The notes under the pieces: model-generated
Told to the model about the DNA's origin: nothing
Seen by the model: the letters and a program-made list of their open reading frames with translations, nothing else
Database searches by the model: none
Position numbers and translations under genes: made by a program
In this document: positions 1-64,000 of the stretch, in pieces
How positions within the stretch are numbered: the first letter of the stretch is position 1
Layout: the number at the start of each line of letters is the position of its first letter
From: Takakia lepidozioides
Taxonomy: Eukaryota; Plantae; Bryophyta
Length of the DNA: 64,000 nucleotides
Direction of reading: 5' to 3'
Assembly: GCA_030704615.1 (NCBI GenBank)
Contig: CM060731.1
Coordinates: forward strand, 82,522,001-82,586,000

Positions 1-269
1 CAGGGACGTTGTTCGACAGGCATGTGTTCGCCTTCGAGCCAGATACTGCCCTCCACAACTCGGAACTTGCAGCGGCTGAACGTCTGCCGAAAGAGGAAGA
101 GGCATCCTCGGAGGATGAGGAAAAATCCGAGAAGGAGCAGGGGGAGGAAGTTGGGATCGAGGCCGAGGAGCCCCCGGTTTACGAGTGAGTGGTGGCATTG
201 TAAGTTGCCTCCAGATTTTGTGAGGCACCTCCCTCCGCTCTCTTATTTCATTGAAAACCCTTTCTGCTT

Positions 270-773
270 GTGCTGGTATTGACATTCTTGAAGTGGATTT
301 GTTCTTACTGTAGGATGCCAAGTACTGCCGGAGGGACGTCTACACCGGAGTTCATGGGCAGGAGGAACGTGCCTTTTTTTGCCAGGGGGGATTTCATGCC
401 AAGTCCAGAAAGGGAGTACATCCTTCCTACTTATGCTGCCCGGCTTGCTTCGGTGTCCATTAGGAGGTGTTCCGAACGTAGTCGTGTACAGCAGATTTTA
501 GACGAGGCAAGCCTCAAGAAAATGAAGATGAGGGAGGAGGCAGCAGCTATTAGAGCCCGTCGGGCTCGTAGATTTGTGTTGGATTCTGCTGAGGAAAGTG
601 GGGGAGAAGACGCAGAAGATTCCCAGGAGGTGAGGTGGACAGTCCCCCAAGGAGAGGACGGGATTTTTGAGAGGCATAGTGGAACTGATGCATCACAGAG
701 CTCGGAGGATGAGGGGGATGAGGGGGATGAGGAAGAAGGTGGGGCAAGTTCCTCGGAGGGTGTAGGAGAGTAG
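270..773 (+). CDS. Last exon(s) of an acidic protein of unknown function carried by a TIR DNA transposon; homologous to 32416-32790
   Basis: Y.LP.YAA.LA...IRR and EVRW.VPQGEDG.FE are shared with ORF 32416..32790(-). A GT..AG intron (~200-313) has a counterpart in that homologue. The ORF ends ~220 bp from the terminus at 995. Confidence 0.55.
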   Translation: MLVLTFLKWICSYCRMPSTAGGTSTPEFMGRRNVPFFARGDFMPSPEREYILPTYAARLASVSIRRCSERSRVQQILDEASLKKMKMREEAAAIRARRARRFVLDSAEESGGEDAEDSQEVRWTVPQGEDGIFERHSGTDASQSSEDEGDEGDEEEGGASSSEGVGE

Positions 774-884
774 TGCCCATTCCGGCTATGACAGTTAGAA
801 CACACTTGTATAGACGTGGCTTGCCACAAAATTTGCAATAAAATGTTGCATTTCAAGTCCACTGGTGCCACATTCCAACTTCAC

Positions 885-995
885 ATGACCCTATTTCCGT
901 GCCTCCTAACCCTATTTCCGTGGACTCACAATGGTCTGCTCATGCTTTTTTTTTTTCCGCTCATGCTCATGCCGCTCATGAAATAGCAGCCCCCC
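885..995 (-). repeat. Terminus (TIR-like) of a DNA transposon with CATGAGC sub-repeats
   Basis: The reverse complement begins GGGGG(G)CTGCTATTTCATGAGCGGCATGAGC and matches 30344 onward. It abruptly truncates the gypsy integrase that starts at 996. Confidence 0.7.
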
Positions 996-1877
996 TTAGC
1001 CATTTTGGTGCTCCAGCCGAGGTACTCATGGACCAGGGGAGAGAGTTCTTGGAGGAGTTTCAGGCTTTGTGAGAGCAAGCCTTGATAGATCACCGTACTA
1101 CTTCTCGGGATCATCCCGGGGCTGATGGCTTGGCGGAGAGAGTTGTTCAGACAGTCAAGAGAGGTTTGTACGGTTTGCAGAAGGGACACCTAGGAGATTG
1201 GGACCTTCAGCTACCTTGGCTAGCTATGGGCTATAGGTTCAGCAAACAAGCTTCACTTGCCTCATTCTCACCTTACTTTCTTCTCTTTGGCCAAGAGCCG
1301 GATTTGCCTGCATCTATTTGCAGGGAGGCTGCAATAGTTCTCAATCTTGATGATCCGGATGTGTCGACACAAGCATGTGCCCAGCGGGCAGAGTTGTTCA
1401 AGAGAGTCATGCCTATGGCTTTTGAGAACCTTGCTATTGCCCAGCACCAAGACACATTGAGGTACGCCACTATACGTGGATGGGGATATCGGCCAAGTGT
1501 TCGGCGTTTCCACCATGGGGACTATGTGTATCTGCAGCAGACAATGCCTACGACCTTGGATGTCACAGCAGGACGTGTGATTCTAAGGGTCAGGGAGGTG
1601 TTGCCTTCAGGAGTGTTGATTCTGGAGGGTCGAGATGGCATGGTATGGAAGGACCATGTGCGCAATTGTGCGCCATGTCACCTTCCACATGTGGATGGGA
1701 GGATAGATCCTAACCTGCAGTGGTACCTGCAGGGTTGCGTTGCATGCTGGTGGCGCCGCAACCATGTTGGTGTGTGACAAATGCTCAAGGGGGTGGCACA
1801 TGGGATGTTTGACACCGCCACTTGAGGAGGTTCCTATCGGAGAATGGTTGTGTCCACGATGCCTTGGACAGAGGTAG
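996..1877 (+). pseudogene. pol: Integrase C-terminal half plus PHD finger (frameshifted)
   Basis: DQGREF, HP.ADGLAERVVQTVK and SPYFLLFG motifs, then CDKCSRGWHMGCLTPPLEEVPIGEWLCPRC. Confidence 0.9.
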
Positions 1878-2126
1878 TGGGCATGACAATGGTGAGGCGG
1901 ACAAGTGATCCAAGGTCTAGCTAGTGGGGCTTCAATTCCATGGATACTCAACTGAAGATCATGGATTGCATGAAGGCGACTAACGATGGGGCTACGTTTG
2001 CACCCGGCCTCTTGATCTATTGACTTCAGGTGTTGGGACTTGTGCGATTGAAGACCAAACGATGATCTTGGATACTTGCAAGCTATCCGGTGTTAGAGGG
2101 ACCTAATCACCAGCTAGGGGGGCGAT

Positions 2127-2647
2127 TGTGGCGTGGCTTTCTAAGACTATATGCTAGGAAGTGTGGTTGGACAGCGATGTATGTTGTGGCACAATGCTTA
2201 GGTGCACGACAGCTGTCATGGTTTTGTTTGTGATTAGTTAGAAATAGTTATTTCTAGCTAATTAGGACATTGTACATTTATATTTGTATTTTGTTGGCAT
2301 TGGGACTTCATTTGGTTCCATGTGCCAAGTGAGGTGACGAACCTCACTTGGGACGTGGGGAGGTTATCTCCACGTGAGACGTAGGCAGGCTCGTCTTCTT
2401 CTAGTCGAGCCTCCCGAGGCCTCTCTCACCGCCATAGCTCTAGTACTTGAGATGGAGAGTGGGTGAGGTCTGTATGGTGGAGTCCTTTAGCAAAGGTGCC
2501 ATTGGCTTGATTTATATAACGTGATAGAGTGGTTTCTCCTCTTTTCACCATTTCCTTATCATTGTGGCGTGGCTTTCTAGGACTATATGCTATGAAGTGT
2601 GGTTGGACAACGATGTATGTTGTGGCACGATGCTTAGGTGCACGACA
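2127..2647 (+). repeat. Split terminal repeat of copy B: A(85 bp)-GC-B(348 bp)-T-A(85 bp)
   Basis: 2127-2211 and 2563-2647 are near-identical direct repeats (TGTGGCG...CACGACA). Junctions are GACAGCTGTC and TTATCATTGTGGC. Confidence 0.92.
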
Positions 2648-3668
2648 AATACTTGTCAGATAGCTGAATAGTAATTTCAACCCATAAAATGTTACCCTTT
2701 TTCTTCTATCAGTTTATTTAGAGTTTTTTTTTGGTTAGTGAAAACTAATAAAGCAACCCATTGAAGATGGCGCTCCAGAGAGACCCCCAACAGTCTCTTC
2801 GTCTCTCACGATTTCTCCTTCCTTCCTCCGTTTAACAGACTAGATCTTTAACTTCATGGTTATCACCTTATGTGAAACATTCTCCACGGCTATTCTCATA
2901 TGTTCGATGCTATTTTCTCATGATTGCATCATCCTTTCATGATTTATGTCTTTTCTGTGAACTCTTCATCCTTCACCCTTTAATCCCATTCTCGTGCAGG
3001 CGGCGCCCCTACCCACTCCTCTCCTAGGAATGACGGCTAATGAATAGTTTGGCCAGCTGGTTTGTCGCCACTCTTACCTCATGGTTTTCTGACATTTGTC
3101 CCCACTCTCTCCCTCTCTTTTCTTTCTCAGCTAAACTCTTTGCATACTCGTTCCTCGCCTCCTTGCGCTTTCGTTTTGCGTTCTCCTCTCATGTTTGCTG
3201 GTGTTTTGCTTTCAGTACGATCATTTCCTTTCCTCTGCATTATGGGTCATAGCGGATATGTCGGTCTTAGTTCGAAAAAGAGTGCAGGGATTCGTCATCC
3301 CTCCGCCCCTACGCAGACGCAACACATGAGCTTTGTTTCCTCATCGGGTACAGGGTTCTTTCTGGCTCATCAAGCGCTATCGAGGTATGCTGGAGGGGCT
3401 GAAGCAATGAGACACCCACCCCCCAGGCCTTCATCCTCTTATGTCGACACTCCATCCTCTCCCTTGCCCCTTCTTAAAATGCCGAGGCTAGATCCTGCAT
3501 TGTTTGGAGTCCCTCCCCCATCTCCACCAGCTGAAGACTACGTTGAGGAAACAACTACCAAACAGGTAGCTATGAACAAAGACTTCCCACTGGCAGACAT
3601 TAACCTTCCAAATCTCTACAAGAGGGTGGAAAAAATGGAGGAGCATGGTATTTTACTGCATTTTCCAT

Positions 3669-4007
3669 GTCAAGGGATTTAGCAGCATTGCAAAGGCTCT
3701 TACCAAGTTGACCAAGGTGGGTCAGGAGTGGCAATGGGAGGAGGAGCAGGAGGAAGCATTTGAGGAACTCAAGGCTCGATTGACTTCTACACCTATTCTG
3801 AGACGGCCTATTCGGGGACGGCCTTTCCAGCTACATACGGATTGGAGTATGCTGGGGATTGGAGCAGTGTTCACACAAGTGGATGATGAGGGAAGAGAGT
3901 TCGTAGTGGCATATGCTAGCTCCTCGAACAATGATGTCGAGGCGAAGTATAGTTCCTATGAAGGGGAGTGTCTAGCTGCGGTATGGGCAGTGGCACATTT
4001 CAGATGC
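3669..4007 (+). pseudogene. pol: Inverted RT-connection/RNase H fragment of the DNMT-gypsy family
   Basis: VKGFSSIAKALT...FQLHTDWS...YSSYEGECLAAVWAVAHFRC is nearly identical to element A and abuts the RT fragment on the opposite strand. Confidence 0.9.
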
Positions 4008-5430
4008 TAGTTTGCCAATCCCATGAAAGCACGAACTCTGCTCACATCCATGGGGCGTGGAATGCATGCAATGGCCTCTATCTTTGTCTGTTGAACACCC
4101 AATCCTCCAGGGTATATCATGTGGCCCAGATACTCAATTTGATTGTGGAAGAACTTGCACTTTCCGGGGTGCAGTTTCAACCCGTGCGCTCTCAAGCTCT
4201 CAAACACCACCTGAAGGTGTCTCTCATGCTCCTCAACCATAGCACTAAAGATGATGATGTCATCAATGTAGCACCGGGCGAAGTCTAGCCCGGCGAGAAT
4301 CCTATCCATGACCCTCTGAAACTCTGCAGGAGCATTCTTCAACCCAAACGGTAAGAACCGCCATTGGTACAAACAATCCTTCCCATGTTGGTCAATCCCC
4401 TTGAATGTCGTCTTTTGCTTGTCAGCCTCTTTGATTGGCAACTGGTGGTAACCGGATCGCAAGTCCAATGTGCTAAACACCTTTGCATGCCCAATGGCAT
4501 CAAAGATCTCCTCTGGAGTTGGCATGGCATATCTATCGGACTTAGTCTGACGGTTCACAAGGAGATAGTCCCCACACATCCTTCTTTCTGTCCAATTGCC
4601 ATAGATATCCTTCTTAGCTGGCATCACCGTTGCCGAGGCATACTCCCCACCTGACAACTCCACCAATCCAGCTTTGAACAACTCCATAGTCCGTGACTGG
4701 ATCAATGACCTTTCCATGTCACTATACCGGTAGGGCCTTCGAAAGATTGGCGTGTCACTTGCCAAATCAATACAAATCTCTTGACCCTTCAAACTCCCCA
4801 AATCCTTCAATCCGAAGGCAAAACAATTTCTATAAGCCCTTAGAAATCGCCGAATCCTCCGTCTCTCTCCTCCAGTGACTGTAGGTCCAACATCTGGTTC
4901 CCAATTGTCCTCAGTGACTGCAACCTTGGGTACACCGGGCTTGGAGGTAGGAGACGCATCCTTTGGTTGCTAGATAGCAACCTCTTGGGCCTTGTCCGCC
5001 CATCCTGACTGTGGCGTAGCCTCCACTTGCTCCGCCATAGCCACCTTGAGAACATCCTCTGGGGAGGAAACATCTTCAACCTCTTCAAAAACCTTAGCCA
5101 CCTTGGCCTCCAACTGATCCTCAGTGTATGGCTCTCCCCACTCCTCATACTACTGCTCGGGAGATCCAATGACTCTCTCCTTGCGCATCTCATCCCACAT
5201 CTGCCATGGGTGTTTGCACCCCATGATCCTGTGCTCGCCCCCACCCTCCACTGTCCCGGTTGGCAGAGAGGGTGCAATATCCAATGGGAGAGCGAAAATA
5301 GCCACCAATGCTTGCAATCTCCGTTGCTCAGCCATACACAAGCCAATGACCCATGTCAAGCAATTGAGATCCATTGCCTGACCCAACACCTGGCGTCGTG
5401 ATGCCTCTGACAGAGCTGGCACAGCTGTAG
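4008..5430 (-). pseudogene. pol: DNMT C-terminus, linker with in-frame TAG, and RT of the DNMT-gypsy family
   Basis: ORF 5150..5422 carries RRQVLGQAMDLN (DNMT motif X region). TAG-CAA-CCA lies at 4972-4964. ORF 4007..4810 is RT (LPFGLKNAP, YIDD). Confidence 0.92.
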
Positions 5431-7329
5431 TGGGTCAAAGCATGTTCAGGTGTCTCATTTGAGGAACTATTTCAAGGACAACAGCCCTATGTTTGACTAT
5501 CATTAGGGTCATGGGATTATTTTGCGCTTATTTTGCTAGTTTTTTGAAATACGTGTCCATCTGATAATAATGTGGGGTCATGGACATATCGCATACTGCC
5601 ACGTCTACAAATGTCTCCATCATGCAGCCCAAATTTTGGTGCATTGCATGAGGTAGCGGCAATTTTTTCGCGATCCACTGCTACACGACAAAGACAGTGT
5701 GCAATTTTGAAACTGTACTACGCGCATCTTGGCAATAATGTCTTTCTCTCTACTGTGACGACTCCTGTATGGAGTGTGAAACCAGTCAAGTCTCGAGCGC
5801 ATTCTCACGCTCCTTTCTTCACGACAAAGTACTTGAACGTTGTTGTTGTTTCGCTTACAGTTGTTGCATTGGAAAGCATCTGCACACCCCGGTGCATTTT
5901 TGGCTCCAGCACTCTCAACTGTCCATGGTTTGTCTCTCGAGCAGATGTGTGGTGTCTTGATCGCATTCTCACCCGGACCTGGTGTTTACCCCATGCAAAA
6001 AGAGGAATTCAACATGGTTGGCATTTAGGGTTCCATAGAGTCCCTGCATTGTAACTTCTACTTTGGAAATCTTCAGTGCTAATTTTGAGGCTTCACTGTC
6101 AACTCCGCAATCCAGAGGTGGTGTTTGAAACATCTCCACATTGGTCGTACTGAGCGAGCGAAAAGTGAAGTATTCTAACCTACGTATCCCTACACAAGAG
6201 TGGTGGAGACGTTCTCAGTTGTCATGACTGTTTAATGTCCAACCTAGAATGTCAAGAGGTGCGCACTCCATTAGTGAATGGATATTTGCATACTTCTATT
6301 CATTACATAGTGGGTGTGTTTCTCCACCGCAATGTGGATAATCGCAACCACATGCAATACATGTCATTTTGTCTGAGCCCTGAATCTATTATTCATAATC
6401 TATCATAGGGAGGTATGTGAATTGACCCAATTCCCTTCTTCGTGTAACTAAAATGTGTTGCCTACATGCAGGAATCTGCGAGCGATCTTGCATGAAATGA
6501 AAGCAGTGGAACCTAAGATGGAGAAAATTACGGTTCGGTGGGCAGATTCGCTAAGTCAAACACCTATTGTGGATTTTCCTTGCGACAGAGCCATCTGCCT
6601 TGCACCATCTCTATGCGTAACCTATTCCCTACCCGAGACTATCAGGGTCTACAGTTGTCCCAAGCTTTTAGTAATTTGAGTGTCAGCACCCCTTGTTCAA
6701 GTCCCTACTTTGTGCCATCCATGTCCCATTTACTCATTTTGAATGGGAACCCCTTCCGTGGTATTGCATTGATAGCCTCTTGTGGGAGACCTCATTGTGT
6801 TTAAAGTTCCACACATCACTCATCCTTGGGGAGTTAATGTAGTTGAGATGACCCCAGAGATGATGGATGGGACGTTCATGGATTATACTTTGTGCTTGCA
6901 ACAGACGTCATCTCAACTGACCACCTATATTTGCATTGGTGGATGGTGGATTCTTAGTGAGGAATCACATGTCGACATTGTCGAGGTGACTTAGTGCTTT
7001 GAATCGTTTGCACTGTGTTTAGGGTTATCCAGAATTGACAGATTTATTGACGTAGCACCCTGTCATTTTGCTCCCACATTGAGTGCCATGATTACAAAAG
7101 ATTTTCTAATACATATGGTCAATTTTTGTTTGTTGTGCAGGCCCTCAGTTCCTCTGATGTCATCATATGAGCCTGTCTGCCATAGGATTTAGGCGAATCT
7201 CCTGTTTTGTGTAGTCTTTGTGTGGTTGCATGTTGAGGGTATACATTCCCATGAATTTGTAGGTTTCCATTTGTTAGAGCCCTATCTGCAGGTTTTTACT
7301 TAGGGTGATTTTTGTTGCCGCATAGCAGA

Positions 7330-10300
7330 ATAGCAAACAAAAAGAATAGTAGGGGAAGATCAAATTACCTTGGCCAAAACACCAGAGAGAACTTAGCAGC
7401 CCAAGCCTCTGTTGAAAAACAAAGAAAAGCTAGGAATGCATAGCGGATTAGGGAGTGGAGGATACAGAAAAGGACAGGTCCTGTAGTGTCAAGTCTGGAG
7501 TCATGTCTGCAAATCCCTAAAGTCACAGAGAGGTACGAAAGGAAGCTTGCTGCAAATATTGTGAGAAGTCTACATCAGTTTGAGCGGGTGCGTGATGAGG
7601 GTTGTGCGAGGCACGTGGTTGCTAGAGCCTTGTGTCATCCTAAGTTTAAACAAGTATTGCCAGATGATGTCAGAAACCGTAAGGAAGTGGATATGAACAA
7701 AACTTTAATGACTAACCTGAATGTTGCAATGCAACATGTTAAGAATGTCAGTCGGAAGGATAACCTAGCAGCCCGTAATAGCGTGCTTGCTATGGTTGCT
7801 GGTGTCAACATTCGGTGCAAATCTGCTGCTGCAAAAGTATTAGGCGTGCATCCCCAAAACGTGGGAAAAGCTATTGTCCAGACGTCGAATCATCGACGAG
7901 TATGGTTCGGCATTGTGGCCAGATGCACGCAGGGCTCAACGATGTGACAGTATTAGTTCTGAAATTCAAAACATTGTGGTGGATTGGTGGACAGTTAAGA
8001 CCCGCGTATCTCCAAACAAGAAGGATGTAACACGACAACGCATTGGGCCCAAAGTTTATACAACTCATGCCACTCACTGGCTTATGGAGACTCAGGTATT
8101 GTGGCTCATCCTGACCTTATATACATCAACACTTTTTCAGTTCTAGTTTTCACAGAAGAGAAAATGAGACTGAAGTGCTGCATCTCATGACTGAAATTTG
8201 TTAAGAGGCCTTTCAAATATGATTCACTGTTTTCTTTGGTAATATTCTCTGCTCATTTACTACATTTGTGTCGATATACAGGACATGACAGTGAGAGTGC
8301 ATGGACTATACCTTAGTCATAGTTCAATCACTTTGTATTGAATTGCATGGATTCCTAGGCCCTATTGCTATGATGCCCCACCCTCTTTTTTGCAATTGTC
8401 ATTGCCATGAGTCCATTTACTATACTGTTAGATTAGTCACATATGTTGTTAGTATGTATGGTATCTTGTATGAAGCAGCGATATAAATCCTCATGAGGCT
8501 GTTTATGTAGTCAAACTTCACATTGAAAGTGTGTTGTAGATCCTTTTGAGGATATGAAGAGGTATGTCCACAACCTGCTCGTTGCCTCTATCTTGCCTTA
8601 ACCTCCTTTGTGCTCAGTTTATTAGTGGAAGAGTTGCAATGTACTGGTTTTGGAGCAGGAGTGCTGATTACATGTAAACTGTCAGTGGATGTTTGGTTGT
8701 CCAGTCTAAATGCATGACTTGCACATTGATTTATGCTTTCGTGCATGTTTAGTCCTTGAAGTATTCAAGTCATTTTGGACAGTGATGTCAATTTCCATGT
8801 TTCATTAATGTTTGACAATCCTTTTGCCATACTTTGGTCCTTTGACTGCTGAGACCTTTCACGTATGCTTTTGATTTGTTTAGTCCTTTGTTTGTTGAGT
8901 CATTCAATTGTAATATTCTTTACTTATTTAGTAATTCATGAGTCATGTAGTTCCTGAGATGTTGAGGTCCTGCAAGCATAGTCATTGGTCTACTATTATC
9001 CTTCCAATCCATATTCTTAATTGTGTCATTGTCCTGTAACACAATACCTTCCTTTCAATAATGCATCCTAAGGTCACTTCACAGTCATTTTCTTAGTGCT
9101 TAACATACCCTTCTGTCATGTCCTTCTCTTTAAGTCCTTCAGATGCTTTCATTGTCTCAGTCAAGTCCTAGTCAAGGACATTCGTCATTCCATCAGATCT
9201 GTACTCTTTACTAGACTCACTACTGTCAACATCCCTACCATCGTACTTTGTCTTCATTTCAGTCTGAGAGGTTGCTTTTGAGAGCTCACGCAGAGCATCA
9301 TGCAACCCCTGATGTTGGCTTAATCATTTCTTTATTTTCATTGTTGTCTCTGTGTGTTGGAGGAGACTTGTCATGTTTTTGTATTTTGCCCTACAGACAA
9401 ACATTTCCCTTCACAGCATCCATCTTGAATGTCCTTACGGTCTTGTCAGTACAGTTTCCCCATTGGTCTGTGCTATACTGGTAATGTTGTTGCGCTTACA
9501 ATTTGTACCCGGCCTTCTTTGTGGGTTTTCTGACATGGTGCAACTGCTGGTTGGCAGACTGAGTTCTTTTTGCGATTTCAGCAGAAAAACCCTACAGTGA
9601 ATATCCGGCAGCGGGTGTTTGAGAGATTGAGACCCTACTTTGTGAAAAGATTGAAGGACAAAAATGTATGTTGTTGCAAGGCTCACGTTGAAATGGACGA
9701 GCTTAAGGTCGGCTACAACAACATGAGAACCGCAACCAAAGGTGTGCACGATACGACTTGTGCATGTGTTTGTAAGGTTGTGTGCCATCGCTCACAAGGA
9801 GCTTGCAATGCCTTGTCTTTCCAATTCCAAGGTGTGACCTCCATGTGGGAATCAGTTGTTTGCCCTAAGAGGGATTCAGATGAGTGGCACAAAAAGAAGT
9901 GTTTGAGAGGTGAGTGTGACCTATGTGGAGTCCAAAAATTGAGGGTCTGTCCAAAGGAGTTAGATGATAGGGAGGGTACCATGGTTGAGTGGAGGTGTTT
10001 TGGGAAGGAGCTCTCAGGAAAGACCAAGGAGGGTGAGCCTCGGTATGCACTGAGACTGTTCTGGAAAAGAACCAACCCATCTGAACTTTTGGCATACCTA
10101 AGGCCAAAGCTCAAGAGCTTCATCAAGCACAACTTCACTGCCCGTTGGCAAGACCAGCAATTCAAGGATTGCCTGAAGAACTTGCCAGATGGAGCAATTC
10201 TTTCAATTGTCGACTTCGCTGAAAATTACTCTTTCCATGATCAAAATGAGGTGCAATCGCAACACTGATTCAGTTTTCAGATTGCCATCTTTGTACACAT

Positions 10301-10711
10301 CACGTACCGGAAAAATCCCCTAGCAGACCCTGAAGAACCAAGCACTCGCCTCATCAAAGAGATTCACTACTACGTGTCCGATGATGGAACCCATGACACC
10401 CTCTTTGTCCAGCACTGCTTCAATCTACACTACAATCACTTGCTTGAGATTGGTGGGACAACACATTGTATGGTCTGATGGCTGTGCAGCCCAGTTCAAA
10501 GGAGCTAGGTGTTGGTATTATGCCGCTAGATACGCTGTGATGACCAGAAAACCTATGATGTGGAATTTTTTTGGGTCTGGCCATGGAAAGGGAGAGCATG
10601 ATGGAGCTGGTGCCGTGGTGAAGCGCCAGCTCCGTGCCGAACAGCTTGTCCCACATGATGTGAAACTTCAGAATGCTACCGATGCTGTTACATTCCTAAG
10701 GATGAGGTTGG
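7330..10711 (+). pseudogene. Sola2-like DDE/D transposase, intron-containing, degraded and truncated by gypsy D1
   Basis: Cys-rich region, then VDFAENY, WSDGCAAQFK and FFGSGHGKGEHDGAGAVVKR. A GT-AG intron at 8096-9557 joins METQ|TEFFLRF in frame. Superfamily assigned from remembered motifs only. Confidence 0.7.
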
Positions 10712-12348
10712 TGTTAGAGGGCTGTTTGGGACTTAGACGCTTTTACGGGTTTTGTGGGGTACCATTAATTTTGCGCAGACTTACAGATGGTAGACTTAGG
10801 CCACACAGGTTTAGGGGTGGTAGACAGGCTCACACAGTCAAGTCATGAGTTATCACAGCCCGACACAACCTGTCACAGTCTATCACAGCTTATCACATCC
10901 CGACACAGCTTTGCACAGCCAGTCACAGCCCAACACAGCCCAACGCAGCTTTACACAGCCAGTCACAGCTCGGCACAGTCACAGCCCAACACAGTTTGGC
11001 ACAGCCTGTCACAGCGCACGGAGGGAACGATTATTGTTAGCAGGGAACTACTGTGTGGGAACGACATCTGCAGAAGGAACGTATTACTTCAGGGGTGATA
11101 GTTAGTTAGTTAGGCGGTTGGAACAGCTTGTAGGTAGATTAGGTAGAGCAGCACCAGGGAGGGGATCACTTCACGGGGAGCACTTCTTGGTCATGCATGA
11201 GTGGAGATCAGCCGGAGAGCAAGAACGGGAGCAATGATGGAGAGCACCGTGAAGGAGAAAACATGAACAATAGATGCTTGTTACATGCAAAGCTGTATTG
11301 ATACAATAGGGCAAATTGGAGACACCAATGCATTGGCTTGATACCCGATAAATCATAATCGGATACTTATTCGATACAATAACACTGTGTAGAGAGACAT
11401 GAGTGAAGCTGTGGAATGAATGGATGAGTGAATGGAACCTGGTAGATACTGAAGCAAACTGATGCTTCAGTATACACAGTAAGGTAAATTGCTAACATGA
11501 AGGCAAGAAGAAATACAAATAGGAAGCACAACCATGATTCACTAGCTGTAGGTCATGACTGATTGTTCTGAGCAGGCTGAGTGCTTGGAGATATCCAACT
11601 ATTCTATCTTGGAGTTTCCACCTCGGATAGCAAAGGGATGGGTGAGTAAAAGCCGCTCGACATTTGGCGACCATACTGGGGAACTGGGTCAAGAACAACC
11701 AGATGTGACACGCATCTGGTGGGATCATGGTGGTTGGAGAATTAAAGAATTTGATATGAATCAAATTCCCTGTGGAACTGAGAAAGAAAGGTTGTCCAAG
11801 CAATTCTTTCAGAGATTCTTGGAACTGCTAGACGGTTGCAAAGAAAACATTCTTAAGAGAGTGCATGATGCAGATCCTGAGTAGGGTCTGGAGAAAGGAG
11901 TGATAAAGATTTATCAAGGGGCCTATAGAGGGAGAGCAAGTTGGTTACCAACGTTGGTTTATGTGATAGCGTTGCTATCCATAAAATGAGTGGAGTTAGA
12001 AGGCTGGGAGGAACGGAAAGTGAATGTTTACACTCATATGCATGAAGAGTTGGTACTGGTAAAGAATTAGATTCCTAAGGATATCATGTGGATCAAACTG
12101 ACACCAAGAACAGCTTTTCAGACATGCTTGCCATATGGATATATGGTAACGGAGACCTCTAGTATAGCCAAGGATGCATTGAAGCTTGAAAGAAATCCGG
12201 GCATATACGAGAGATACTACAGGAGAGAGTTTGGTTTATTGCCTCATTAAAGATATGAAAGACATGGGACATGAGTGATGAAAGAGAAGCTAGACTCCAG
12301 AGATATTCAGCAAAAAGAGAGAGTTATCTGAAAGCTAATTATCCATAT
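10712..12348 (+). mobile_element. Ty3/gypsy family D, copy D1: 5' LTR (10712-11662), PBS, decayed extra ORF1 and start of gag, interrupted by D2
   Basis: TG...CA LTR similar to D2 and D3, PBS TGGCGACCATACTGGG, and gag start MSDEREARLQRY cut at 12348. Confidence 0.88.
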
Positions 12349-13930
12349 TGTTAGAGGGCTGCTTGGGACTTAGACGCTTTTACGGGTTCTGTGGGGTACC
12401 CTTAATTTTTGCGCAGACTGAGACCAACAGGAGCCTTAGAGGTGGCAGCAGCAGGCTTTAGGGGGGTTACACAGCCAACACAGCCCGACACAGCCAGTCA
12501 CAGCCCGCCATAGCTTCGCACAGCCCGACACAGCCGACACAGTCCGTCATAGTCAGTCACAGCCCGCCACAGCTTCGCACAGCCGACACATTCCGTCACA
12601 GCCAGTCACAGCCGCCACAGCTTCGCACAGCCCGACACAGCCTTACACAGCCAGTCACAGCTCGGCACAGCTTGACACGCCTGTCACAATATATGGGGAA
12701 CAGTTATCATTGGCAGGGAACGACTGTGAGGGAACGACTGTGAGGGAACGACATCTGCAGAAGGAACGTGTTACTACAGGGATGACGGTTAATTAGTTCG
12801 GTGGTTAGAACAGCTTGCGGGCAGATAAGGGGAGCGGCAACGGAAAGAGGGGACACTTCACGGGGAGCGTTTCTGGGTGATGGGAAGAGGAGATCAGGCG
12901 GAGAGCAAGAACGAGAGGACAAAGAAGGAGAAAAGATGAACAGTAGATGATTATTACATGCAGAGCTGTAGTGATACTGTAGGGCGGATTAGAGTCACCT
13001 TGACATTGGCCTAGTACCTGATAAATCATAATCTGATACTTATTCGATACAAGCACACTGTGTAGAGAGACATGAGGGAAGCTGTGAAATGAATGCATGA
13101 TAAACTGGAACTAAGTAGATATTGAAGCAATCTGATGCTTCAGTATCAGATAAGGTAAATTGATAACATGAAGGCAAGAAGGAATACAAATGGGAAGCAC
13201 AACCATGATTCACTAGCTGCAGGTCATGACTGATTGTACTGAGCGGGCTGAGTGCTTAGAGATATCCAACTCTTCTATCTTGGAGTTTCCACCTCGGATA
13301 GCGAAGGGATGGGTGAGTAAAAGCCGCTCGACATTTGGCGACCATACTGGGGACCTGGGTCATGAACAACCAGATGTGACAGGCATCTGGTGGGATCATG
13401 GTGGTTGGAGAATTAAAGAATTTGATGTGAATCAAATTCCCTGTAAAACTGAGAAGGAAAGATTGTCCAAACAATTCTTTCAGAGGTTCTTGGAATTGCC
13501 AGACGCACATTCTTAAGAGAGTGCATGATGCTGACCCTGAGTGGGGTCTGGAGAAAAGGGTGATAAAGATTTATCAGGTGGCCTGTAGAGGAAGAGCACG
13601 TTGGTTACCAACACTGGTTTATGTGATAGCATTGCTATCCATTAAGCGAGTAGAGTTTGAAGGTTGGGAGGAAAGGAAGGTGAATGTTTATACTCATATG
13701 CATGAAGAGCTTGTACTGGTAAAGAATTGGATTCCAAAGGATATTCTGTGGATCAAACTCACACCAAGAACAACTTTCCAAACTTGTTTGCCATATGGTT
13801 ATATGGTAACGGAGACTTCTAGTATAGCCAAGGGTGCATTGAAGCTTGAAAGAAACCCAGGCATATACGAGAGATACTACAAAAGAGAGTTTTGGTTATT
13901 GCCACATTAAAGAAATGAAAGACATGGGAC

Positions 13931-15372
13931 ATGAGTGATGAAAGAGAAGCTAGACTCCAGAGATATTCAGCAAAAAGAGAAAGTTATCTGAAAGCTAATT
14001 ATCCATATCTTTGGGAGAGAGGAATAGACATAGGGGAATCATCTGGACCTCTCACACCATTAAGATCAGAGAGTACATCACCCATACCGGAAGAACTAGA
14101 GTTGGATGCCACTCCTTCTGTTTCTTTGCAAGAAAGATTAAGGGAATTGGTACAGGAAGAAGATCAACCACGAGGTGAAAGATCTGAGGTACATCCCTGG
14201 ATAAAAGATTTGACAGAAATCTTTGATAAGAGTTGGCATGGAACACCAAAAGAAGGAACTCCAGTTTCTGAAATGGAAGGTGAAGAAGGAGGAGAGGATG
14301 TGGCAGAGCCAACGGAGAGTTCAGACTCTCCAACACCGTTGCAGTTGAGTTACATGAGTGAAGAAGAAACCCAAGGGCAGAACTTGGAGGATGAAATTAG
14401 AGAGAAGAAATTGGAAGAGGAAGAGTATGAAGAAGTAGACCCAACAGCTGAGGTTGAGACTACAATCAGGACATCCCAACCCGTTGGACCTGGATCAAGT
14501 GGAGCACTTGGATCACAGGCCAACGAAGGTGTCGGCACAGGGGGATCAGGCGGGCAGCCTGGATCTGGCTCTGGGGGGACAGGGAGTGTGGGAAGTAGTG
14601 CAACTGGAGCTGGGAATACTTTGAATATCGTGGGGCCAGTAGCAGGGAATGCTCAGGGGCCACCACTTGGAGAATTGGTAGCACAGAACTAACTGATGTA
14701 CTGATAGATGGAGGCTCTGGAGTGAATATCATGACAGACCAATTAAGGCAGAAGCTTGGTCTAAGTAACATGAAGCGAGCCCCATTTACAGTAACAATGG
14801 CAGATCAAAGAAGTGTACAGCCACTGGGATTGATAAGAGGAGTTAAGATACAGATTCAAAAGATGATATTTATGATCACAGTATCTGTGTTAAAAATGGA
14901 TGAAGTCATGGAAGCTTACTCCTTATTGTTGGGACGTCCGTGGCTGAAACAGGCCAAGGTATTCCATGACTGGAATTCCCAGTTACTAATTGTGCATGAT
15001 GGGATGCACAAGATACAAATTACCACTAAGAAATCTAGTAGATTACCTGCTACGAGAAGACCTCGAGGGGTCAGGGAGTATGACTGCAGGGGAGGACTTG
15101 ATGAGGAGCAGGAAGCTACCCTGTTCGCTACACACCCAGAGTGGGAGCAAGTTGCAGAGATGCAGCTGGAAGGCCTAAGTTGTTTAAAAGGTATCTGTTG
15201 TGGTGTAGTGACAGCAACACCAATTGAAGGTGAAACAAGCAATTACCCACCACATTTCTATGAAGAAAGAGAAGGAGAAATGGAAATCCTAGATGAACCA
15301 GCCACTGTGAGTTTACAGGATGAAGTGGTGACTGGTTGGACAATCACAGCTGATGAGCAGGTGAGAGAAGTG
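13931..15372 (+). pseudogene. gag: D2 gag N-terminus fused by deletion to aspartic protease
   Basis: Matches D3 gag up to ~14670, then jumps to TDVLIDGGSGVNIM...LLLGRPWL. Confidence 0.85.
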
Positions 15373-16427
15373 TGTTGCGCGGCTTTTACTCACCCATCCC
15401 TTCGCTATTCGAGGCGGAAACTCCAAGATTGAAGAGTTGGAAATCTCTAAGTACTCAGCCCGCGCAGAACAATTAGTCATGACCTACAGCTAGTGTATCA
15501 TGGGGGTGTTTCCTATTTGTTTCCCTTTTGGTATTCATGTTAACTATCTTACCATTGATAATTAAGTATCAGTTTGCTTTATCAATCTATTGGATTCCAT
15601 CAACTCATCCATTCATTCCACAGCTTCACTCAGATCTCTCTACACAGTGTGATTGTATCGTAAAAGTATCTGATTATGATTTATCAGGTATCAGGCCGAA
15701 GCCATTGTGTCTCTAATCTACTCTACAATATCATTACAGCCTTGCATATATCAAGCATCTACTCATCATCTCTCTATCTTCACTTCCGTTCTTCATCTCT
15801 GCCCGATCCCCTCTCCTCTATCACCAAGAAGTCCTCATCCGAATGATGTCCCTCAATTCCCCGTTTCTCCCTTTATCTTCCTATCCGCGGTTCTAACCGT
15901 TTCCCTCACTAACCATCGTCTGTGAACTAACATGTTCCCTTCGCAGGTGTTGTTCCCCACAGTCGTTCCCTGTCCTACTTTTCGTTCCCTATGATCGTGA
16001 CAGCTGTGTCAAGCTGTGACTGGCTGTGTGAAACTGTGACGGGCTGTGACTGGCTGTGCGACTGTGTTTGGCTGTGTCGGGCTGTGAATGGCTGTGTGGC
16101 TGTGCCGGGCTGTGTCGGCTGTGTCGGCTGTGTCTGCTGTGACGACTGTGACGGCTGTGTTGGCTGTGTCGGCTGTGACGACTGTGACGACTGTGTTGGC
16201 TGTGTCGACTGTGACGGGCTGTGTTGGCTGTGTCGGCTGTGTCTGCTGTGACGACTGTGACGGCTGTGTTGGCTGTGTCGGCTGTGACGACTGTGACGGC
16301 TGTATAACCCCCCTCTACAGTGCGCTGCTGTCACCCCTAAGGCTCTTGTTGGTCTTGGTCTGTGCAAAAATTAAGGGTACCCTACAGATCCCGTATAAGT
16401 GTCTAAGTCCCCGACAGTCCTCTAACA
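15373..16427 (-). repeat. 3' LTR of D3, containing a (CACAGC/GACA)-type short tandem array at ~15998-16303
   Basis: Near-identical to 25190-26272 except for array length. Confidence 0.95.
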
Positions 16428-16458
16428 TTACCCCTTCCCCCCTCAAAAAGCCGTGTCC

Positions 16459-19041
16459 TCACGGTTTACTGATTTCGACTAGCAAACCTTTGTGAGTGAG
16501 CACCTTCTTGACGTTGAGAGTTTCGTGGCGGACTGTGTGTACGAGCCCAGGTCTGTCTCTGGTTGACGGAGATGGTTGATCACTACCTGGATAAGTGAGG
16601 CCCTCTGGAGGCTGATATCGAGGTAACCTTTCCGGCATAGGAGACCCCCGTCGCTTCTTCTCTGCCATCTGAATTGCATAGTCTTCTCCCATGTCAAAAG
16701 AATTCGGTGAAGAAACAGTTGTATCAGAATCCTCATCGCCTCTCAGGTGTTTTAATTTTCGAACTTTTTGTGGAATCATCTGGGGCATACAATGTTGTCC
16801 TACCATGTCTGGAAGTTTGTATTTTACAACTTGGTGTAACCGCTGAACAGCAAAATTGGTGTAGACACTGAGCTCCTTGTCTGTCCAGGTGAGTGGGGTA
16901 CCAATTACTGGTGCAGCGTGCAAGTACTTCCATGCCACATGTCCCTTATAGAAAATGTCATCAATGCCGAATTTCTGTGTTGACAAATGGTTCCAGGCCG
17001 CTTGAAACCATGAACGAATTTGAGAATCCTTTTGCATCATAACTTTTGGGTCATATAGGTACATATGAGGTGGCACCGAAGGTAATACCCAATGATCTCC
17101 ACTGGAATAACTCAGAAAGCGTGTTTGCATCTTTTGTTGCTCAATGTGGTAACGTACCAGAAAACAAGCAGCGTAGTATAGCCCGCACCCCATGACAATA
17201 CTTGCTATCTCCTTGGTCTTGGTATAAATGAGTCCATGTACAACCTGGAAAGCAATCAATTCCCTCAACATGGTACCTGCCTCATGCCAGTATTGTGCAA
17301 AGTGATGATCTTCAATATGTCGATTGTTCGGAAGAACTTTAGTCCTAGTTGCCATTGGCAGCCAAATACGCATGATTTGGTAGTAATGTGCGAATGACTG
17401 CGGAGGACTAAATTCTTTCCAAGCCAAATCCAACATGATGGGAATTTGGTTGAAGGGCATAATCATAGCCCTACTGTACTCCCTTGCAGCTGGAGTTTTA
17501 GGTGGGTTAAAAGCGGCATTGCCCCATACCTCCGGCTGTGGTGGCTGTGGTGTGGTTGTAGTAACCACAGGTTCAGCTACTGGTACAGTGACTTGTTGTG
17601 GTGGTGGTGGTACTGGCTCTTGTATCATTGGCATCTCCTGCACCTCCTGTGAAGACTGAAAAGCCAAAGTTCTGGCTTGTAAATAAGAAGCCATTAGCTG
17701 TTCCTGAGGGATATAGACTCTTTGGTCGATGTTTGAAGTGAGGTCTTCCACTTGAGTCTGGAGTCCGTCTACATCCTCTTGTAACTCTGCTATCCTACTA
17801 TAGACATTGTCTATAGTAGTTGTGGCAATGTTCTGCACCTGCAGCCTGAGCTCATTCATCTCGCTTTGGGTGAGCTTCCGTGGTGCTTTGCCCTCTACTG
17901 GCCCTTGTGTTAACCAGACCTGCATAAGGCTGTTATCCACCAAGTTGCTTGTGGTTCCCCTGAGAGTTTGCTCCTCTCTTAGCTTGTACAATTCCAACTG
18001 CTGTTGTAAAGCCTCCATGCGCTTCGCCTGAGGTTCAACCAATTGCGCATAAGCAGCAAGTAGATTATTGGCTTCCTTCCAAGCCTTGTTATTGACCGTG
18101 ATTTCATTTCTATTGGCCATGATGGTTTGTTGCAACTCCACGATGTGCTTCTCTTGATCAGCTTCAATCTGCCTGTATTGCTTGAAAGTATCTTCATTGC
18201 GACAGATTGTATTCTTCATATCGACAATGAGCTTCATTTGCTCAACATTCTCTTCTTCTGCCTTCGTACATTTTTCCGCTTGACTGTTTATTTCTTTTGT
18301 AGATTGGTCAAGCATAGTTGTAAATGTAGCACATTGTATCGCCATCCTGTTATGCACTGTCTGCAACTCCGTATGTAGTGCATTCAGTTCTTGCAACTTG
18401 CTTTCATGCTGCACCTGCATTTGGTATAGCTGTTGCTTATGTGCTTCGTGCAACTGGTCTTGCGCGAGGCCTGCCTCAATCAATTGTTCCTTGGCCAATT
18501 GCAAAGCCATTTCTGTATTTCCCAAGTCCTGCTTCATCTTGAGAGTGACCTCTTCATCGACCTTGTTTGCACACTCAGTGGCTAGTCGAGCCTCAAACTC
18601 CTTCCTGAGTTCCTCTCTCAAGGCTGTCAATTGGGTAATTGGAACATGGGATTTGACATAAGTCCCCAACAAATTAAGTGTCCTGCCTATGGAACTCATC
18701 AGCATTGCCTGTTGAGGGTCATCATGGTGAGGTTGCTGCTGTTCCTCCTGATCTTCAACAGTGTGATGTCTCACGAACCATTCAGGCCATTGTCCCACCG
18801 GATTTTCTTCCTGAACTACTTCATCTATCACCGGTGCTACAGTGTCATGACCTTCCGCCTGTGGTACCTCCGACACAGGTGTGTGTATTATATGCACCTC
18901 AGGATTTCCCTTGGGCAACTGTTGCACCTCTGGGATCTCTGTCTCCTTGACCAGACCAGAATATTCATAGAGAAGGTCCCCTTTCTCCATTTCTGCCACT
19001 ATCTGTTCTGTAGTTGGAATATCTAACCCTTCACTTTCCAA
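16459..19041 (-). CDS. D3 extra 3' ORF (860 aa; long coiled-coil, Pro-rich linker, unknown C-terminal domain)
   Basis: Uninterrupted ORF between pol and the PPT, with a heptad-like E/Q/K/L-rich stretch at about aa 135-435. Confidence 0.8.
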   Translation of the reverse strand: MESEGLDIPTTEQIVAEMEKGDLLYEYSGLVKETEIPEVQQLPKGNPEVHIIHTPVSEVPQAEGHDTVAPVIDEVVQEENPVGQWPEWFVRHHTVEDQEEQQQPHHDDPQQAMLMSSIGRTLNLLGTYVKSHVPITQLTALREELRKEFEARLATECANKVDEEVTLKMKQDLGNTEMALQLAKEQLIEAGLAQDQLHEAHKQQLYQMQVQHESKLQELNALHTELQTVHNRMAIQCATFTTMLDQSTKEINSQAEKCTKAEEENVEQMKLIVDMKNTICRNEDTFKQYRQIEADQEKHIVELQQTIMANRNEITVNNKAWKEANNLLAAYAQLVEPQAKRMEALQQQLELYKLREEQTLRGTTSNLVDNSLMQVWLTQGPVEGKAPRKLTQSEMNELRLQVQNIATTTIDNVYSRIAELQEDVDGLQTQVEDLTSNIDQRVYIPQEQLMASYLQARTLAFQSSQEVQEMPMIQEPVPPPPQQVTVPVAEPVVTTTTPQPPQPEVWGNAAFNPPKTPAAREYSRAMIMPFNQIPIMLDLAWKEFSPPQSFAHYYQIMRIWLPMATRTKVLPNNRHIEDHHFAQYWHEAGTMLRELIAFQVVHGLIYTKTKEIASIVMGCGLYYAACFLVRYHIEQQKMQTRFLSYSSGDHWVLPSVPPHMYLYDPKVMMQKDSQIRSWFQAAWNHLSTQKFGIDDIFYKGHVAWKYLHAAPVIGTPLTWTDKELSVYTNFAVQRLHQVVKYKLPDMVGQHCMPQMIPQKVRKLKHLRGDEDSDTTVSSPNSFDMGEDYAIQMAEKKRRGSPMPERLPRYQPPEGLTYPGSDQPSPSTRDRPGLVHTVRHETLNVKKVLTHKGLLVEISKP

Positions 19042-19253
19042 ATCAATTATTTCGGTTGAGCTGCATGGATAACTTGTGACCTTGTGACAAGTCGATCAGC
19101 TGGCTGTGGTGGTTGTGATACAGAAGTAACTTCCTCCTCCCTCTCTGAAGGTCCTGCTTCCAGTAATAGCATTCTCTGTGCTGTGTGCCCCTTCCTGACC
19201 ATGAGCTTGGGAAACATTATCATGCGGAATCCGTGAAGCCAGTGGATCCGCCA

Positions 19254-22200
19254 CTACAGTCTTTCCCCGTCTCTGCCTCTTAGTCTCGGTTGCCCTGCTA
19301 GTCCACCCTCACTGTGTGAAGAGCCTTGCTCTTCCATTGCAGTTGTTTCTGGCTCAAACACTCCCATTTCCTTCCTTTCTTGTGCATCAAGTATGCCAGA
19401 ATCAAGGATTATTTGAGCAATGATTGGGCCAGACACTATGATAGGAGACTTTGCGGTAGTACCTTGTAATCTTTTCATCTCCTCTACCAGTGCGTTGTAC
19501 ATTATGTCCGCCCATTGTACCTCTTGTCCCTTCAGGCCTTTGAGTATTTCCTCCGTGAAGGATCTGCTCAAATACTGTTGGTTCTGTTTCATGGCAATCA
19601 GAACGTTCAATACCTGGCCTACCTCTTTTAACCCTGGGTACACAGCCTTGGTACAAGCATAACCCTGAGTTTTAAAGAAACTCCCTTCTTGGAATAAGTC
19701 CCATATTTGCAGTCTTGCCCTGTGTTCCTCCACATGCACCTGACCTGCTGGCAATCGAAACAATTGCTGGAGGTATAGGGGAGTAATCATTAATTCAACT
19801 CCCTTCACCGTTGTTGTTCCTGTCCTTGGCTCAAAGTTCTGCAAAAATTGTAACATGTACTGTCTATGGTGTAGTGTCCAATCTAGGCTTTGCAATCCTT
19901 GCAATCTCAGCTCCTCCAGTATCTGTATCGCCTGTGGGGTAGCAATCGTTTGTTTCTGCAGAATTGTGGTGCTCTTCACCCTGATTTCCTCCATTCCTCT
20001 CACTCTCTTCATTTTAGACTCACAGAACTGTTTTGGCTGTAACAACTGCAGGAATGCCTGTAGTGCACAAAGCATAAACGTATGGTTGCCGCAGAAAGCT
20101 ATGGGTAATTTCTTGTAAGCCTGCGGGGCTTGCAAGCATCGCTCAAGAGAAAAGCTCTGCTCTGTCCTTTCGTGTCTATGCCACTGCGTAAGTAATATTG
20201 CGAGCGTATAGTCTGTTAGTTCCTCCATAGTTTCCAAGGTATAGCATTGATGGTCTGTCCTGTCGAGACGCCCGTTACTCAGAACGACGCCGCCTCTTGC
20301 GCTCAATTTCCCTCCATTTTCTTGATCCTTTCTCTGGTTTTCTATTGGCTGTATCCGCTGTGACTGGATTTTAGATTTTATCTTCTTTAGTGGACTTTCC
20401 CTGTTGGATAGTCCACTAGGATCACACATGTGACAAGAATTCCGCTTTTCTGTACTTGCCGTTCGTTCCGTTTCCCTTTTTCCGTACTCATTAATGGGCC
20501 CGCCTTTCATCCCTTTTGACGGCCGTTCTTGTCCTCTTTCTTTTTGACACCTGTTCTTGCACTTCCTTCTCGGCTGTGTGTCGCGCCCTGACCTCCACGT
20601 GTCTATTTTTAAAGTAATTTCCGTTTCCTCTTCCGTCAGCCATTTTCCTGAAGTTATTATGCGTCCACTTGTCACTGATTCTATGGATCGTGTAACTTTA
20701 GTAGGCTGTGTTGAGCTGTGACAGGCTGTGTCATACTGTGTTACGCTGTGATAGGCTGTGATGCACTGTGGTAAGCTGTGATAGGCTGTGACACGCTGTG
20801 GTAGGTTGTGATAGGCTGTGTTGCGCCGTGCTGGGCTGTGATAGGCTGTGTCACGTTGTGATGGGCTGTGATAGGCTGTGTCACGTCGTGATGGGCTGTG
20901 ATAGGCTGTGCTTTGCCTTGATGGGCTGTGATAGGATGTGTTACGTTTGTTTTGCCCACCCTGGTCATATATGCTGGGCCTAGCGACAAGTGCTCCATAC
21001 TCCGTTCGTAACACTGGTGCAGCCCGTGACTGCTCTTGCGGTTCAACATGCAAATCATGCTGCAAGGGTTTGTCATGGATACCACTGTACCCCTTCAACT
21101 TATTTGCATTGACTCTTCCCAGCATTTCTTTGTTAATGGTTTGTAACATGGCGGTGTTGTTATCATACATCTTTTGTATGACATAAGGTCCTTTCCACGG
21201 TGATTTAAGCTTAGAAGCTTGAATCTTTTCTTTCTTCTGCAACCATAGAACCAAATCCCCCGTCTTAAAAGTTTTTAACTTGCCTTCATCAAACTGTTCC
21301 TTTCGCTTCATCTGAATTCTGGTCATATTATCAGCTGCATCAGCACGTACTTCTTCCACATGGTATAATTCATGTTTCCTGACCTTGATGGAGTCTTGCA
21401 ATTCCATTCTTTTTCCCCACTCCGTTCTCATGGTAGGTAACAGGAATTCCACTGGAAGTAAGGCTTCCATACCATAAACTAATTGGAATGGTGTATACTT
21501 AGTGGTGACTTTATATGAAGTCCTGTATGACCACAAAGCTGTCAGCAGCTTTGTATCCCAATCCGTTCTGTTTGCATTGACTATCTTAGCCAAGATATTA
21601 CATAGTATTTTGTTGGTAGCCTCTGCCTGCCCATTACCCTGTGGGTAATATGTTGTACTCTTTCTATGCACAATCATAAACTCTTTAGTCAACAACTCAA
21701 TGGTCGCATTCATGAAGTGACTTCCTTGATCACTGATAAATTCTAAGGGACAGCCAAATCGTGTAAGTATGTTCTCGTACAGGAACCTTGCTGTGGACTT
21801 GGCTGTGTTGTCCCTCAAAGCTTTAGCTTCCACCCACTTTGTAGTATAATCAGTGGTTGTAATTATGTACCTGTTTCGTGTATTATTGGATGGTGGGTTA
21901 ATTGGTCCAACAAAGTCTAGTCCCCATTTCTGAAATGGTTCTGTAGGCATTGTAGGATGCAAGGCCATCCTTCCAGATCTCTGCAAAGGTCCTAGCCTCT
22001 GACATTCATCACACTTCTGACAATACTCGTATACATCTTTGAACAAAGTAGGCCACCAGTATCCTGCGAGTAGTATCTTTCTACTGGTAGTCTCTTCTCC
22101 AAAATGACCTCCAGCCACTCCTTTATGAACTTCCGCCAAAACTTTATTTACTTCATGGTGGTACAAGCATCGTTTTAGTACTCCATCAGGTCCTAACTTA

Positions 22201-23360
22201 TACATTCTGCTTCCTACCATAGTATAAGGTAAAGCTTTGATAGCGATTCTCTTCCTCTGCTCCTTACCATAACTAGGTGGGTACTGACCATGAGCAAGGT
22301 AGTATCTGATTGGCCACTGCCAATCTAACCAGTCATCTGCACTTCCCTGCACCTCCACTGCAAAGAGACTCGCATCTGGTAATTGATCATCTATTCCTGT
22401 GGCTGGTTCTCCTGTTGACAATCGTGACAAATGATCCGCCACAAGATGCAGTCTCTCAGGCTTGTAAACAACCTCAAACTCAAACTCGTGCAAGATTATC
22501 AAACATCTTGCTATTCTTCCGCTTATCAGAGGTTTGTTTACCAGGTATATCAGAGCCTGGTGATCCACATAGAACATAAACTTCTTGCCCAACAGGTAAT
22601 GCCTGAATTTCTTCACTGCATAGATCATTGCCAATGCTTCTCTTTCCGTTGTGCTATAGTTCCTCTCAGCACTGTTCATCAACCGGCTAGCATAGTACAC
22701 AGGTGAATCTATATTCCCTGTAACATTCTGGGCTAACACCGCTCCCAACGCTTCTCGTGATGCATCGCAGTGAACATGGAATACTACATGCCAGTGAGGG
22801 TTAATCAGCACAGGTGTAGTTGTTACTGACAGTGTAAGTTCCTCAAATGCCTGTTGACATTCAGCTGTCCAGGCAAACACTGCATCTTTCTTCAGTAGTT
22901 TGCTCAATGGTGCTGCTATTTGTGCATACCTTTTGACAAATCTCCTGTAATAACTGGTTTGCCCAAGGAATCTCCGTAGACTTTTAACATTCACTGGTGG
23001 TGGAGAGGCTTTAATGGACTCTGTCTTTCTGGGATCCACAAGGAGTCCCTTCTTACACACAATATGTCCCAGAAGCACCCCTGAGTTCACACAGAAAGTA
23101 CACTTCTCTGGATTCAGGCCCAGACCTCTCATCCTGCATCTGGCCAAACATAACTCCAATTTATGCAAGTGCTCACTCTTAGAGCTGTACACACTGAAAT
23201 CATCCAAGAATACCTGCATGAAATCATCCAGATACTCATGAAAAGATTCACTTATCACTCTCTGAAAGGTCGCTGGTGCATTACAAAGTCCAAAGGGCAT
23301 GACTTTGTATGCATAAGCCCCCCAGTCTGTGATGAAAGCTGTTTTCCACTCACAAACCAA
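19254..23360 (-). CDS. pol: D3 pol (C-half of RT, RNase H, integrase) with long C-terminal extension
   Basis: MPFGLCNAP, FLDD, CDAS, EREALA, H..GHFG...C..C, LDFVGP, SDQGSHF, PQGNGQAE and PWKGPY motifs, then 7-aa repeats and a ~300-aa extra domain. Confidence 0.93.
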   Translation of the reverse strand: MVCEWKTAFITDWGAYAYKVMPFGLCNAPATFQRVISESFHEYLDDFMQVFLDDFSVYSSKSEHLHKLELCLARCRMRGLGLNPEKCTFCVNSGVLLGHIVCKKGLLVDPRKTESIKASPPPVNVKSLRRFLGQTSYYRRFVKRYAQIAAPLSKLLKKDAVFAWTAECQQAFEELTLSVTTTPVLINPHWHVVFHVHCDASREALGAVLAQNVTGNIDSPVYYASRLMNSAERNYSTTEREALAMIYAVKKFRHYLLGKKFMFYVDHQALIYLVNKPLISGRIARCLIILHEFEFEVVYKPERLHLVADHLSRLSTGEPATGIDDQLPDASLFAVEVQGSADDWLDWQWPIRYYLAHGQYPPSYGKEQRKRIAIKALPYTMVGSRMYKLGPDGVLKRCLYHHEVNKVLAEVHKGVAGGHFGEETTSRKILLAGYWWPTLFKDVYEYCQKCDECQRLGPLQRSGRMALHPTMPTEPFQKWGLDFVGPINPPSNNTRNRYIITTTDYTTKWVEAKALRDNTAKSTARFLYENILTRFGCPLEFISDQGSHFMNATIELLTKEFMIVHRKSTTYYPQGNGQAEATNKILCNILAKIVNANRTDWDTKLLTALWSYRTSYKVTTKYTPFQLVYGMEALLPVEFLLPTMRTEWGKRMELQDSIKVRKHELYHVEEVRADAADNMTRIQMKRKEQFDEGKLKTFKTGDLVLWLQKKEKIQASKLKSPWKGPYVIQKMYDNNTAMLQTINKEMLGRVNANKLKGYSGIHDKPLQHDLHVEPQEQSRAAPVLRTEYGALVARPSIYDQGGQNKRNTSYHSPSRQSTAYHSPSRRDTAYHSPSQRDTAYHSPARRNTAYHNLPQRVTAYHSLPQCITAYHSVTQYDTACHSSTQPTKVTRSIESVTSGRIITSGKWLTEEETEITLKIDTWRSGRDTQPRRKCKNRCQKERGQERPSKGMKGGPINEYGKRETERTASTEKRNSCHMCDPSGLSNRESPLKKIKSKIQSQRIQPIENQRKDQENGGKLSARGGVVLSNGRLDRTDHQCYTLETMEELTDYTLAILLTQWHRHERTEQSFSLERCLQAPQAYKKLPIAFCGNHTFMLCALQAFLQLLQPKQFCESKMKRVRGMEEIRVKSTTILQKQTIATPQAIQILEELRLQGLQSLDWTLHHRQYMLQFLQNFEPRTGTTTVKGVELMITPLYLQQLFRLPAGQVHVEEHRARLQIWDLFQEGSFFKTQGYACTKAVYPGLKEVGQVLNVLIAMKQNQQYLSRSFTEEILKGLKGQEVQWADIMYNALVEEMKRLQGTTAKSPIIVSGPIIAQIILDSGILDAQERKEMGVFEPETTAMEEQGSSHSEGGLAGQPRLRGRDGERL
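20703..20940. repeat. 21-bp tandem repeat inside D3 pol, encoding TAYHSPS-like heptads
   Basis: About 10 units containing GGCTGTGATAGGCTGTG. Confidence 0.85.
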
Positions 23361-24580
23361 GTCTTCTGTAAACCGGGCGCTGGTACTGCAGCCAGCTTTT
23401 TCATCATCAATTCCATCTTCTCCATATACTCTTCAAAAGTTTCATGCTTCTTCTGCTTCAGCTGTTGTAAACTTCCATACACTTCATCCTCAGTTTTACT
23501 TGTCCTGAACCTATTTCGAAATGCTGTATTCAAGCCATTCCAGGTTAGGAAATGATTATCAGGGAATCTTGCATACCATTCACTTGCTTTCTTGATAAGT
23601 GAACAAGGAAACAGTCTCATCTTGGCATCATCGCCATTCTCATTGTTCACTATACACATGTGCTCAAATTGGCTAATGTGTACATCGGGATCCCCTTTTC
23701 CTGAATATATTGGAAAGGGTGGTTTTGCCCGTGTTGGTTGTAACGCCATCTGTGGCCCTACCTTCTGCGCACTGACAGGTGCTGGCACCCTTGCTGGTGC
23801 TGGTCCTTCTGGACCTGTTGTTTTTGTGGTGGATCTTCCACCAAGTGGTGGCCCTTGAGCACTCCTTGCTTCTGGCCCCACGATATTCACAGTATTCCCA
23901 GCTTCAGTTGCACTACTTCCCACACTCCCTGTCCCCCCAGAGCCAGATCCAGGCAGCCCGCCTGATCCCCCTGAGCCGACACCTTCGTTGGCCTGTGATC
24001 CAAGTGCTCCACTTGATCCAGGTCCAACGGGTTGGGATGTCCTGGTTGTAGTCTCAACCTCAGCTGTTGGGTCTACTTCTTCATATTCTTCCTCTTCTAA
24101 TTTCTTCTCTCTTTTTTCATCCTCCAAGTTCTGCCCTTGGGTTTCTTCTTCACTCATGTAACTCAACTGTAATGGTGTTGGAGAGTCTGAACTCTCCGTT
24201 GGCTTTGCCACATCCTCTTCTCCTTCTTCACCTTCTGCTTCAGAAACTGGAGTTCCTGCTTTTGGTGTTTCATGCCAACTCTTATCAAAGATTTCTGTCA
24301 AGTCTTTTATCCAAGGATGTACCTCAGATCTTTCACCTCGTGATTGATCTTCTTCCTGTACCAATTCCCTTAATATTTCTTGCAAAGAAACAGAAGGAGT
24401 GGCATCCAACTCTAGTTCTTCCGGTATAGGTGATGCACTCTTTGATCTTAATGGTGTGAGAGGTCCAGATGATTCCCCTATGTCTATTCCTCTCTCCCAA
24501 AGATATGGATAATTAGCTTTCAGATAGCTTTCTCTTTTTGCTGAATATCTCTGTCGTCTAGCTTCTCTTTCATCACTCAT
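23255..24580 (-). CDS. gag: D3 gag (capsid domain; C-terminus deleted)
   Basis: YSGKGDPDVHISQFE...RLFPCSL..ASEWY...TWNGLNTAFRNRF...LKQKKHETFEEY retrotransposon-gag signature. Confidence 0.88.
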   Translation of the reverse strand: MSDEREARRQRYSAKRESYLKANYPYLWERGIDIGESSGPLTPLRSKSASPIPEELELDATPSVSLQEILRELVQEEDQSRGERSEVHPWIKDLTEIFDKSWHETPKAGTPVSEAEGEEGEEDVAKPTESSDSPTPLQLSYMSEEETQGQNLEDEKREKKLEEEEYEEVDPTAEVETTTRTSQPVGPGSSGALGSQANEGVGSGGSGGLPGSGSGGTGSVGSSATEAGNTVNIVGPEARSAQGPPLGGRSTTKTTGPEGPAPARVPAPVSAQKVGPQMALQPTRAKPPFPIYSGKGDPDVHISQFEHMCIVNNENGDDAKMRLFPCSLIKKASEWYARFPDNHFLTWNGLNTAFRNRFRTSKTEDEVYGSLQQLKQKKHETFEEYMEKMELMMKKLAAVPAPGLQKTWFVSGKQLSSQTGGLMHTKSCPLDFVMHQRPFRE

Positions 24581-24601
24581 GTCCCATGTCTTTCATTTCT
24601 T

Positions 24602-25297
24602 TTAATGTGGCAATAACCAAAACTCTCTTCTGTAATATCTCTCATATATGCCTGGGTTTCTTTCAAGCTTCAATGCACCCTTGGCTATACTTGAAGTCTC
24701 CGTTACCATATAACCATATGGCAAACAAGTCTGAAAAGCTGTTCTTGGTGTGAGTTTGATCCACAAAATATCCTTTGGAATTTAATTCTTTACCAGTACA
24801 AGCTCTTCATGCATATGAGTATAAACATTCACCTTTCTTTCTTCCCAGCCTTCAAACTCTACTCGTTTAATGGATAGCAATGCTATCACATAAACCAATG
24901 TTGGTAACCAACGTGCTCTTCCTCTACAGGCTACCTGATAAATCTTTATCACCCTTTTCTCCAGACCCCATTCTGGATCAGCATCATGCACTCGTTTAAG
25001 AATATTTTCTTTACAACCGTCTGGCAATTCCAAGAACCTTTGAAAGAATCGTTTGGACAATCTTTCTTCCTTCGTTCCACAGGGAATTTGATTCACTTCA
25101 AATTCTTTAATGGTCCAACCACCATGATCCCACCATATGCCTGTCACATCTGGTTGTTCATGTCCCAGGTCCCCAGTATGGTCGCCAAATGTCGCGCGGC
25201 TTTTACTCACCCATCCCTTCGCTATTCGAGGCGGAAACTCCAAGATTGAAGAGTTGGAAATCTCTAAGTACTCAGCCCGCGCAGAACAATCAGTCAT
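24602..25297 (-). pseudogene. Family D extra ORF1 upstream of gag (~230 aa; one internal stop in this copy)
   Basis: Conserved in D1 (11555-12250), D2 (13226-13910) and D3. It starts inside the LTR and reads through the PBS. Confidence 0.75.
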
Positions 25298-26272
25298 GAC
25301 CTACAGCTAGTGTATCATGGGGGTGTTTCCTATTTGTTTCCCTTTTGATATTCATGTTAACTATCTTACCATTGATAATTAAGTATCAGTTTGCTTTATC
25401 AATCTATTGGATTCCATCAACTCATCCATTCATTCCACAGCTTCACTCAGATCTCTCTACACAGTGTGATTGTATCGTAAAAGTATCCGATTATGATTTA
25501 TCAGGTATCAGGCCGAAGCCATTGTGTCTCTAATCTACTCTACAATATCATTACAGCCTTGCATATATCAAGCATCTACTCATCATCTCTCTATCTTCAC
25601 TTCCGTTCTTCATCTCTGCCCGATCCCCTCTCCTCTATCACCAAGAAGTCCTCCTCCGAATGATGTCCCTCAATTCCCCGTTTCTCCCTTTATCTTCCTA
25701 TCCGCGGTTCTAACCGTTTCCCTCACTAACCGTCGTCTGTGAACTAACATGTTCCCTTCGTAGGTGTTGTTCCCCACAGTCGTTCCCTGTCCTACTTTTC
25801 GTTCCCTATGATCGTGACAGCTGTGTCAAGCTGTAACTGGCTGTGTGAAACTGTGACGGGCTGTGACTGGCTGTGCGACTGTGTTTGGTTGTGTCGGGCT
25901 GTGACTGGCTGTGTGGCTGTGCCGGGCTGTGTCGGCTGTGTCGGCTGTGTCTGCTGTGACGACTGTGACGGCTGTGTCGGCTGTGACGACTGTGTTGGCT
26001 GTGTCGACTGTGACGGGCTGTGTTGGCTGTGTCGGCTGTGTCTGCTGTGACGACTGTGACGGCTGTGTGGGCTGTGTCGGCTGTGACGACTGTGTTGGCT
26101 GTGTCGACTGTGACGGGCTGTGTTGGCTGTGTCGGCTGTGACGGCTGTGTAACCCCCCTCTACAGTGCGCTGCTGTCACCCCTAAGGCTCCTGTTGGTCT
26201 TGGTCTGTGCAAAAATTAAGGGTACCCTACAGATCCCGTATAAGTGTCTAAGTCCCCAACAGTCCTCTAACA
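25190..26272 (-). repeat. 5' LTR of D3
   Basis: TGTTAGAGG...GCGCGACA followed by TT and PBS TGGCGACC (tRNA-Arg-like 3' end, by recall). Confidence 0.95.
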
Positions 26273-26277
26273 AAGTG

Positions 26278-28907
26278 AATGTGGGAACTGAAGAGGAACC
26301 GAGGATGGTGAAGGTAGGGGCTGATTTGGAGCCAGAATTCTTTGAGGAAGCTACGAGTTTGTTCATCAAATACAGAGATGTATTTGCTTGGAGCTACGAG
26401 GATCTAAAAGGGATACCACCTGAGATCTGTCAGCATAAGATTGAACTGGAACCAGGGTCAGTACCAATCAAACAGACAAGGTACAGAATGAATCCCAACT
26501 ATGCACAGAAGGTTGGAAAAGATATCAAGAAGTTGGCTGAGGCTAAGTTTATATACCCGATAGAGTATACAACTTGGTTGTCACCCATTGTGATAGTTCC
26601 CAAGAAGAATGGTAAATTGAGAGTTTGTGTGAACTATAAGAAGTTGAATGCTTGCACGAAGAAATATCCTTTCCCTTTGCCATTCACAGAAGCGGTATTG
26701 GACACTGTGGCAGGCCATGAGATGTACTCATTCATGGATGGCTTCAGTGGTTGTAATCAAGTGCAAGTGGCAGAAGAAGACCAGGGAAAGACGGCTTTCA
26801 TCACAGACGAGGGTGCTTATGCATACAAAGTCATGCCTTTTGGACTTTGTAATGCACCAGCAACCTTTCAGAGAGTGATAAGTGAATCTTTTCATGAGTA
26901 TCTGGATGATTTCATGCAGGTGTTCTTGGATGTACAGCTCTAAGAATGAGCACTTGCATAAATTGGAGTTATGTTTGGCCAGATGCAGGATGAGAGGTCA
27001 GGGCCTGAATCCAGAGAAGTGTACTTTCTGTGTGAACTCAGGGGTGCTTTTGGGACACATTGTGTGTAAGAGGGGACTTCTTGTGGATCCCAGGAAGACA
27101 GAGGCCATTAAAGCCTCTCCACCACCAGTAAATGTTAAGAGTCTAAGGAGATTCCTTGGACAAACCAGTTATTACAGAAGATTTGTCAAAAGGTATGCAC
27201 AGATAGCAGCACCATTGAGCAAGCTTCTGAAGAAAGATGCAGTGTTTGCATGGACAGCTGAATGTCAACAGGGTTTTGAGGAACTTACATTGTCAGTAAC
27301 AACTACACCTGTGCTGATTAACCCTCACTGGCATGTAGTATTTCATGTTCACTGTGATGCCTCAGGAGAAGCGTTGGGTGCGGTGTTAGCCCAAAATGTT
27401 ACAGGAAATATAGATTCACTTGTGTACTATGCTAGCAGGTTGATGAACAGTGCTGAAAAGAACTATAGCACAACTGAAAGAGAAGCACTGGCAATGATTT
27501 ATGCAGTTAAGAAATTCAGGCATTACCTATTGGGAAGAAAGTTTATGTTTTATGTGGATCACCAGGCTCTGATATATCTGGTGAACAAACCTTTGATAAG
27601 TGGAAGGATAGCAAGGTGGTTAATAATCTTGCACGAGTTTGAGTTCGAAGTTGTTTACAAGCCTGGCCGTTTGCATCTTGTGGCAGATCATTTGTCACGC
27701 CTAACAACAGGAGAGCCCGCCACAGGAGTAGACGACCAATTACCTGATGCGAGTTTATTTGCAATGGAGGTGCAGGGAAGTGCAGATGAATGGTTAGATT
27801 GGCAGTGGCCAATCAGATACTACCTTACTCATGGTCAGTGTCCACCTAGTTATGGTAAGGAGCAGAGGAAGAGAATTGCTATCAAGGCTTTACCTTATAC
27901 TAAGGTAGGGGGCAGAATGTATAAGCTAGGACCTGATGGAGTACTTAAACGATGCTTGTACCACCATGAAGTAAATAAAGTCTTGAAGGAAGTTCATAAA
28001 GGAGTGGCTGGAGGTCATTTTGGAGAAGAGACTACCAGTAGGAAGATACTACTTGCAGGTTACTGGTGGCCTACTTTGTTCAAAGATGTACACAAGTATT
28101 GTCAGAGTTGTGATGAATGTCAGAGGCTAGGACCTTTGCAGAGATCTGGAAAGATGGCTTTGCATCCTACGATGCCTACTGAACCATTTCAGAAATGGGG
28201 ACTAGACTTTGTTGGACCAATTAACCCACCGGCCAAGAATACACAGAACAAGTACATAATTACAGCCACTGATTATACTACGAAGTGGGTGGAAGCTAAA
28301 GCTCTGAGGGACAACACAGCCAAGTCCACAGCAAGGTTCCTGTATGATAACATACTTACACGATTTGGCTGTCCCTTGGAATTTATCAGTGACCAGGGAA
28401 GTCACTTCATTAATGAGACCATTGAACTATTGACTAAAGAGTTCATGATTGTGCATAGGAAGAGTACAACGTATTACCCATAGGGTAATGGGCAGGCATA
28501 GGCTACCAACAAAATACTATGTACTATCTTGGCTAAGATAGTCAATGCAAACAGAACGGATTGGGATACAAAGCTGCTGACAACTTTGTGGTCATACAGG
28601 ACTTCATATAAAGTCACCACTAAGTATACACCATTCCAATTAGTTTATGGTATGGAAGCTTTACTTCCAGTGGAATTCTTGTTACCTACCATGAGAACTA
28701 AATGGGGAAAGAGAATGGAATTGGAAGATTCAATTACGGTCAGGAAACATGAATTATACCATGTGGAAGAAGTACGTGCTGATGCAGCTAATAACATGAC
28801 CATAATTCAGATGAAGAGGAAGAAACAGTTTGATGACGGCAAATTAAAGACTTTTAAGACGGGAGATTTGGTTCTCTGGTTGTAGAAGAAGGGGAAGATT
28901 AAAGCAT
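26278..28907 (+). pseudogene. pol: D2 pol: RT, RNase H and integrase with frameshift and stops
   Basis: ORFs 26020..26943, 26882..28483 and 28529..28885 are highly similar to D3 pol. Confidence 0.93.
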
Positions 28908-30844
28908 ATACCTGCAGGGCAGTCAGCATGCGTGAGCAAAAGTTGAGACCAACGTACTCGCAGAGTGCAACCGAAAACTTAAAATGCGAATGCGGTGCCG
29001 CATTTCCCAGACAAACCTCATAACCAGGCTTCGCATACAATGACAGCTGGGCTTCACCTGTAAACAATTCGCATTGCAGCTTTTCCCGCTCCCTCCTGAT
29101 GTATAAACTCCACGCTCCTTCTTGCTGTCTGCAGCTCCCTGGCAAAGAGGTTGTCCTTGTACGCACATCTGAAACGTGTCACGTAGTCTTCCAATGTCTG
29201 TGTTCCATCCCATTTGACGTACAAGCCGAACGAATTTGTATGCATTACGACTTGCTCCTTCGCATTCGTCATTACTTGCGATTCCCACATGCATTGTCAC
29301 GTAGCAGTTCAGGGAATTCGTTTCAGAAAAACAAATCTGGGGAAGTCCCTTGAATTACCTGGAACCACCAAGTCATGCGGTTGAGCCACACATCCACTGC
29401 AGGGTCGGAAACTTCGAGTGGAAAAGACCACATTGTCCTTATACTCTCCGATGCATTCCAGATCGACAGCCACCGCGTCTGCCATTTCCGATCCAATGTC
29501 AGGAGCAGGAAGAAGAGTGGCTATTGCTAGGAAGGAACTTCAGTGCATTGAAACCTCACCTTCTCTTTCGCCTCAACACATGCCGTTGAGAGGTGATGCA
29601 GTTTCTCCAATTGCATAATCGGCTACATAGCCCGAGAATAGTGTTTTGCAATCTCGGGGATGAAGTCCTTTCCAAGTGCCGGATCTGCAATGGCCACCAG
29701 CTTCACAAGCTTTGACTTGTATTTCGTTCTGGACTTGACCCCGACTTCCTTCAAGTGCTCAGTCAATGACTGCAATGTTTTGACCTGCCCCTCACTTTCC
29801 ATGAAGAAGCGTTTGGCATGGGCCAAATCCAGCTTGATGTTTGACTGCCAACAAAAACATGCAGAAGCGTTACATTCAATTCATGTGGAAAGATTACTGA
29901 AAATTGGGGAAGGATGAGCAGAGGGAAATGGGAGGACGACTTACTTCGTATATCACCTCCACCATTCCATCCATAGTGAGACGATACCATGTCCGGTCAG
30001 TTTTTGCCACGGCTTTCTGAATGAGCTCGGGCTCCAACATTTCCCCAAACATGTGCGGATCAGTGAGACCAATTTTCCTCACCCTGTACAACATATGTGC
30101 CATGTGGGTATGCACGTACGCATTTTCAGTGACCCTGCAAGGCACACTCTCCTGTTCAGTCCACGGAAGCACGGAAACAAAACAGATTGGAAACCAAAAT
30201 GCGGCACCGCATTTCAAACGTACTTGGGAGGGTATGAGTATCTTACGAGTTGAGGTCTGCCATGGCATTCTTGAGCAGGGAGATGTGGGCTGGGCGGTTT
30301 TTCGACCGGCACCTCTTTGCCTACGAGGAGGACTCATCCGTGTGGGGGCTGCTATTTCATGAGCCATGAGCCATGAGCGGCATGAGCCATGAGCAGAGTC
30401 GTAAGTGTGAAAAAAAACATGAGTAGACTATTTTCCGGAAATATGTGTCCGCGGGAATAGGGTTAAGGGTGCCACGGTCATAGGGGGAGAAGGACCTCCC
30501 GATGAAGGAGGTTCGGCAATGTTTTTTAGAATTATATATTGAATGGCAATGTTTCGCAAATGGTAGGGTGGTACTGCTCTGTACAATGGGGGCCCATTTC
30601 AGCCTAACAGCCACTTGCAAAATCCTCCCACACTCCCAATCCCAAACGAAATGAGCAATGACGCATTCTGGGAACGATGGACACAGAATAGAATAAAAAG
30701 AGGGCACAATGAGGTTTTTATTGATCCACATGAATTGAATTTGAAGCACGTCTACTGTGCTGATTGTGCAAAGAAATCGTGAGCCCTGTGCCACTGAATA
30801 CAAGTCACGTTGTCAATGGGACTTCGACTGCTCTCAGAACTAGC

Positions 30845-31687
30845 TCATGAGTCTTCGGGCTTCTCCAGGTAAAGTCGATTGCAGCCGTTGTACCGCCCCT
30901 GTTGATGTTCACCACAAATGTCCTGCCATTCAATCATACCACCATCGTATATGGAAAGCTTCACGTTTTCGTCCTCCACACCAATGCGAATGTCCCCATA
31001 CAATGGAGAAGATGAGCGCACTCCTTCATGAGTATAAGTCTCTCCGATGGAGTCCACCCACGTCCATTGGCAGCAGTTCCACTGCAAACAGCATAGCAGT
31101 GCGCATTCTTCTGCATGGGTGCCCGTCGTAGCTGGGAAAATCGGAATCAAGGATGCGCAGGAGCCACGGACTCCTCAGACCAAGATCGACACCCCGCTCG
31201 AAGGCGTACTGGCCTGGGAGATACTCAAAGCGGACAATGTTTCCACATTTGAACCAGTATCTTCTGTGTAATCTGTGTACCAGATAACGATGTCTCCCGA
31301 TGTGGCCGAATACATTGCATAATCGATGCCTCCATAAGGGCAGTCGTCCTGGTTCCGGAAGCACGGCATCCTTGCAAAGGAGGACGTGAGGACGTCTTTG
31401 ATGCCGATGACAATGACCTTGCGGACAGCAACGAAGCCCTTAGATTTTGGAAATGATGCGAAGCGGAAGAGCAGTCCGGGCTCAAATAATGGAGCATTTG
31501 GGTCCCACGCACCCACCGACGGAGGTGTAACGTGTTCATGACGCCCATACCTCTTTCTCATCCACGGGGTATAGGTTGAGATATGCCACCGAAGTCCATC
31601 CCCGGATGGAAATTCGGCGCCGCATTTACATCGAAGGGGGGATGGACTTTGTCGTGTCGAGTGGCTATCGGCCCACCTGGCAGTCAT
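30845..31687 (-). pseudogene. Unknown protein, frameshifted; paralog of 31914-32396
   Basis: DCPY.G.DYAM...SGDI.W, PW.L.I.D.D.PS and P.YGDIR...ED...LS.YDGG are shared across frames. Confidence 0.6.
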
Positions 31688-31913
31688 TGCCCGTAGTTTG
31701 CATGGCAGGGTAGGAAACTGAAATGGCTACATTCATGGAGCAGCCAATCTTCATCCGTCCAGGATCCTGTAGGGGGGAAATTTAAATGTGCCCTGGAGTG
31801 TTTGTGAGGAATTGCAGCGTTAGCTTGAACTTTTTCCAGCCACCGCGCTGCTCCTCCTCCATCCGGAAGCTGCTGTCATTGAGCGTACTCCAGTACTCCG
31901 GTACTTTTCAAGG

Positions 31914-32396
31914 ATGCTGTGCCACCGAACTCCAGCCGACTGCCCTTATCATGGCCACGATTATGCTATGTTCAAACCAGAATCAGGAGACATCATTGTC
32001 TGGCTCTCTGTTTTCACAGACGCTGCTGGAATCAAGCAAGAGTCTTTGCGCGCAATGGAGTATTTGGAGGGCTATTACCGCTTTGAGCGAGGTGAGGGCG
32101 AGGGTCAATGCGGTCCGTGGGTCCTGAAAATTGTTGACCTCGATATACCAAGCTGGAAAGGGATGCCGGACAGATCACGCACGGCCTCGCTTTGGCGCTG
32201 GAACTACTGCAAGTGGACCAGGGAGGACAGCACCGGGGAAAACTATATACGTGGAGATCACTCCGCTTTTCCAGTGTATGGAGACATTCGGCTGAGTTGC
32301 GAAGACGAATCGCACGGGCACATGAGGCCCACAGTGACCTTGTCAATGTATGATGGTGGTACTTTATATACTCTGGAAGAGAATTTACATTTATAG
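31914..32396 (+). CDS. Unknown protein, paralog of 30845-31687
   Basis: Same conserved blocks, in one open frame. Confidence 0.6.
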   Translation: MLCHRTPADCPYHGHDYAMFKPESGDIIVWLSVFTDAAGIKQESLRAMEYLEGYYRFERGEGEGQCGPWVLKIVDLDIPSWKGMPDRSRTASLWRWNYCKWTREDSTGENYIRGDHSAFPVYGDIRLSCEDESHGHMRPTVTLSMYDGGTLYTLEENLHL

Positions 32397-32415
32397 AGAC
32401 TTCATTAAAATTCTA

Positions 32416-32880
32416 TTAATCTTGAAAATCATCCGAATCCTCATCCTGTTCTAGACTGTCCTGCTCCGCCTCCACCCCCTCATTGCATTTCTCATCTCCA
32501 GCGGACAGCTCGTTGGCCAGGCTTTCGAAAGTCCCATCTTCCCCTTGCGGAACTATCCATCTCACCTCCGTTGGGTCGTCTTCCTCCTTGTCTGCGTCGC
32601 TCTCATCCGCTGAATCACATATGTACTTTCGTACCCGTCTACCCGTCTGAGCTGCTGCCAACTCTTTCCTTATCCTTCTGTCCTCCCTAGCCCTCTCCAA
32701 AATTTGCTCTACTTTACTGGGATTCTCACTTCTTCTAATCGCTGTATTTGCGAGTTTAGCTGCATAACTAGGAAGGGAGTAGTCCCTCACCGGCTCGTCA
32801 TGAAGTCGGCCCTCGCAAAGAACGGGACATTCTTCCTGGCAGGAACTGTAGGCCCTACATGTTTCGACCCGGATCCTGCA
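32416..32880 (-). pseudogene. Acidic transposon-associated protein, last exon
   Basis: Homologous to 270..773, including the upstream RKNVPFFAR.DFM block and the intron position. Confidence 0.55.
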
Positions 32881-33122
32881 ATCCTACACATGACAATCAT
32901 CAACGAGACTAATAAGAACCACAGTCCGGAAATTCGTTTGACAAAAATGACCCAGAAGGCTTTGCAAACTTACAATGTTTGCCTCACTCGTATTCCGGGT
33001 TCTCCTCCACATCAATGTCCACTGTGTCTTCCTCGGACTCCGACGAATCCGAGGAGACTTCCGCTCTGTTGGGAGCCTTAACATTCCGTTGCAGCCCTTC
33101 CAGATGGGATCCCCACACGGAT

Positions 33123-33200
33123 GAGGTTTACTATTTCATGAGCAGAAACCATGAGCCATGAGCCATGAGCCGCATGAGCCGCATGAGCGGTGAGCCGAAG
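33123..33200 (+). repeat. Variant DNA-transposon terminus GAGGTTTACTATTTCATGAGC with CATGAGC array
   Basis: Shares CTATTTCATGAGC and the 7-9-bp CATGAGC sub-repeats with 30344 and 995. Confidence 0.6.
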
Positions 33201-33973
33201 TCTAAGATACGCGGATTTCATGAGTGGACTCCTCCAAATTTGGAAATGCGGCAGATTAAACAAGTATTAAAATAATAGTTTTTTATTTGACCTTGCCGTT
33301 TTTGGACGTTCCAGATCATGTAATGCGGCGAAAATATGTCGTCAGTAACAAGTCCGCTCATGGTTTTTTAGATCCGCTCATGGAAATAAGTGACCGTGCA
33401 ACGGGAAATCCAGTATACCACTGCAAAAGGACGTCGCATACTGGCCTGTATAGAGTATTCCGCGGTTTTACATGCCTTAACATTGCAATGAAGCTGACCC
33501 TTTTGCCGCGATTAAACCAATGGAGTCTGCACCAATAGAGTCTGCAGTACTTCACAATTCTGTCTTCTTCGGATATTCGGCGGGAAAGGTTTGCAACTGA
33601 ACTGGGAAATAAGGTGCCGCATTAGGGTTGGCACGTGCGAAATTTCGGAGCGGTTTGGTGTTGGCGAAGGCCGCCTCTACCAGTACCTACGACGATACTT
33701 GGAAATGCGGCGCCGCATTTCCTTGTCGGAGGTCGAATGAGGAAAGCAAGTTTTCGGAAAGCAGAAAAACATGAACCCTCCAACATACAAAAATACATGC
33801 ACGTGGAAACAAGTGAACGATATAGTAATATCTTAGTTCGAGCAAAACAGGTTAATGGTAGGCAAGACATATGTCGGACCTTTCTGTGGCCAGAGTCTGA
33901 GGTACTGGCAGCAGTACAGTTCTACTATCCGAAAAGGATGGGCGTACCATTGTATTGGGACCGCAAGCCAAGC

Positions 33974-34174
33974 TCACTGGTCCCCTGGATCCATATTCAG
34001 AAGAGTGTGAACCTCCTGGGGGCTCAACCCTGGTGCATGTATGAAGTGATGAGTTGTGGAATTACAACGGAGTCTCTTTAGGTACACGTAGTACAAATGC
34101 TTGCAAGGGCAGTATGATGCCCCCTTGTTCGCCATGATCTGGAAGTCGGTGCAATTGCAGGTGGGTAATTCTGA
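33974..34174 (-). CDS. SWIM zinc-finger-containing protein, C-terminal fragment (cut by the gap)
   Basis: CNCTDF...CKHLYYV matches the CxC...CxH SWIM signature. Confidence 0.7.
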   Translation of the reverse strand, partial: SELPTCNCTDFQIMANKGASYCPCKHLYYVYLKRLRCNSTTHHFIHAPGLSPQEVHTLLNMDPGDQ

Positions 34175-34674
34175 NNNNNNNNNNNNNNNNNNNNNNNNNN
34201 NNNNNNNNNNNNNNNNNNNNNNNNNNNNNNNNNNNNNNNNNNNNNNNNNNNNNNNNNNNNNNNNNNNNNNNNNNNNNNNNNNNNNNNNNNNNNNNNNNNN
34301 NNNNNNNNNNNNNNNNNNNNNNNNNNNNNNNNNNNNNNNNNNNNNNNNNNNNNNNNNNNNNNNNNNNNNNNNNNNNNNNNNNNNNNNNNNNNNNNNNNNN
34401 NNNNNNNNNNNNNNNNNNNNNNNNNNNNNNNNNNNNNNNNNNNNNNNNNNNNNNNNNNNNNNNNNNNNNNNNNNNNNNNNNNNNNNNNNNNNNNNNNNNN
34501 NNNNNNNNNNNNNNNNNNNNNNNNNNNNNNNNNNNNNNNNNNNNNNNNNNNNNNNNNNNNNNNNNNNNNNNNNNNNNNNNNNNNNNNNNNNNNNNNNNNN
34601 NNNNNNNNNNNNNNNNNNNNNNNNNNNNNNNNNNNNNNNNNNNNNNNNNNNNNNNNNNNNNNNNNNNNNNNNNN
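34175..34674. other. Assembly gap (500 N)
   Basis: Run of exactly 500 n. Confidence 1.
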
Positions 34675-35088
34675 ATTTCGGAAGCACCTTCTAAGGTGTC
34701 GGGTTCCTTAGGCTTCACCTTAAACTTTGCCTTAGTGGAAGTGGCATTACCGCCATCAGCCCTAACAGTCTTTCAACGTCCTGCCAAACTGCGCCAACAA
34801 CCCTTCCCAAATGTCTGCTGGCATGGGAGACATCTGTTGGTCTGGCGGAGCCTCTAGGAAGTCCTCGGGCTCCGACTCCCAAAAATTCCTCCCGTTCTTG
34901 AGCGGCCTCGCTTTCAGAAGCATGAATCGCCTCTTCCAATTGCCGCTTCGGTGACACGTCGCCCCTATAAAGCTTATCAGGATCATCATCTTTCGGGCCG
35001 TTCCGCTTTCGCTTTGTCTTGCCCGACCCCATAATGAGGCCGATCTCAAGGATGATCGCGTACTGAACTCTAAGCTCTTTATACCAAG

Positions 35089-35415
35089 TGTCGCGAACCT
35101 CCCTTCGGTTAAGCTCCCTTCACGTCATAGGTACTCGTTTTGATGTGCGCGCCTAACTCCCAAACTAGCCGCCGGGCCAACTCGGAGCTTCGGCTACTCA
35201 CCGGGACATAACGGTCCCCCTTGGCTCCTCCACAAAACCCTCGCTCATTCTGGCCCTAGTGGAAATCCCTTGGGTTGGTTGGCAGTCCGGAACAGCTCCC
35301 CACACCTTGGTCGCTTTCCGGCTCGCACGCTTACTTTGGTCACCAACGGACTTGCACCGTTCTCGCGGTTACTACTCCCTATATATATTTCTATGAATGT
35401 CTGCGGGGGTTTCAC
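35089..35415 (+). repeat. Dispersed ~325-bp repeat starting TGTCGCG; inverted copy at 62178-62509
   Basis: CCGGGACATAACGGTCCCCC, CAGTCCGGAACAGCTCCCCAC and TACTACTCCCTATATATA match the reverse complement of 62178-62509. Confidence 0.85.
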
Positions 35416-35524
35416 AAACAACACTGTCCTTTTAAGGCGAACCACCACGAAGACCCTTGACTCCCGGTGATGAGTCGCGGTGAGTCTTGGCCACCCACCA
35501 CGGCCCCAATGGACCGTGATGAGT

Positions 35525-35660
35525 CGAAATGTCTGCTGGCAAGGCTTGTTGGTATCCACGAACTGTAGACACTGGCAACAAATCAGGGTATTGTTGTACC
35601 AACTGAGCAACATGGCGCAGTGAGACGCGTCGTGCAGTCTCATCCCTCTCCACATACAGG
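35525..35660 (-). pseudogene. Isolated fragment of the retrotransposon DNMT domain
   Basis: LYVERDETARRVSLRHVAQLVQQYPDLLPVSTVRGYQQALPADIS, nearly identical to 43782-43918. Confidence 0.9.
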
Positions 35661-36834
35661 TCACCACAAGGTCTCCACACCCGGTAAAGTCTATGCCACC
35701 CCCACTAAGACCCACTAAGCTACCACTACCCCTCGTTGAAACACCCCCACCGCAACCTGGTGTGCTGAGCTCCACCTAGTGAGCGCCTTCGCCTCCTTGA
35801 GTGCCTTGGGCACTCAAGGGTGCTTCAGCCCCCGTACCTATGGTGCCACTGCCCCCACACAGGGGCAGCCCCTCTTGTGTCCCGACCCCCTTGCCCTCAA
35901 GGCAAAGGGCCGTGACAACTAGTGCAAAGTGGACAAGGAGGAGATACAAATGGATGAGGATTAGAAGGTGGAGGAGGTGGAGCTGGACTAATACAACTAG
36001 AGCGTACTGGTGATGGATGTGGAATATCATTATGAGGAGGCGCCAGTGCAAGCAGTGGGCTGCAAGCTCGGCGACCAAATAATCGACGGGCATATGGTAA
36101 GCCCCTCGTCTCACGGACCATATCTATGTTAAGCTGAGGGAAAAACAAAGTCACATCCGGCAAAGGATGGTCCACCTCCAACTCAAAAGAACTGTCAACC
36201 ATCTCATCACGTATCTGTGATGTACTGTTTTCGCGCGCTTGGAGGGCATTGACTCGTGGCTGCACGTAATACATGATTCATACAATTAGTTTGTAGATTA
36301 CCCAAATATTTCACCACAACAACTTTCATTCTAATATCAATTACAAGTCATTTTTAAATAAACGAGTATTTACAACAAACGTATGTCCTTATATACTAGC
36401 ACAAATAATGTTACAACCATGGGGTATAGAAGACTCACCCTTGCCACATCGGCAATCCCATGTGTCTCATAGTTCCCTAATGGTAACGAAGAACGAAGCC
36501 ACCCCATAGCGTTAGTACAACAACAGTCTGTCGATGCCCGAGCTTTTAAGGTGGCTGCTTAGAGAAGTGCAACTTTTGTGCATTTGATGATTACATCTTG
36601 TAGCCTAATAAGGAGTCCCTTACCTCAGATTGTTGGTACATCTTCCTATTCTGTGACCCCACTTGCTAAGGCATCCTGCTACCAGCAATGTATCTGGTCA
36701 GTCAACAACCTTGCAGCTGGGATGTCTCCACCAACATTGGCCTTTCAAATTGGAGCCAAGGATACATTGGTAACATATTTAGCATAAGAAGGAGACCGGG
36801 TCTTCATTGAAAGCATTGAAAAAGAGGCACTTAC

Positions 36835-38075
36835 CGGGTGCCGCAATCATATGCTTCTATAGAAGTCGGCAGTATTGGCCAGCTGGGCAGAACATGGAAA
36901 CAGTAGAGCTAACATCAGACCACTTGTTGGCTCCCCCACATGAGGCATTACTGTTGCCCGGTCTCACCTCATAGCCATATCTGCAGCATCCACACCATGC
37001 GTACATCAACACACAATCTTGGCCTAGCAGATCACATCAACGACTTGAGAATATAAGAACTAACACATACATGGAGTGATCCCTGTCAGTACTCCGTTGG
37101 CTATTATCTGCTCCAAACTCAACAGATCCATAATCCTGGAAGCGAAGGATGGAAATCAGGGGGAGGGAATGGAATGGTACCTCCGCGGAAATCTCAAAGA
37201 GACCATGGGAGGGAGAAATGACATATATCAATGTAAGAGCCTAGTAAACTCTGAAGTGAACTCTAAACTCAAATTGACAGGTACCCCATGGTAAGATGAG
37301 AGATAGCCATATCCCTTATGGAGAGAGTAAGAAAGAAAGATGATATGTGTCTTCAGACCTATTAGAGAAAGACACACACAAACACCTTCCAGCCCTGAAA
37401 TTAACAAGAGTTATAGGCTGAGGACTCACGGAGCACAGGTCCCAGCTGTTTCGTTCAATGTAGCGACAGGGCAGTAGGCACCGAGACAAGCTTACACATG
37501 GCAGAACAGTGCTTTATTGTGAGTAACCTTCACGGTCAAAGAGGCAAATGCTGACTATTGTATGCTCAACAATCATCAATCTAAAAAGCACTTTGAACCC
37601 TCAAAGATCTACTTACGAAGCATGCAGGTGAGACCCCGCGGGCAAAAAAACCCTGCACAGCATGGTTCCGAGATATTGTTTCTGGCAGGGACAAACTAAC
37701 GTCCTAAATCCACTGGTGGCATTGCTGCAGCAGCCCAACCTGACTCGCATGCTTGTGACCAATGACTTGAGTTACAGTTAATGTTCGGGGGAGGGGAGGC
37801 CAAAGTTCCAAGATTTCCAAAATAGAGTGTAATCTCACTCGCCCCGCAAAGACGATCTGAAAAGTCGCCACCTGAAAGTTTCACATTGCAAAGGTTTATG
37901 GCAGAGTGCATATCGGTCACTGTGGTTCAGTACTGTGGAAACAACACGGCTTTTGAAGCATAGACAGAATAGAATAGTGACAAAGGGATGGGAGGCTGTA
38001 CCTGTCAAACTCACGCAATTTGCCATAAATGTTGAATTCTGCTGATAGCCAAATACTTCGTGCCTCTCTCTTTCC
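36835..38075 (-). pseudogene. Spliced N-terminal fragment of an ABCG24/ABCG28-like ABC transporter gene (Cys-rich extracellular region)
   Basis: Four GT-AG exons give NSTFMANCVSLT|GDFSDRLCGASEITLYF..PNINCNSSHWSQACESGWA..*FVPAR..PCCAGFFCPRGLTCML|..LGAYCPVATLNETAGTCAP|YGY..SCGGANKWSDV..FCPAGQYC. There is an in-frame TAG at 37696-37698 and no ABC domain was seen. Confidence 0.78.
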
Positions 38076-38828
38076 CTACGCCCACCAAAAGGAGATATGA
38101 CCACATATTCAAGCTTGCTTGTCAAAGCCAGAGGGATGCTCTGACCTGTGTGGAGTGATCAATTCAGCCATAGGACCTACTTCTTGCAATGAACTAAGGA
38201 TTCATGGGAACCCATGAATTCAGCATTTCATCCTACTTGAAGCGGGAATTGTTGCTATCCGTGCGCGGTGAAGATTTCAGTCTCATTCCATGGCTGAACG
38301 GCTTACAAGGAGGGTAACATCTTGGGGACTGCTGTCGAGGGCCAGTTTTCAGAAGAGTGTATGTCCCCTTGCCTTGTTCAGCATTTCTGATACAAGCAAA
38401 TGGCAGTCATGTCTTCACTATTCTCAAGCCAAGACACGGGTCCTCCATAGTTTAGGATGGTTTCAGCTCTCTACAGTTCTCAAAAGGGGTGAACTTTGAC
38501 ATTAGTCAAGTAGTGACGGAGGAGGAATGCTTATGAAGGAAATCTTCCAGGGTCTAAGCTTGTGGAAATACAAGTCTTGAAGGACCTCAATCAACTGACG
38601 ACTGCTCTATGTTGGGTTTTGGGGGAACTGTCAATAGGTGAACCCATTTCAGCATAAATGAATGCTAATGCGACGGGCAACAGGGGCGCACGCTTCTAAA
38701 ACGCTACAACCCCCAGGCAGCGACCCCAGGGAGTCGCAGCTAAAATGTGATGGGATGTGAAGCCTTAAAACAGGCCTGAAGCATATACTCCTTTCCTCTC
38801 AAGAAGCGAACTTGCACAACAAAGGGGC

Positions 38829-39357
38829 TGTCGTGCGCATACATATCGCTACACAACTACATCGCTGTCCAAACCACACCACACATATATGCACAATAAA
38901 GTAGTCTGCCACAATGATAAACAAAGCTAAAAAGGACATACACTTCCAACACAAGAAATATAAAATCCATCGCTATCACTCATTGAAACTGAAGTCGAGC
39001 CAGGGGCACCCCAAGCTATGGGGACTCCACCCCACAACAACCTGTATCCCTACATAAGCACACTAAAACCTAAACACATGCAGGAGCTCGGTCGCGCAGG
39101 CTCAACTCGAGAGAGATGAGCCACGCGACGCCGCTCTCGTGAAGATAAGGCCATTCAGGTGTCAAACTAAACTTGACACCTGATTTAACACTTGACCTAA
39201 ATCCAAGTGTTAAATACAAATAACTAGCTTTATTCTAGTTGTTTTCACACTGTGCTTATTTAACTTGACAGCTGTCGTGCGCATACATATCGCTACACAA
39301 CTACATCGCTGTCCAAACCACACCACACATATATGCACAATAAAGTAGTCTGCCACA
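38829..39357 (-). repeat. 3' split terminal repeat of element A: A(85)-GC-B(356)-T-A(85)
   Basis: The two A copies are identical. B matches 49954-50310 with one 1-bp indel seen. Confidence 0.96.
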
Positions 39358-39358
39358 A

Positions 39359-39372
39359 TCGCCCCCCTAGCT
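39359..39372 (-). promoter_or_regulatory. Polypurine tract of element A
   Basis: AGCTAGGGGGGCGA on the minus strand, followed by T and TGTGGCAG. The identical motif is at 2112-2125. Confidence 0.85.
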
Positions 39373-39615
39373 GGTGGATAGGTCCCTCTAACTCCAGATA
39401 GCTACAAGATGTAATAGCCACAGCCGTACTAAGTCCCTATCACTGTCCCTATTGTACTCAAACTCTATAGACCAAGAGGCCGGGTACAAGAGTAGCCCCA
39501 TCGTTAGTCGCCGTCTTGCAATCTGTGAACTTGAGCCAGAACCTCGTGTGTTCAAGGTCTCCTGTAGCTGGGCCTTGCGTTGCTTGTTAGCCTTCCATGG
39601 TTGTATCCACTCCCA

Positions 39616-41475
39616 CTATCCAATGCATTGTGGACATAACCAATCCCCATCCGGAACCATCTCAAGAGGTGGAGTCAAGCACCCCATATGCCAACCTCTA
39701 GAGCATCGATCACACACCAGCATGGTGGCTGCCCCTTTAGCAGACCCACACAACATGCACCTCAAACCTGCAGATACCACTGCCAGGTTTGGGTCAATCC
39801 TGCCATCGACATTCGGAAGGTGACATGGCGCACAATTACGCACATGGTCCTTCCAAGTTATGCCATCCCGACCCTCCAAGACCAAGACGCCTGAGGGCAA
39901 GACCTCTCGAACCCTCAAAATAACACGTCCTGCAGTCACATCCAGGGTCGTAGGAGCAGTCTGCTGCAGATAGACATAGTCACCAGGGTTGAATCTCCGA
40001 ACCCCAGGACGATAGCCCCCACCACGTATGGTAGCATACCTCAACGTATCACGGTGTTGTGCAATGGCAAGGTTCTCGAAAGCCATGGGCATGACTCTCT
40101 TGAACAACTCTGCACGCTGCTCACATGCACGTGCCCACACGTCCGGATCGTCAAGGTTAAGAACTGTAGCAGCTTCTCTGCGAATGGATGTAGGCAAATC
40201 CGGCTCTCGGCCAAAGAGAAGAAAGTATGGTGAGAAGGAGGCAAGTGATGCTTGCTTGCTGAACCTGTAGCCCATGGCTAACCAGGGTAACTGAAGGTCC
40301 CAATCTCCTAGGTGTCCCTTCTGCAAGCCATACTTGCGCAAACCCCTCTTTACTGTCTGAACAACTCTCTCTGCCAAGCCATCGGCTTCAGGATGATCCC
40401 GAGAAGTGGTGCGGTGGTCTATCAAGGCCTTGTCACACAAAGCCTGAAACTCCCCCAAGAACTCTCTCCCTTGGTCCGTGAGTACCTCAGCTGGAGCACC
40501 GAATCGGCTAAGCACACAATCCAGGAATGCATACGCAGCTCCCTCACTAGCCTTATCAGGCAATGGAACCAATTCAATCCACTTGGAGAAGTGCTCCACC
40601 ATCACCAACACGTACTTGTTGTGGCGCATGGTCAGTGGCAACGGCCCTGCGAAGTCAAGACTCCACCTGTAGCCCAATCCCATGATCGGAAGAGGGTGCA
40701 ATTGTGGAGTAGGGGCGTTGAATGAAGCACGCACCCTGTCACACACCATGCACCTAGCCACAAATTGTTGCACCTCTGTGTGCATACCACGCCACCAATA
40801 CTGCCCCTGCAGTAGACTATGAGTGCGTCGCACCCCAAAATGCCCCAACTCCTCATGGGCATGCCGCACTAACCGTGCCCGCTGTGTTGGGTGAGGCACA
40901 ATCCTCACTCGACCATCCTCCCACACTCGGAGCAGGTGTGTCCCCTCCCACCTGAACCTCTTGGCTCGTTGTAGGATCCGATCCCTCTCCTTGGCAGTCA
41001 TAGTGGCTGCCGTGTCTCCACTGCGGAGGTAGTCCAACACAACTGAATCCTCATGTATATCTTTGGCGCCACCCTGCTCATTGCTGGCCTCAGGGTCCTC
41101 AGACACTTGATCTACAGTCATCCCTGTTGTAGGTCCAACCTGGCCTTCCGCTGCCAAGATACACAGAAATGCAGATGCATGCCATCCGGGCACCATCTCC
41201 TCGTCCGTCTCACCATGCCACCGAGCTCCAGTGTCATCCTGCTGGCTCGTGCATGGATTGCGACTCAACCCATCTGCATTTCGATTGACCAAACCCGGTC
41301 GATGCACCACCTGAAAGTCATACTCTTGAAGGATGAGTGCCCACCGTGCAAGCTTCCCCGTAAGCTTGTCTGACTCCATCAACCACTTGAGTGGTTGGTG
41401 ATCCGTGACAAGGGTGAAGAGATTGCCGTATAATAGCACCTGAAGTGTGCCACGGCCCACACTGCAGCTAAGCAT
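39616..41475 (-). CDS. pol: Element A RNase H C-terminus, integrase and C-terminal PHD finger
   Basis: HEELGHFG...CMVC zinc domain, LDFAGP, TDQGREF, DGLAER, and C4HC3 PHD CMLC...CDRC...HMGC...WLCPQC (~39622-39760). Confidence 0.96.
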   Translation of the reverse strand: MLSCSVGRGTLQVLLYGNLFTLVTDHQPLKWLMESDKLTGKLARWALILQEYDFQVVHRPGLVNRNADGLSRNPCTSQQDDTGARWHGETDEEMVPGWHASAFLCILAAEGQVGPTTGMTVDQVSEDPEASNEQGGAKDIHEDSVVLDYLRSGDTAATMTAKERDRILQRAKRFRWEGTHLLRVWEDGRVRIVPHPTQRARLVRHAHEELGHFGVRRTHSLLQGQYWWRGMHTEVQQFVARCMVCDRVRASFNAPTPQLHPLPIMGLGYRWSLDFAGPLPLTMRHNKYVLVMVEHFSKWIELVPLPDKASEGAAYAFLDCVLSRFGAPAEVLTDQGREFLGEFQALCDKALIDHRTTSRDHPEADGLAERVVQTVKRGLRKYGLQKGHLGDWDLQLPWLAMGYRFSKQASLASFSPYFLLFGREPDLPTSIRREAATVLNLDDPDVWARACEQRAELFKRVMPMAFENLAIAQHRDTLRYATIRGGGYRPGVRRFNPGDYVYLQQTAPTTLDVTAGRVILRVREVLPSGVLVLEGRDGITWKDHVRNCAPCHLPNVDGRIDPNLAVVSAGLRCMLCGSAKGAATMLVCDRCSRGWHMGCLTPPLEMVPDGDWLCPQCIG

Positions 41476-42749
41476 TCTCCCTCATATGAGCTATACTTAG
41501 ACTCTGCAGCATTGTTCGAGCGGCTAGCATAAGCCACTACGAACTCTCTTCCCTCATCATCCACCTGTGTGAGCACCGCTCCAAGCCCCAGCATGCTCCA
41601 ATCTGTATGCAGCTGAAAAGGACGCCCCCTGATAGGTCGTCTCAAGATGGGCGCCGAGGTCAACCTCGCCTTGAGCTCTTGAAAAGCTTGTTCTTGCTCA
41701 TCTTCCCACTGCCACTCCTGGTCCACCTTGGTCAGCTTGGTTAGAGCCTTTGCAATGGCACTAAATCCCTTAACAAACCGTCTGTAATAGTTTGCTAACC
41801 CCATGAAAGCTCGAACTCGGCTCACATCCGTGGGGCGTGGAACCTGTGCAATGGACTCTACCTTAGTCTGCTGTACCCCCAATCCTCCAGGATATATCAT
41901 GTGACCCAGATACTCAATCTGGTTGTGGAAAAACTTGCACTTGCCCGGATGTAACTTCAATCCGTGCGTCCTCAAGCGCTCAAATACCCCCTGAAGGTGT
42001 CTCTCATGCTCCTCCACCGTAGCACTAAAGATGATGATGTCATCTATGTAGCACCGAGCAAACTCCACCCCTGCTAGAATCCTGTCCATGACTCTTTGAA
42101 ACTCAGCGGGAGCGTTTTTAAGCCCAAATGGTAAGAACCGCCACTGGTATAGGCAATCCTTCCCGTGCTCATTGATCCCCCAGAATGCCGTCTTTTGCTT
42201 ATCCGCCTCCTTGATCGGCAACTGGTGATATCCGGATCGTAAATCCAACGTGCTAAAGACCTTGGAATGCCCAATGGCATCAAAGATCTCCTCTGGTGTT
42301 GGCATGGCATACCTATCGGACTTGGTCTGACGATTTACAGGCCGGTAATCACCGCACATACGTCTCTCCGTCCAATTGCCATAGACATCCTTCTTAGCTG
42401 GCATCACTGTGGCTGAAGCATACTCTCCACCAGAGAGCTCCACCAAACCTGCCTCCCAGAGATCTTGAGTCCTCATCTGAATCAAAGACCTCTCCATGTC
42501 ACTGTATCTATAGGGTCTCCGAAAGATTGGCGTGTCAGTGGCCAACTCAATACGGATCTCTTGACCCTTCAGTGCTCCCAAGTCCTTCAAACTGAAGGCA
42601 AAGCAATTCCTGTAAGCCCTCAGGAACCGCCGTATACGTCGTCTCTCTCCTCCGGTGACAATGGGTCCAATATCAGGCTCCCAATTGTCCTCCGTAACTG
42701 CAACCTTAAGTCCAGTGGGCTTAGAGGTAGAGGACGCGTCCCGTGGTTG
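41379..42749 (-). CDS. pol: Element A reverse transcriptase and RNase H, in frame with the upstream ORF across one TAG
   Basis: LDLRSGYHQ, LPFGLKNAP, YIDD, HTDWS and YEGECLA motifs. Confidence 0.96.
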   Translation of the reverse strand, partial: QPRDASSTSKPTGLKVAVTEDNWEPDIGPIVTGGERRRIRRFLRAYRNCFAFSLKDLGALKGQEIRIELATDTPIFRRPYRYSDMERSLIQMRTQDLWEAGLVELSGGEYASATVMPAKKDVYGNWTERRMCGDYRPVNRQTKSDRYAMPTPEEIFDAIGHSKVFSTLDLRSGYHQLPIKEADKQKTAFWGINEHGKDCLYQWRFLPFGLKNAPAEFQRVMDRILAGVEFARCYIDDIIIFSATVEEHERHLQGVFERLRTHGLKLHPGKCKFFHNQIEYLGHMIYPGGLGVQQTKVESIAQVPRPTDVSRVRAFMGLANYYRRFVKGFSAIAKALTKLTKVDQEWQWEDEQEQAFQELKARLTSAPILRRPIRGRPFQLHTDWSMLGLGAVLTQVDDEGREFVVAYASRSNNAAESKYSSYEGECLAAVWAVAHFRCYYTAISSPLSRITNHSSG

Positions 42750-44717
42750 CTATGCTGCAACCTCTTGAGCAGTACCCCCTTCCTGCTCAGTCAATGACAA
42801 GGCCTCATCCTGCCCCATCATCTCATCATTGAGAACCTCCTCATCCCGAGAAGAATCCCCAACCTCATCCATCACAGCTGCCTTCGCTGCCAACTCCCTC
42901 TGAACCTCGAGCACCTCCCACATGTGCCATGGATGTCTACACCTCGTGGTCCTCACCGGCTCGCCCCCACTCGCTGCCTGTACCGTCTCGGTAGGCAGAG
43001 AGACCATCAAGGGAAGTGCACTCCGCACTCTACGTTGCTCAGCCATAGCCAAGCTGACAATCCAGGTCAAGCAATTGAGATCCATTGCTTGCCCCAACAC
43101 CTGACGACGTGATGCCTCAGAAAGAGAAGGCACCGCCGTGGTCCCAGTGGAAAACCCCATAGCCCGCTCTCGCTCGTCGGCATTAGGCTCCACTAACTGC
43201 TGCAACTGAGCATCCCACAGGAGGCCAGGTCCACCATCCCGAAAAGCATGGGATCCTGGGAAGCTGAGCAGTGTAGGTAATGCTGCTCGTGGTTGACCCA
43301 CCCTGTTGACCACTGCCAAAGGCGAACGGTCATCGTGTCTCACACGTTGAGACTGCCTTCCTGTGTCCAAAATGCCATCCACGGTGAGGTGTGCTGGCCG
43401 CTGCACCCCATCAAATGCACGCTTGAGCAGTGCGGGTGGCATCAAGTTAGTCCACCATAGTCGTGGACGATGAGCCCGTGACCCCACTGCAGCTGCATCC
43501 AGCAACACTGCTGACCCAAGCCACGACCGGACTTGATGCACACTGGCCATCACCCTGGCCCGAGAATCACCCATCAGTGGCACATTCTCCAAGATGTATG
43601 CCGGAGATACAGCCTGATGAAGCTGCAAGTGGCGCAAAATCCGCACCATCTCCCAAAACAGACCCGTCCTCGAGTCTCGCAATCCATTGCCATGCCCGGC
43701 TGATGAATGCCCTTGGCAGGGCCAACCTGCCACTACCAGATCAATGGAGCCAACCCGCTCCAAATCCTGCGCCCCCAGCAACGAAATGTCTGCTGGCAAG
43801 GCCTGCTGATATCCACGAACTGCAGACACCTGCAACAACTCAGGGTGCTGCTGCACCATCTGAGCAACATGGCGCAGTGAGACGCGTCGTGCAGTCTCAT
43901 CCCTCTCCACATACAGGTAACGTCGAACTCGTACACCTGCCTGCAGCACTGCAGCCAATCCAGTGCTGATCCCGCCAAATAAGTCCAGAAGGCATATGCC
44001 TTCATCCGGTCGCTGCCACACAAGAGGTGTGGTGTCCAATGGCGACAACTGAGGTGGCCCTGGTGCAATCACCGCACTCTCCTCCTCTCCTGACGGTACA
44101 AAAGCTTCTACCCAAGCTTGTTGCACCCGTCCATCAGCAGCGTGCTGCAAATCCTTGCTCGTACCCCACAACGGAGTGTGAGCAACCATGGCAGGCAACT
44201 CCGCCGTACCATGCATGTCATCCTGCTCTGCTGGAGGTGGCACATCCTCTGCATGGGCATTGCCTTCCAGCAACTCTCCAGGCCAACTAACTGCAGCTGT
44301 GAAGGCGGCTAGTGTTGGCATCTTGCCCCGCTGAGCAGCTGCAATACCCCCAATGAATGTCACAGGGAGCTGTGCACGGCGACCATCCCCTGACTGCCAT
44401 CCAGGCCTGTAGGATGCTGACTCCTCCCAGAAATCCAGGGTGAAGCCCATGGGGTATAACACTGCCCCACCAACGAGGACATCGTAAGAGACCGCGTCTG
44501 TCACAATGGCCTTGGCTCGCATCACTGAGCCATCTACAGGATGATCCGGCTGCAGTCTAATAGCCAACTGATGCCGTGTCATGCCGCGAGCCTGCTCTGA
44601 TCCTCCCAGAGATGTCTGTATCTGGAAAGGACAAGGCTCCATATCCGCCTCCATGAGGCCCAAACCTGCAATAGCAGCTCTGCCCAACATCAGTGGCTGA
44701 GCTCCTGAGTCCAACAA
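42750..44717 (-). CDS. Element A aspartic protease plus DNMT3-like C5 cytosine methyltransferase (~43050-44000)
   Basis: LLDSGA protease; MTase motifs I LDLFGGISTG, II YVERD, IV AGWPCQGHS, VI LENVP, VIII RAHRPRLWWTN, IX ERERAMGF and X RRQVLGQAM, in unpermuted order. Confidence 0.93.
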   Translation of the reverse strand: MLDSGAQPLMLGRAAIAGLGLMEADMEPCPFQIQTSLGGSEQARGMTRHQLAIRLQPDHPVDGSVMRAKAIVTDAVSYDVLVGGAVLYPMGFTLDFWEESASYRPGWQSGDGRRAQLPVTFIGGIAAAQRGKMPTLAAFTAAVSWPGELLEGNAHAEDVPPPAEQDDMHGTAELPAMVAHTPLWGTSKDLQHAADGRVQQAWVEAFVPSGEEESAVIAPGPPQLSPLDTTPLVWQRPDEGICLLDLFGGISTGLAAVLQAGVRVRRYLYVERDETARRVSLRHVAQMVQQHPELLQVSAVRGYQQALPADISLLGAQDLERVGSIDLVVAGWPCQGHSSAGHGNGLRDSRTGLFWEMVRILRHLQLHQAVSPAYILENVPLMGDSRARVMASVHQVRSWLGSAVLLDAAAVGSRAHRPRLWWTNLMPPALLKRAFDGVQRPAHLTVDGILDTGRQSQRVRHDDRSPLAVVNRVGQPRAALPTLLSFPGSHAFRDGGPGLLWDAQLQQLVEPNADERERAMGFSTGTTAVPSLSEASRRQVLGQAMDLNCLTWIVSLAMAEQRRVRSALPLMVSLPTETVQAASGGEPVRTTRCRHPWHMWEVLEVQRELAAKAAVMDEVGDSSRDEEVLNDEMMGQDEALSLTEQEGGTAQEVAA

Positions 44718-46950
44718 GACCCGCAGTGGCCGGTACTTCTTGCTGCCGGTCCACTCAAAGTGAAAATGCCTCCCTGGTTGTCTAACAAGACAACTCCAGG
44801 TGTCACCATGGCGCGCTCAATGGCTGGCCTAGCTGGCAGCTCCGTCAATCTGGCAGCTGCAGCTTGCCAGGGCGCTGCCGTGGCAGTCTTGACCCTCAAA
44901 TCCGAGGATCCCTCTGCCACTACACCTTCCACTAACTCCGCAGAAGATGAAGTGACCTCCCCACTCTCGCAGAGTGTTGCTGCTAGTCTGAACACTGCAG
45001 CTGGTCTCACTCCCGGCGTCGCAATCATGGTTGCCGAGAACAGTGGGGCTTGACACACAGAGGTGGCTGCCCCCAATAACACACCGGCCGCACTAGCCTT
45101 GGCAGCAGGAGTCAATGCTGCACGTGTAGCTCTCCCCAATGGCATAGTAACCTCCGCCTCGGTAACAGTCGGGCGAGAACTAGGTGCCATGGATGGCGTT
45201 GACACTGTCTCCGCCAAGGTGAATGACTGAGGCAGCCTTGCCTGACGGCTTGCCTCCCCACGTTGTGGATCCAACTCCACCTCTGCACCTCGTGGCTCAG
45301 GAACTCGTGCTGCTCCTCGAGTCACGGCTGCAGCAGACTCCACCTGCTCTAATGGTAGTGCTGCTCCGCACATAAATCCCATGCCTCCCATATCTCCTCC
45401 CTCAGGAGCAGGAGGTGGACCATCCCGCCTGGGAGCCGGTACCGCCTGAGCTATAGCCATGGCAGCGAGCCTCTGCTCTAGCTGCTGAAGCCGGTTGGCC
45501 ATGCCTTGATCAACGCCCTGACCTCCACGTCCTTGGCCATGTTGAGCTTGCCCTTGGCCTGCACCTCGTGCCCGACCACCTCGTCCTCTTTGGGCTGGTC
45601 CACCTCGCCCCCGGCCACCATTGTTCCCTTGGAACTGGCCTGGGCGCAACTCAGGATGCAAGTCATAACACTGGGCATCTCCATGCCCATACTTGCCACA
45701 ATGCCCACACTGCAACTGTGCAGGCTGTGCTTGTGCCGGCCTTCTGCCACTCTCTGGGCAATCTCTCTTGACATGGGGTCCTCCACATGTCCAACATATC
45801 ACCCCTGGTTGCTGTTGGCCTGCAAAAGATGCCACGGGCCTTTGCACCTGAGGCCCCCTGTAAGCTCCATGGAACTTGGGCTGGGCAACCTTGCCCCCCT
45901 GACCACGCTGTTGGGCAGTCCCTTGTGCTTGTGGGCTGACAGCTGTGCCCCGTACAGGCATGTCCTTGCCAAATCCAATTGTAACAACTCGTTCCTCCAC
46001 CATGTTGAGCTCAATCCGCTCAGCCAGCAGAAACACATCTGCTAATGTGGGTTGGGCTGCTTGTAACAGGGTTGCATCTCGCACCCTTCTCTTGAGCTCC
46101 TTGTCCAGAATTCCATACCAAAACTGGATTGCCTGAGCTTCAGTAACCCCTTGGGTCACACTTATCAAGCGCCTCATACGAGTGTACGCCTCTCGCAGGC
46201 TCTCACTGGGTTTGCGCTGGAAGTCTTGCAAACTTCGCAGCTTCTCTGTCCGTACACCTTGGTAGTTCCTTCGCAACTCCTGGAAGAACTCCACCACCGG
46301 GTTGAATCTAGGCACATGGGTTGTAGCTGTGGCAGGAGGAGTAGTAGCACCTTTGAACTGGTACCACCTGCAGAAGTACCAGCACTACCTGCTCCACTAC
46401 TAGTGCTGGCAGTGGGAGCTATTGGTACTGATGCAGCTACTGGTCGCGTCATGCCTCGAGTAATGGAGATGTAGTCAGGTGACCAATACATCCTCCACTC
46501 CTCAATCTCTGCTTCATGTCCTCGCCTGAACTCGTGGTAATCGTCCATAGGCGGGCCTTCCAAATGCTGGAACAGTCCCTTCCACGCCATGAATGGGGTG
46601 AATAGATGTGGATTGCGCATCTGCTGCAAATCACACCAGCTGTCGAACTCCTGGATAAAGTCATCCAACTCGATTGTGCCCACAGCTCCAGAGTACCTAC
46701 GAGGCCCCTTGGTAGCTCCATACATCTCCTCCATGTCGTCCCACAACAATGGCGAATGAAAGTGCACACCTGTTGATGAAGCCTCCGAGCCTGTGTCTGA
46801 CTCTACAGTAATTGAGGGTGGCGGTGAAGGTGGTCTGAACCGAATACCTCGTCTTGTGAACCCACTCTCACTGTTACTGCCTGTAGCCGTACTCCCCTCA
46901 AAACCCTTGGGTAACTCCGTAATGACACTCACAATGTGCACCTCCTCCAC
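44690..46950 (-). CDS. gag: Element A Gag (capsid, two zinc knuckles, RG-rich region); one apparent 1-nt frameshift at ~46350
   Basis: RYSG..ELDDFIQEFDSWCD, FQRKPSESLREAYTR, CWTCGGPHVKRDC and CGKYGHGDAQC. Confidence 0.9.
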
Positions 46951-47469
46951 GTGACACTATAAGGTTCTAGTACTAATCTAATAGTGACACGGGTGGGCAC
47001 CTGTTGCAGTCTAAGGGTCATATCCCAATGGCTCAGGGCACCTGCACCTGCATCCACCGCAAGAACTCCTATGGTTGGCTGGTCATCAACCCAGCCTCAC
47101 CATAGAAGAAACACTGGTGGTCTTGCTGGTCATCACTCCAGCCTCACCACCGACAGCATACTCTAGGATTGACCGGTGATCAAATCCGGCCTAATCCCTA
47201 TGAAAGCAAGCGCCCACACAAAACCAACATGGCGCACAGTCAAGCATGCAGGTGTTGGGGGGGATCCAAACACAAGAAATCAAAACATCAACACCCCCAC
47301 ACCAAAATCCAGCAGCAACGCTGATCCTGCAGAATATCCCAGCCCAAAACCCCGGACTGACTGGCCTCCACCAAGAGAGGCTTTGGCAACTACAAGTATA
47401 AGGTAATGAAAATAGTACAGAGATGGAGGGGAAGAATAGAAGCCCGACCAAGCAAGATCTAATCCTGAT

Positions 47470-48219
47470 CTATGCTATCAACTGCCAGACTTCTCTCAAA
47501 GTGCCTCGCTCTGCATGATGGTAAGGTGTAGGAGGTATATCTATGTCCAGAAACCTGCCACTAACCTTGTCCCAAGCTACAGTAGCTCGCTCTAACCAAC
47601 CCTCCTCCTCTTTCTGCCAGGTAGAGACAAAGCAATACTCCCCTATCTCCCGCTCACTGAACACTAAAGAAAACAAAGGTAGGGTCTGATAGTCTCTCAA
47701 CTCGAAAGCTTTGAGACGGTTGCGGGTGTCCTCATTGCGAATGACTGCATCTCCTTCACGCACAACAAACATGTCATTGCTGATGAACCCCCGCTCATGG
47801 TTGCCCTGTGCAGAGCGTATCCGGCTGCAACCATGTCTGATTGCACAAACTTGTGTAGCTCCTGCTCCTCTGCTCCAGTACACCACGGCCTTGTGACTGA
47901 AAACCTTGGTCCCCGGGGCTGTCTTTGGCTGTGTTCCAAGCCTAGCTTTCACCCACTTTGGTATTTCACCTACAGCTGCAGAACTGCTGGCTCCAACAGA
48001 GTTCTGACTGTCCAAGGCAATATTGAGGCCCTCAATGCCAACTACAGCAGTCTGTTGTCTACTGCTAATGCCTGACTCCCAGTATGCAATCAACTCGTCC
48101 AACTGTTCTCCACTCAAATCAGTCTGAGTTCCTTGGGAAACATAAATCCTGTCCCCTTGTGTGCACAGGCTAAGAGAAGAGACCTGCCCTTCAATTACGT
48201 CCTCATTTCCCCCAGCCAT
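47470..48219 (-). CDS. Extra ORF (249 aa) in the 5' leader of element A, function unknown
   Basis: ATG-started open frame, sense to gag, inside the TSD-bounded element. Confidence 0.55.
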   Translation of the reverse strand: MAGGNEDVIEGQVSSLSLCTQGDRIYVSQGTQTDLSGEQLDELIAYWESGISSRQQTAVVGIEGLNIALDSQNSVGASSSAAVGEIPKWVKARLGTQPKTAPGTKVFSHKAVVYWSRGAGATQVCAIRHGCSRIRSAQGNHERGFISNDMFVVREGDAVIRNEDTRNRLKAFELRDYQTLPLFSLVFSEREIGEYCFVSTWQKEEEGWLERATVAWDKVSGRFLDIDIPPTPYHHAERGTLREVWQLIA

Positions 48220-49941
48220 GCAAGGAGTACATCCACAGATTTGTCTCTCATATAGACCAGCACAGGTTCTAGAGACAGGATTGTGGATCTTTTATGGCCC
48301 ACTCACACTCTAAAAATTCCATAGATTTTTAGCAGAGTCCCAAAAACAGAAACCAGGTCTAGGTAGGTAGATTTCCCCTTTCTGCAGCTATCCCCCCAAA
48401 AACTGAGTCAAACAGAGCCCATATGACAAAGATATGACCAATTAGGCTCTAAATCATTCGAATTAGATCAAAAAGGCTTTTTTTTTTTTTTTTAACACCA
48501 AAACGTTCTCGCCATTAAAAACTGTTCCCATGTTATCTACGGGTTGATCTGTCGGATAAGTGATATCCACACTTGTGCCCTCCGTTCCCTGCAGGTTCCC
48601 GATTTTCCATCTGAACAGCCCGTCTCGAGTTCTCCACACATGGGCGGGTCTTGGGGAATTACGATGAATACAATGGCACGCTGAAGCTCAGCAGCAGGTA
48701 GACAATGTGTCCATTAATGTAAAGAGCCTGGCAGATCGACAGTTTGAAACGATCAATGCTTCATCTCCTGTTATGCCATTCGCATCAGCATGCCGTAGAT
48801 TGTCTGTCAACCAATATCCGAGTTCAATTGTCCAAGCAGAAATCTACTAGAAATCTACCAACCGGCTACTGATTCCATAAATACTGGCAACTCCCATTCT
48901 GGATCTGTACTCAATGGATCAGTATAGAGTGGCTGCCCTTAGGGCGCGCTTCATCCCAACCAGGGTAATCTGCACTGAAGCCGAGATGACACTTGAAGCG
49001 GCTGCTTCCACAATGCTCCCTCTTTGGTGCATTCATCGTGCTAATCTAGCACTGCCCAAACCACGCCACAAACTCTCGTTGGTGCAGGAAATATGGCTGC
49101 CGCATTGCAGGTCTCGGGTCAGGCTCTCCATATCCTAGGCGTGCATATTGCTGCTGATATTGGGGCTGCCTTCAAATTGACTGCCAATAGGCCCGAACCT
49201 TAATTGCGCACTTGCTAGAAAATCTAGCCTGACCCCGTCCATCCATTTGCTTGCTTCCTCGCGATGTGCAGCCAGACAACCTCACATCAACCAGCCCACA
49301 ACCACTCCTTCATGGTGGCTGGACTATAGTCGCACACCGACTTCCCACCCATTGCTAGTAACCATTCCACATGAAAGCCAACGACGGCACAATCTGCCTT
49401 CATGCCAGCCTGTCCCTCCTCGCTGACCAAGAAAACCAACGATAGCCAGCCAACTTCTCAACTCGGCCTTTACTGATTGCACACCCTGATATATGCCATG
49501 AACAACTTCACCAAATCGTTTGTCATCAGTACCGATATACCATTGGGACGACGACTTGTAGACATGAGCCCATCAACCAGTCCAACACCTTGGCTGCTCA
49601 CTATGTGCAGGTCTGAAACCATCAGTCTGCTCAGGAATTACCTATAGCATGGTATTTTTATCTCTGCAGCTGAAGTCGAAGACCACGGTCCACCCACTCG
49701 CGTAACCAGCTGCACCTCCGCTTCTAACCACCAAGACAATGAAGGCTTGCATCCCAGCCTTGCGAGACAACAATAATGCTGATCGTTTCACCATGCTCGG
49801 CTCTCAATCTGCCGCTCAGCCAGTGACCGTTAAAAGGAAGAATACCCATGCACTTTTGTGTTACCGCTTTCAACACACACAAAATCCACAAGTGCTAAAA
49901 ACTAATTAAGCTCACATCTTGCACTCACAGATGCAAGCTCA

Positions 49942-49953
49942 ATCTCTCTCGAG
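49942..49953 (-). promoter_or_regulatory. Non-tRNA (self-priming) primer-binding site of element A
   Basis: CTCGAGAGAGAT abuts the 5' repeat and is perfectly complementary to 50145-50156 inside that repeat. Confidence 0.8.
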
Positions 49954-50310
49954 TGATAAACAAAGCTAAAAAGGACATACACTTCCAACACAAGAAATAT
50001 AAAATCCATCGCTATCACTCATTGAAACTGAAGTCGAGCCAGGGGCACCCCAAGCTATGGGGACTCCACCCCACAACAACCTGTATCCCTACATAAGCAC
50101 ACTAAAACCTAAACACATGCAGGAGCTCGGTCGCGCAGGCTCAACTCGAGAGAGATGAGCCACGCGACCGCCGCTCTCGTGAAGATAAGGCCATTCAGGT
50201 GTCAAACTAAACTTGACACCTGATTTAACACTTGACCTAAATCCAAGTGTTAAATACAAATAACTAGCTTTATTCTAGTTGTTTTCACACTGTGCTTATT
50301 TAACTTGACA
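49954..50310 (-). repeat. 5' terminal repeat (B only) of element A
   Basis: Matches 38915-39270; no A segment lies beside it. Confidence 0.96.
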
Positions 50311-50999
50311 GGGCGAGCGGAAAGAGCAAGCAGTGCGCGAGAGGAGGACCAAACACACGAATCAGACACTAAGCAGCTCTCATCCAAAAACTTGTACACC
50401 CAAATCACATATACAGCAACACCTGAGTACACCGCCCTGACCTTGTGTCAGGGCGCCATCTTTATACAAAAGCCCTAACCTTAGTGGCCCGCCACGTGGC
50501 GAGGCATTATAGGCCCAAGCCCATGGTGCTGCCTTGCAGCCCTGGATCTAACGAAGGGCCAGGATCAAGCCACTAGCCTAAACTAACCCTAACCTAAACA
50601 ACATTGTAACGGATTAACGGCTTTATACACCAAAAAAATATATGATGAATGTGTATCGCCGTTTTGGATGAAACGGGTAAATCTGTGATGAGGAAAGTTT
50701 GGGGCATCACATTTGTGAAGCCTACCCCCCACGAAAAATCCTGAGCTCCGCGAAGTACAAGATAAGAAATAACAAGTAAATGTTTGGGGAGAAAATCACC
50801 CTCCACTGCTGGGTGAAAAACCTACCAAAGGAAAACCTAGCACCTGCAATTTGGGCCGAGGACAAAACCTTTGGCTAGGAAAACCGTGCAGGGAGTACAC
50901 GTGGTGACATATCATAGGTCTACAAAATGCATCAAGAGCTAGAACAAAAGGACAGAGCCGCAAGCTAACACTAATCCGTCGAGGAAGCCAATCTGAAGA

Positions 51000-53900
51000 A
51001 GATCAAGACATCATTCCACCGTACGTTCCTCCACATTGATGCACGTAAGATCAAAGACTAGCTCGGAATGCACCAGATCCGTGAGAGAAACGGGTTCATC
51101 ATGCGCGTGAACATTGAACCCCTGTGGAAGAAGGAGAGCACGTCGCCCACGTAAAAGCTCATAGATCAAGTATGGACCATCGATCTTAAGCTTAGATTTG
51201 CATGCATGCTTGCCATGCTGCAGCCGAATGCACACAGTATGTCCCACCTAAAAAAGGTTAGAATACTTGACACGCTTGTTAAAATTACGGGCTTGGGTGA
51301 GCTGAGCCTTACCAATGTTTGTCTTGGCATCATGGATGGACACCACATGCCGAGCATGAAGATCCTCAACAAAGGTCTCAAGATCAACTGGCTCAGCTAC
51401 AATAGAAATAAGAGGGGTAGAATGCTTGACACCAAAGTTGAAGCACACCACCGTGAGGAGCTGGTTACAAAACTCCTTGCCCTGATCCGTTAGTATCTCC
51501 CGAGGACACCCATGTCGCATAAGGATCTCATTGAAGAAGAACTGAGCTACAGCATCACTAGCCTTGGAACGCAAAGGCCGACTTCTACCCACTTAGTCAA
51601 GTAGTCGGTAGCAACACAAAGGTAGCTTTGACCCTTTGATGTGAGTGCGAGGGGTCCTACCAAGTCAATGCCAACACAAGCAAAAGCATGGGTGACAGGC
51701 AAAGGCTGCAACTCATACAAGATCCAGGCCCTAGGGAGAGCAATGTTAGCACGACAACCTTCACATTTAGAGATGAACTCGGTGACGTCTCGGTGAATTC
51801 CCAGCCAATAGTATACCTCTTGGATGCGGGCCACAGTTTTCTTGATACCAAGGTGACCTGCATACAAGGAACAATGGAAACGCTCCAATAAAGCATTCAG
51901 CTGGCTCCGTGGTGGCACCTCCAAGTAGCATGACACTCCTCCTCTAGTGAGCTCCTTGAAAAGCTTATCACCCATAAAAACGGTGAGTAGACACATGATA
52001 GAGAATTTGTTTACGCAAGGACTCGGAAAGGTCAGCTGGCGAACGCCCTGATTGGCATTGCTGGAGTAGCGCAGCATGTAGCTGATTATCCATGACTGCA
52101 CTACACAAAAAAGGTAGACAATGGGTTTTAGAGAAGGTGGTCTGGAGTGCCTGCACCTATGATCTCCAGCCAGGGATACCTTCACCTCATTTGTTACTAC
52201 TCATGGACAGCCAAATCAGGCTTTGAGGCTCAAGCCAATAGTCACACCGGAGTGCAGTAGCCGAAAACACAACAAACTCGGGAGCCTATGAAAGAGAAGG
52301 ACTAAAACACAACAAGGAACTTCCACCAAATCTTGTCCGAATTCTCGCGAAGCGATAGAGCCACCACACATGCTAACACATGAATGAATCAGCCAGGATC
52401 ATCCAATAGGCTGGACCAGCCCCAAGTAGACAATATGCCATGGGAATCCAGGGCCAAGGGTTGCTGATCTGCACAAAGAAGGTTGAGAAGAGGGGCAGCA
52501 TCAGCAGCAACAAGGTCATCCAAGGTGGCATAGGCCTGCTGACAGGAGGATCAATCCGTGTAAGTGCATCAGCATTCATGTTTTCCTTGCACTTCTTGTA
52601 GACTATATCCATGTCAAACTCCTGTAGGTACATAGCCCATCGAGCAAGCCTGCCATGAAGTTCCCTAGGCTTAACAAGAGCTTTTAGTGGAAGATGATCA
52701 ATCTCTACTACAAACCGGCTACCATGCAAATATTGCCGAAAATGCTTCACCCCAAAGACCAGGGCCAGACCCTCCTTATCAGATATGGAATAATTCCTTT
52801 CATGACGATCTAGACGACGGGATGCATAAGCTATGACATGCTCCTTGCCTTCTACAACTTGACATAAGATTGCAGAGATGGCAACATCAGATGCATCAGT
52901 CTGAAGCAAGAAAGGTAACTCAAAGTTGGGAAACATCAGGATGGGAGCTGAACACAAGGCCTTGCGAAGGGTGTCAAAAGCAGCCTGCTGGGAGAAGGTC
53001 CATTCAAACCTGGCATCTTTGCACAATACCTTGGTCAGAGGGTGAGCAAGCTTAGCAAAGTTCTTTATGAAGCGCCGGTAATAAGAGGCAAACCAAGGAA
53101 GGATTTGATACAATGTTTATCCCTGGGGATAGGAAAGCCCCAAACAGACTCAAGCTTGGCAGGATCAGGAAGCAATCCATCTTTGGACAGAATATGGCCA
53201 AGGAAGTGTAGCTCAGGCATGAATAGTTCACATTTCTTGGGCTTCACTTTAAGGCCTGCAGTGCACAATTTGCTGAAGACACGCTGCAGATCAGCCAAGT
53301 GACCATCAAAGCTGGCTGAACATTGATATCATCAACATAAATTAAAGCACACTCCTAGCGAAGATTGCCCAAGACAATGTCCATGAGACGTTGGAAAGTA
53401 GAGGTGGCATTGCACAAACCAAAAGGCATGGTCTCATATTGGTACTTACCCATACGACACACAAAGGAGGTCTTTTCCTTGGCTACTTCAGTAAGAGGAA
53501 CTTGCCAAAAGCCAGATGCAAGATCAAGAGAGGAGAAAATTGTAGCACCATGTAGTTGATCCAAGGTCTCATTTATCCTGGGTAGAGGGTAGGCATCTTT
53601 TTTTGTGATGTCATTCAGCTTTCTGAAGTCAACACAGAAACGGGTTGTGCCATCTTTCTTTCCAACTAAGACAATTGGACTAGCCCAAGGAGAAACTGAA
53701 GGTTTAATCACACCAGCATCAAGCATCTTCTGGATTTCTTCTTGGATTATGGTACGTTCCTTGACACTCTCTCGGTAAGCAAATTGTTTAATAGGAGCCC
53801 CTTCAGTGACAATGTCATGTTGAAGAATAGGAGTGCGCCCTAGGTCAGTGGATCCCAAACTGAAAATATCTAGATTATTTGCGATAAGCACTTCCACCTT

Positions 53901-54083
53901 CCTCCTTTGTCCAGAGGAGAGAGTTGTGCCTAACTTGATTTCAGATAAAACTTTGGTGAGGGCCTTCTTACCTCCCAGGCTGAGACCAGGAACAGGTGGT
54001 GGTGCAACTGCAGCAAAGACAACAACCGCATCTAAGGGGCCATGTTGGATGCCAATGGCCTCAAGACCAAAACCAGCCTGCAC
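51000..54083 (-). pseudogene. pol: Element C pol: RT, RNase H and integrase, multiply frameshifted
   Basis: SPWASPIVLV.KKDG..RFCVDFRKLN, MPFGLCNA, LQTDAS, GHLG...CEGC, IDLVGP, TDQGKEF and GPY motifs. Confidence 0.92.
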
Positions 54084-54224
54084 CTCTTGTATGTCAGCAA
54101 TGGGAAGAGCAGTGATGCGAACCAGAACCTACCCCTTTTTAATAGTCACAGGGAAGCGTTTAGGATTAGCAATCTGGATCTTAACCTCTTGTCTATATCC
54201 ACTATCACCAGTCACTACAACAGA

Positions 54225-54382
54225 CCGCGGTAGTTATGACTGCCAAACCGTGGTAGTCATGGTTTTCATGACTTTGACCATGACTGCACCATGTTTTTAT
54301 ATGAAATTGACCTCCCGTAGTCGTTCATACGACTGTAGTCATATAAACGACTATCTAAGTAGTCGTCTGTGTGACTACATGG
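54225..54382. mobile_element. Small AT-richer insertion with GTAGTC/GACTAC sub-repeats (MITE-like relic)
   Basis: Interrupts the element C reading frame and has imperfect inverted ends CCGCGGTAGT...ACTACATGG; no clear TSD. Confidence 0.5.
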
Positions 54383-54599
54383 CTCCGGAATGGGCGGAAG
54401 GCTGGTCAACGGCAATCAATCTCCTCCAACCCTCAACTTCTAAGAAATGAGTAGCGGGACACAGGAAAGCCAGACCAGACTTGACCACCCTTTGGGTCAA
54501 GGCAGGGATGGTGATGTTGAGAGGTGCACGAATTAGAGTAGTATTCTTTGGAATAGCTATGGGCACCCCTGTCCTATCCCTAGCACCAGGAACATGCCA

Positions 54600-56111
54600 C
54601 TGATATAAGAGTTGAAGATCAGGCTGAAACTTGTAGAAATCATTCCATTTGAGGTTGGAGTGAGAGTTCTGCTGGAGTGAGAGTTCTGCCATTTTAAGAT
54701 TAATTTCTGCTAATATAGTCTTGTCATCAACAAAATGACGCCGCTGAGCCCAATTCTGAATAGTGGAAGGCAACCCAAGGAGAAAATACCTTTTAACCAT
54801 ACGATCCCTCTCTACCGGGTCTATGATGTTTTCAACAGCAGCAAACTTAAGATCCATGTAATATTTCCACAAGGATTCCCCAGGTTGGTAAGTCCTGGCC
54901 AAAAGCTTGGTAAAGCAATCCAGAGGCCTCTCAGGAGGTTTGAACAAGGTCTTAGCCCATTCCACCAGAGTTGCCCAGTTGAGGCTGGGATCATCCATCA
55001 CGGCTGCATGCAGTAAGTCACGAGCTGGTCCTTTCATACTCATCCTAAAGATCGCCATCTTGAAATTCTCAGGCACCCCACTGACACTAGCAATGACCTC
55101 AAACATCTGAAGATATCTATCAAAGTCTTCTCCCATTGTGTATTCTAGATAAGGTCGAGTGGTCAGCTGGGGGATTAGATGACAAGGTAGGCTATGGTTG
55201 ATATGACCAGGTTCACATTATTATGACTGACTGATCTTATAGCAGTTGAGGCTGACAGACGTGGCGCCACCGTGCCCATGGGAAGAGCAGGTATTGCCAC
55301 ACTTGGCTGAGCAGCAAGGTTAGTAGACTGCAAGTGGGTTTGTGGCATGCCACTCATGGGAAGAGTGGATGCCACTCCCACCGGCTGTGTTGACACATAT
55401 CGGATACTGCTAAGAGGGATATTGCTAGCATGCATACCTATGGACTGGCTAGAGACAAGATGTGGTGGCACCCCAACCTGTGCAGCAGGGAGAGCCCCCA
55501 CAGATTGACTAGCTAAGGAGGCAGAGCAGCAGGCATACTAGGGGGCCCTTGCATTATGACACCCCCACCTTGAACAACATCATGCACGTTCAACACAGGA
55601 AGACTGCCCACATGCATACCCGAATTCACAGGCAACAAGTTCCCTCCCCCGAGAGTGGGACTAGGGAAATTCACAACAGGTAGCATCCTAGGACTCAAGG
55701 TAGCACTTGGGCCGGCATACTGCTCGTAGTAGCCCATACATCCGAACCAGACCCTTCGATCCCCTGGTCATGAGGAGGATGGGAGGGCAGAATGTGTAAT
55801 TCCCTAGCCAGCATAGGCTCAGTCCGTCTAGCCTCCAAGGCCTTATTACGCCGATCATAGACAGAAAGGCCCTCGAGGGTGGCTATCCCAGACTCCTCAT
55901 CAACTAATGGAATACCAGTTGGGGATTCCACAACTGCCCCCATTGTTCCAACATTCAAGAATTCATCATCACTCACCATGAAATTACCTACCTGCAGGTT
56001 GTCCGATCCCTCATTCATCTCTACCATACTTTCGGCCAGCGGTTTTCCTGCATTATTCATGGACCTCTGTCTTCCAGATCTCAACCAAGTGGTACTAGAA
56101 TCACCTAGCAT
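54600..56111 (-). pseudogene. gag: Element C gag, decayed
   Basis: GEDFDRYLQMFEVIA...LNWATLVEWAKTLF...YQPGESLWKYY..L...YFLLGLP gag signature. Confidence 0.75.
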
Positions 56112-57567
56112 GCAAGAAACAAGGTTGGATTGGAGGCATAACCTTCAAGCCGCAGGGATGTGGAGCGTGGGCCGAGTACTTGGCGAGCTGTCTTCCGGAA
56201 CCCAAGTGGAGCAATACACCACCCTCAGCACCTTGTGTGATTCTAACTCGTAAATCCCCAATGCCAGCCACTCCCAACCATCAGCTCCTTTAAGCCAAAA
56301 GCCAACACGGGTGGTGTCACCCTAGCACAGTCGAGTTTGAACAATCACTCAGTCTCTCAAACGCGCTTGGGCGAGCCACTCGCTGTGAAGCAAAGGCAGT
56401 GCCCACACCCAAGACCACTAGATCAGACGACTGTACTATCAAGGCCCCTCTCGCCAGACCATCAATTAACTGTGAATAGGTAGGTGCCAAGGCGCAAGGC
56501 CGGAGCTGAAACTGTAGTGCCCTCACGATCAAAGCCCCTGTGCCCTGTAACATTAACGACAACCAACTTCTCCCTACCACGCCAAGGCCATGATGAAGCT
56601 CTGCACTTCGAACACCAGAAAGAGGCAGATACAAACCAACTTCCAACCAGGTTAATTCACGATGGTTTAGAAAATGCGACTTGATCGCCCTGGACGGTAG
56701 ACGCTCTTCATTGCGTAGCTCAAATTCGCCTTAGCAAGCTGTCTGGCCCTGGATATCACCGCACCAGGCTCAAGCAAAGGTCGTGTGAACAGGGCCTCGT
56801 GATGACTGGTCAGTGCAGCAAGATCACCTACAACAGCTCTCTCTACATGCTCAAACCAAAGCTGATCTTCGTCACATACTTCACACAACAGATCATCTAA
56901 TTCTTGTGACAATTCAATGTCTCTCTCCAATTCGGCTGCTTGCATTCAGGGCCTGGATCCACAAAATTGTCAAAGTTATAGTAGTCCGGGTCACAGCTAT
57001 CTAGAGAGCTGTCAGACCTCTCAAACCTTGGCGACCACGCCTCTGCCTCCCCCATATCATCATAATCACTACCACCAGGAGAACCCAATGAAACAACAAG
57101 GGCTGGAATGCCAACAGCAGGCTCATGAAGAGGCGATGTCGGCAAGGCAACAATGCTAGGCCGCACGCCGTTGGTAGTGTTAGTAACAACAAGAGTGTCA
57201 ACAGGGTTAGAGACAACGGGAGGAGCAACAACAACAACACCAACAGAATGAGAAGTGGCAGTAGGGTCAGTCTCTACACTAGGATTAGCCTCGATAGCAA
57301 GTGCCACGCTAATCTGAAGGAACAGTCCCTCCCCCTCTCTGCAAGCTACACAAGACAAATCACGAACTGTAGCCATCCCCTGCAATCACACCCCAACGCA
57401 CATCGTGAGACAGCAAAATCACAGCAGCAGGAGAAAATAGGGCAAAGCGAGGAGCCGCCATCGATAACACGCATTAGCGAACCACTTAGGCAGCAGGACG
57501 TAGAGCAAATCCTGCGAAGGACCTAACTGATCCTGACAGGGCGGGCAGGATCCACCACGCCTAGAGT

Positions 57568-57586
57568 ACCCGGCGCGCCTCCACCA
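57568..57586 (-). promoter_or_regulatory. tRNA PBS of element C (tRNA-Ala-like)
   Basis: TGGTGGAGGCGCGCCGGGT directly follows the 5' repeat. Confidence 0.7.
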
Positions 57587-58046
57587 TAAAACAAGCCTGA
57601 AGCATATACTCCTTTCCTCTCAAGAAGCGAACTTGCACAACAAAGGGGCGAGCGGAAAGAGCAAGCAGTGCACAAGAGGAGGATCAAACACACGGATTAG
57701 ACACTAAGCAGCGCTCATCCAAAAACTTGTACACCCAAATCACATATACAGCAACACCCGAGTACACCGCCCTGACCTTGTGTCAGGGCGCCGTCTTTAT
57801 ACAAAAGCCCTAACCTTAGTGGCCCGCCGCGTGGCGAGGCATTATAGGCCCAAGCCCATGGTGCTGCCTTGCAGCCCTGGATCTAACGAAGGGCCAGGAT
57901 CAAGCCACCAGCCTAAACTAACCCTAACCTAAACATCATTGTAACGGATTAACGGCTTTATACGCCAAAAAAATATACGATGAATGTGTATCGCCGTTTT
58001 GGATGAAACGGGTAAATCTGTGATGAGGAAAGTTTGGGGCATCACA
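57587..58046 (-). repeat. 5' terminal repeat (b only) of element C
   Basis: 460 bp; starts TGTGATG but ends TTTTA, not CA. Confidence 0.93.
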
Positions 58047-58290
58047 GGGACACCGGCGTGCCGCGCGCCTTTAGAAAGGTTCAAGTCCTAGGAAGCGACC
58101 CCTGGGGGTCGCAGATACAGTGTGACAGGAAATGGGTGCCGACAGTTAATTCCACTAAAAAGTTTTAAGTCCCTGGAAGCGACCTCCAGGGGGTTGCAGC
58201 TAAACAACGACGGGAAATGGTTGGCAGGGGCCTAATGAAGAGTTCTAGTCCCTGGCAGCGCCGGAGGGGTCGCTGCAAGCAAGCGTTTGG
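58047..58290. repeat. Degenerate ~80-bp tandem array that continues at 38650-38755 (pre-insertion site of C)
   Basis: CC(A/T)GG.AGCGACC...GGG..(T)CGCAG units occur on both flanks of element C. Confidence 0.7.
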
Positions 58291-61200
58291 TTTTGGGGCC
58301 CTAAATGTTGATCTACTTCCTTGAAACATGATTAAACGACGGATTATCGTCGATAATTAAAAAAATTCAAAATTGTGAAGTGACTTCCTTCTCTTTCTTA
58401 CCTTCCCTCTCCGTCTCCTCTTCACTCTTGCAAGGTAGAGCGCGGCGAGTTCAACAAGAGGGTGAGAGGTCACCTCTCGTGGGGGAGCTCGGAGGAAGGT
58501 GCGCTTGGCGCACTTGCTTTTCGCCGCGCCTGTGCAGTCTCCCAAGCTCCGATGTTGAGCTATTCGCCCTCGGTCGTGCGTCTTCCGTGAGGGCTCCCTT
58601 CTCCCTCGTTTACCTTTCTTTCCTTGCACCTTCAAACCCTCCCCTCTGTCTTCCTTTTCAGGGCGAGCTCGCCGATTGCAGCTCCCCCACCTCTGTCGGT
58701 CTGTTAACTCGCAAGGGGCCGCTGCCCCTGTGTGTGTATGTGCTGCAGGGTAGGTCGCGGGAGCTCGGCTCACTCACCCCCGGCTGTCCTTCCCGGGTAA
58801 GCACCCTACAGCTACCCCGCCCGAGCTGGATTATTTTTGTTTTCGATTTTGGGTGATGGCACCCTCTCTCGCTCTCTCACACTACCTCTCTGTCAAGTAA
58901 TTCGCAGCAACGGGGCGTTAAGTTGAAAGCTCAGCTCAGATTTTTGTGGTGATTAGTGCTAGCAGCCTCACAATGCCTTCACTAATTCCAATCTACTTTC
59001 TGTAATCAGTTTAGCTTGTCTTGCATCCCGGCTGTTCTATCTCACGCTGCTTTGAATCTGTCCTCCGGACTCCTTGTGCAGTCTTGCTTGCTTGTTTTAG
59101 AACGATGTTAGCGCTTTGTCTCTTAGTAATCCTTGACTCTTGGTTAGGGGGGATCTCCCTCTATAAGCCTTCACGGCCTCCATGGTGGCTATTTTTTCCA
59201 CCTTTCAACTTTCTTTGGGCACTGTCCCCTTAAAAAAAAAACAAAAAACAAAGGCCAGTAAAGTTCATCCATTGGCCACTTGAAAAGGTGTGCTGAGAAT
59301 ATACACGCCAAGATATAAACACTGCAGTTTGGTGGCAAAGTTTCAGTTGGCAAGCACACATGCAAATCTAATCCTTCGGGTCTGTCAAATATCCCGCATA
59401 TCTTTCTTTCCTTTGAAAACTTTAAAGGACCCAAATAGAACCCTGCACAGCTTTATAAAAAGACCCAAATGGGGCGAATGTACAAATGGGCAAAACCGTC
59501 CCCAAGAGGAAAAAACAAAAGCTCGTAGAGCCAGATATATTGACACAAAGAAAGAAATCAAACTATTTTAGTATCACCTACTGCTTGAAGAAGGTCAAAC
59601 AACAGGAAAGAGGATGGATCAGAGAGTGGGGGAGGCGAGATGAAGCCGCCCGGGCAACCTCTGCCCAACGTAAAATTAATAGAGCTTGAGCCTTTGCAGA
59701 GCAACATAAACTCGTTGTCTAAAGAAAGCTACAAGAACAGAGGCGTTTGGGCTTCCAAGGCTTCTGTTTTCCGCTGCACGATGGGCACATGTGCAAAAGA
59801 AGTCGTTTCTTTCCTTTCCCCTCACCACATAAGGATAAGTCAAGATGTGAAGACATTCATTGAGATACGATTTATACTTTTTGCAACATAAGTTTAACTT
59901 TGTTGCATAGTGCTTGCTGAAATGCACACACAAAACAAGATTACAAAGAAAGTTTCCTTACCCATTCCCACTCCCTTTCCCAATACTTTGATGTTTTCTT
60001 CCAAGTGACTAATCTTTCACTCAGGCACAAAGGTTCTTCACAAATGTTAATATTCAGGGAGGAGCTTCAGTATATATAATAAAACAGGCTGACAATTGAC
60101 TAGCTCAAACCACTACGGTTGTTCCTACATTTCTGCTCGGCTAGGATCAGTCTTCTCCGACTTGGATTGGATAACCATGTTATCCTTTCCGACATGTGCT
60201 GTGTTCATCTCAACCGCCAAAGTTTCCTTTGGAATTACAGAGACTTCAACATCTTCATTTACATTTACAGATGTATGATCTTCCATTGATGGAGGGTGGA
60301 ACACCTTCTCAACCTCCAACTCGGAGTACACAGGAAGTGATCCCTCAATCCTCCAACTCATCTCTCTAAATGGTCCATTCTCTGCTTCACTTCCTGGTAC
60401 CTCACCAAAGACTGCTGCTTCCCTAGCTTTCTTCCATGGAAACCGAAGGCTTCTTCTCAAATTGTCTTCAGAAACCATCGGCATAGAGTGCTTTGGGATC
60501 AAATTCAATGTTGTGTGCAACAACTCTGGTACCAATGGCAACATGGTGCTCAGTTCAGGAATGTCCAAATTGCTGCCTTTGGCCTGAAGTTCAGGGAAGA
60601 ACTTTTGAAGGAACTCTGTCCCAGATCCAAACATGGGGTGTCTCATGAACTCAACCACGATGACTGGACCAAGGTCCGCATGTCTGCTCAAGCTCTCACT
60701 AGCTTTCATCAACTCTGCTGGCAAAAATCTTAGCCTGTTTCCACGCAGCATCAGTGCTTGCTTGAAGGCCTGACCCCTGCAATTTCTCACTGGCATCCCC
60801 CTGTGCCACACCTTCCACATTCCATTCAAAAGCAAAGAAGAGAGTACAGTAGAGGGAGGGACACCTAACCATAGGGGAAGAAGAAACAAAGAAACTTCAT
60901 TATGTCCTTGAAAAGGGTGTCACAAATGTCTTCCCCTCCTTTCAAATTAAGTTCTCCCTTAAGCATTTGAGTGCTTATACCCAATGCTATTTCAACAATC
61001 CAGTAATCCCTGCACCCTGCTTTACTATATCGTTCTGAGCACATATCCATAGAATCACGCGCTCCATATGCTACCTGCTTTTGAGACTAGAGATTTGCAA
61101 ATTGACAAACTTCAACAGGGTTTTAACCAAATATTTCTGAGAGAACCAGGGACAAGGGATTGTTCTCACTGACCGGAAGTGTTCAATCTGATCCTCGTGT

Positions 61201-61639
61201 TTGAACCCCATAAACTGAGGCCGGTGGATACTGTTTGAATTCAAATGGGCAAAAGATTTTGATGCAACTTGCAATATGGGTGCCACAACATCTTGGTTTG
61301 TTTTCATCCCTTGGACAAAGTTGTCCTTCCTCAAGTTAGTGTAGTGACATGACTTCCGAGCCTCACACAAGTGTGCTGCCATCTCCCACAACTTGAACTT
61401 GAAGGCAAAAAATGTCTTTGCCAAAAACTTGTGATCTATCACAAAGTTGCACTGTCAACACAAGCCAGTATCTTGTTACTTTTGTCATAGTTCATTTCAT
61501 AAATCAATGTGAGTAAGCTACATGAAGTGCCAAACATAGGAGAGAACAATAACTGCGTGTGTTTGTGATTGTGTGAGAGACAGAAGAAGAAAGGTTATTA
61601 CATCCGGAGAGAGAACATACTCTTAAGATCTCGTTTGCT

Positions 61640-62182
61640 GTAGGCTTGTGGCCATAGACCCCGTGCCCAGTTTGGATGGAAACATAGGGAATAGACACTA
61701 AATTTGTGAGGGGCTGACTCCAGTAGTGTGACTTACATTATTAGTTCGGGCTTTCCTGATGTCCTCTAGAAAGCCCTTCACATAAGTATACTCTGCTGTG
61801 TGTGAGCAGCCCAAAAGTTCCCCAACAGGGCCAGGGCTTTAGGCTCAGCCTCGAGATTTTGAAAGTTGGTGAACAGAGATGCAGGAACCTTGTTCTTGAC
61901 CCAGCAGAGGGTTCCAGAGAATGTACCCATAAGACGTTTGCCATAGCCTTGTGACCATACACCTGCCCAGTTTGGGCGGAACAAAAGGGAGCAGAAACTA
62001 TCTTTGTGAGGGGCTCACTCCCGTAGTGTGATTACCTTGATAAAGCCAATAGTTCAGGTTTTCCAGATATCCTCTAGAAAGCCAACAAGCATCGACTTGC
62101 TGTGTGCGAGCTGCCCAGTAATTTCGACCCCAAGAGGGCCAGGACTTTAGGTTCAGCCTCAAGATTTTGAAAGTTGGTGAAC
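61640..62182. repeat. ~300-bp tandem duplication
   Basis: TTTGTGAGGGGCT.ACTCC.GTAGTGTGA...TCCTCTAGAAAGCC...GATTTTGAAAGTTGGTGAAC occurs twice. Confidence 0.75.
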
Positions 62183-62509
62183 CCCGCGGACAGCTACAAA
62201 AGTATATATAGGGAGTAGTAACCCCGAGAACGGTGCAAGCCCGTTGGTGACCAAAAACTAGTGAGTAAGCGAGCGAGCCGGAAAGCGACCAAAGAGTGGG
62301 GAGCTGTTCCGGACTGCCATCTACCAAAGGGAATTCTCCTAGTCCCAATTAGGTGGAGGGTTTAGAGGGAGGCGAAGGGGGGACCGTTATGTCCCGGTGA
62401 GCAGCCGAAGCTCCAAGTTGGTCGGGCGGCCAGGTTGGGAGTCAGGCGCGCGCATCAAAGCGAGTAACTATGACTTGAAGGGGAGCTTACCGAAGTGAGG
62501 TGCGCGACA
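62178..62509 (-). repeat. Inverted copy of the 35089-35415 repeat
   Basis: Reverse complement shares the blocks listed for 35089-35415. Confidence 0.85.
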
Positions 62510-62566
62510 CGTCTACTGTGCTAATTGTGCAAACAAATCTTTAGCCCTGTGCCTTCTGAATACAAG

Positions 62567-63640
62567 TCACGTTGTCAATGGGACTTCGACTGCTCTGAAA
62601 ACTAGCTCATGAGTCATCGGGCTCCTCCAGGTAAACTGGATTGCAGCCGTTGTACCGCCCCTATTGATTCGCTGCCCAAGTGCAAACTTGAAAGTAAACC
62701 AGTCCTTCGTGAAAGGTGTTCCTCTCTCTGGCTTTGCAGTCTTGGAGACATTTGCTCTGACTTTTACCCACTCATAAAACACTTGAATGAATGACATGAC
62801 GTAAAAGCCACACTCCCAGCCAAATGATTGCTGGGGCACATCAGGCACGTGGAACTGAAATGCTTGGACAATCTCATGCCACTCTGGTGAGTCCATCGAG
62901 TACCCTAAGCACTCAGCATGAAGCTTCCGAATCCACCCTAGAACAAAGGGACATTTATGCGAGTCCTTGATAGAGTTCAGGTGAGTGTAACAGCCCTTGC
63001 GGAGGTCGATGATACAAACACTCCAGTGCCCCCTGCAATGGTATCAAACAACATGGCGTCATTGCACAATCATGATGGGCAGACTCAGCAGACCGACCAC
63101 TCAGCAGACTCAATCTTCAAACCCAGTCCACTACATAAATACAGAGGTCAACTTAATCGCTCAGAGTCAAGACGACACTGCGAAACCAGACTATGACTCA
63201 GGAGACAGTTTCAACAGACTCGGAAGAGTTCTTACTCGTCCCCAATTGGCACCAAAATGAAATCACACTCTTTCAAGTCATTGCCCAGTCGTTCAGTACT
63301 GAGGCAACCTTTCAAGACCTCCAGAAGGCTTTTACGTTGCCCCACCCCCAATGACTTCAACACCGTCCACATCGACGTTGGAAGAACAACAATAGTGTTG
63401 GTGAACGCAGCCTCAACCGACTTCTCATAGAATCGACACCACAGCTCCAGGAGTCTATCTGTGCACTCCGACTCCTTCTGGAGCGCCTTTATGTCATCCG
63501 GCGACAGTCCGCATTCAAACCGTGGGTCCCCTTCAAAAAACATCAGCATGGAATTACCCGCCTTCACGTGCAGAGCATGTGCTTTGCCAAACCGAGCACC
63601 CATCCTGCACAAAGCAGACCATCCTTCGGGAAGCCTCATG
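62567..63640 (-). pseudogene. Ulp1/C48-like cysteine protease domain, spliced and decayed, probably transposon-borne
   Basis: DFILVPI and VPQQSFGWECGFYVMSF (PQQ...CG catalytic-Cys motif), then DWF. The catalytic His was not located. Confidence 0.65.
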
Positions 63641-64000
63641 TATTGAACAGACTGACGTCAACATGGTACCAAACACTCTACAGGCTGAACAATTCATCAG
63701 ACTGACAAGACTAACCACAACAGACAATGATGAAACCAGCAGCAGATTGACCAGCGTACAGACTGACCACAACAGAGTGCAAAGCACTTAACGACAAAGA
63801 CAGACGAGGAGACTGAGCACAGTACTCACCTGTGCTGCTCCAGGAAACAACCCATATCTTTGTCCATGTCCAAGGCCAGCTTGCGGTTCTTGTTCATAAA
63901 GACGCCAGACTTTTTCTTCGCCGGTCTCTTGGTACTCGGACCCTCCTGGACCTCATCAGCATGGTCCACGACAGTCCGCTTCTTGGCTTTGCCTCTCCCC

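Follow-up and report, generated by a model that had tools for sequence, protein, structure and literature searches.

A widespread variant of Ty3/gypsy retrotransposon was found whose anatomy points to integration from a palindrome located inside its long terminal repeat (LTR). The window analysed, a 64,000-nucleotide stretch of Takakia lepidozioides contig CM060731.1, contains a full-length member (element A) and the remnant of a second member (copy B). Both end in the permuted order A-GC-B-A, where A and B are the first and second parts of the LTR as reverse transcription would build it. The DDE integrase of these elements very probably uses the palindrome at the A/B join rather than the ends of the cDNA.

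Copy B is a dead 1.65-kb fragment from the 3′ end of a Ty3/gypsy retrotransposon that has decayed. Its homology to element A begins only at position 995, positions 1-990 being other DNA. The original prediction had its 5′ end absent from the window; the copy is cut off inside the window at approximately 995. A decayed integrase core, a PHD finger and a 3′ untranslated remnant (995-2111, + strand) were recognised by homology to element A, with 79% nucleotide identity over 995-2126; the C5 DNA methyltransferase region is no longer present. The end that follows had been predicted to read PPT-T-A(85)-GC-B-T-A(85) over 2112-2647, and this order was borne out, with a B of 348 nt. On the + strand it consists of the PPT, a putative plus-strand primer site (2112-2125) with the same letters in element A, T 2126 and A1 (2127-2211, 85 nt), the GC spacer between A1 and B (2212-2213), B (2214-2561), T 2562 and A2 (2563-2647, 85 nt), with the insertion boundary at 2647. 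The palindrome GACA-GC-TGTC, a putative integrase attachment site, spans the A/B join at 2208-2217 (strand not applicable). The B/A join (2561/2562, + strand) would represent a joined pair of cDNA ends, and a self-primer segment in B (2393-2404, + strand) is complementary over 12 bp to the PBS of the copy-B subfamily. A1 and A2 match at 81 of 85 positions (repeat BLAST, E = 2.65e-33).

Contigs of other copies of this subfamily share these boundaries. Consistent with the predicted B-only start, sequence other than A precedes B's first base (2214) in three contigs, which are not full-length copies (X6 record 24, one X5 contig and X2 record 8). The PBS follows 2561 in contigs of X1 and X6, and diverse sequence follows A's end (2647) in 40 contigs. 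Just downstream of copy B, at 3668-5431, lie rearranged reverse transcriptase/RNase H pieces that also belong to this family; one is in direct and the other in inverted orientation, and they meet at approximately 4008.

Element A (38829-50310, - strand; 11,482 nt) has the full order B1-PBS-internal-PPT-T-A1-GC-B2-T-A2. Its 5′ end, B1 (49954-50310, - strand), is without A and includes a self-primer segment (50156-50145; B 155-166); the adjoining PBS (49942-49953, - strand) is a perfect 12-bp complement of a stretch within B1. The 3′ end (38829-39372, - strand) comprises the PPT (39372-39359), T, A1 (39357-39273), GC, B2 (39270-38915), T and A2 (38913-38829). A1 and A2 are identical (85/85), and B1 and B2 match at 356 of 357 positions. 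The element is flanked by the target site duplication (TSD) GCCC (right copy 38825-38828, left copy 50314-50311, - strand), which was confirmed by a homologous empty site (57649-57646) that holds a single GCCC. Element A is nested in a repeat of another gypsy element (50311-58046), the second copy of that repeat being the empty site. A further gypsy family (10712-14670 and 15373-28905), with tandem arrays of 9-10 nt units in its repeats and with adjacent and inverted copies, has a 10-nt array within the pol frame as well (20702-20945). An assembly gap of 500 N (34175-34674) touches neither element A nor copy B.

The coding region of element A (39619-46384, - strand) was resolved with Pfam into four frame pieces, which encode gag, protease with a C5 DNA methyltransferase, reverse transcriptase-RNase H, and the end of RNase H followed by integrase and a PHD finger. 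The gag and protease matches were weak, below the curated cut-off; the integrase matched rve (E = 4e-14) and the methyltransferase PF00145 (E = 7e-13), with a tblastn match to the latter in 17 of 20 long loci. The order gag-protease-reverse transcriptase-RNase H-integrase, with a DDE integrase, is that of Ty3/gypsy elements, and TG...CA ends with a short TSD were found in all seven full-length copies. In place of two complete LTRs bounded by PBS and PPT, there was B only at the 5′ end and A-GC-B-A or A at the 3′ end. The second D and the E of the integrase (39619-41481) are 34 residues apart in element A and in 114 of 120 relatives (P0001-P0120), compared with 35 in another gypsy element of the window; this spacing marks the clade and may bear on the unusual substrate. 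Named relatives, at 43-52% identity, came from Klebsormidium, Chlamydomonas (a relative there being CHLRE_09g398141), Tetrabaena, Pleodorina, Haematococcus and Monoraphidium.

The integrase cores of copy B and element A were 92% identical over 110 columns and formed sister rows in a tree consulted for sister status and broad grouping alone, 22 of its 46 inner branches being open. The A parts were identical at 59 of 89 aligned columns and the B parts at 214 of 393, in agreement with the prediction that B is largely different between the two. Both junction words, CACGACAGCTGTCA (2205-2218) and TTATCATTGTGGC (2556-2568), occur exactly twice in the window, once in copy B and once in element A. The predicted identity of the junctions therefore held for the two words themselves, but the first T of the second word is private to copy B; at 2556, the contigs from four runs all have G, so that only 12 of the 13 letters are common to the subfamily.

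In a metagenome scan for integrase loci, the best 80 of 530 confirmed loci were sorted by their 3′ ends. A-B-A ends were found at 20 of these 80 loci, representing 14 distinct insertions plus two second elements in flanks; a single A was found at 17 (16 distinct), A-GC-B joined to inverted pol at two (one insertion), and the palindrome or a variant of it, with no second A in view, at 12; the 3′ end was uninformative at 29. When the two copies in the window were included, these loci gave 18 distinct A-B-A ends in four families, all with a G run before A. One contig (L161), a young copy like element A, carries A-B-A in a fifth family; its join was left unscored, the B end of that family being unknown. 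The 16 further distinct insertions, together with the L161 contig, uphold the claim that the permutation of this end is conserved as a trait of the family. The claim of a common 85-bp A applied to both subfamilies in the window but not beyond them, A measuring 85, about 96, about 114 or about 180 nt according to family, with a range of about 96-184 nt outside the window. This length and the letters of the B/A junction are conserved only between the window's two sister subfamilies.

A misassembly, or a single tandem duplication or recombination event, could in principle generate such an end, given that short repeats can collapse during assembly. Two loci (L083 and L160) in which A-GC-B is followed by the PBS are probably collapses of this kind, the L160 contig being closed on itself. 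However, the A-B-A ends represent 18 distinct insertions from several sources, with TSDs and an empty site; the same insertions recur on separate contigs (for example, L119/L120/L123), and A1 and A2 are approximately 8% diverged in old copies. These observations refute an artefactual or one-off origin of A-B-A, as had been predicted, and leave such an origin scarcely credible.

Full-length members beginning with A would have refuted the permuted arrangement; none was found. The 5′ ends of seven distinct full-length copies (element A, L081, L092, L096, L120, L138 and L144) all read flank-B-PBS. The 4-bp TSDs of these seven copies were exact in four (GCCC, TACA, AAGG and ATCA) and matched at three of four letters in the other three. 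Inserted copies begin with TGTCA and end with GACA, and so terminate at the two halves of the palindrome. No solo B-A element was present in 744,714 bases of loci. A scan of viral contigs for the 14-letter junction returned 78 loci, none with a reverse transcriptase or integrase, and these matches were rejected as chance; protein scans of the viral contigs gave no loci and one weak locus. Seven contigs assigned to prokaryote genome bins (L160-L166) carry this eukaryotic element, and bin contamination is likely. Terminal overlaps of 123-127 nt in L155 and L160 would fit either one-LTR circles or collapsed assemblies.

The A/B join and the B/A join were altered to significantly different extents (Fisher p = 0.008). 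A 2-nt spacer was present at the A/B join in all 18 A-B-A ends, where the only changes were substitutions, mostly of the methyl-C-decay type. The B/A join, judged by visual comparison with each family's own B end and A start, was precise in 11 of 18 ends and altered in the other seven: four had one or two extra letters matching the PPT end or the PBS start, two had deletions of 5 nt and of about 160 nt (L138), and one had an insertion copying nearby B sequence (L097). The palindrome GACA-GC-TGTC also follows the PPT in nine distant loci, and its arms extend and covary (L134 and L117). On this evidence, the invariant part of the permuted end is the palindrome at the A/B join. By comparison, two families have A starts without TG, and one has a B that ends in TTG, which suggests that the predicted cDNA ends, not being TG/CA, are not attachment sites.

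Where those cDNA ends would lie follows from the priming sites. The PBS adjoins B and is complementary to an internal stretch of it; this pairing covaries across five families, its letters varying by family while the pairing is retained. The paired stretch measured 12 bp in element A and in the copy-B subfamily, 16 bp in L092, 11 bp in L096, 14 bp in L120, 11 bp in L144, 13 bp in L160 and 16 bp in L083. The duplex energy of the element A PBS was reached by none of 200 shuffles; that of L096 was not significant (23 of 200 shuffles). Pairing failed in two of seven 5′ B copies tested, L081, in which B is 15 nt shorter, and L142; L117 and L163 yielded no candidate. Priming is likely to be Tf1-like self-priming, with the minus strand started at B's last base. 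The PBS would thus place the right cDNA end at B's last base and the PPT the left end at A's first base, so that the LTR made by reverse transcriptase would be A-GC-B and inserted copies are likely to start and stop in mid-LTR.

These features can be combined into a putative pathway. The RNA would prime itself by pairing of the PBS with the stretch inside B, as the covariation suggests, and minus-strand DNA would extend from B's last base. The PPT, judging from its position, would prime the plus strand at A's first base, giving (A-GC-B)-internal-(A-GC-B). B's end and A's start would then be end-joined, most likely in a two-LTR circle before insertion, and the integrase would cut the left A/GC/B palindrome, lose the GC and insert the two halves. 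Joined ends and an opened left palindrome yield B-internal-A-GC-B-A letter for letter, with the GC lost and a variable B/A join; a one-LTR circle, or cuts at both palindromes, would yield B-internal-A. We lean, by a little more than an even chance, towards this sequence of events, in which the cDNA ends are joined into a circle that the integrase opens inside the LTR. It is consistent with the B start, A end and TSDs of all seven full-length copies, with an invariant A/B spacer (18/18) beside altered B/A joins (7/18), and with a DDE integrase in an element that has no tyrosine recombinase match. The PBS pairing, the palindrome in distant loci and the cDNA ends that are not TG/CA fit equally, as do single-A ends that are 16 in number when distinct and about as diverged as A-B-A ends. 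There is a precedent in HIV-1 integrase, which is reported to cut the palindromic LTR junction internally (PMC1905944). However, this pathway is read from inserted copies alone, 29 of the best 80 of 530 loci are uninformative at the 3′ end, and its priming step meets the failed pairing in L081 and L142 and the lack of a candidate in L117 and L163. The A-GC-B-PBS arrangement of L083 and L160, in turn, may be assembly collapse. Moreover, the two palindromes of each two-LTR circle predict a mirror form, B-A-B-internal-A, which was seen at none of the seven 5′ ends.

A possible but distinctly less probable sequence of events does without the circle. Here the integrase would cut the left palindrome of linear cDNA and insert B's start together with a short piece of A, leaving a chromosomal break between the end of B2 and the start of A2; end-joining would then produce A-B-A and annealing of A1 with A2 would produce a single A. 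One step would cover the altered B/A joins (7/18), the high share of single-A ends (16 compared with 13 A-B-A ends in the two best-sampled families, among the best 80 of 530 loci) and the unusual end of L127 and L128. In L127 (3985-6515), and likewise in L128, an inverted piece of the element's own pol replaces A2 after A-GC-B, so that B's end behaves like a free end. Against this, a chromosome would have to be broken at every insertion, and the absent mirror form is predicted here too; inserted copies cannot separate this course from prior circle formation.

The 11 precise B/A joins also fit a jump of the polymerase. In that case, reverse transcriptase would make the B/A join end-to-end and copy on through A with no need of host end-joining, and the palindrome halves would be the ends used by integrase. 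Four further joins are off by only one or two letters, and several families show one-letter or short overlaps there; the absent mirror form could also be explained if the jump took place on one side only. The deletion of about 160 nt in L138 and the copied-B insertion in L097 instead resemble host repair, and the right end would still need a cut at the palindrome, which makes a polymerase jump improbable.

Single-A copies, for which prior circle formation and a chromosomal break offer different origins, account for roughly one in two 3′ ends among related families. L081 is a full-length copy of this form with the exact TSD TACA, and L096 is internally deleted with a TSD matching at three of four letters; L142 and L159 were left out of the count, A being incomplete or the PPT decayed. 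Pairwise identities were 87-90% for single-A copies compared with 89-91% for A-B-A copies. Collapse of two A parts in assembly is unlikely, because the single-A copies are as old as A-B-A copies, in which A1 and A2 differ by approximately 8%. They could stem from later A1/A2 recombination. One X2 contig (record 2) runs from the last letters of the PPT through A into other sequence, with too few bridging letters to establish a single-A copy in the window's organism. B-internal-A copies have no terminal repeat and lack a 3′ B, and are predicted to be dead on arrival. In L104 (1805-1928), an inverted B piece follows a single A, a product of self-insertion or of insertion into a relative.

If prior circle formation is correct, two-LTR circles would give rise to live copies and one-LTR circles to dead copies. 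The accepted view is that both LTR elements and retroviruses use the ends of linear cDNA for integration, with circles regarded as dead ends or a minor reserve (PMC4372172, in the portion consulted). Any family restricted to insertion by way of an internal palindrome would be a permanent exception to this view. Such a family would offer a natural case of circle integration, a DDE counterpart of PAT/Ngaro, and a simple test system of one 10-bp site and one integrase. In its broadest form, a proposition that we hold to be evenly balanced, a green-lineage clade extending from chlorophyte algae via Klebsormidium to land-plant-like hosts has abandoned its cDNA ends; the DD(34)E integrase would cut the internal palindrome, with circles as obligatory precursors. 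Since recombinase-type elements have the same layout, these elements may also serve as a model for the origin of split direct repeats. LTR finders that need two full LTRs would presumably miss or mis-bound these abundant elements.

As far as the partly accessible sources extend, the layout has been noted once in print, and the attachment site, priming mode, uneven join precision and single-A form were not found there. KnitGypsy-Dnmt3 of Klebsormidium nitens combines Gypsy domains with a C5 methyltransferase located within Pol (de Mendoza et al. 2018, PMC5890265), and the legend of Fig. 4c of that paper describes its repeats as ordered as in DIRS elements. Element A resembles it in both respects, the methyltransferase in Pol and the DIRS-like split repeats. 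The protease-methyltransferase of element A is 35% identical to Klebsormidium KFL_009030040 over 580 columns, and its integrase is 52% identical to a Klebsormidium protein. In the tree, P0104, tested for a clade with the Klebsormidium element, belonged to this broad group too, but its branch is long and leaves from a fork that is open. The consulted parts of PMC5890265 contain no junction, TSD, priming mode or mechanism, and the word "circular" occurs there 0 times; that account does not extend to chlorophyte-type elements, the palindrome or the single-A form. The name KnitGypsy-Dnmt3 appeared in no other paper in the literature searched. The consulted part of a 2026 preprint (10.64898/2026.05.21.726589) mentions streptophyte Gypsy-DNMT3 only for the enzyme, and that of PMC8557442 contains nothing on the split-repeat layout. 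An account of the mechanism was likewise not found in the literature searched, which excludes most subscription papers and Repbase.

Split direct repeats otherwise mark recombinase elements, according to the portion of PMC4157794 consulted. PAT, Toc, Ngaro and Viper have one 5′ repeat and Y-X-Y at the 3′ end, as here, but encode a tyrosine recombinase, whereas the present element is characterised by a DDE integrase, PPT, PBS and 4-bp TSDs. Given the repeat layout shared with PAT, Ngaro and Viper, a circle might be inserted by a tyrosine recombinase supplied from elsewhere, with the split repeats inherited through RNA. We consider this very unlikely: none of 47 element A frames of at least 70 aa gave a Pfam match to a tyrosine recombinase (E 0.05), the DDE integrase frame is intact, the 4-bp TSDs vary in sequence and the central GC is lost.

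Insertion by the DDE integrase also sets the element beside other integrase-encoding families. As in Tf1, Sushi and Tcn1, the PBS is complementary to the upstream repeat and not to a tRNA (PMC6317226 and PMC4600332, in part); those elements have ordinary paired LTRs, and Tcn1 a chromodomain, whereas the present element has a permuted LTR and an integrase frame that closes with a PHD finger. According to the REXdb entries as available, Chlamyvir has a 5-bp TSD, a tRNA PBS and a chromodomain, in contrast to the 4-bp TSD, self-complementary PBS and PHD finger found here. Phygy is given there a 4-bp NCGN TSD and a tRNA-Trp PBS; none of the four exact TSDs found here is NCGN, and the PBS pairs with B. 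In mechanism, there would be a likeness to retroviral two-LTR circles, which can feed integration, and whose palindromic junction HIV-1 integrase can cut internally (PMC1905944 and PMC4372172, in the parts consulted). In retroviruses that palindrome is the join of the cDNA ends and the reaction is a side path, whereas in the present elements the palindrome lies inside the LTR, at a distance from that join, and its cutting by a DDE integrase is apparently the sole route.

Follow-up and report, generated by a model that had tools for sequence, protein, structure and literature searches.

How does a retrotransposon with Ty3/gypsy coding domains come to end in the two halves of a palindrome that lies inside its own repeat? 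Textbook retrotransposons with long terminal repeats (LTRs), like retroviruses, integrate as linear cDNA, at the termini left by reverse transcription (RT). The element analyzed here lies in a 64-kb stretch of DNA (the window) and represents a young insertion of a plant retrotransposon of the Ty3/gypsy type. We name its repeats A1...B1-A2-B2, where A is the long repeat of 357 bp (called B in an earlier, sequence-only reading of this DNA) and B is the short repeat of 87 bp, including the AT that follows the polypurine tract (PPT) and corresponding to A of that reading plus its junction base. Its features, and those of the target site and a relative, are as follows.

38829..50310, minus strand: whole element, 11,482 bp, with TGTC...GACA ends
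50311..50314, no strand: copy of the target-site duplication (TSD), GGGC, adjoining the 5' end
49954..50310, minus strand: A1, long repeat of 357 bp, opening with the TGTC half of the palindrome
50144..50156, minus strand: predicted self-primer within A1 (A positions 155-167), with the predicted transcript start at its 5' edge; putative function
49942..49954, minus strand: primer-binding position, reverse complement of the self-primer, marking the RT-defined right end
47470..48291, minus strand: extra leader ORF, 273 aa stop to stop, of an unnamed protein family of ~200-240 aa
44690..46956, minus strand: gag, carrying CCHC motifs and split over two frames that change near 46.3 kb
42750..44816, minus strand: protease (LDSGA) and C5 cytosine methyltransferase PF00145 (FGGIS, GWPCQ, ENV, RPRLWW)
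41379..42749, minus strand: reverse transcriptase (YIDD), followed by the beginning of RNase H
39616..41481, minus strand: remainder of RNase H, with a frame change near 41.4 kb, then integrase (H2C2) and C-terminal PHD finger
39360..39369, minus strand: PPT, TAGGGGGGCG, marking the RT-defined left end
39273..39359, minus strand: B1, short repeat of 87 bp, terminating in CACGACA
39267..39276, no strand: intact internal palindrome GACA-GC-TGTC at the B1/A2 junction, GACAGCTGTC, predicted integrase site
38915..39270, minus strand: A2, long repeat, 356 bp
38829..38915, minus strand: B2, short repeat forming the 3' end of the element
38825..38828, no strand: TSD copy GGGC adjoining the 3' end
57646..57649, no strand: empty paralogous target, GGGC present once, in the host gypsy element's other LTR (57584-58046)
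995..2647, plus strand: 3' part of a second family member, with PPT, B (2125-2211), GC, A (2214-2560) and B (2561-2647), ending in CACGACA

Read 5' to 3', the element runs A-leader-gag/PR/DNMT/RT/RH/IN/PHD-PPT-B-GC-A-B. A single 1-nt indel is the sole difference between A1 and A2, and B1 and B2 are identical at 87/87 positions. The GC spacer occupies 39271-39272, within GACAGCTGTC, and the inverted arms of the element are only about 7 bp long. The A2/B2 joint reads TTTATC-A-TTGTGGC, with one shared base at 38915, and is predicted to be an end-joining scar. The insertion target is one LTR of another gypsy element, whose two LTRs are 96.8% identical over 401 nt. Since the other LTR of this host element is an empty site with GGGC present once, the 4-bp duplication is proven. 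Thus the permuted order and the GGGC duplication of the sequence-only reading hold in all their parts. The same goes for its claim that the integrated ends are the two halves of GACA-GC-TGTC, a palindrome that is conserved across the family and whose 2-nt spacer is lost.

The only integration enzyme found in the element is a DDE integrase. The pol order is PR-RT-RH-IN, and the integrase matches PF00665 and PF17921, with Ty3 IN as its closest solved structure (E 2.5e-24). Its catalytic triad is D276-D336-E371 (numbering of the ORF at 39616..41481), with 34 residues between the second D and E, a spacing found in 97 of 120 homologues (36 residues in 1, and 22 unmatched); it is 35 in a control gypsy of the window. 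No Pfam match to a tyrosine recombinase was found in 6 ORFs (E 0.01) or in 42 ORFs of at least 70 aa on both strands (E 0.05), one ORF being common to the two scans, in agreement with the DDE assignment of the sequence-only reading. The two frame changes of the window copy may be sequence errors. The methyltransferase match to PF00145 has an E value of 6.6e-13, and the protease/methyltransferase region ends at a TAG CAA CCA stop conserved among close relatives. The DNMT part is present in 32 of the 80 related loci surveyed; of the 9 full-length loci, 8 have it and the other carries a deletion at this place. DNMT and split ends are inseparable among the 80. One may speculate that the element's own methyltransferase steers the choice of integration site. 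The leader ORF is dispensable for split ends, because its protein family has no Pfam match and aligns without any invariant column and because it is absent from 80/80 related loci. We also considered it as a hidden ligase and set this aside, its similarity to RNA ligase clusters in the Atlas being weak (0.84-0.85).

Mapping end structures across the family, we found that the permuted layout is common to the whole family and systematic. The 80 related loci come from short-read metagenome contigs, which can collapse repeats, and their 3' flank is readable in 55. Among these, 22 distinct insertions, from three further subfamilies, end in B-GC-A-B and 21 distinct insertions end in B alone. All five B-only copies with a visible 5' end have the form A...B, and this second form is about as common as A...B-GC-A-B. 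The diverged family member in the window (78% identity in IN) has the same B-GC-A-B 3' end, so that permuted ends are the rule of the family and no accident, and the same anatomy recurs in independent assemblies. An ordinary LTR pair, with B-GC-A at both ends, was not seen in any locus read. Nor did B precede any of 16 distinct 5' ends (0/16), so that the reciprocal form, which the sequence-only reading had expected, is absent from this sample.

Ten full-length copies have both ends: six of them carry an exact 4-bp TSD, 2 more match at 3 of 4 bases (chance ~0.005 each), and a 4-bp TSD is missing in the other two (L045 and L076); the TSDs vary in sequence among copies. The length of B also varies by subfamily (87, about 97, 115 and 176 bp), and the palindrome is always the end of B. 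L011 and L050 show PPT-B-spacer-A followed by leader-like sequence instead of B, and L052 and L034 end shortly past the spacer. An 830-bp insert in L038, considered as a capture at the joint, is a nested TG...CA element inside B2. Viral contigs gave 0 matches by pattern and 0 relatives. Relatives were found in the proteomes of Marchantia, Riccia, Calypogeia, Sphagnum, Klebsormidium, Closterium and Haematococcus, some of them annotated as host genes.

The two junctions behave differently. The spacer at the B/A junction is 2 nt in 25/25 copies, reading GC in 10 and transition derivatives in 13, and L050 carries compensatory arms (CCCGACA-GC-TGTCGGG). Within one subfamily, 10 copies show 4 different lengths of the A/B joint, versus one length at B/A, and as much variation occurs in 5 of 603 other windows used for comparison. 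Extra bases at the A/B joint match remnants of the primer site or the PPT, L058 and L061 have deletions there, and several copies share a one-base overlap. Thus the joint varies in length like an end-joining scar, which supports the earlier suggestion that it is the product of joined cDNA ends. Moreover, the TG...CA of the RT-defined ends (TGTGGC...TTATCA) is not kept across other subfamilies, unlike the internal palindrome. The PPT and the self-priming site lie at the A/B ends in all subfamilies read, and no purine tract or primer site was found at the palindrome.

The primer-binding position is the reverse complement of A positions 155-167, a 13-nt run equalled in 0/200 shuffles. Such complementarity is found at 9 of 12 5' ends at no more than 4/200 shuffles, with sequences that differ among four subfamilies (16 nt in L011), and is nonsignificant in the remaining 3/12. 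These matches suggest that the putative primer-binding site (PBS) is likely a self-priming site, unlike a tRNA site. Self-priming of the minus strand is familiar from Tf1. A tRNA primer was also considered, but no tRNA was found in the 64-kb window and self-priming fits better. In a single-strand fold of A plus leader, the primer duplex is not part of the minimum-energy structure. The earlier claim that PBS and PPT delimit the RT-defined LTR stands as to both positions; the PBS itself probably serves self-priming.

We think it somewhat probable that the integrase attachment site has moved to GACA-GC-TGTC of the 5' repeat and that the host joins the RT-made ends, probably before insertion. This mechanism is read back from inserted copies, whose final product is the one stage seen directly. 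Transcription would begin inside A1, about 150 nt from its start, and the transcript's first 11-13 nt would pair just past A1 and prime the minus strand. Ordinary reverse transcription, to judge from the positions of PPT and primer, would then yield a linear cDNA flanked on either side by the LTR B-GC-A; no conserved integrase site would be present at these RT-made ends. The integrase would commit to CACGACA-GC-TGTCR of the 5' LTR, perhaps the first palindrome to become double-stranded, and nick each strand after CA, leaving two 3'-CA ends with 2-nt 5' overhangs, shaped like normally processed retroviral ends. The unprotected RT ends would be fused by host end-joining (2-LTR circle), giving A...B-GC-A-B, or the two LTRs would merge (1-LTR circle), giving A...B. 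In the product itself, the GC has disappeared and the two CA ends have been joined to the target at a 4-bp stagger. Of the two forms, only A...B-GC-A-B would still have the repeat that a further round requires.

A plain circle, open to cutting at either palindrome, does not account for the 5' ends, because none of the 16 distinct ones has the reciprocal form. A closed 2-LTR circle has two identical palindromes and its reciprocal product is unseen; therefore early commitment to the 5' palindrome is an added assumption. Integration through a 2-LTR circle, as first proposed, thus survives in part: the end-joined ends are retained, and the closed circle is a candidate substrate only, since joining after strand transfer gives the identical sequence.

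For the second form only, A...B could have arisen by later recombination between the two B copies of A...B-GC-A-B, which would give the same sequence and keep the TSD, the B copies being only ~450 bp apart; assembly collapse could add cases. We regard this as doubtful. In a Mann-Whitney comparison, itself a weak test, A...B copies show no greater age (p 0.30, 0.57 and 0.89 in three subfamilies), and the two forms are equal in age proxy and intermixed on the trees, which are star-like in both subfamilies treated and show only that the forms do not cluster. Two further tests, likewise weak, point the same way: A...B copies are fewest (2/9) in the most diverged subfamily and their share does not track B length (10/14 at 115 bp, 9/20 at 176 bp), and no complete solo A-B remnant was found in the flanks of related loci.

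The order of events could also be reversed, with the integrase cutting the 5'-LTR palindrome in linear cDNA and inserting both CA ends without any closed circle. The RT-made ends would then form a chromosomal break, which end-joining would turn into A...B-GC-A-B and annealing of the B copies into A...B. Cutting first predicts all of the observed products, among them two forms at a ratio of roughly 1:1, their equal age and their mixed ancestry; it also predicts a variable joint and truncated 3' ends such as that of L052, and fits the 5'-LTR asymmetry at least as well. However, it would leave a double-strand break at each insertion, and cDNA ends that lack protection would probably be joined soon after they enter the nucleus. 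We rate it as rather unlikely.

Still less probable is that nonstandard reverse transcription, with one more template switch of the kind proposed for tyrosine-recombinase elements with split repeats, yields linear cDNA with palindrome ends that the integrase merely trims and inserts, or that a recombinase encoded elsewhere makes the cut. The layout A1...B1-A2-B2 is, in the accessible text of one source, common to PAT, Ngaro and Viper (PMC4157794). A polymerase jump would suit the one-base A/B overlap of several copies, and a template switch could account for the missing reciprocal form. DDE strand transfer and recombinase crossover differ in TSD formation and in the fate of the spacer, and the varied 4-bp TSDs and the spacer loss fit the former, not the latter. 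The palindrome is moreover without the purine tract or primer site that mark the A/B ends, and no recombinase was found within the element. Finally, the idea of an ordinary LTR family with a single aberrant insertion, nested pieces of LTR or a misassembly, for which the two frame changes of the window copy might speak, is refuted because the anatomy recurs in the diverged copy of the window, in the 22 distinct insertions and, according to a figure legend, in a Klebsormidium element (PMC5890265), with no ordinary LTR pair at any locus read.

That legend also bears on the remark of the sequence-only reading that no description for Ty3/gypsy was known to it. KnitGypsy-Dnmt3 of Klebsormidium nitens is given there, without a mechanism, DIRS-like repeats and Gypsy domains (de Mendoza et al. 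2018, Fig. 4c; PMC5890265). Like the window element, it combines Gypsy pol and a C5 methyltransferase with A-coding-B-A-B repeats, and three K. nitens IN/PHD proteins (P0023, P0057 and P0080) match the integrase ORF at 48-56% at the protein level. The accessible part of that account concerns the alga only and gives no TSD, palindrome, priming or mechanism; the land-plant copies, empty site, form A...B, missing reciprocal form, self-priming and variable joint go beyond it. No description of the mechanism was found in the literature covered, subscription journals and Repbase lying outside that scope.

Among known systems, PAT, TOC1, Ngaro and Viper have the same A1...B1-A2-B2 split direct repeats, as far as the available text goes (PMC4157794), and likely share the logic of insertion at an internal B/A junction; unlike these tyrosine-recombinase elements, the window element carries a DDE integrase together with 4-bp TSDs and gives no recombinase match. 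With canonical Ty3/gypsy elements (REXdb survey, PMC6317226, in the part available) it shares PR-RT-RH-IN order, a PPT, TG...CA termini and a short TSD (within 4-6 bp), whereas it lacks two full LTRs bounded by PBS and PPT, its ends are not RT-defined and its D-to-E spacing is 34 versus 35. As in Tf1/sushi and plant Tcn1 (PMC6317226, same part), its primer-binding position is the complement of a segment within the repeat and not of a tRNA, but a PHD finger replaces the chromodomain after the integrase and the repeats are split. HIV-1 and foamy virus integrases can, according to the portions accessible, cut an internal palindrome (PMC1905944, PMC1180852, PMC4372172), giving processed CA ends as predicted here; their palindrome is the LTR-LTR junction and the product an ordinary provirus. 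In the window element the palindrome lies inside U3, the product is permuted and this is the only route seen in the family. IS3/IS30-type insertion sequences have abutted inverted ends with a short spacer that a DDE enzyme cuts and that is lost, as predicted here. These are DNA transposons, in which the transposase creates the junction afresh, whereas the junction of the window retroelement is heritable in its LTR. The available text of one source describes IS3 transposases and integrases as kin, and Ginger DNA transposons as having terminal inverted repeats of 40-270 bp and no reverse transcriptase (PMC2836005). The window element differs from Ginger transposons in having short arms and a reverse transcriptase; likeness in ends and TSD led us to consider a Ginger-derived integrase.

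Whether LTR circles are real intermediates has been argued for decades. The family offers a natural case: in all copies read, insertion went through an internal site, and the substrate is short, defined and directly assayable. Its anatomy links LTR elements to split-repeat recombinase elements. The REXdb survey, in its accessible part, used LTR_FINDER (PMC6317226); surveys that require a pair of 5' and 3' LTRs would miss such elements. It is about as likely as not that a clade of gypsy-derived elements, widespread in green plants, has relocated the integrase site into the LTR and transposes only through end-joined cDNA opened at the 5'-repeat palindrome. If this is true, the "dead-end" circle would be an obligatory intermediate of an LTR element, and the family would serve as an extant model for the passage from ordinary LTR elements to split-repeat ones.

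The element, a Ty3/gypsy-type retrotransposon, has the repeat anatomy that the sequence-only reading described, with all parts found in place, although the names are exchanged here, so that A is the long and B the short repeat.

Features of the element and of a second family member
50310-38829, minus strand: the element, in the order A1-leader-coding-PPT-B1-GC-A2-B2
357 bp, minus strand: A1, long repeat at the 5' end of the element
39360-39369, minus strand: polypurine tract (PPT), directly before B1
87 bp, minus strand: B1, short repeat between PPT and GC
356 bp, minus strand: A2, long repeat after GC
87 bp, minus strand: B2, short repeat at the 3' end of the element
995-2647: second family member, 3' part, PPT-B-GC-A-B ending in CACGACA; integrase identity 78%, repeats largely different

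The termini of the element are TGTC and GACA, the two halves of the palindrome GACA-GC-TGTC, which is present twice in the window (at 2208 and 39267). B1 and B2 show no differences and A1 and A2 differ by a single 1-nt indel, indicating a young insertion. The insertion site is an LTR of a second gypsy element, and the opposite LTR of that element is uninterrupted, carrying a single GGGC at 57646-57649. This empty site proves the boundaries, bears out the 4-bp target-site duplication (TSD) GGGC proposed earlier, and shows that the GC spacer remains at neither end. The host gypsy element spans 38763-58046 on the minus strand, with LTRs ~97% identical and the studied element in its 3' LTR; an assembly gap (N) of 500 bases at ~34.1-34.6 kb of the window lies outside the element. 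More pieces of the family are found at 3669-5497, where RNase H (plus strand) adjoins RT and DNMT (minus strand) at 4007/4008, a junction that is either an inversion or two fused fragments.

A G-rich PPT stands in front of B1 in the subfamilies read, and the sequence 3' of A1 is the reverse complement of a mid-A stretch; the match is 13 nt long in the element, between 9 and 15 nt in eight further 5' ends, and 16 nt in L011, one of the related metagenome loci. No significant self-primer match was found in 3 of 12 5' ends (L006, L022, and L040). The covariation of primer site and mid-A, whose sequence differs across four subfamilies, indicates probable self-priming of the Tf1 kind. Tf1/sushi and Tcn1 are presented as self-priming elements in PMC6317226. 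With the PPT before B1 and the self-priming site after A1, the LTR made by reverse transcription would be B-GC-A. The ends so defined do not conserve TG...CA: the bases after the PPT are CGATTGTGG, CGAGTTGTGG, ATACATG, or TGGTTTGG, and the A end is without CA in one subfamily. In locus L019, everything between the end of the PHD coding sequence and A position ~178 is deleted; that position is the 3' edge of the predicted self-primer, and the remainder of A, and then B, come after it. This deletion may reflect aberrant strand transfer or chance.

JGI metagenome contigs were scanned with an integrase C-terminal alignment, and the best 80 of 483 confirmed loci were used. The 3' flank was readable in 55, and after merging loci with shared flanks, the distinct 3' ends comprised 22 B-GC-A-B and 21 B-only. 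The 25 loci left out of this count were L036 (B-GC-A-B with a contig end inside), L029 and L053 (contig cut within A), L052 (A ends after ~47 nt), L019 (the deletion), L062 and L066 (incomplete B), L003 (contig cut, identical insertion to L002), L011 and L050 (leader-like sequence after B-spacer-A, probably from collapsed repeats or a one-LTR circle), nine too short at the 3' side, and six interrupted or with another 3' region. B is ~97, 115, and 176 bp in three further subfamilies among these 80 loci. An ordinary LTR pair, which would have spoken against the earlier proposal, occurs in none of the copies read in these loci and the window. Together with the second window copy, the 22 B-GC-A-B ends make permuted ends a rule of the family; this layout is real, family-wide, and unusual.

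All 16 distinct 5' ends (15 from the best 80 of 483 loci plus the element; a partial 72% match in L064 was excluded) open with the TGTC half and have no B in front of it, an outcome with a probability of 1.5e-5 under a symmetric model. The reciprocal form, with A-B-A order at the 5' side, was expected by the sequence-only reading and is absent. A second form that it did not foresee, A...B, is present: the ten copies with both ends are five A...B-GC-A-B and five A...B. Their TSD is an exact 4 bp in six, matches at 3 of 4 bases in two, and is missing in two (L045 and L076).

B|A and A|B differ in their behaviour. All 25 of 25 distinct copies carry a 2-nt spacer at B|A (GC in 10, AC in 8, AT in 3, GT in 2, AA in 1, and TC in 1), with CACGACA on one side and TGTCR on the other, or decayed versions of these, and L050 has compensatory changes in the palindrome arms. 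In ten copies of one subfamily, with L058 and L036 omitted, there are four lengths at A|B versus one at B|A. Of 603 other overlapping windows, only 5 varied as much, and all five fall at a single place. The bases added at A|B are A, AA, AT, AAT, or a G from the PPT side; deletions are found there in two copies. Judged from this contrast, the A|B joint looks like one newly made by end-joining at every insertion. An unrelated TG...CA element of ~830 bp recurs in or beside family members L023, L038, L010, and L076, and in L038 it is found within B2, together with a 5-bp duplication.

A nick after CA on each strand of GACA-GC-TGTC would leave two 3'-CA ends, each recessed behind a 2-nt 5' overhang, the same form as processed retroviral ends, and strand transfer with a 4-bp stagger followed by repair would remove the GC. 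IS3-type elements insert via an abutted junction in a similar manner. Their transposases are akin to integrases (PMC2836005), and internal palindrome cuts by retroviral integrases have been shown to be possible (PMC1905944, PMC1180852, PMC4372172). A 2-LTR circle opened at the 5' LTR site would give A...B-GC-A-B, and a 1-LTR circle would give A...B. If both forms arise at insertion, they should be mixed on trees and of equal age; on subfamily trees they are mixed (7 changes versus 6.8 shuffled for 20 copies; 3 versus 3.6 for 14 copies), and an age proxy is no different. Later B-B recombination may also account for A...B. The simple circle model meets its main difficulty in the missing reciprocal form, since a closed circle carries two identical sites. 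The integrase would have to commit early to the future 5' LTR site, presumably the first to be double-stranded, or need the leader in cis. Under either assumption, the same sequences are predicted whether the ends are joined before insertion or after strand transfer. We lean toward the RT-made ends being joined before insertion and consider joining after strand transfer rather unlikely; whichever the order, the integrase probably acts at the internal palindrome.

In the coding region, Pfam domains follow gypsy order, namely, gag (weak), C5 methyltransferase, RT, RNase H, integrase zinc finger and core, and PHD finger, and the solved structures closest to the last ORF (integrase; 39616-41481, minus strand) are those of the Ty3 and foamy virus integrases. 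This ORF has an intact triad (D276, D336, and E371), with 34 residues from the second D to E, as in 97 of 120 homologues (36 in one; 22 fell outside the pattern). The spacing is 35, one residue longer than in this clade, in the integrases of Ty3 and foamy virus and in the control gypsy of the window. That control family, used solely for DD35E, forms nested, rearranged copies at 10700-29000, with a long antisense ORF at 16459-19095 and short tandem repeats. No recombinase was found in 42 further ORFs (at least 70 aa, both strands), which gave one sub-threshold hit only. A leader ORF (47470-48291, minus strand) belongs to a family without a name (25 matches, best E 1e-37), has no Pfam match, and was not found in the best 80 of 483 related loci.

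The element lacks both the LTR pair of canonical Ty3/gypsy and the recombinase of PAT/Ngaro, and it shares its way of working with split-repeat or IS3-type junction inserters while using a gypsy integrase. It most likely belongs with KnitGypsy-Dnmt3, described by De Mendoza et al. in 2018 (PMC5890265), where the Fig. 4c legend gives the repeats as DIRS-like in arrangement and the domains as Gypsy; the text passages on LTRs in that paper give no TSD, palindrome, or mechanism for it. A 2026 preprint (10.64898/2026.05.21.726589) mentions streptophyte Gypsy-DNMT3 in passing. No description of this insertion route was found in openly accessible literature. The sequence-only reading knew of no such case in Ty3/gypsy. 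The layout has been published once; the mechanism is apparently new. Named homologues occur in liverworts, Sphagnum, Klebsormidium, Closterium, and Haematococcus, and a non-seed land plant is the likely host. The Marchantia gene models Mp4g09160, Mp6g11220, Mp8g17980, and Mp7g09570 (proteins P0121-P0124 and P0060), 56-66% identical to the element ORFs, are probably copies of the family that were taken for genes in annotation.

Two frame changes are present in this copy. Close relatives retain the stop that separates methyltransferase from RT, and it is probably not decay. It reads TAG CAA CCA in both copies of the window (42750-42752 and ~4970-4972, minus strand), a leaky-stop context. Among the 35 loci with an RT-start match (within the best 80 of 483), 10 have a stop followed by CAA CCC/T and 3 a stop followed by CARYYA, the remaining 22 being more distant or decayed. 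Programmed read-through is likely on this pattern and, if true, would put the methyltransferase at the same abundance as Gag.

Follow-up and report, generated by a model that had tools for sequence, protein, structure and literature searches.

The window analysed here, a 64,000-nucleotide stretch of the Takakia lepidozioides genome, contains a whole Ty3/gypsy element of 11,485 nt on its minus strand (38827..50311), arranged as A-coding-B-A-B; all element features described below lie on that strand. The two copies of repeat A (5′ copy, 49954..50311; 3′ copy, 38915..39271) match at 99.7%, and the 89-nt inner copy of repeat B (39271..39359), located directly after a polypurine tract, is 100% identical to the terminal copy (38827..38915). 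The element termini abut a host repeat, an uninterrupted copy of which is present at 57620-57670. The A-coding-B-A-B layout was found in the window element and at locus L056, while the remaining loci carry repeat A only or are too short.

The coding region begins with Gag (44690..46956), which occupies two frames in the window copy and gives a weak Retrotrans_gag match (E 0.0024). It is followed by an aspartic protease with an LLDSG motif (44397..44756), recognized by Pfam as PF13650 in relatives and without a Pfam match on the window copy, and by a C5 cytosine methyltransferase (DNMT; 43017..44006; PF00145, E 7e-13) with FGG, PCQ, ENV and RxR motifs. In a comparison with solved structures the best match of the methyltransferase was DNMT3A (E 6e-11), ranking above DRM2 and HhaI. 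An open linker (42753..43016) ends the first ORF at an in-frame TAG (42750..42752). Downstream lie a reverse transcriptase (RT) with a YIDD motif (41760..42683), RNase H (41320..41714, the low end being approximate) and, at 41481-39616, an integrase with an H2C2 zinc finger and rve core (40042..40911) and a PHD finger that closes ORF2 (39619..39801, E 1.7e-10). The position of RT and RNase H ahead of integrase is the domain order of Ty3/gypsy elements.

The TAG ends a 688-codon frame encoding protease and DNMT, and the 456-codon frame encoding RT and RNase H follows in the same phase. The sequence GCA GCA TAG CAA CCA, which a preliminary description had placed between Gag-protease-DNMT and RT-RNase H-integrase-PHD, is present at 42758-42744. 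The statement that one TAG separates the two ORFs is correct for the family; the window copy itself is, in addition, shifted by one base at three points, near 46351 and near 44742 in the Gag region and near 41432, where RNase H is split. The first of these is absent from contigs of other copies in sequencing runs X1, X5, X6 and X8, and the other two from such contigs in X1, X5 and X6, indicating that all three are private to the window copy or its assembly. A diverged fragment (4007..5431), comprising the DNMT end, the linker, TAG CAA CCA AAG (4972-4961) and RT, likewise shows the reported GCT ATC TAG CAA CCA at the same place (4978-4964). The RT ORF start assigned to a point 162 nt beyond the stop is not a start, since the codon there is TTG (Leu); in both window copies the first in-frame ATG lies at 252 nt and corresponds to codon 85, within RT. 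Between these two copies RT differs by pS 0.59 and pN 0.06 (dN 0.063, dS 1.18, dN/dS about 0.05), and the RT downstream of the stop is thus under purifying selection.

The nine nucleotides after the TAG (CAA CCA CGG, 42741..42749) consist of a CAR-YYA hexamer and a G at +9, as in the motif of tobamoviruses (PMC2754532, PMC3159437). CAR YYA is named as the essential hexamer of tobacco mosaic virus (TMV) in PMC2754532. From local base frequencies, any given stop has a chance of about 0.0015 of being followed by CARYYA. In the window it follows just one of the 51 stops that end frames of at least 150 codons, and that stop is precisely the TAG between DNMT and RT.

To determine whether the stop is conserved, a metagenome scan yielded 80 loci and 83 sequences were examined. 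In all 46 sequences spanning DNMT and RT the homologous position is occupied by a stop (TAG in 36, TAA in 10), and five further copies, broken further downstream, read TAG CAA CCC. Nine of the 37 sequences that do not span both domains were checked, giving these five with the stop and four broken or cut earlier; the remainder are incomplete, of different architecture or unrelated. The preliminary description had called the stop conserved, the opposing case being a sense codon in most copies; across all readable junctions a stop was found in 52 of 52 (42 TAG, 10 TAA) and a sense codon in none. Many of these junctions are copies of one family, in which 39 loci reduce to 32 distinct decayed copies (L028 was excluded from this count and from the tree). 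Six lineages make up the independent units: the two window copies, L006/L052, the major family, L040 and L099. The last of these was found by a scan of a genome collection, on a contig filed in a cyanobacterial assembly, and is intact, with 2,210 codons in one frame interrupted by a single stop (AAG TAG CAA TCA CCG); its DNMT and RT are 52% and 69% identical to those of the window element. Scans of viral contigs for relatives returned unrelated methylases or nothing.

Conservation of the complete TAG-CAR-YYA, as opposed to the stop, was upheld in part. The hexamer is exact in four of the six lineages (both window copies, L006 and L099) and has one mismatch each in the major family and L040. 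The former, a Sphagnum-like family represented by the 32 decayed copies and the commonest one, has CAA CCC, one base off consensus, with an ATG at +7; the latter has TAG TAG CCA, its copy contains additional premature stops, and it is treated here as a decayed lineage. Pairwise identity among the six lineages was 0.37 at positions -45 to -1, 0.78 at +1 to +6 and 0.39 at +7 to +45, and hexamer identity among the four deepest lineages was 83%. RT silent sites, by comparison, differ by pS 0.78-0.88 among deep lineages (pN 0.12-0.23) and by 0.59-0.88 over all lineages; they are at or near saturation, yet the motif persists. The G at +9 is found at 47 of 47 RT-linked junctions and in four of the five extra broken copies. 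Codon +2 encodes Pro or Ser, and codon +3 encodes R, K, V, M, R and P in the six lineages, five different residues with a G-ending codon every time, indicating that constraint acts on the bases and not on the residues. The A at -1 of the tobamovirus motif occurs in only three of six lineage representatives. Copies with TAA occur at scattered points of the tree and account for 8 of 32 in the major family, within the background decay for that context (mean 0.147, with 6 of 24 sites at 0.2 or above); an active TAA lineage was accordingly rejected, and TAA is uninformative on the choice between splicing and readthrough.

Taken together, these observations establish the stop between DNMT and RT as a real, clade-wide feature. 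We infer that the conserved UAG probably serves for programmed readthrough, with a site of the tobamovirus type (UAG-CAR-YYA-xxG). This interpretation, already put forward in the preliminary description, is supported by the absence of sense codons, by a motif that outlasts silent-site saturation and by purifying selection on RT.

Another way to join ORF1 to RT would be splicing of the Ogre kind, in which some transcripts lose an intron holding the stop or the TAG itself serves as a 3′ splice site. Ogre elements regulate the same GAG-PROT/RT-RH-INT boundary by a partly spliced intron (PMC6317226), and in the present elements the TAG matches YAG, a pyrimidine run with an AG at +28 to +30 follows in four of six lineages, and in L006/L052 a phase-matched donor of 8/9 is present at -38, giving a possible 69-nt in-frame intron across the stop. 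However, the phases of the downstream acceptors are unequal (0, 0, 1, 2), the AG at +28 to +30 is absent from 15 of 40 major-family loci, and L099 lacks such a tract. L004, L040 and L099 have no donor of at least 7/9 inside 420 nt; one strong donor in phase across the six lineages is close to the chance expectation (1-5 such donors per locus), and no donor-acceptor pair is common to the lineages. In L099 the AAG directly before the TAG is a competing acceptor, the linker is open with 45-50% AU, and the CAA-YYA-xxG on the exon side would be left unexplained. The stop is skipped in six annotated Marchantia and Sphagnum gene models, but the five with readable joints are each joined at different places. 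Four runs contained no joint at or near the TAG, and one 2,173-nt contig of X5, taken as an RNA run by guess only, crosses the TAG unspliced and unedited (element contigs amount to 0.04% in X5 versus 1.3-4.1% in X1, X6 and X8). We therefore regard splicing as improbable.

Slightly less probable still is that RT is made separately, either by ribosomes that reinitiate past the stop or with the help of an internal promoter or start. An in-frame ATG is available at +7 in the major family and at +13 in L040, and a minor promoter lies at the gag-pol junction of the Candida element Tca2 (PMC2194720). The +7 ATG, however, is one among several xxG codons at that position, and in L099 the linker and the RT N-terminus are free of Met. 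Initiation at the first available ATG, codon 85 in the window copies and codon 48 in L006, would remove conserved N-terminal residues of RT. Moreover, separate synthesis does not require the shared frame that is maintained over linkers of 16-23 codons.

It is very improbable that the stop is an inherited lesion, an RNA-edited site or a host sense codon: C-to-T decay in the copies is strong (about 0.2 at CAG contexts), but none of the 52 junctions across saturated lineages has a sense codon and RT is under purifying selection, the X5 contig (guessed RNA) is unedited, nuclear editing of stops, whether U-to-C or A-to-I, is not known in land plants, and reassignment of TAG in the host was rejected because long frames contain TAG a single time each and Gln codons 27-84 times.

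Under programmed readthrough, the majority of ribosomes would terminate at the UAG and release Gag-protease-DNMT3. In a minority, a near-cognate tRNA would insert an amino acid at the UAG, giving a full polyprotein that would then be cleaved by the protease of the element. DNMT would thus be produced and packaged near the level of Gag, with RT and integrase amounting to a few percent. In stable Arabidopsis lines, the TMV hexamer CAR YYA gives 6-10% readthrough with insertion of Tyr (PMC2754532), and xxA-UAG-CAA-UUA-xxG does not vary among 105 tobamoviruses (Firth et al., PMC3159437). Conversely, no readthrough was seen in a reporter with only the junction of Tca2 (PMC2194720), indicating that the flanks of an in-frame stop are not necessarily sufficient for readthrough by themselves.

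A stem beginning 11-15 nt downstream of the UAG may assist readthrough; in readthrough sites of the kind with an extended 3′ stem (Firth 2011), the stem lies 8-12 nt past the stop and shows compensatory changes. In each lineage a stem is predicted in which the region from about +11 to +15 pairs with that from about +80 to +115, with the same topology and shifts in register; in the window element the predicted arms lie at 42724..42739 (+11 to +26) and 42636..42652 (+98 to +114). Duplex energies rank among the top 0.1-5.5% when compared with positions across the element concerned (p 0.001-0.055 each), for windows picked after the folds had been seen. RNAalifold recovered no fixed-register consensus stem across the lineages, covariation was absent (paired changes were matched by 229 of 500 shuffles), and the stem energy was better than synonymous recoding in only two of nine copies. 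The predicted stem is thus a lead only.

The element resembles KnitGypsy-Dnmt3 of Klebsormidium nitens, a Gypsy element with an unrearranged Dnmt3 domain and DIRS-like A-coding-B-A-B repeats (de Mendoza et al. 2018, PMC5890265), with which it has in common the Gypsy order, a Dnmt3-like domain with catalytic motifs and the repeat layout. The K. nitens protein KFL_009030040 shares the order protease-DNMT-RT-RNase H-integrase (DNMT 45%, RT 44% and integrase 58% identical). In KnitGypsy-Dnmt3, however, DNMT is in one ORF with RT and RNase H (PMC5890265), whereas here the conserved stop places it in the Gag ORF, and the hosts here include liverworts and mosses. Because the DNMT-RT ORF is interrupted at 52 of 52 junctions, the elements represent a variant of the KnitGypsy-Dnmt3 kind and not the described family itself.

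The signal corresponds to Type I of tobamoviruses, benyviruses and pomoviruses (UAG-CAA-UYA) in its UAG, CAR-YYA and +9 G. It differs in that YYA is CCA, TCA or CCC instead of UUA, that the A at -1 is not kept and that a long-range 3′ stem is predicted, which tobamoviruses lack. A precedent had been drawn from Sireviruses; this applies to SIRE1 only, a plant LTR element with stop suppression that PMC2829016 terms atypical, and not to Sireviruses generally. SIRE1 also belongs to the Copia superfamily, and its stop lies after pol, at the boundary with an env-like gene. In gag-stop-pol elements (MuLV, Tj1/Tosmo/Tcry1, Tca2) a single in-frame stop similarly governs how much structural relative to enzymatic protein is made, but it lies ahead of the protease, whereas here the protease and an accessory enzyme precede it. 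Ogre, of the Tat clade, has an intron of ~274 bp between its two ORFs, as against the single codon between two in-frame ORFs found here.

Homologs with named sources came from Marchantia, Calypogeia and Sphagnum. ORF1 proteins from these genera and others stop ~50-180 residues past the DNMT domain, the same place as the window ORF1 (Marchantia and Calypogeia being known from proteins alone), and Gag-protease-DNMT occupies one frame in the intact relatives L099 and Marchantia Mp_4g09160. The stop-bearing loci group in a single clade, with a support of 0.96, in the RT tree and again in the DNMT tree, where this clade also takes in proteins ending after DNMT (both trees by FastTree with a midpoint root; their deep nodes are weak). 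Fused protease-DNMT-RT proteins fall outside this clade (K. nitens KFL_009030040, a full 2,358-residue polyprotein, and other algal-type relatives), as do four of the ending proteins (P0111, P0113, P0114, P0144). In searches that each scored ~8,000 candidates, with lengths of 1,215-3,868 residues, the only fused proteins found within the clade were NCBI gene models that lack the linker and are joined at different places; six such fused models (P0007, P0020, P0071, P0072, P0093, P0116) were kept out of the trees because the linker is missing. The fusion of DNMT and RT in Klebsormidium and further relatives of algal type makes the stop a derived character of a single clade; on the simplest reading it would have been gained once, on the stem of that clade.

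Known readthrough stops of LTR elements lie after gag (bioRxiv 10.1101/2022.12.06.519325) or, in SIRE1, after pol (PMC2829016). In the literature searched, whose reach ended short of subscription articles, an older survey and bioRxiv supplements, we found no readthrough stop reported to lie between protease and RT, nor any description of Gypsy-DNMT3 elements from liverworts or mosses. Passages of bioRxiv 10.64898/2026.05.21.726589, PMC12344493, PMC5009743 and PMC9985172 mention neither the stop nor bryophyte Gypsy-DNMT3 elements.

We somewhat favor a scenario in which a bryophyte Gypsy-DNMT3 clade, descended from a fused ancestor, gained a readthrough stop of the plant-virus type (CAR-YYA-xxG with a long-range 3′ stem) just after DNMT, lifting DNMT3 from the level of Pol to that of the capsid. 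Many methylases per particle would then mark the element's own cDNA or its target site, with RT and the integrase that bears the PHD finger remaining scarce; self-methylation of cDNA has been proposed for retrotransposon DNMTs (PMC5890265). The elements would place the leaky-stop motif of TMV in natural, deeply conserved use in a cellular genome, and in annotation they risk being read as broken or being given invented introns. The position of the stop implies selection for much more methyltransferase than RT, and the purpose of retrotransposon DNMTs thereby becomes testable through protein ratios in model bryophytes.

The Ty3/gypsy element that carries a DNMT3-like domain (window 38827-50311, minus strand) combines a DDE integrase with DIRS-like A...B-A-B repeats, an arrangement also observed in the homologous locus L056. 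The inner B repeat of this Gypsy layout is preceded by a polypurine tract, and comparison of the element with the empty host site revealed an overlap of just ~2-4 bp.

Upstream of gag, and within the element, lies a frame of 273 codons (47470-48291, minus strand) that has neither a Pfam match nor a counterpart among the loci fetched for comparison; it is spanned by contigs of all four sequencing runs compared. In run X1, depth at 48526-49900 was approximately a thousandfold below that over the remainder of the element, indicating that this 5′ part may be peculiar to the window's copy. Elsewhere in the window, an 878-codon frame with no Pfam match (16459-19095, minus strand) follows another Gypsy pol, and a fragment of a Ulp1 protease (Peptidase_C48) is located at 62570-63043 (minus strand).

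In L006, and also in L052, a strong splice donor lies 38 nt upstream (-38) of the candidate readthrough stop and matches in phase a TAG acceptor located at +28. From this donor and acceptor, a 69-nt intron (L006:4471-4539) that could remove the stop is possible in the L006/L052 lineage only.

Within the major stop-bearing family (L003-L065), C-to-T decay peaks in the CG and CHG contexts, with values of about 0.15-0.28; of the CHH contexts, CTN and CAA also show elevated decay. This context pattern is a trace of host methylation preferences.

Another homologous locus, L099, is a plant-type retrotransposon that is intact and has a terminal overlap of 57 nt; its record is placed in a cyanobacterial genome assembly, probably through bin contamination. 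Three Gag-PR-DNMT proteins (P0113, P0114 and P0144) form a clade apart and end 13 residues past the DNMT.

Finally, in a second architecture, RT-RNase H-DNMT-integrase-PHD, the DNMT follows RNase H and precedes integrase; this arrangement was found at loci L064, L066-L072 and L075-L077, with L070 running to 3,250 codons in a single frame, and in proteins P0099-P0101, P0107, P0119 and P0128. One protein with this order is assigned by its record to the green alga Monoraphidium neglectum. The second architecture suggests that Gypsy-DNMT3-PHD elements also occur outside streptophytes and that the DNMT module has moved.

Follow-up and report, generated by a model that had tools for sequence, protein, structure and literature searches.

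Since 2018 it has been an open question why retrotransposons retain a silencing enzyme, and the hosts concerned are hard to manipulate. A locus of Takakia lepidozioides (Bryophyta), in which a DNMT3-like cytosine methyltransferase (MTase) domain lies within a Gypsy element, raises this question in a land plant. The window, i.e., the whole stretch of DNA analyzed, comprises 64,000 nucleotides (contig CM060731.1, positions 82,522,001 to 82,586,000); coordinates below refer to the window, and all parts of the element lie on its minus strand.

According to the available text of a previous study, KnitGypsy-Dnmt3 of Klebsormidium nitens has A-coding-B-A-B repeats, and its DNMT is encoded within the Pol ORF (de Mendoza et al., 2018; PMC5890265). 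In the same text, the Klebsormidium Gypsy enzyme shows no activity in yeast, a result its authors call inconclusive, related enzymes of Symbiodinium methylate CG in yeast, the Klebsormidium methylome is ordinary and plant-like despite DNMT elements, and two earlier reports of fusions between DNMT and reverse transcriptase (RT) are cited (PMC5890265). For the Takakia element we propose, with a probability of about one half, that a Gag–protease–MTase product ends at a likely leaky stop codon, and that the enzyme would be packaged at capsid-level amounts and methylate the element's own cDNA before integration.

Structure of the Element

The element (38829–50310; 11,482 bp) has TG...CA ends and the layout A1-coding-B1-A2-B2, and is flanked by a 4-bp target-site duplication (50311–50314 on the 5′ side; 38825–38828 on the 3′ side). 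An uninterrupted paralogue of the insertion target is located at 57584–58046, and contigs in two of four runs join 38824 to 50311 across the empty site. Repeats A1 (49954–50310; 357 bp) and A2 (38915–39270) differ by one single-base gap, and B1 (39273–39358; 86 bp) is identical to B2 (38829–38914), which indicates that the insertion is recent.

The domain order is that of Ty3/Gypsy elements: gag with zinc knuckles (44743–46734; likely start MEEMYG at 46734), an aspartic protease that scores below the Pfam cut-off (44440–44730; E 0.022), RT and RNase H (41433–42749; Pfam), and an integrase with an HHCC zinc domain and a D-D-35-E core (40190–40890; Pfam). The TG...CA ends, the short target duplication and a polypurine tract directly before B1 (39359–39372) are likewise Ty3/Gypsy features; in place of two full identical terminal LTRs, the repeats are split and permuted. 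Membership of DIRS/PAT/Ngaro is excluded, as no recombinase match was found in the six frames scanned and rve, HHCC and the target duplication are present. The element is also not a chromovirus, since the integrase C-terminus has a PHD finger (39619–39760; Pfam), not a chromodomain. This finger is closest to those of CHD4, KDM5 PHD1, PHF21A, BAZ2 and UHRF1, which read H3 tails unmethylated at K4. PHD fingers are already known in retrotransposons (available text of PMC6673714 and PMC9940879). An extra stop-to-stop frame of 273 aa upstream of gag (47473–48291) has a high contig depth like that of the family, but no Pfam match and no relative in 80 loci or 350 proteins (Atlas under 0.9).

Three single-base frame breaks occur near 46351, 44742 and 41432, all outside the MTase, and at each of them part of the contigs in four of four runs differ by one base. 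They represent either assembly errors or private mutations. The earlier note described an apparently intact enzyme inside the element; this stands for the MTase, which is open, has its motifs and is covered by contigs of all four runs with no listed indel, but not for the whole coding region, because of these three breaks. Summed contig depth, which is not a copy number, indicates that the element family is highly repeated. The leader (48400–49950) has near single-copy contig depth, unlike the highly repeated remainder, and is perhaps particular to the copy in the window or to its subfamily. CpG in the element is 0.45–0.59 compared with 0.21–0.42 in neighboring Gypsy elements, i.e., depletion is no greater, and the comparison of CpG/CHG depletion is uninformative.

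Other parts of the window include further repeats. At 995–5431, a second member of the family, diverged (71–82% identical) and with the same TAG-CAA-CCA, is present in scrambled pieces; its own B-A-B end is at ~2126–2648, where A differs and the junctions are kept. A 140-bp fragment at 35525–35664 is 91% identical to the MTase region 43782–43921. Further Gypsy elements occupy 10800–28500, where arrays built of 9- and 10-nt units and large inverted duplications occur. An 878-aa stop-free frame beside a Gypsy pol has no Pfam match (16462–19095). A fragment at 62570–63043 encodes an Ulp1-type protease, a domain that often rides in DNA transposons. No host gene was found among 30 other frames scanned in the window.

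The MTase Domain Is DNMT3-Like

The domain (43050–44000) lies between protease and RT, in agreement with the earlier note, as the protease DSG is at 44703–44711 and the RT YIDD at 42039–42050. Its open coding stretch spans 43083–43985 within a stop-free frame of 42753–44816. The motifs are arranged linearly: I (43968–43985), II (43899–43913), IV (43710–43727), VI with ENV (43578–43595), VIII (43452–43472), IX (43152–43175) and X (43083–43109). The PCQ of motif IV, with the catalytic Cys codon TGC at 43716–43718, is exactly where it had been placed. The Pfam profile DNA_methylase (PF00145) matches with an E-value of 6.6e-13 and 49.2 bits, the cut-off being 22, and together with motifs I, IV, VI, VIII, IX and X this assigns the domain to the C5 cytosine methyltransferases.

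When a profile built from 20 homologues of the domain was compared with PDB profiles, DNMT3A was the top match (E 4e-21), followed by DNMT3B; matches to DRM (1e-8 to 1e-10) and to HhaI and DNMT2 (~1e-6) were weaker, and that to DRM2 was confined to chain residues ~225–350. The predicted structure (mean pLDDT 73) gave DNMT3A, DNMT3B or DNMT3C in all 40 Foldseek matches listed. In a fold comparison with 48,161 representatives, it aligned to DNMT3B with a Z-score of 21.3 (rmsd 3.5; 268 residues aligned), compared with 17.6 for M.MpeI and 14.2 for DNMT1, and residues 2–333 of the model are collinear with DNMT3B chain 563–849. The domain is DNMT3-like by best profile and best fold, and the earlier calls of a C5 MTase and of a DNMT3-like order are both borne out. 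A DRM identity is ruled out, as the permuted order, with VI–X before I–V, is absent. The target-recognition region has a pLDDT below 50 and is variable in sequence among homologues; for these reasons, no sequence context (CG or other) is predicted.

In the 203 stored homologues that span 90% of the domain, the catalytic Cys is kept in 198, the motif VI Glu in all 203 and the motif VIII Arg residues in 199 each. It is probable that the domain is an active C5 methyltransferase. Between families, dN/dS of the MTase is 0.08–0.16 in the seven pairs with estimable dS, three further pairs being saturated. These values, a check that the earlier note had proposed, refute neutral evolution and indicate that the MTase is under purifying selection. 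In the L026–L052 pair, dN/dS is 0.112 for the MTase, 0.088 for the protease and 0.031 for RT, i.e., constraint on the MTase is near that on the protease and looser than that on RT. In four pairs of old copies within one family, the ratio is 0.36–0.74 for the MTase and similarly raised for RT plus RNase H (0.33–0.70), which fits decay after insertion; old copies among the loci carry stop codons within the MTase domain. In the 40 of 75 variant rows listed for the host's own copies, 21 of the 33 MTase variants are synonymous and none touches a listed catalytic residue. As a separate observation, Glu-Cys takes the place of Pro-Cys in motif IV of 63 of the 135 more distant homologues, and in 7 of 45 loci.

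A Conserved Stop Codon between MTase and RT

The MTase frame ends at TAG (42750–42752), followed by CAA-CCA and then, in phase, by RT; the segment 42744–42752 is a predicted readthrough signal. CAR-YYA is the readthrough signal of TMV (available text of PMC2194720), and the window sequence has the same parts: a stop, CAR-YYA and a downstream frame in phase. The MTase had been described as lying inside the retrotransposon polyprotein; however, this stop separates it from RT, and it is conserved. Among 82 sequences surveyed (80 loci and two window copies), 57 span both sides, and a stop is present at the junction in 52 of these (36 TAG and 16 TAA), although the loci are redundant, with ~40 from one family and some representing the same insertion, and amount to ~7–8 independent families. 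At 45% identity or more, 51 of 51 loci have the stop, compared with one of six below. The 3′ context is CAR-YY in 46 of the 52 stops (CAA-CCC in 36, full CAR-YYA in 10), whereas the background frequency of TAG plus CAR-YY is 209/19,321 (1.1%).

Annotated proteins are consistent with this arrangement. Among 33 Gag–protease–DNMT proteins, 23 end 72–141 aa past the MTase domain, nine are cut within 12 residues and one runs on, and RT–RNase H–integrase–PHD is annotated as separate proteins of ~1031–1056 aa. For the named Marchantia and Calypogeia genes, the stop is deduced from the positions of the protein ends. A contig from a second study is identical to window 42700–43124, including the stop. 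A lesion of this copy alone is ruled out by that contig and by the stop in relatives.

Retroelements need a gag:pol ratio of ~20:1 (available text of PMC2194720). Production of RT–RNase H–integrase–PHD by readthrough of UAG-CAR-YY is probable. As the MTase lies ahead of a conserved, likely leaky stop, its amount would follow that of Gag. The enzyme is joined to RT with no stop in five of the six distant loci, in several Closterium-type proteins and in all chlorophyte-type proteins, suggesting that high enzyme dosage is not required across the whole lineage.

Priming and Integration Ends

A predicted self-primer within A1 (50144–50160) is complementary to bases just past A1, where the predicted binding site (49937–49954) lacks the TGG start of a tRNA-type site; no tRNA gene occurs within the window. 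Across three families, the bases just past A1 pair with A positions ~151–180, differing in sequence but not in position. In a crude control in which the strand was shuffled as read, the observed score was reached by 0–1 of 300 shuffles at seven of ten loci, and three (L002, L018 and L069) failed. Tf1/Tcn1 elements are self-primed (available text of PMC6317226), and self-primed reverse transcription is predicted here as well. As the polypurine tract precedes B1 and the self-pairing site follows A1, the working LTR is likely B-GC-A.

The full A1-coding-B1-A2-B2 layout is found in the window, L045 and L066, with a 4-bp duplication in all three. Identities of B1/B2 and A1/A2 are 100/100, 93/92 and 94/91%; B and A repeats have diverged alike, suggesting that B2 is likely remade every cycle. 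The A2/B2 joint corresponds to the predicted cDNA ends joined exactly. The B1/A2 junction (39269–39274) is CA-GC-TG, a palindrome that joins both end sequences used for integration. It also occurs in the second copy, L001, L045, L052 and L070/L071, with single changes in L020, L026 and L066, and is kept down to ~41% MTase identity. By analogy, a cut of both strands after CA would mimic processed ends, and the foamy-virus integrase cuts a palindromic LTR–LTR junction (available text of PMC1180852).

Among 17 distinct 3′ ends, leaving out L008 (cut off) and L035/L036 (rearranged), ten continue with B-A and seven stop after B, one of the latter (L064) having an exact duplication. None of 17 distinct 5′ ends carries A-B or B upstream. 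A symmetric circle-cutting model is rejected, as it predicts A-B-A-coding-B copies. An end-joined intermediate is likely, although a simple circle does not account for the asymmetry of the ends. L006, L014, L025, L037/L042, L038, L040 and L064 end as A-coding-B without A2-B2; in such copies, the 3′ repeat on which strand transfer depends would be missing. A literature search yielded no description of how integrase acts at split repeats.

Distribution of the Family

Such elements had been regarded as rare. In contrast, the family has 263 cluster representatives (50% identity) at E ≤ 1e-30, with many relatives in the green lineage. Named relatives of the MTase are Marchantia (up to 73% over the whole domain), Calypogeia (72%), Sphagnum, Riccia, Closterium, Chromochloris, Monoraphidium and Scenedesmus, and the integrase adds Klebsormidium and Volvox. 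One of the two earlier fusion reports may cover chlorophytes. The liverwort and moss relatives indicate that the family occurs in land plants; ferns, lycophytes and seed plants are absent among the named relatives found, names being attached to ~1/4 of the entries. In Marchantia polymorpha, a cluster of 18 near-identical Gag–protease–DNMT copies is annotated as hypothetical genes. The search of viral contigs gave 18 pattern matches, none related to the element. Two relatives, P0081 and P0515, are labeled as cyanobacteria-related metagenome bins and are likely mis-binned plant or algal contigs.

Three architectures are found: an MTase followed by a stop, one that precedes RT in the same frame (Closterium type), and one located between RNase H and integrase (35 full proteins, those of Scenedesmus among them). 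Forms with the MTase before RT mostly group together, with support of 95 in the DNMT tree, which contains element enzymes only and comes from a quick midpoint-rooted search without bootstrap, and of 99 in the integrase tree, which has a single long outgroup; P0058 falls outside. The window element belongs to a clade (98 and 95) shared with liverwort and Sphagnum-type entries, whose inner group excludes it; this placement points to a seed-free land plant as the likely host. These trees do not fix the order of events, and elements can move between hosts.

Comparison with Known Elements

The window element resembles KnitGypsy-Dnmt3 in its Gypsy domains, its unpermuted Dnmt3-like domain under purifying selection and its A-coding-B-A-B repeats. 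The Klebsormidium integrases P0406 and P0424 fall in its clade of SH-aLRT 99, in a comparison of integrases alone. This layout and this clade favor kinship with the Klebsormidium type; P0406 and P0424 may or may not belong to DNMT elements, and common descent with KnitGypsy-Dnmt3 itself is a candidate reading. Unlike KnitGypsy-Dnmt3, whose DNMT is reported to share one ORF with RT, the window element has the conserved stop, and its close relatives are in land plants. Self-priming, integrase ends at an internal position and the PHD finger are absent from the available text on KnitGypsy-Dnmt3 (PMC5890265).

SymbioDIRS-Dnmt3 of Symbiodinium is similarly a retroelement that combines split direct repeats with a Dnmt3-like domain (PMC5890265). 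De novo CG methylation has been demonstrated for it; it has a tyrosine recombinase, whereas the window element has a DDE integrase and a 4-bp target duplication. Animal DNMT3A/DNMT3B and bryophyte host DNMT3 have the fold and linear motif order of the window MTase, which is ~21–23% identical to the animal enzymes and has no PWWP or ADD domain. The A1-coding-B1-A2-B2 layout is common to PAT, Ngaro, VIPER and TATE (available text of PMC6681497), but the window element has no recombinase and has TG...CA ends, a polypurine tract and a target duplication. Self-priming, predicted here, is a feature of Tf1/Sushi and Tcn1 chromoviruses (PMC6317226), from which the window element differs in its PHD finger in place of a chromodomain, its split repeats and its methyltransferase. 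MuLV, SIRE1, Tca2 and TMV provide precedents for an in-frame stop, which in the retroelements lies between frames, and for CAR-YY(A) as in TMV (PMC2194720); in MuLV, SIRE1 and Tca2 the stop lies at gag/pol or pol/env, whereas that of the window follows protease and an extra enzyme. In the available literature, including the accessible text of PMC12344493, PMC10952607 and PMC12885004 (subscription papers, theses and repeat databases being outside this scope), no land-plant member or readthrough was found. Relative to the known kind, new features are the conserved stop, likely setting enzyme dosage, and the integrase ends inside a permuted LTR.

A Model and Its Alternatives

In the model that we propose, the conserved stop after Gag–protease–MTase would be leaky, and readthrough would yield RT–RNase H–integrase–PHD. 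The DNMT3-like enzyme would be made and packaged at capsid-level amounts and would methylate new cDNA of the element before integration; that cDNA in or near the particle is the main substrate seems fairly probable. Self-primed reverse transcription would produce cDNA with B-GC-A at both ends. Joining of these ends and opening of the internal CA-GC-TG by integrase, giving A-coding-B-A-B, is slightly favored. The PHD finger would probably steer integration by reading histone H3 tails. The likely gain is that the copy would arrive pre-methylated and pass as ordinary host DNA, or be shielded before integration. A broader picture is tentative and, taken whole, rather doubtful: a land-plant Gypsy lineage with capsid-stoichiometry MTase through a leaky stop and an end-joined intermediate opened at an LTR-internal palindrome, like insertion-sequence circles, in which the MTase may distinguish two identical junctions.

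Instead of cDNA, an active enzyme might have as its chief target the chromatin of the host or the site of integration, either with the pre-integration complex or free in the nucleus. The PHD finger resembles chromatin-reading fingers, Gag-level expression would leave abundant free enzyme, and host-genome effects are raised in the available text of PMC5890265. However, the Pfam scan finds no chromatin-reading domain ahead of the stop, where the MTase lies, selection operates within every lineage of the element and favors a benefit in cis, and the ordinary Klebsormidium methylome (PMC5890265) points the same way, making a chromatin target rather unlikely. The substrate might also be RNA or an RNA:DNA hybrid of the element, or the domain might bind nucleic acid without methylating DNA. 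High-copy packaging together with RNA, the inactivity of the Klebsormidium enzyme on DNA in yeast (PMC5890265) and the lack of extra CpG loss would accord with this; but DNMT3 is nearer than DNMT2 by profile and fold, and Cys, Glu and both Arg are all conserved, so that such a role appears very improbable. That the domain is carried along neutrally, or is a chimera created by assembly, hardly deserves credence: the three frame breaks elsewhere and old copies with stops in the domain could be cited for it, but it is refuted by the between-family dN/dS of ~0.1 and by the same architecture across many loci and genomes, and the four-run coverage of the MTase also stands against it.

Two further alternatives concern the stop and the junction. 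The stop might be real, with RT expressed not through readthrough but through splicing, re-initiation or an internal promoter, in which case the amount of enzyme would again be tied to Gag. In the largest family, an ATG lies in frame two codons past the stop, in the CAA-CCC context, Tca2 has a junction promoter (available text of PMC2194720), and the predicted gene models P0007, P0009 and P0035 skip the stop. That ATG, however, is absent in the window, L003, L057, L026, L028, L052 and L073, while CAR-YY and the RT frame are kept, and we regard such a bypass as unlikely. Lastly, the enzyme might methylate CAGCTG and thereby restrict integrase to the junction next to the priming site, protecting the internal junction, without which a copy could not replicate again. 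CAGCTG contains symmetric CHG sites and is retained in distant relatives, the 5′/3′ asymmetry (0 of 17) requires a cause, and enzyme and split repeats occur together here and in Klebsormidium (PMC5890265). Nevertheless, ~7 distinct copies end as A-coding-B, and cutting at the internal site, or its loss through recombination, may be frequent; the odds of this junction-specific role are low.

Implications

The stop yields a concrete prediction on enzyme dosage, and the arrangement of the repeats suggests that integration takes a route uncommon among Gypsy elements. Detection tools that seek two full LTRs would miss such elements, and bryophyte DNMT3 counts and interpretations of methylomes may be affected by such copies. 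As near-identical copies are present in Marchantia polymorpha, a genetic model with methylation mutants, the question of why a retrotransposon keeps a silencing enzyme becomes directly testable.
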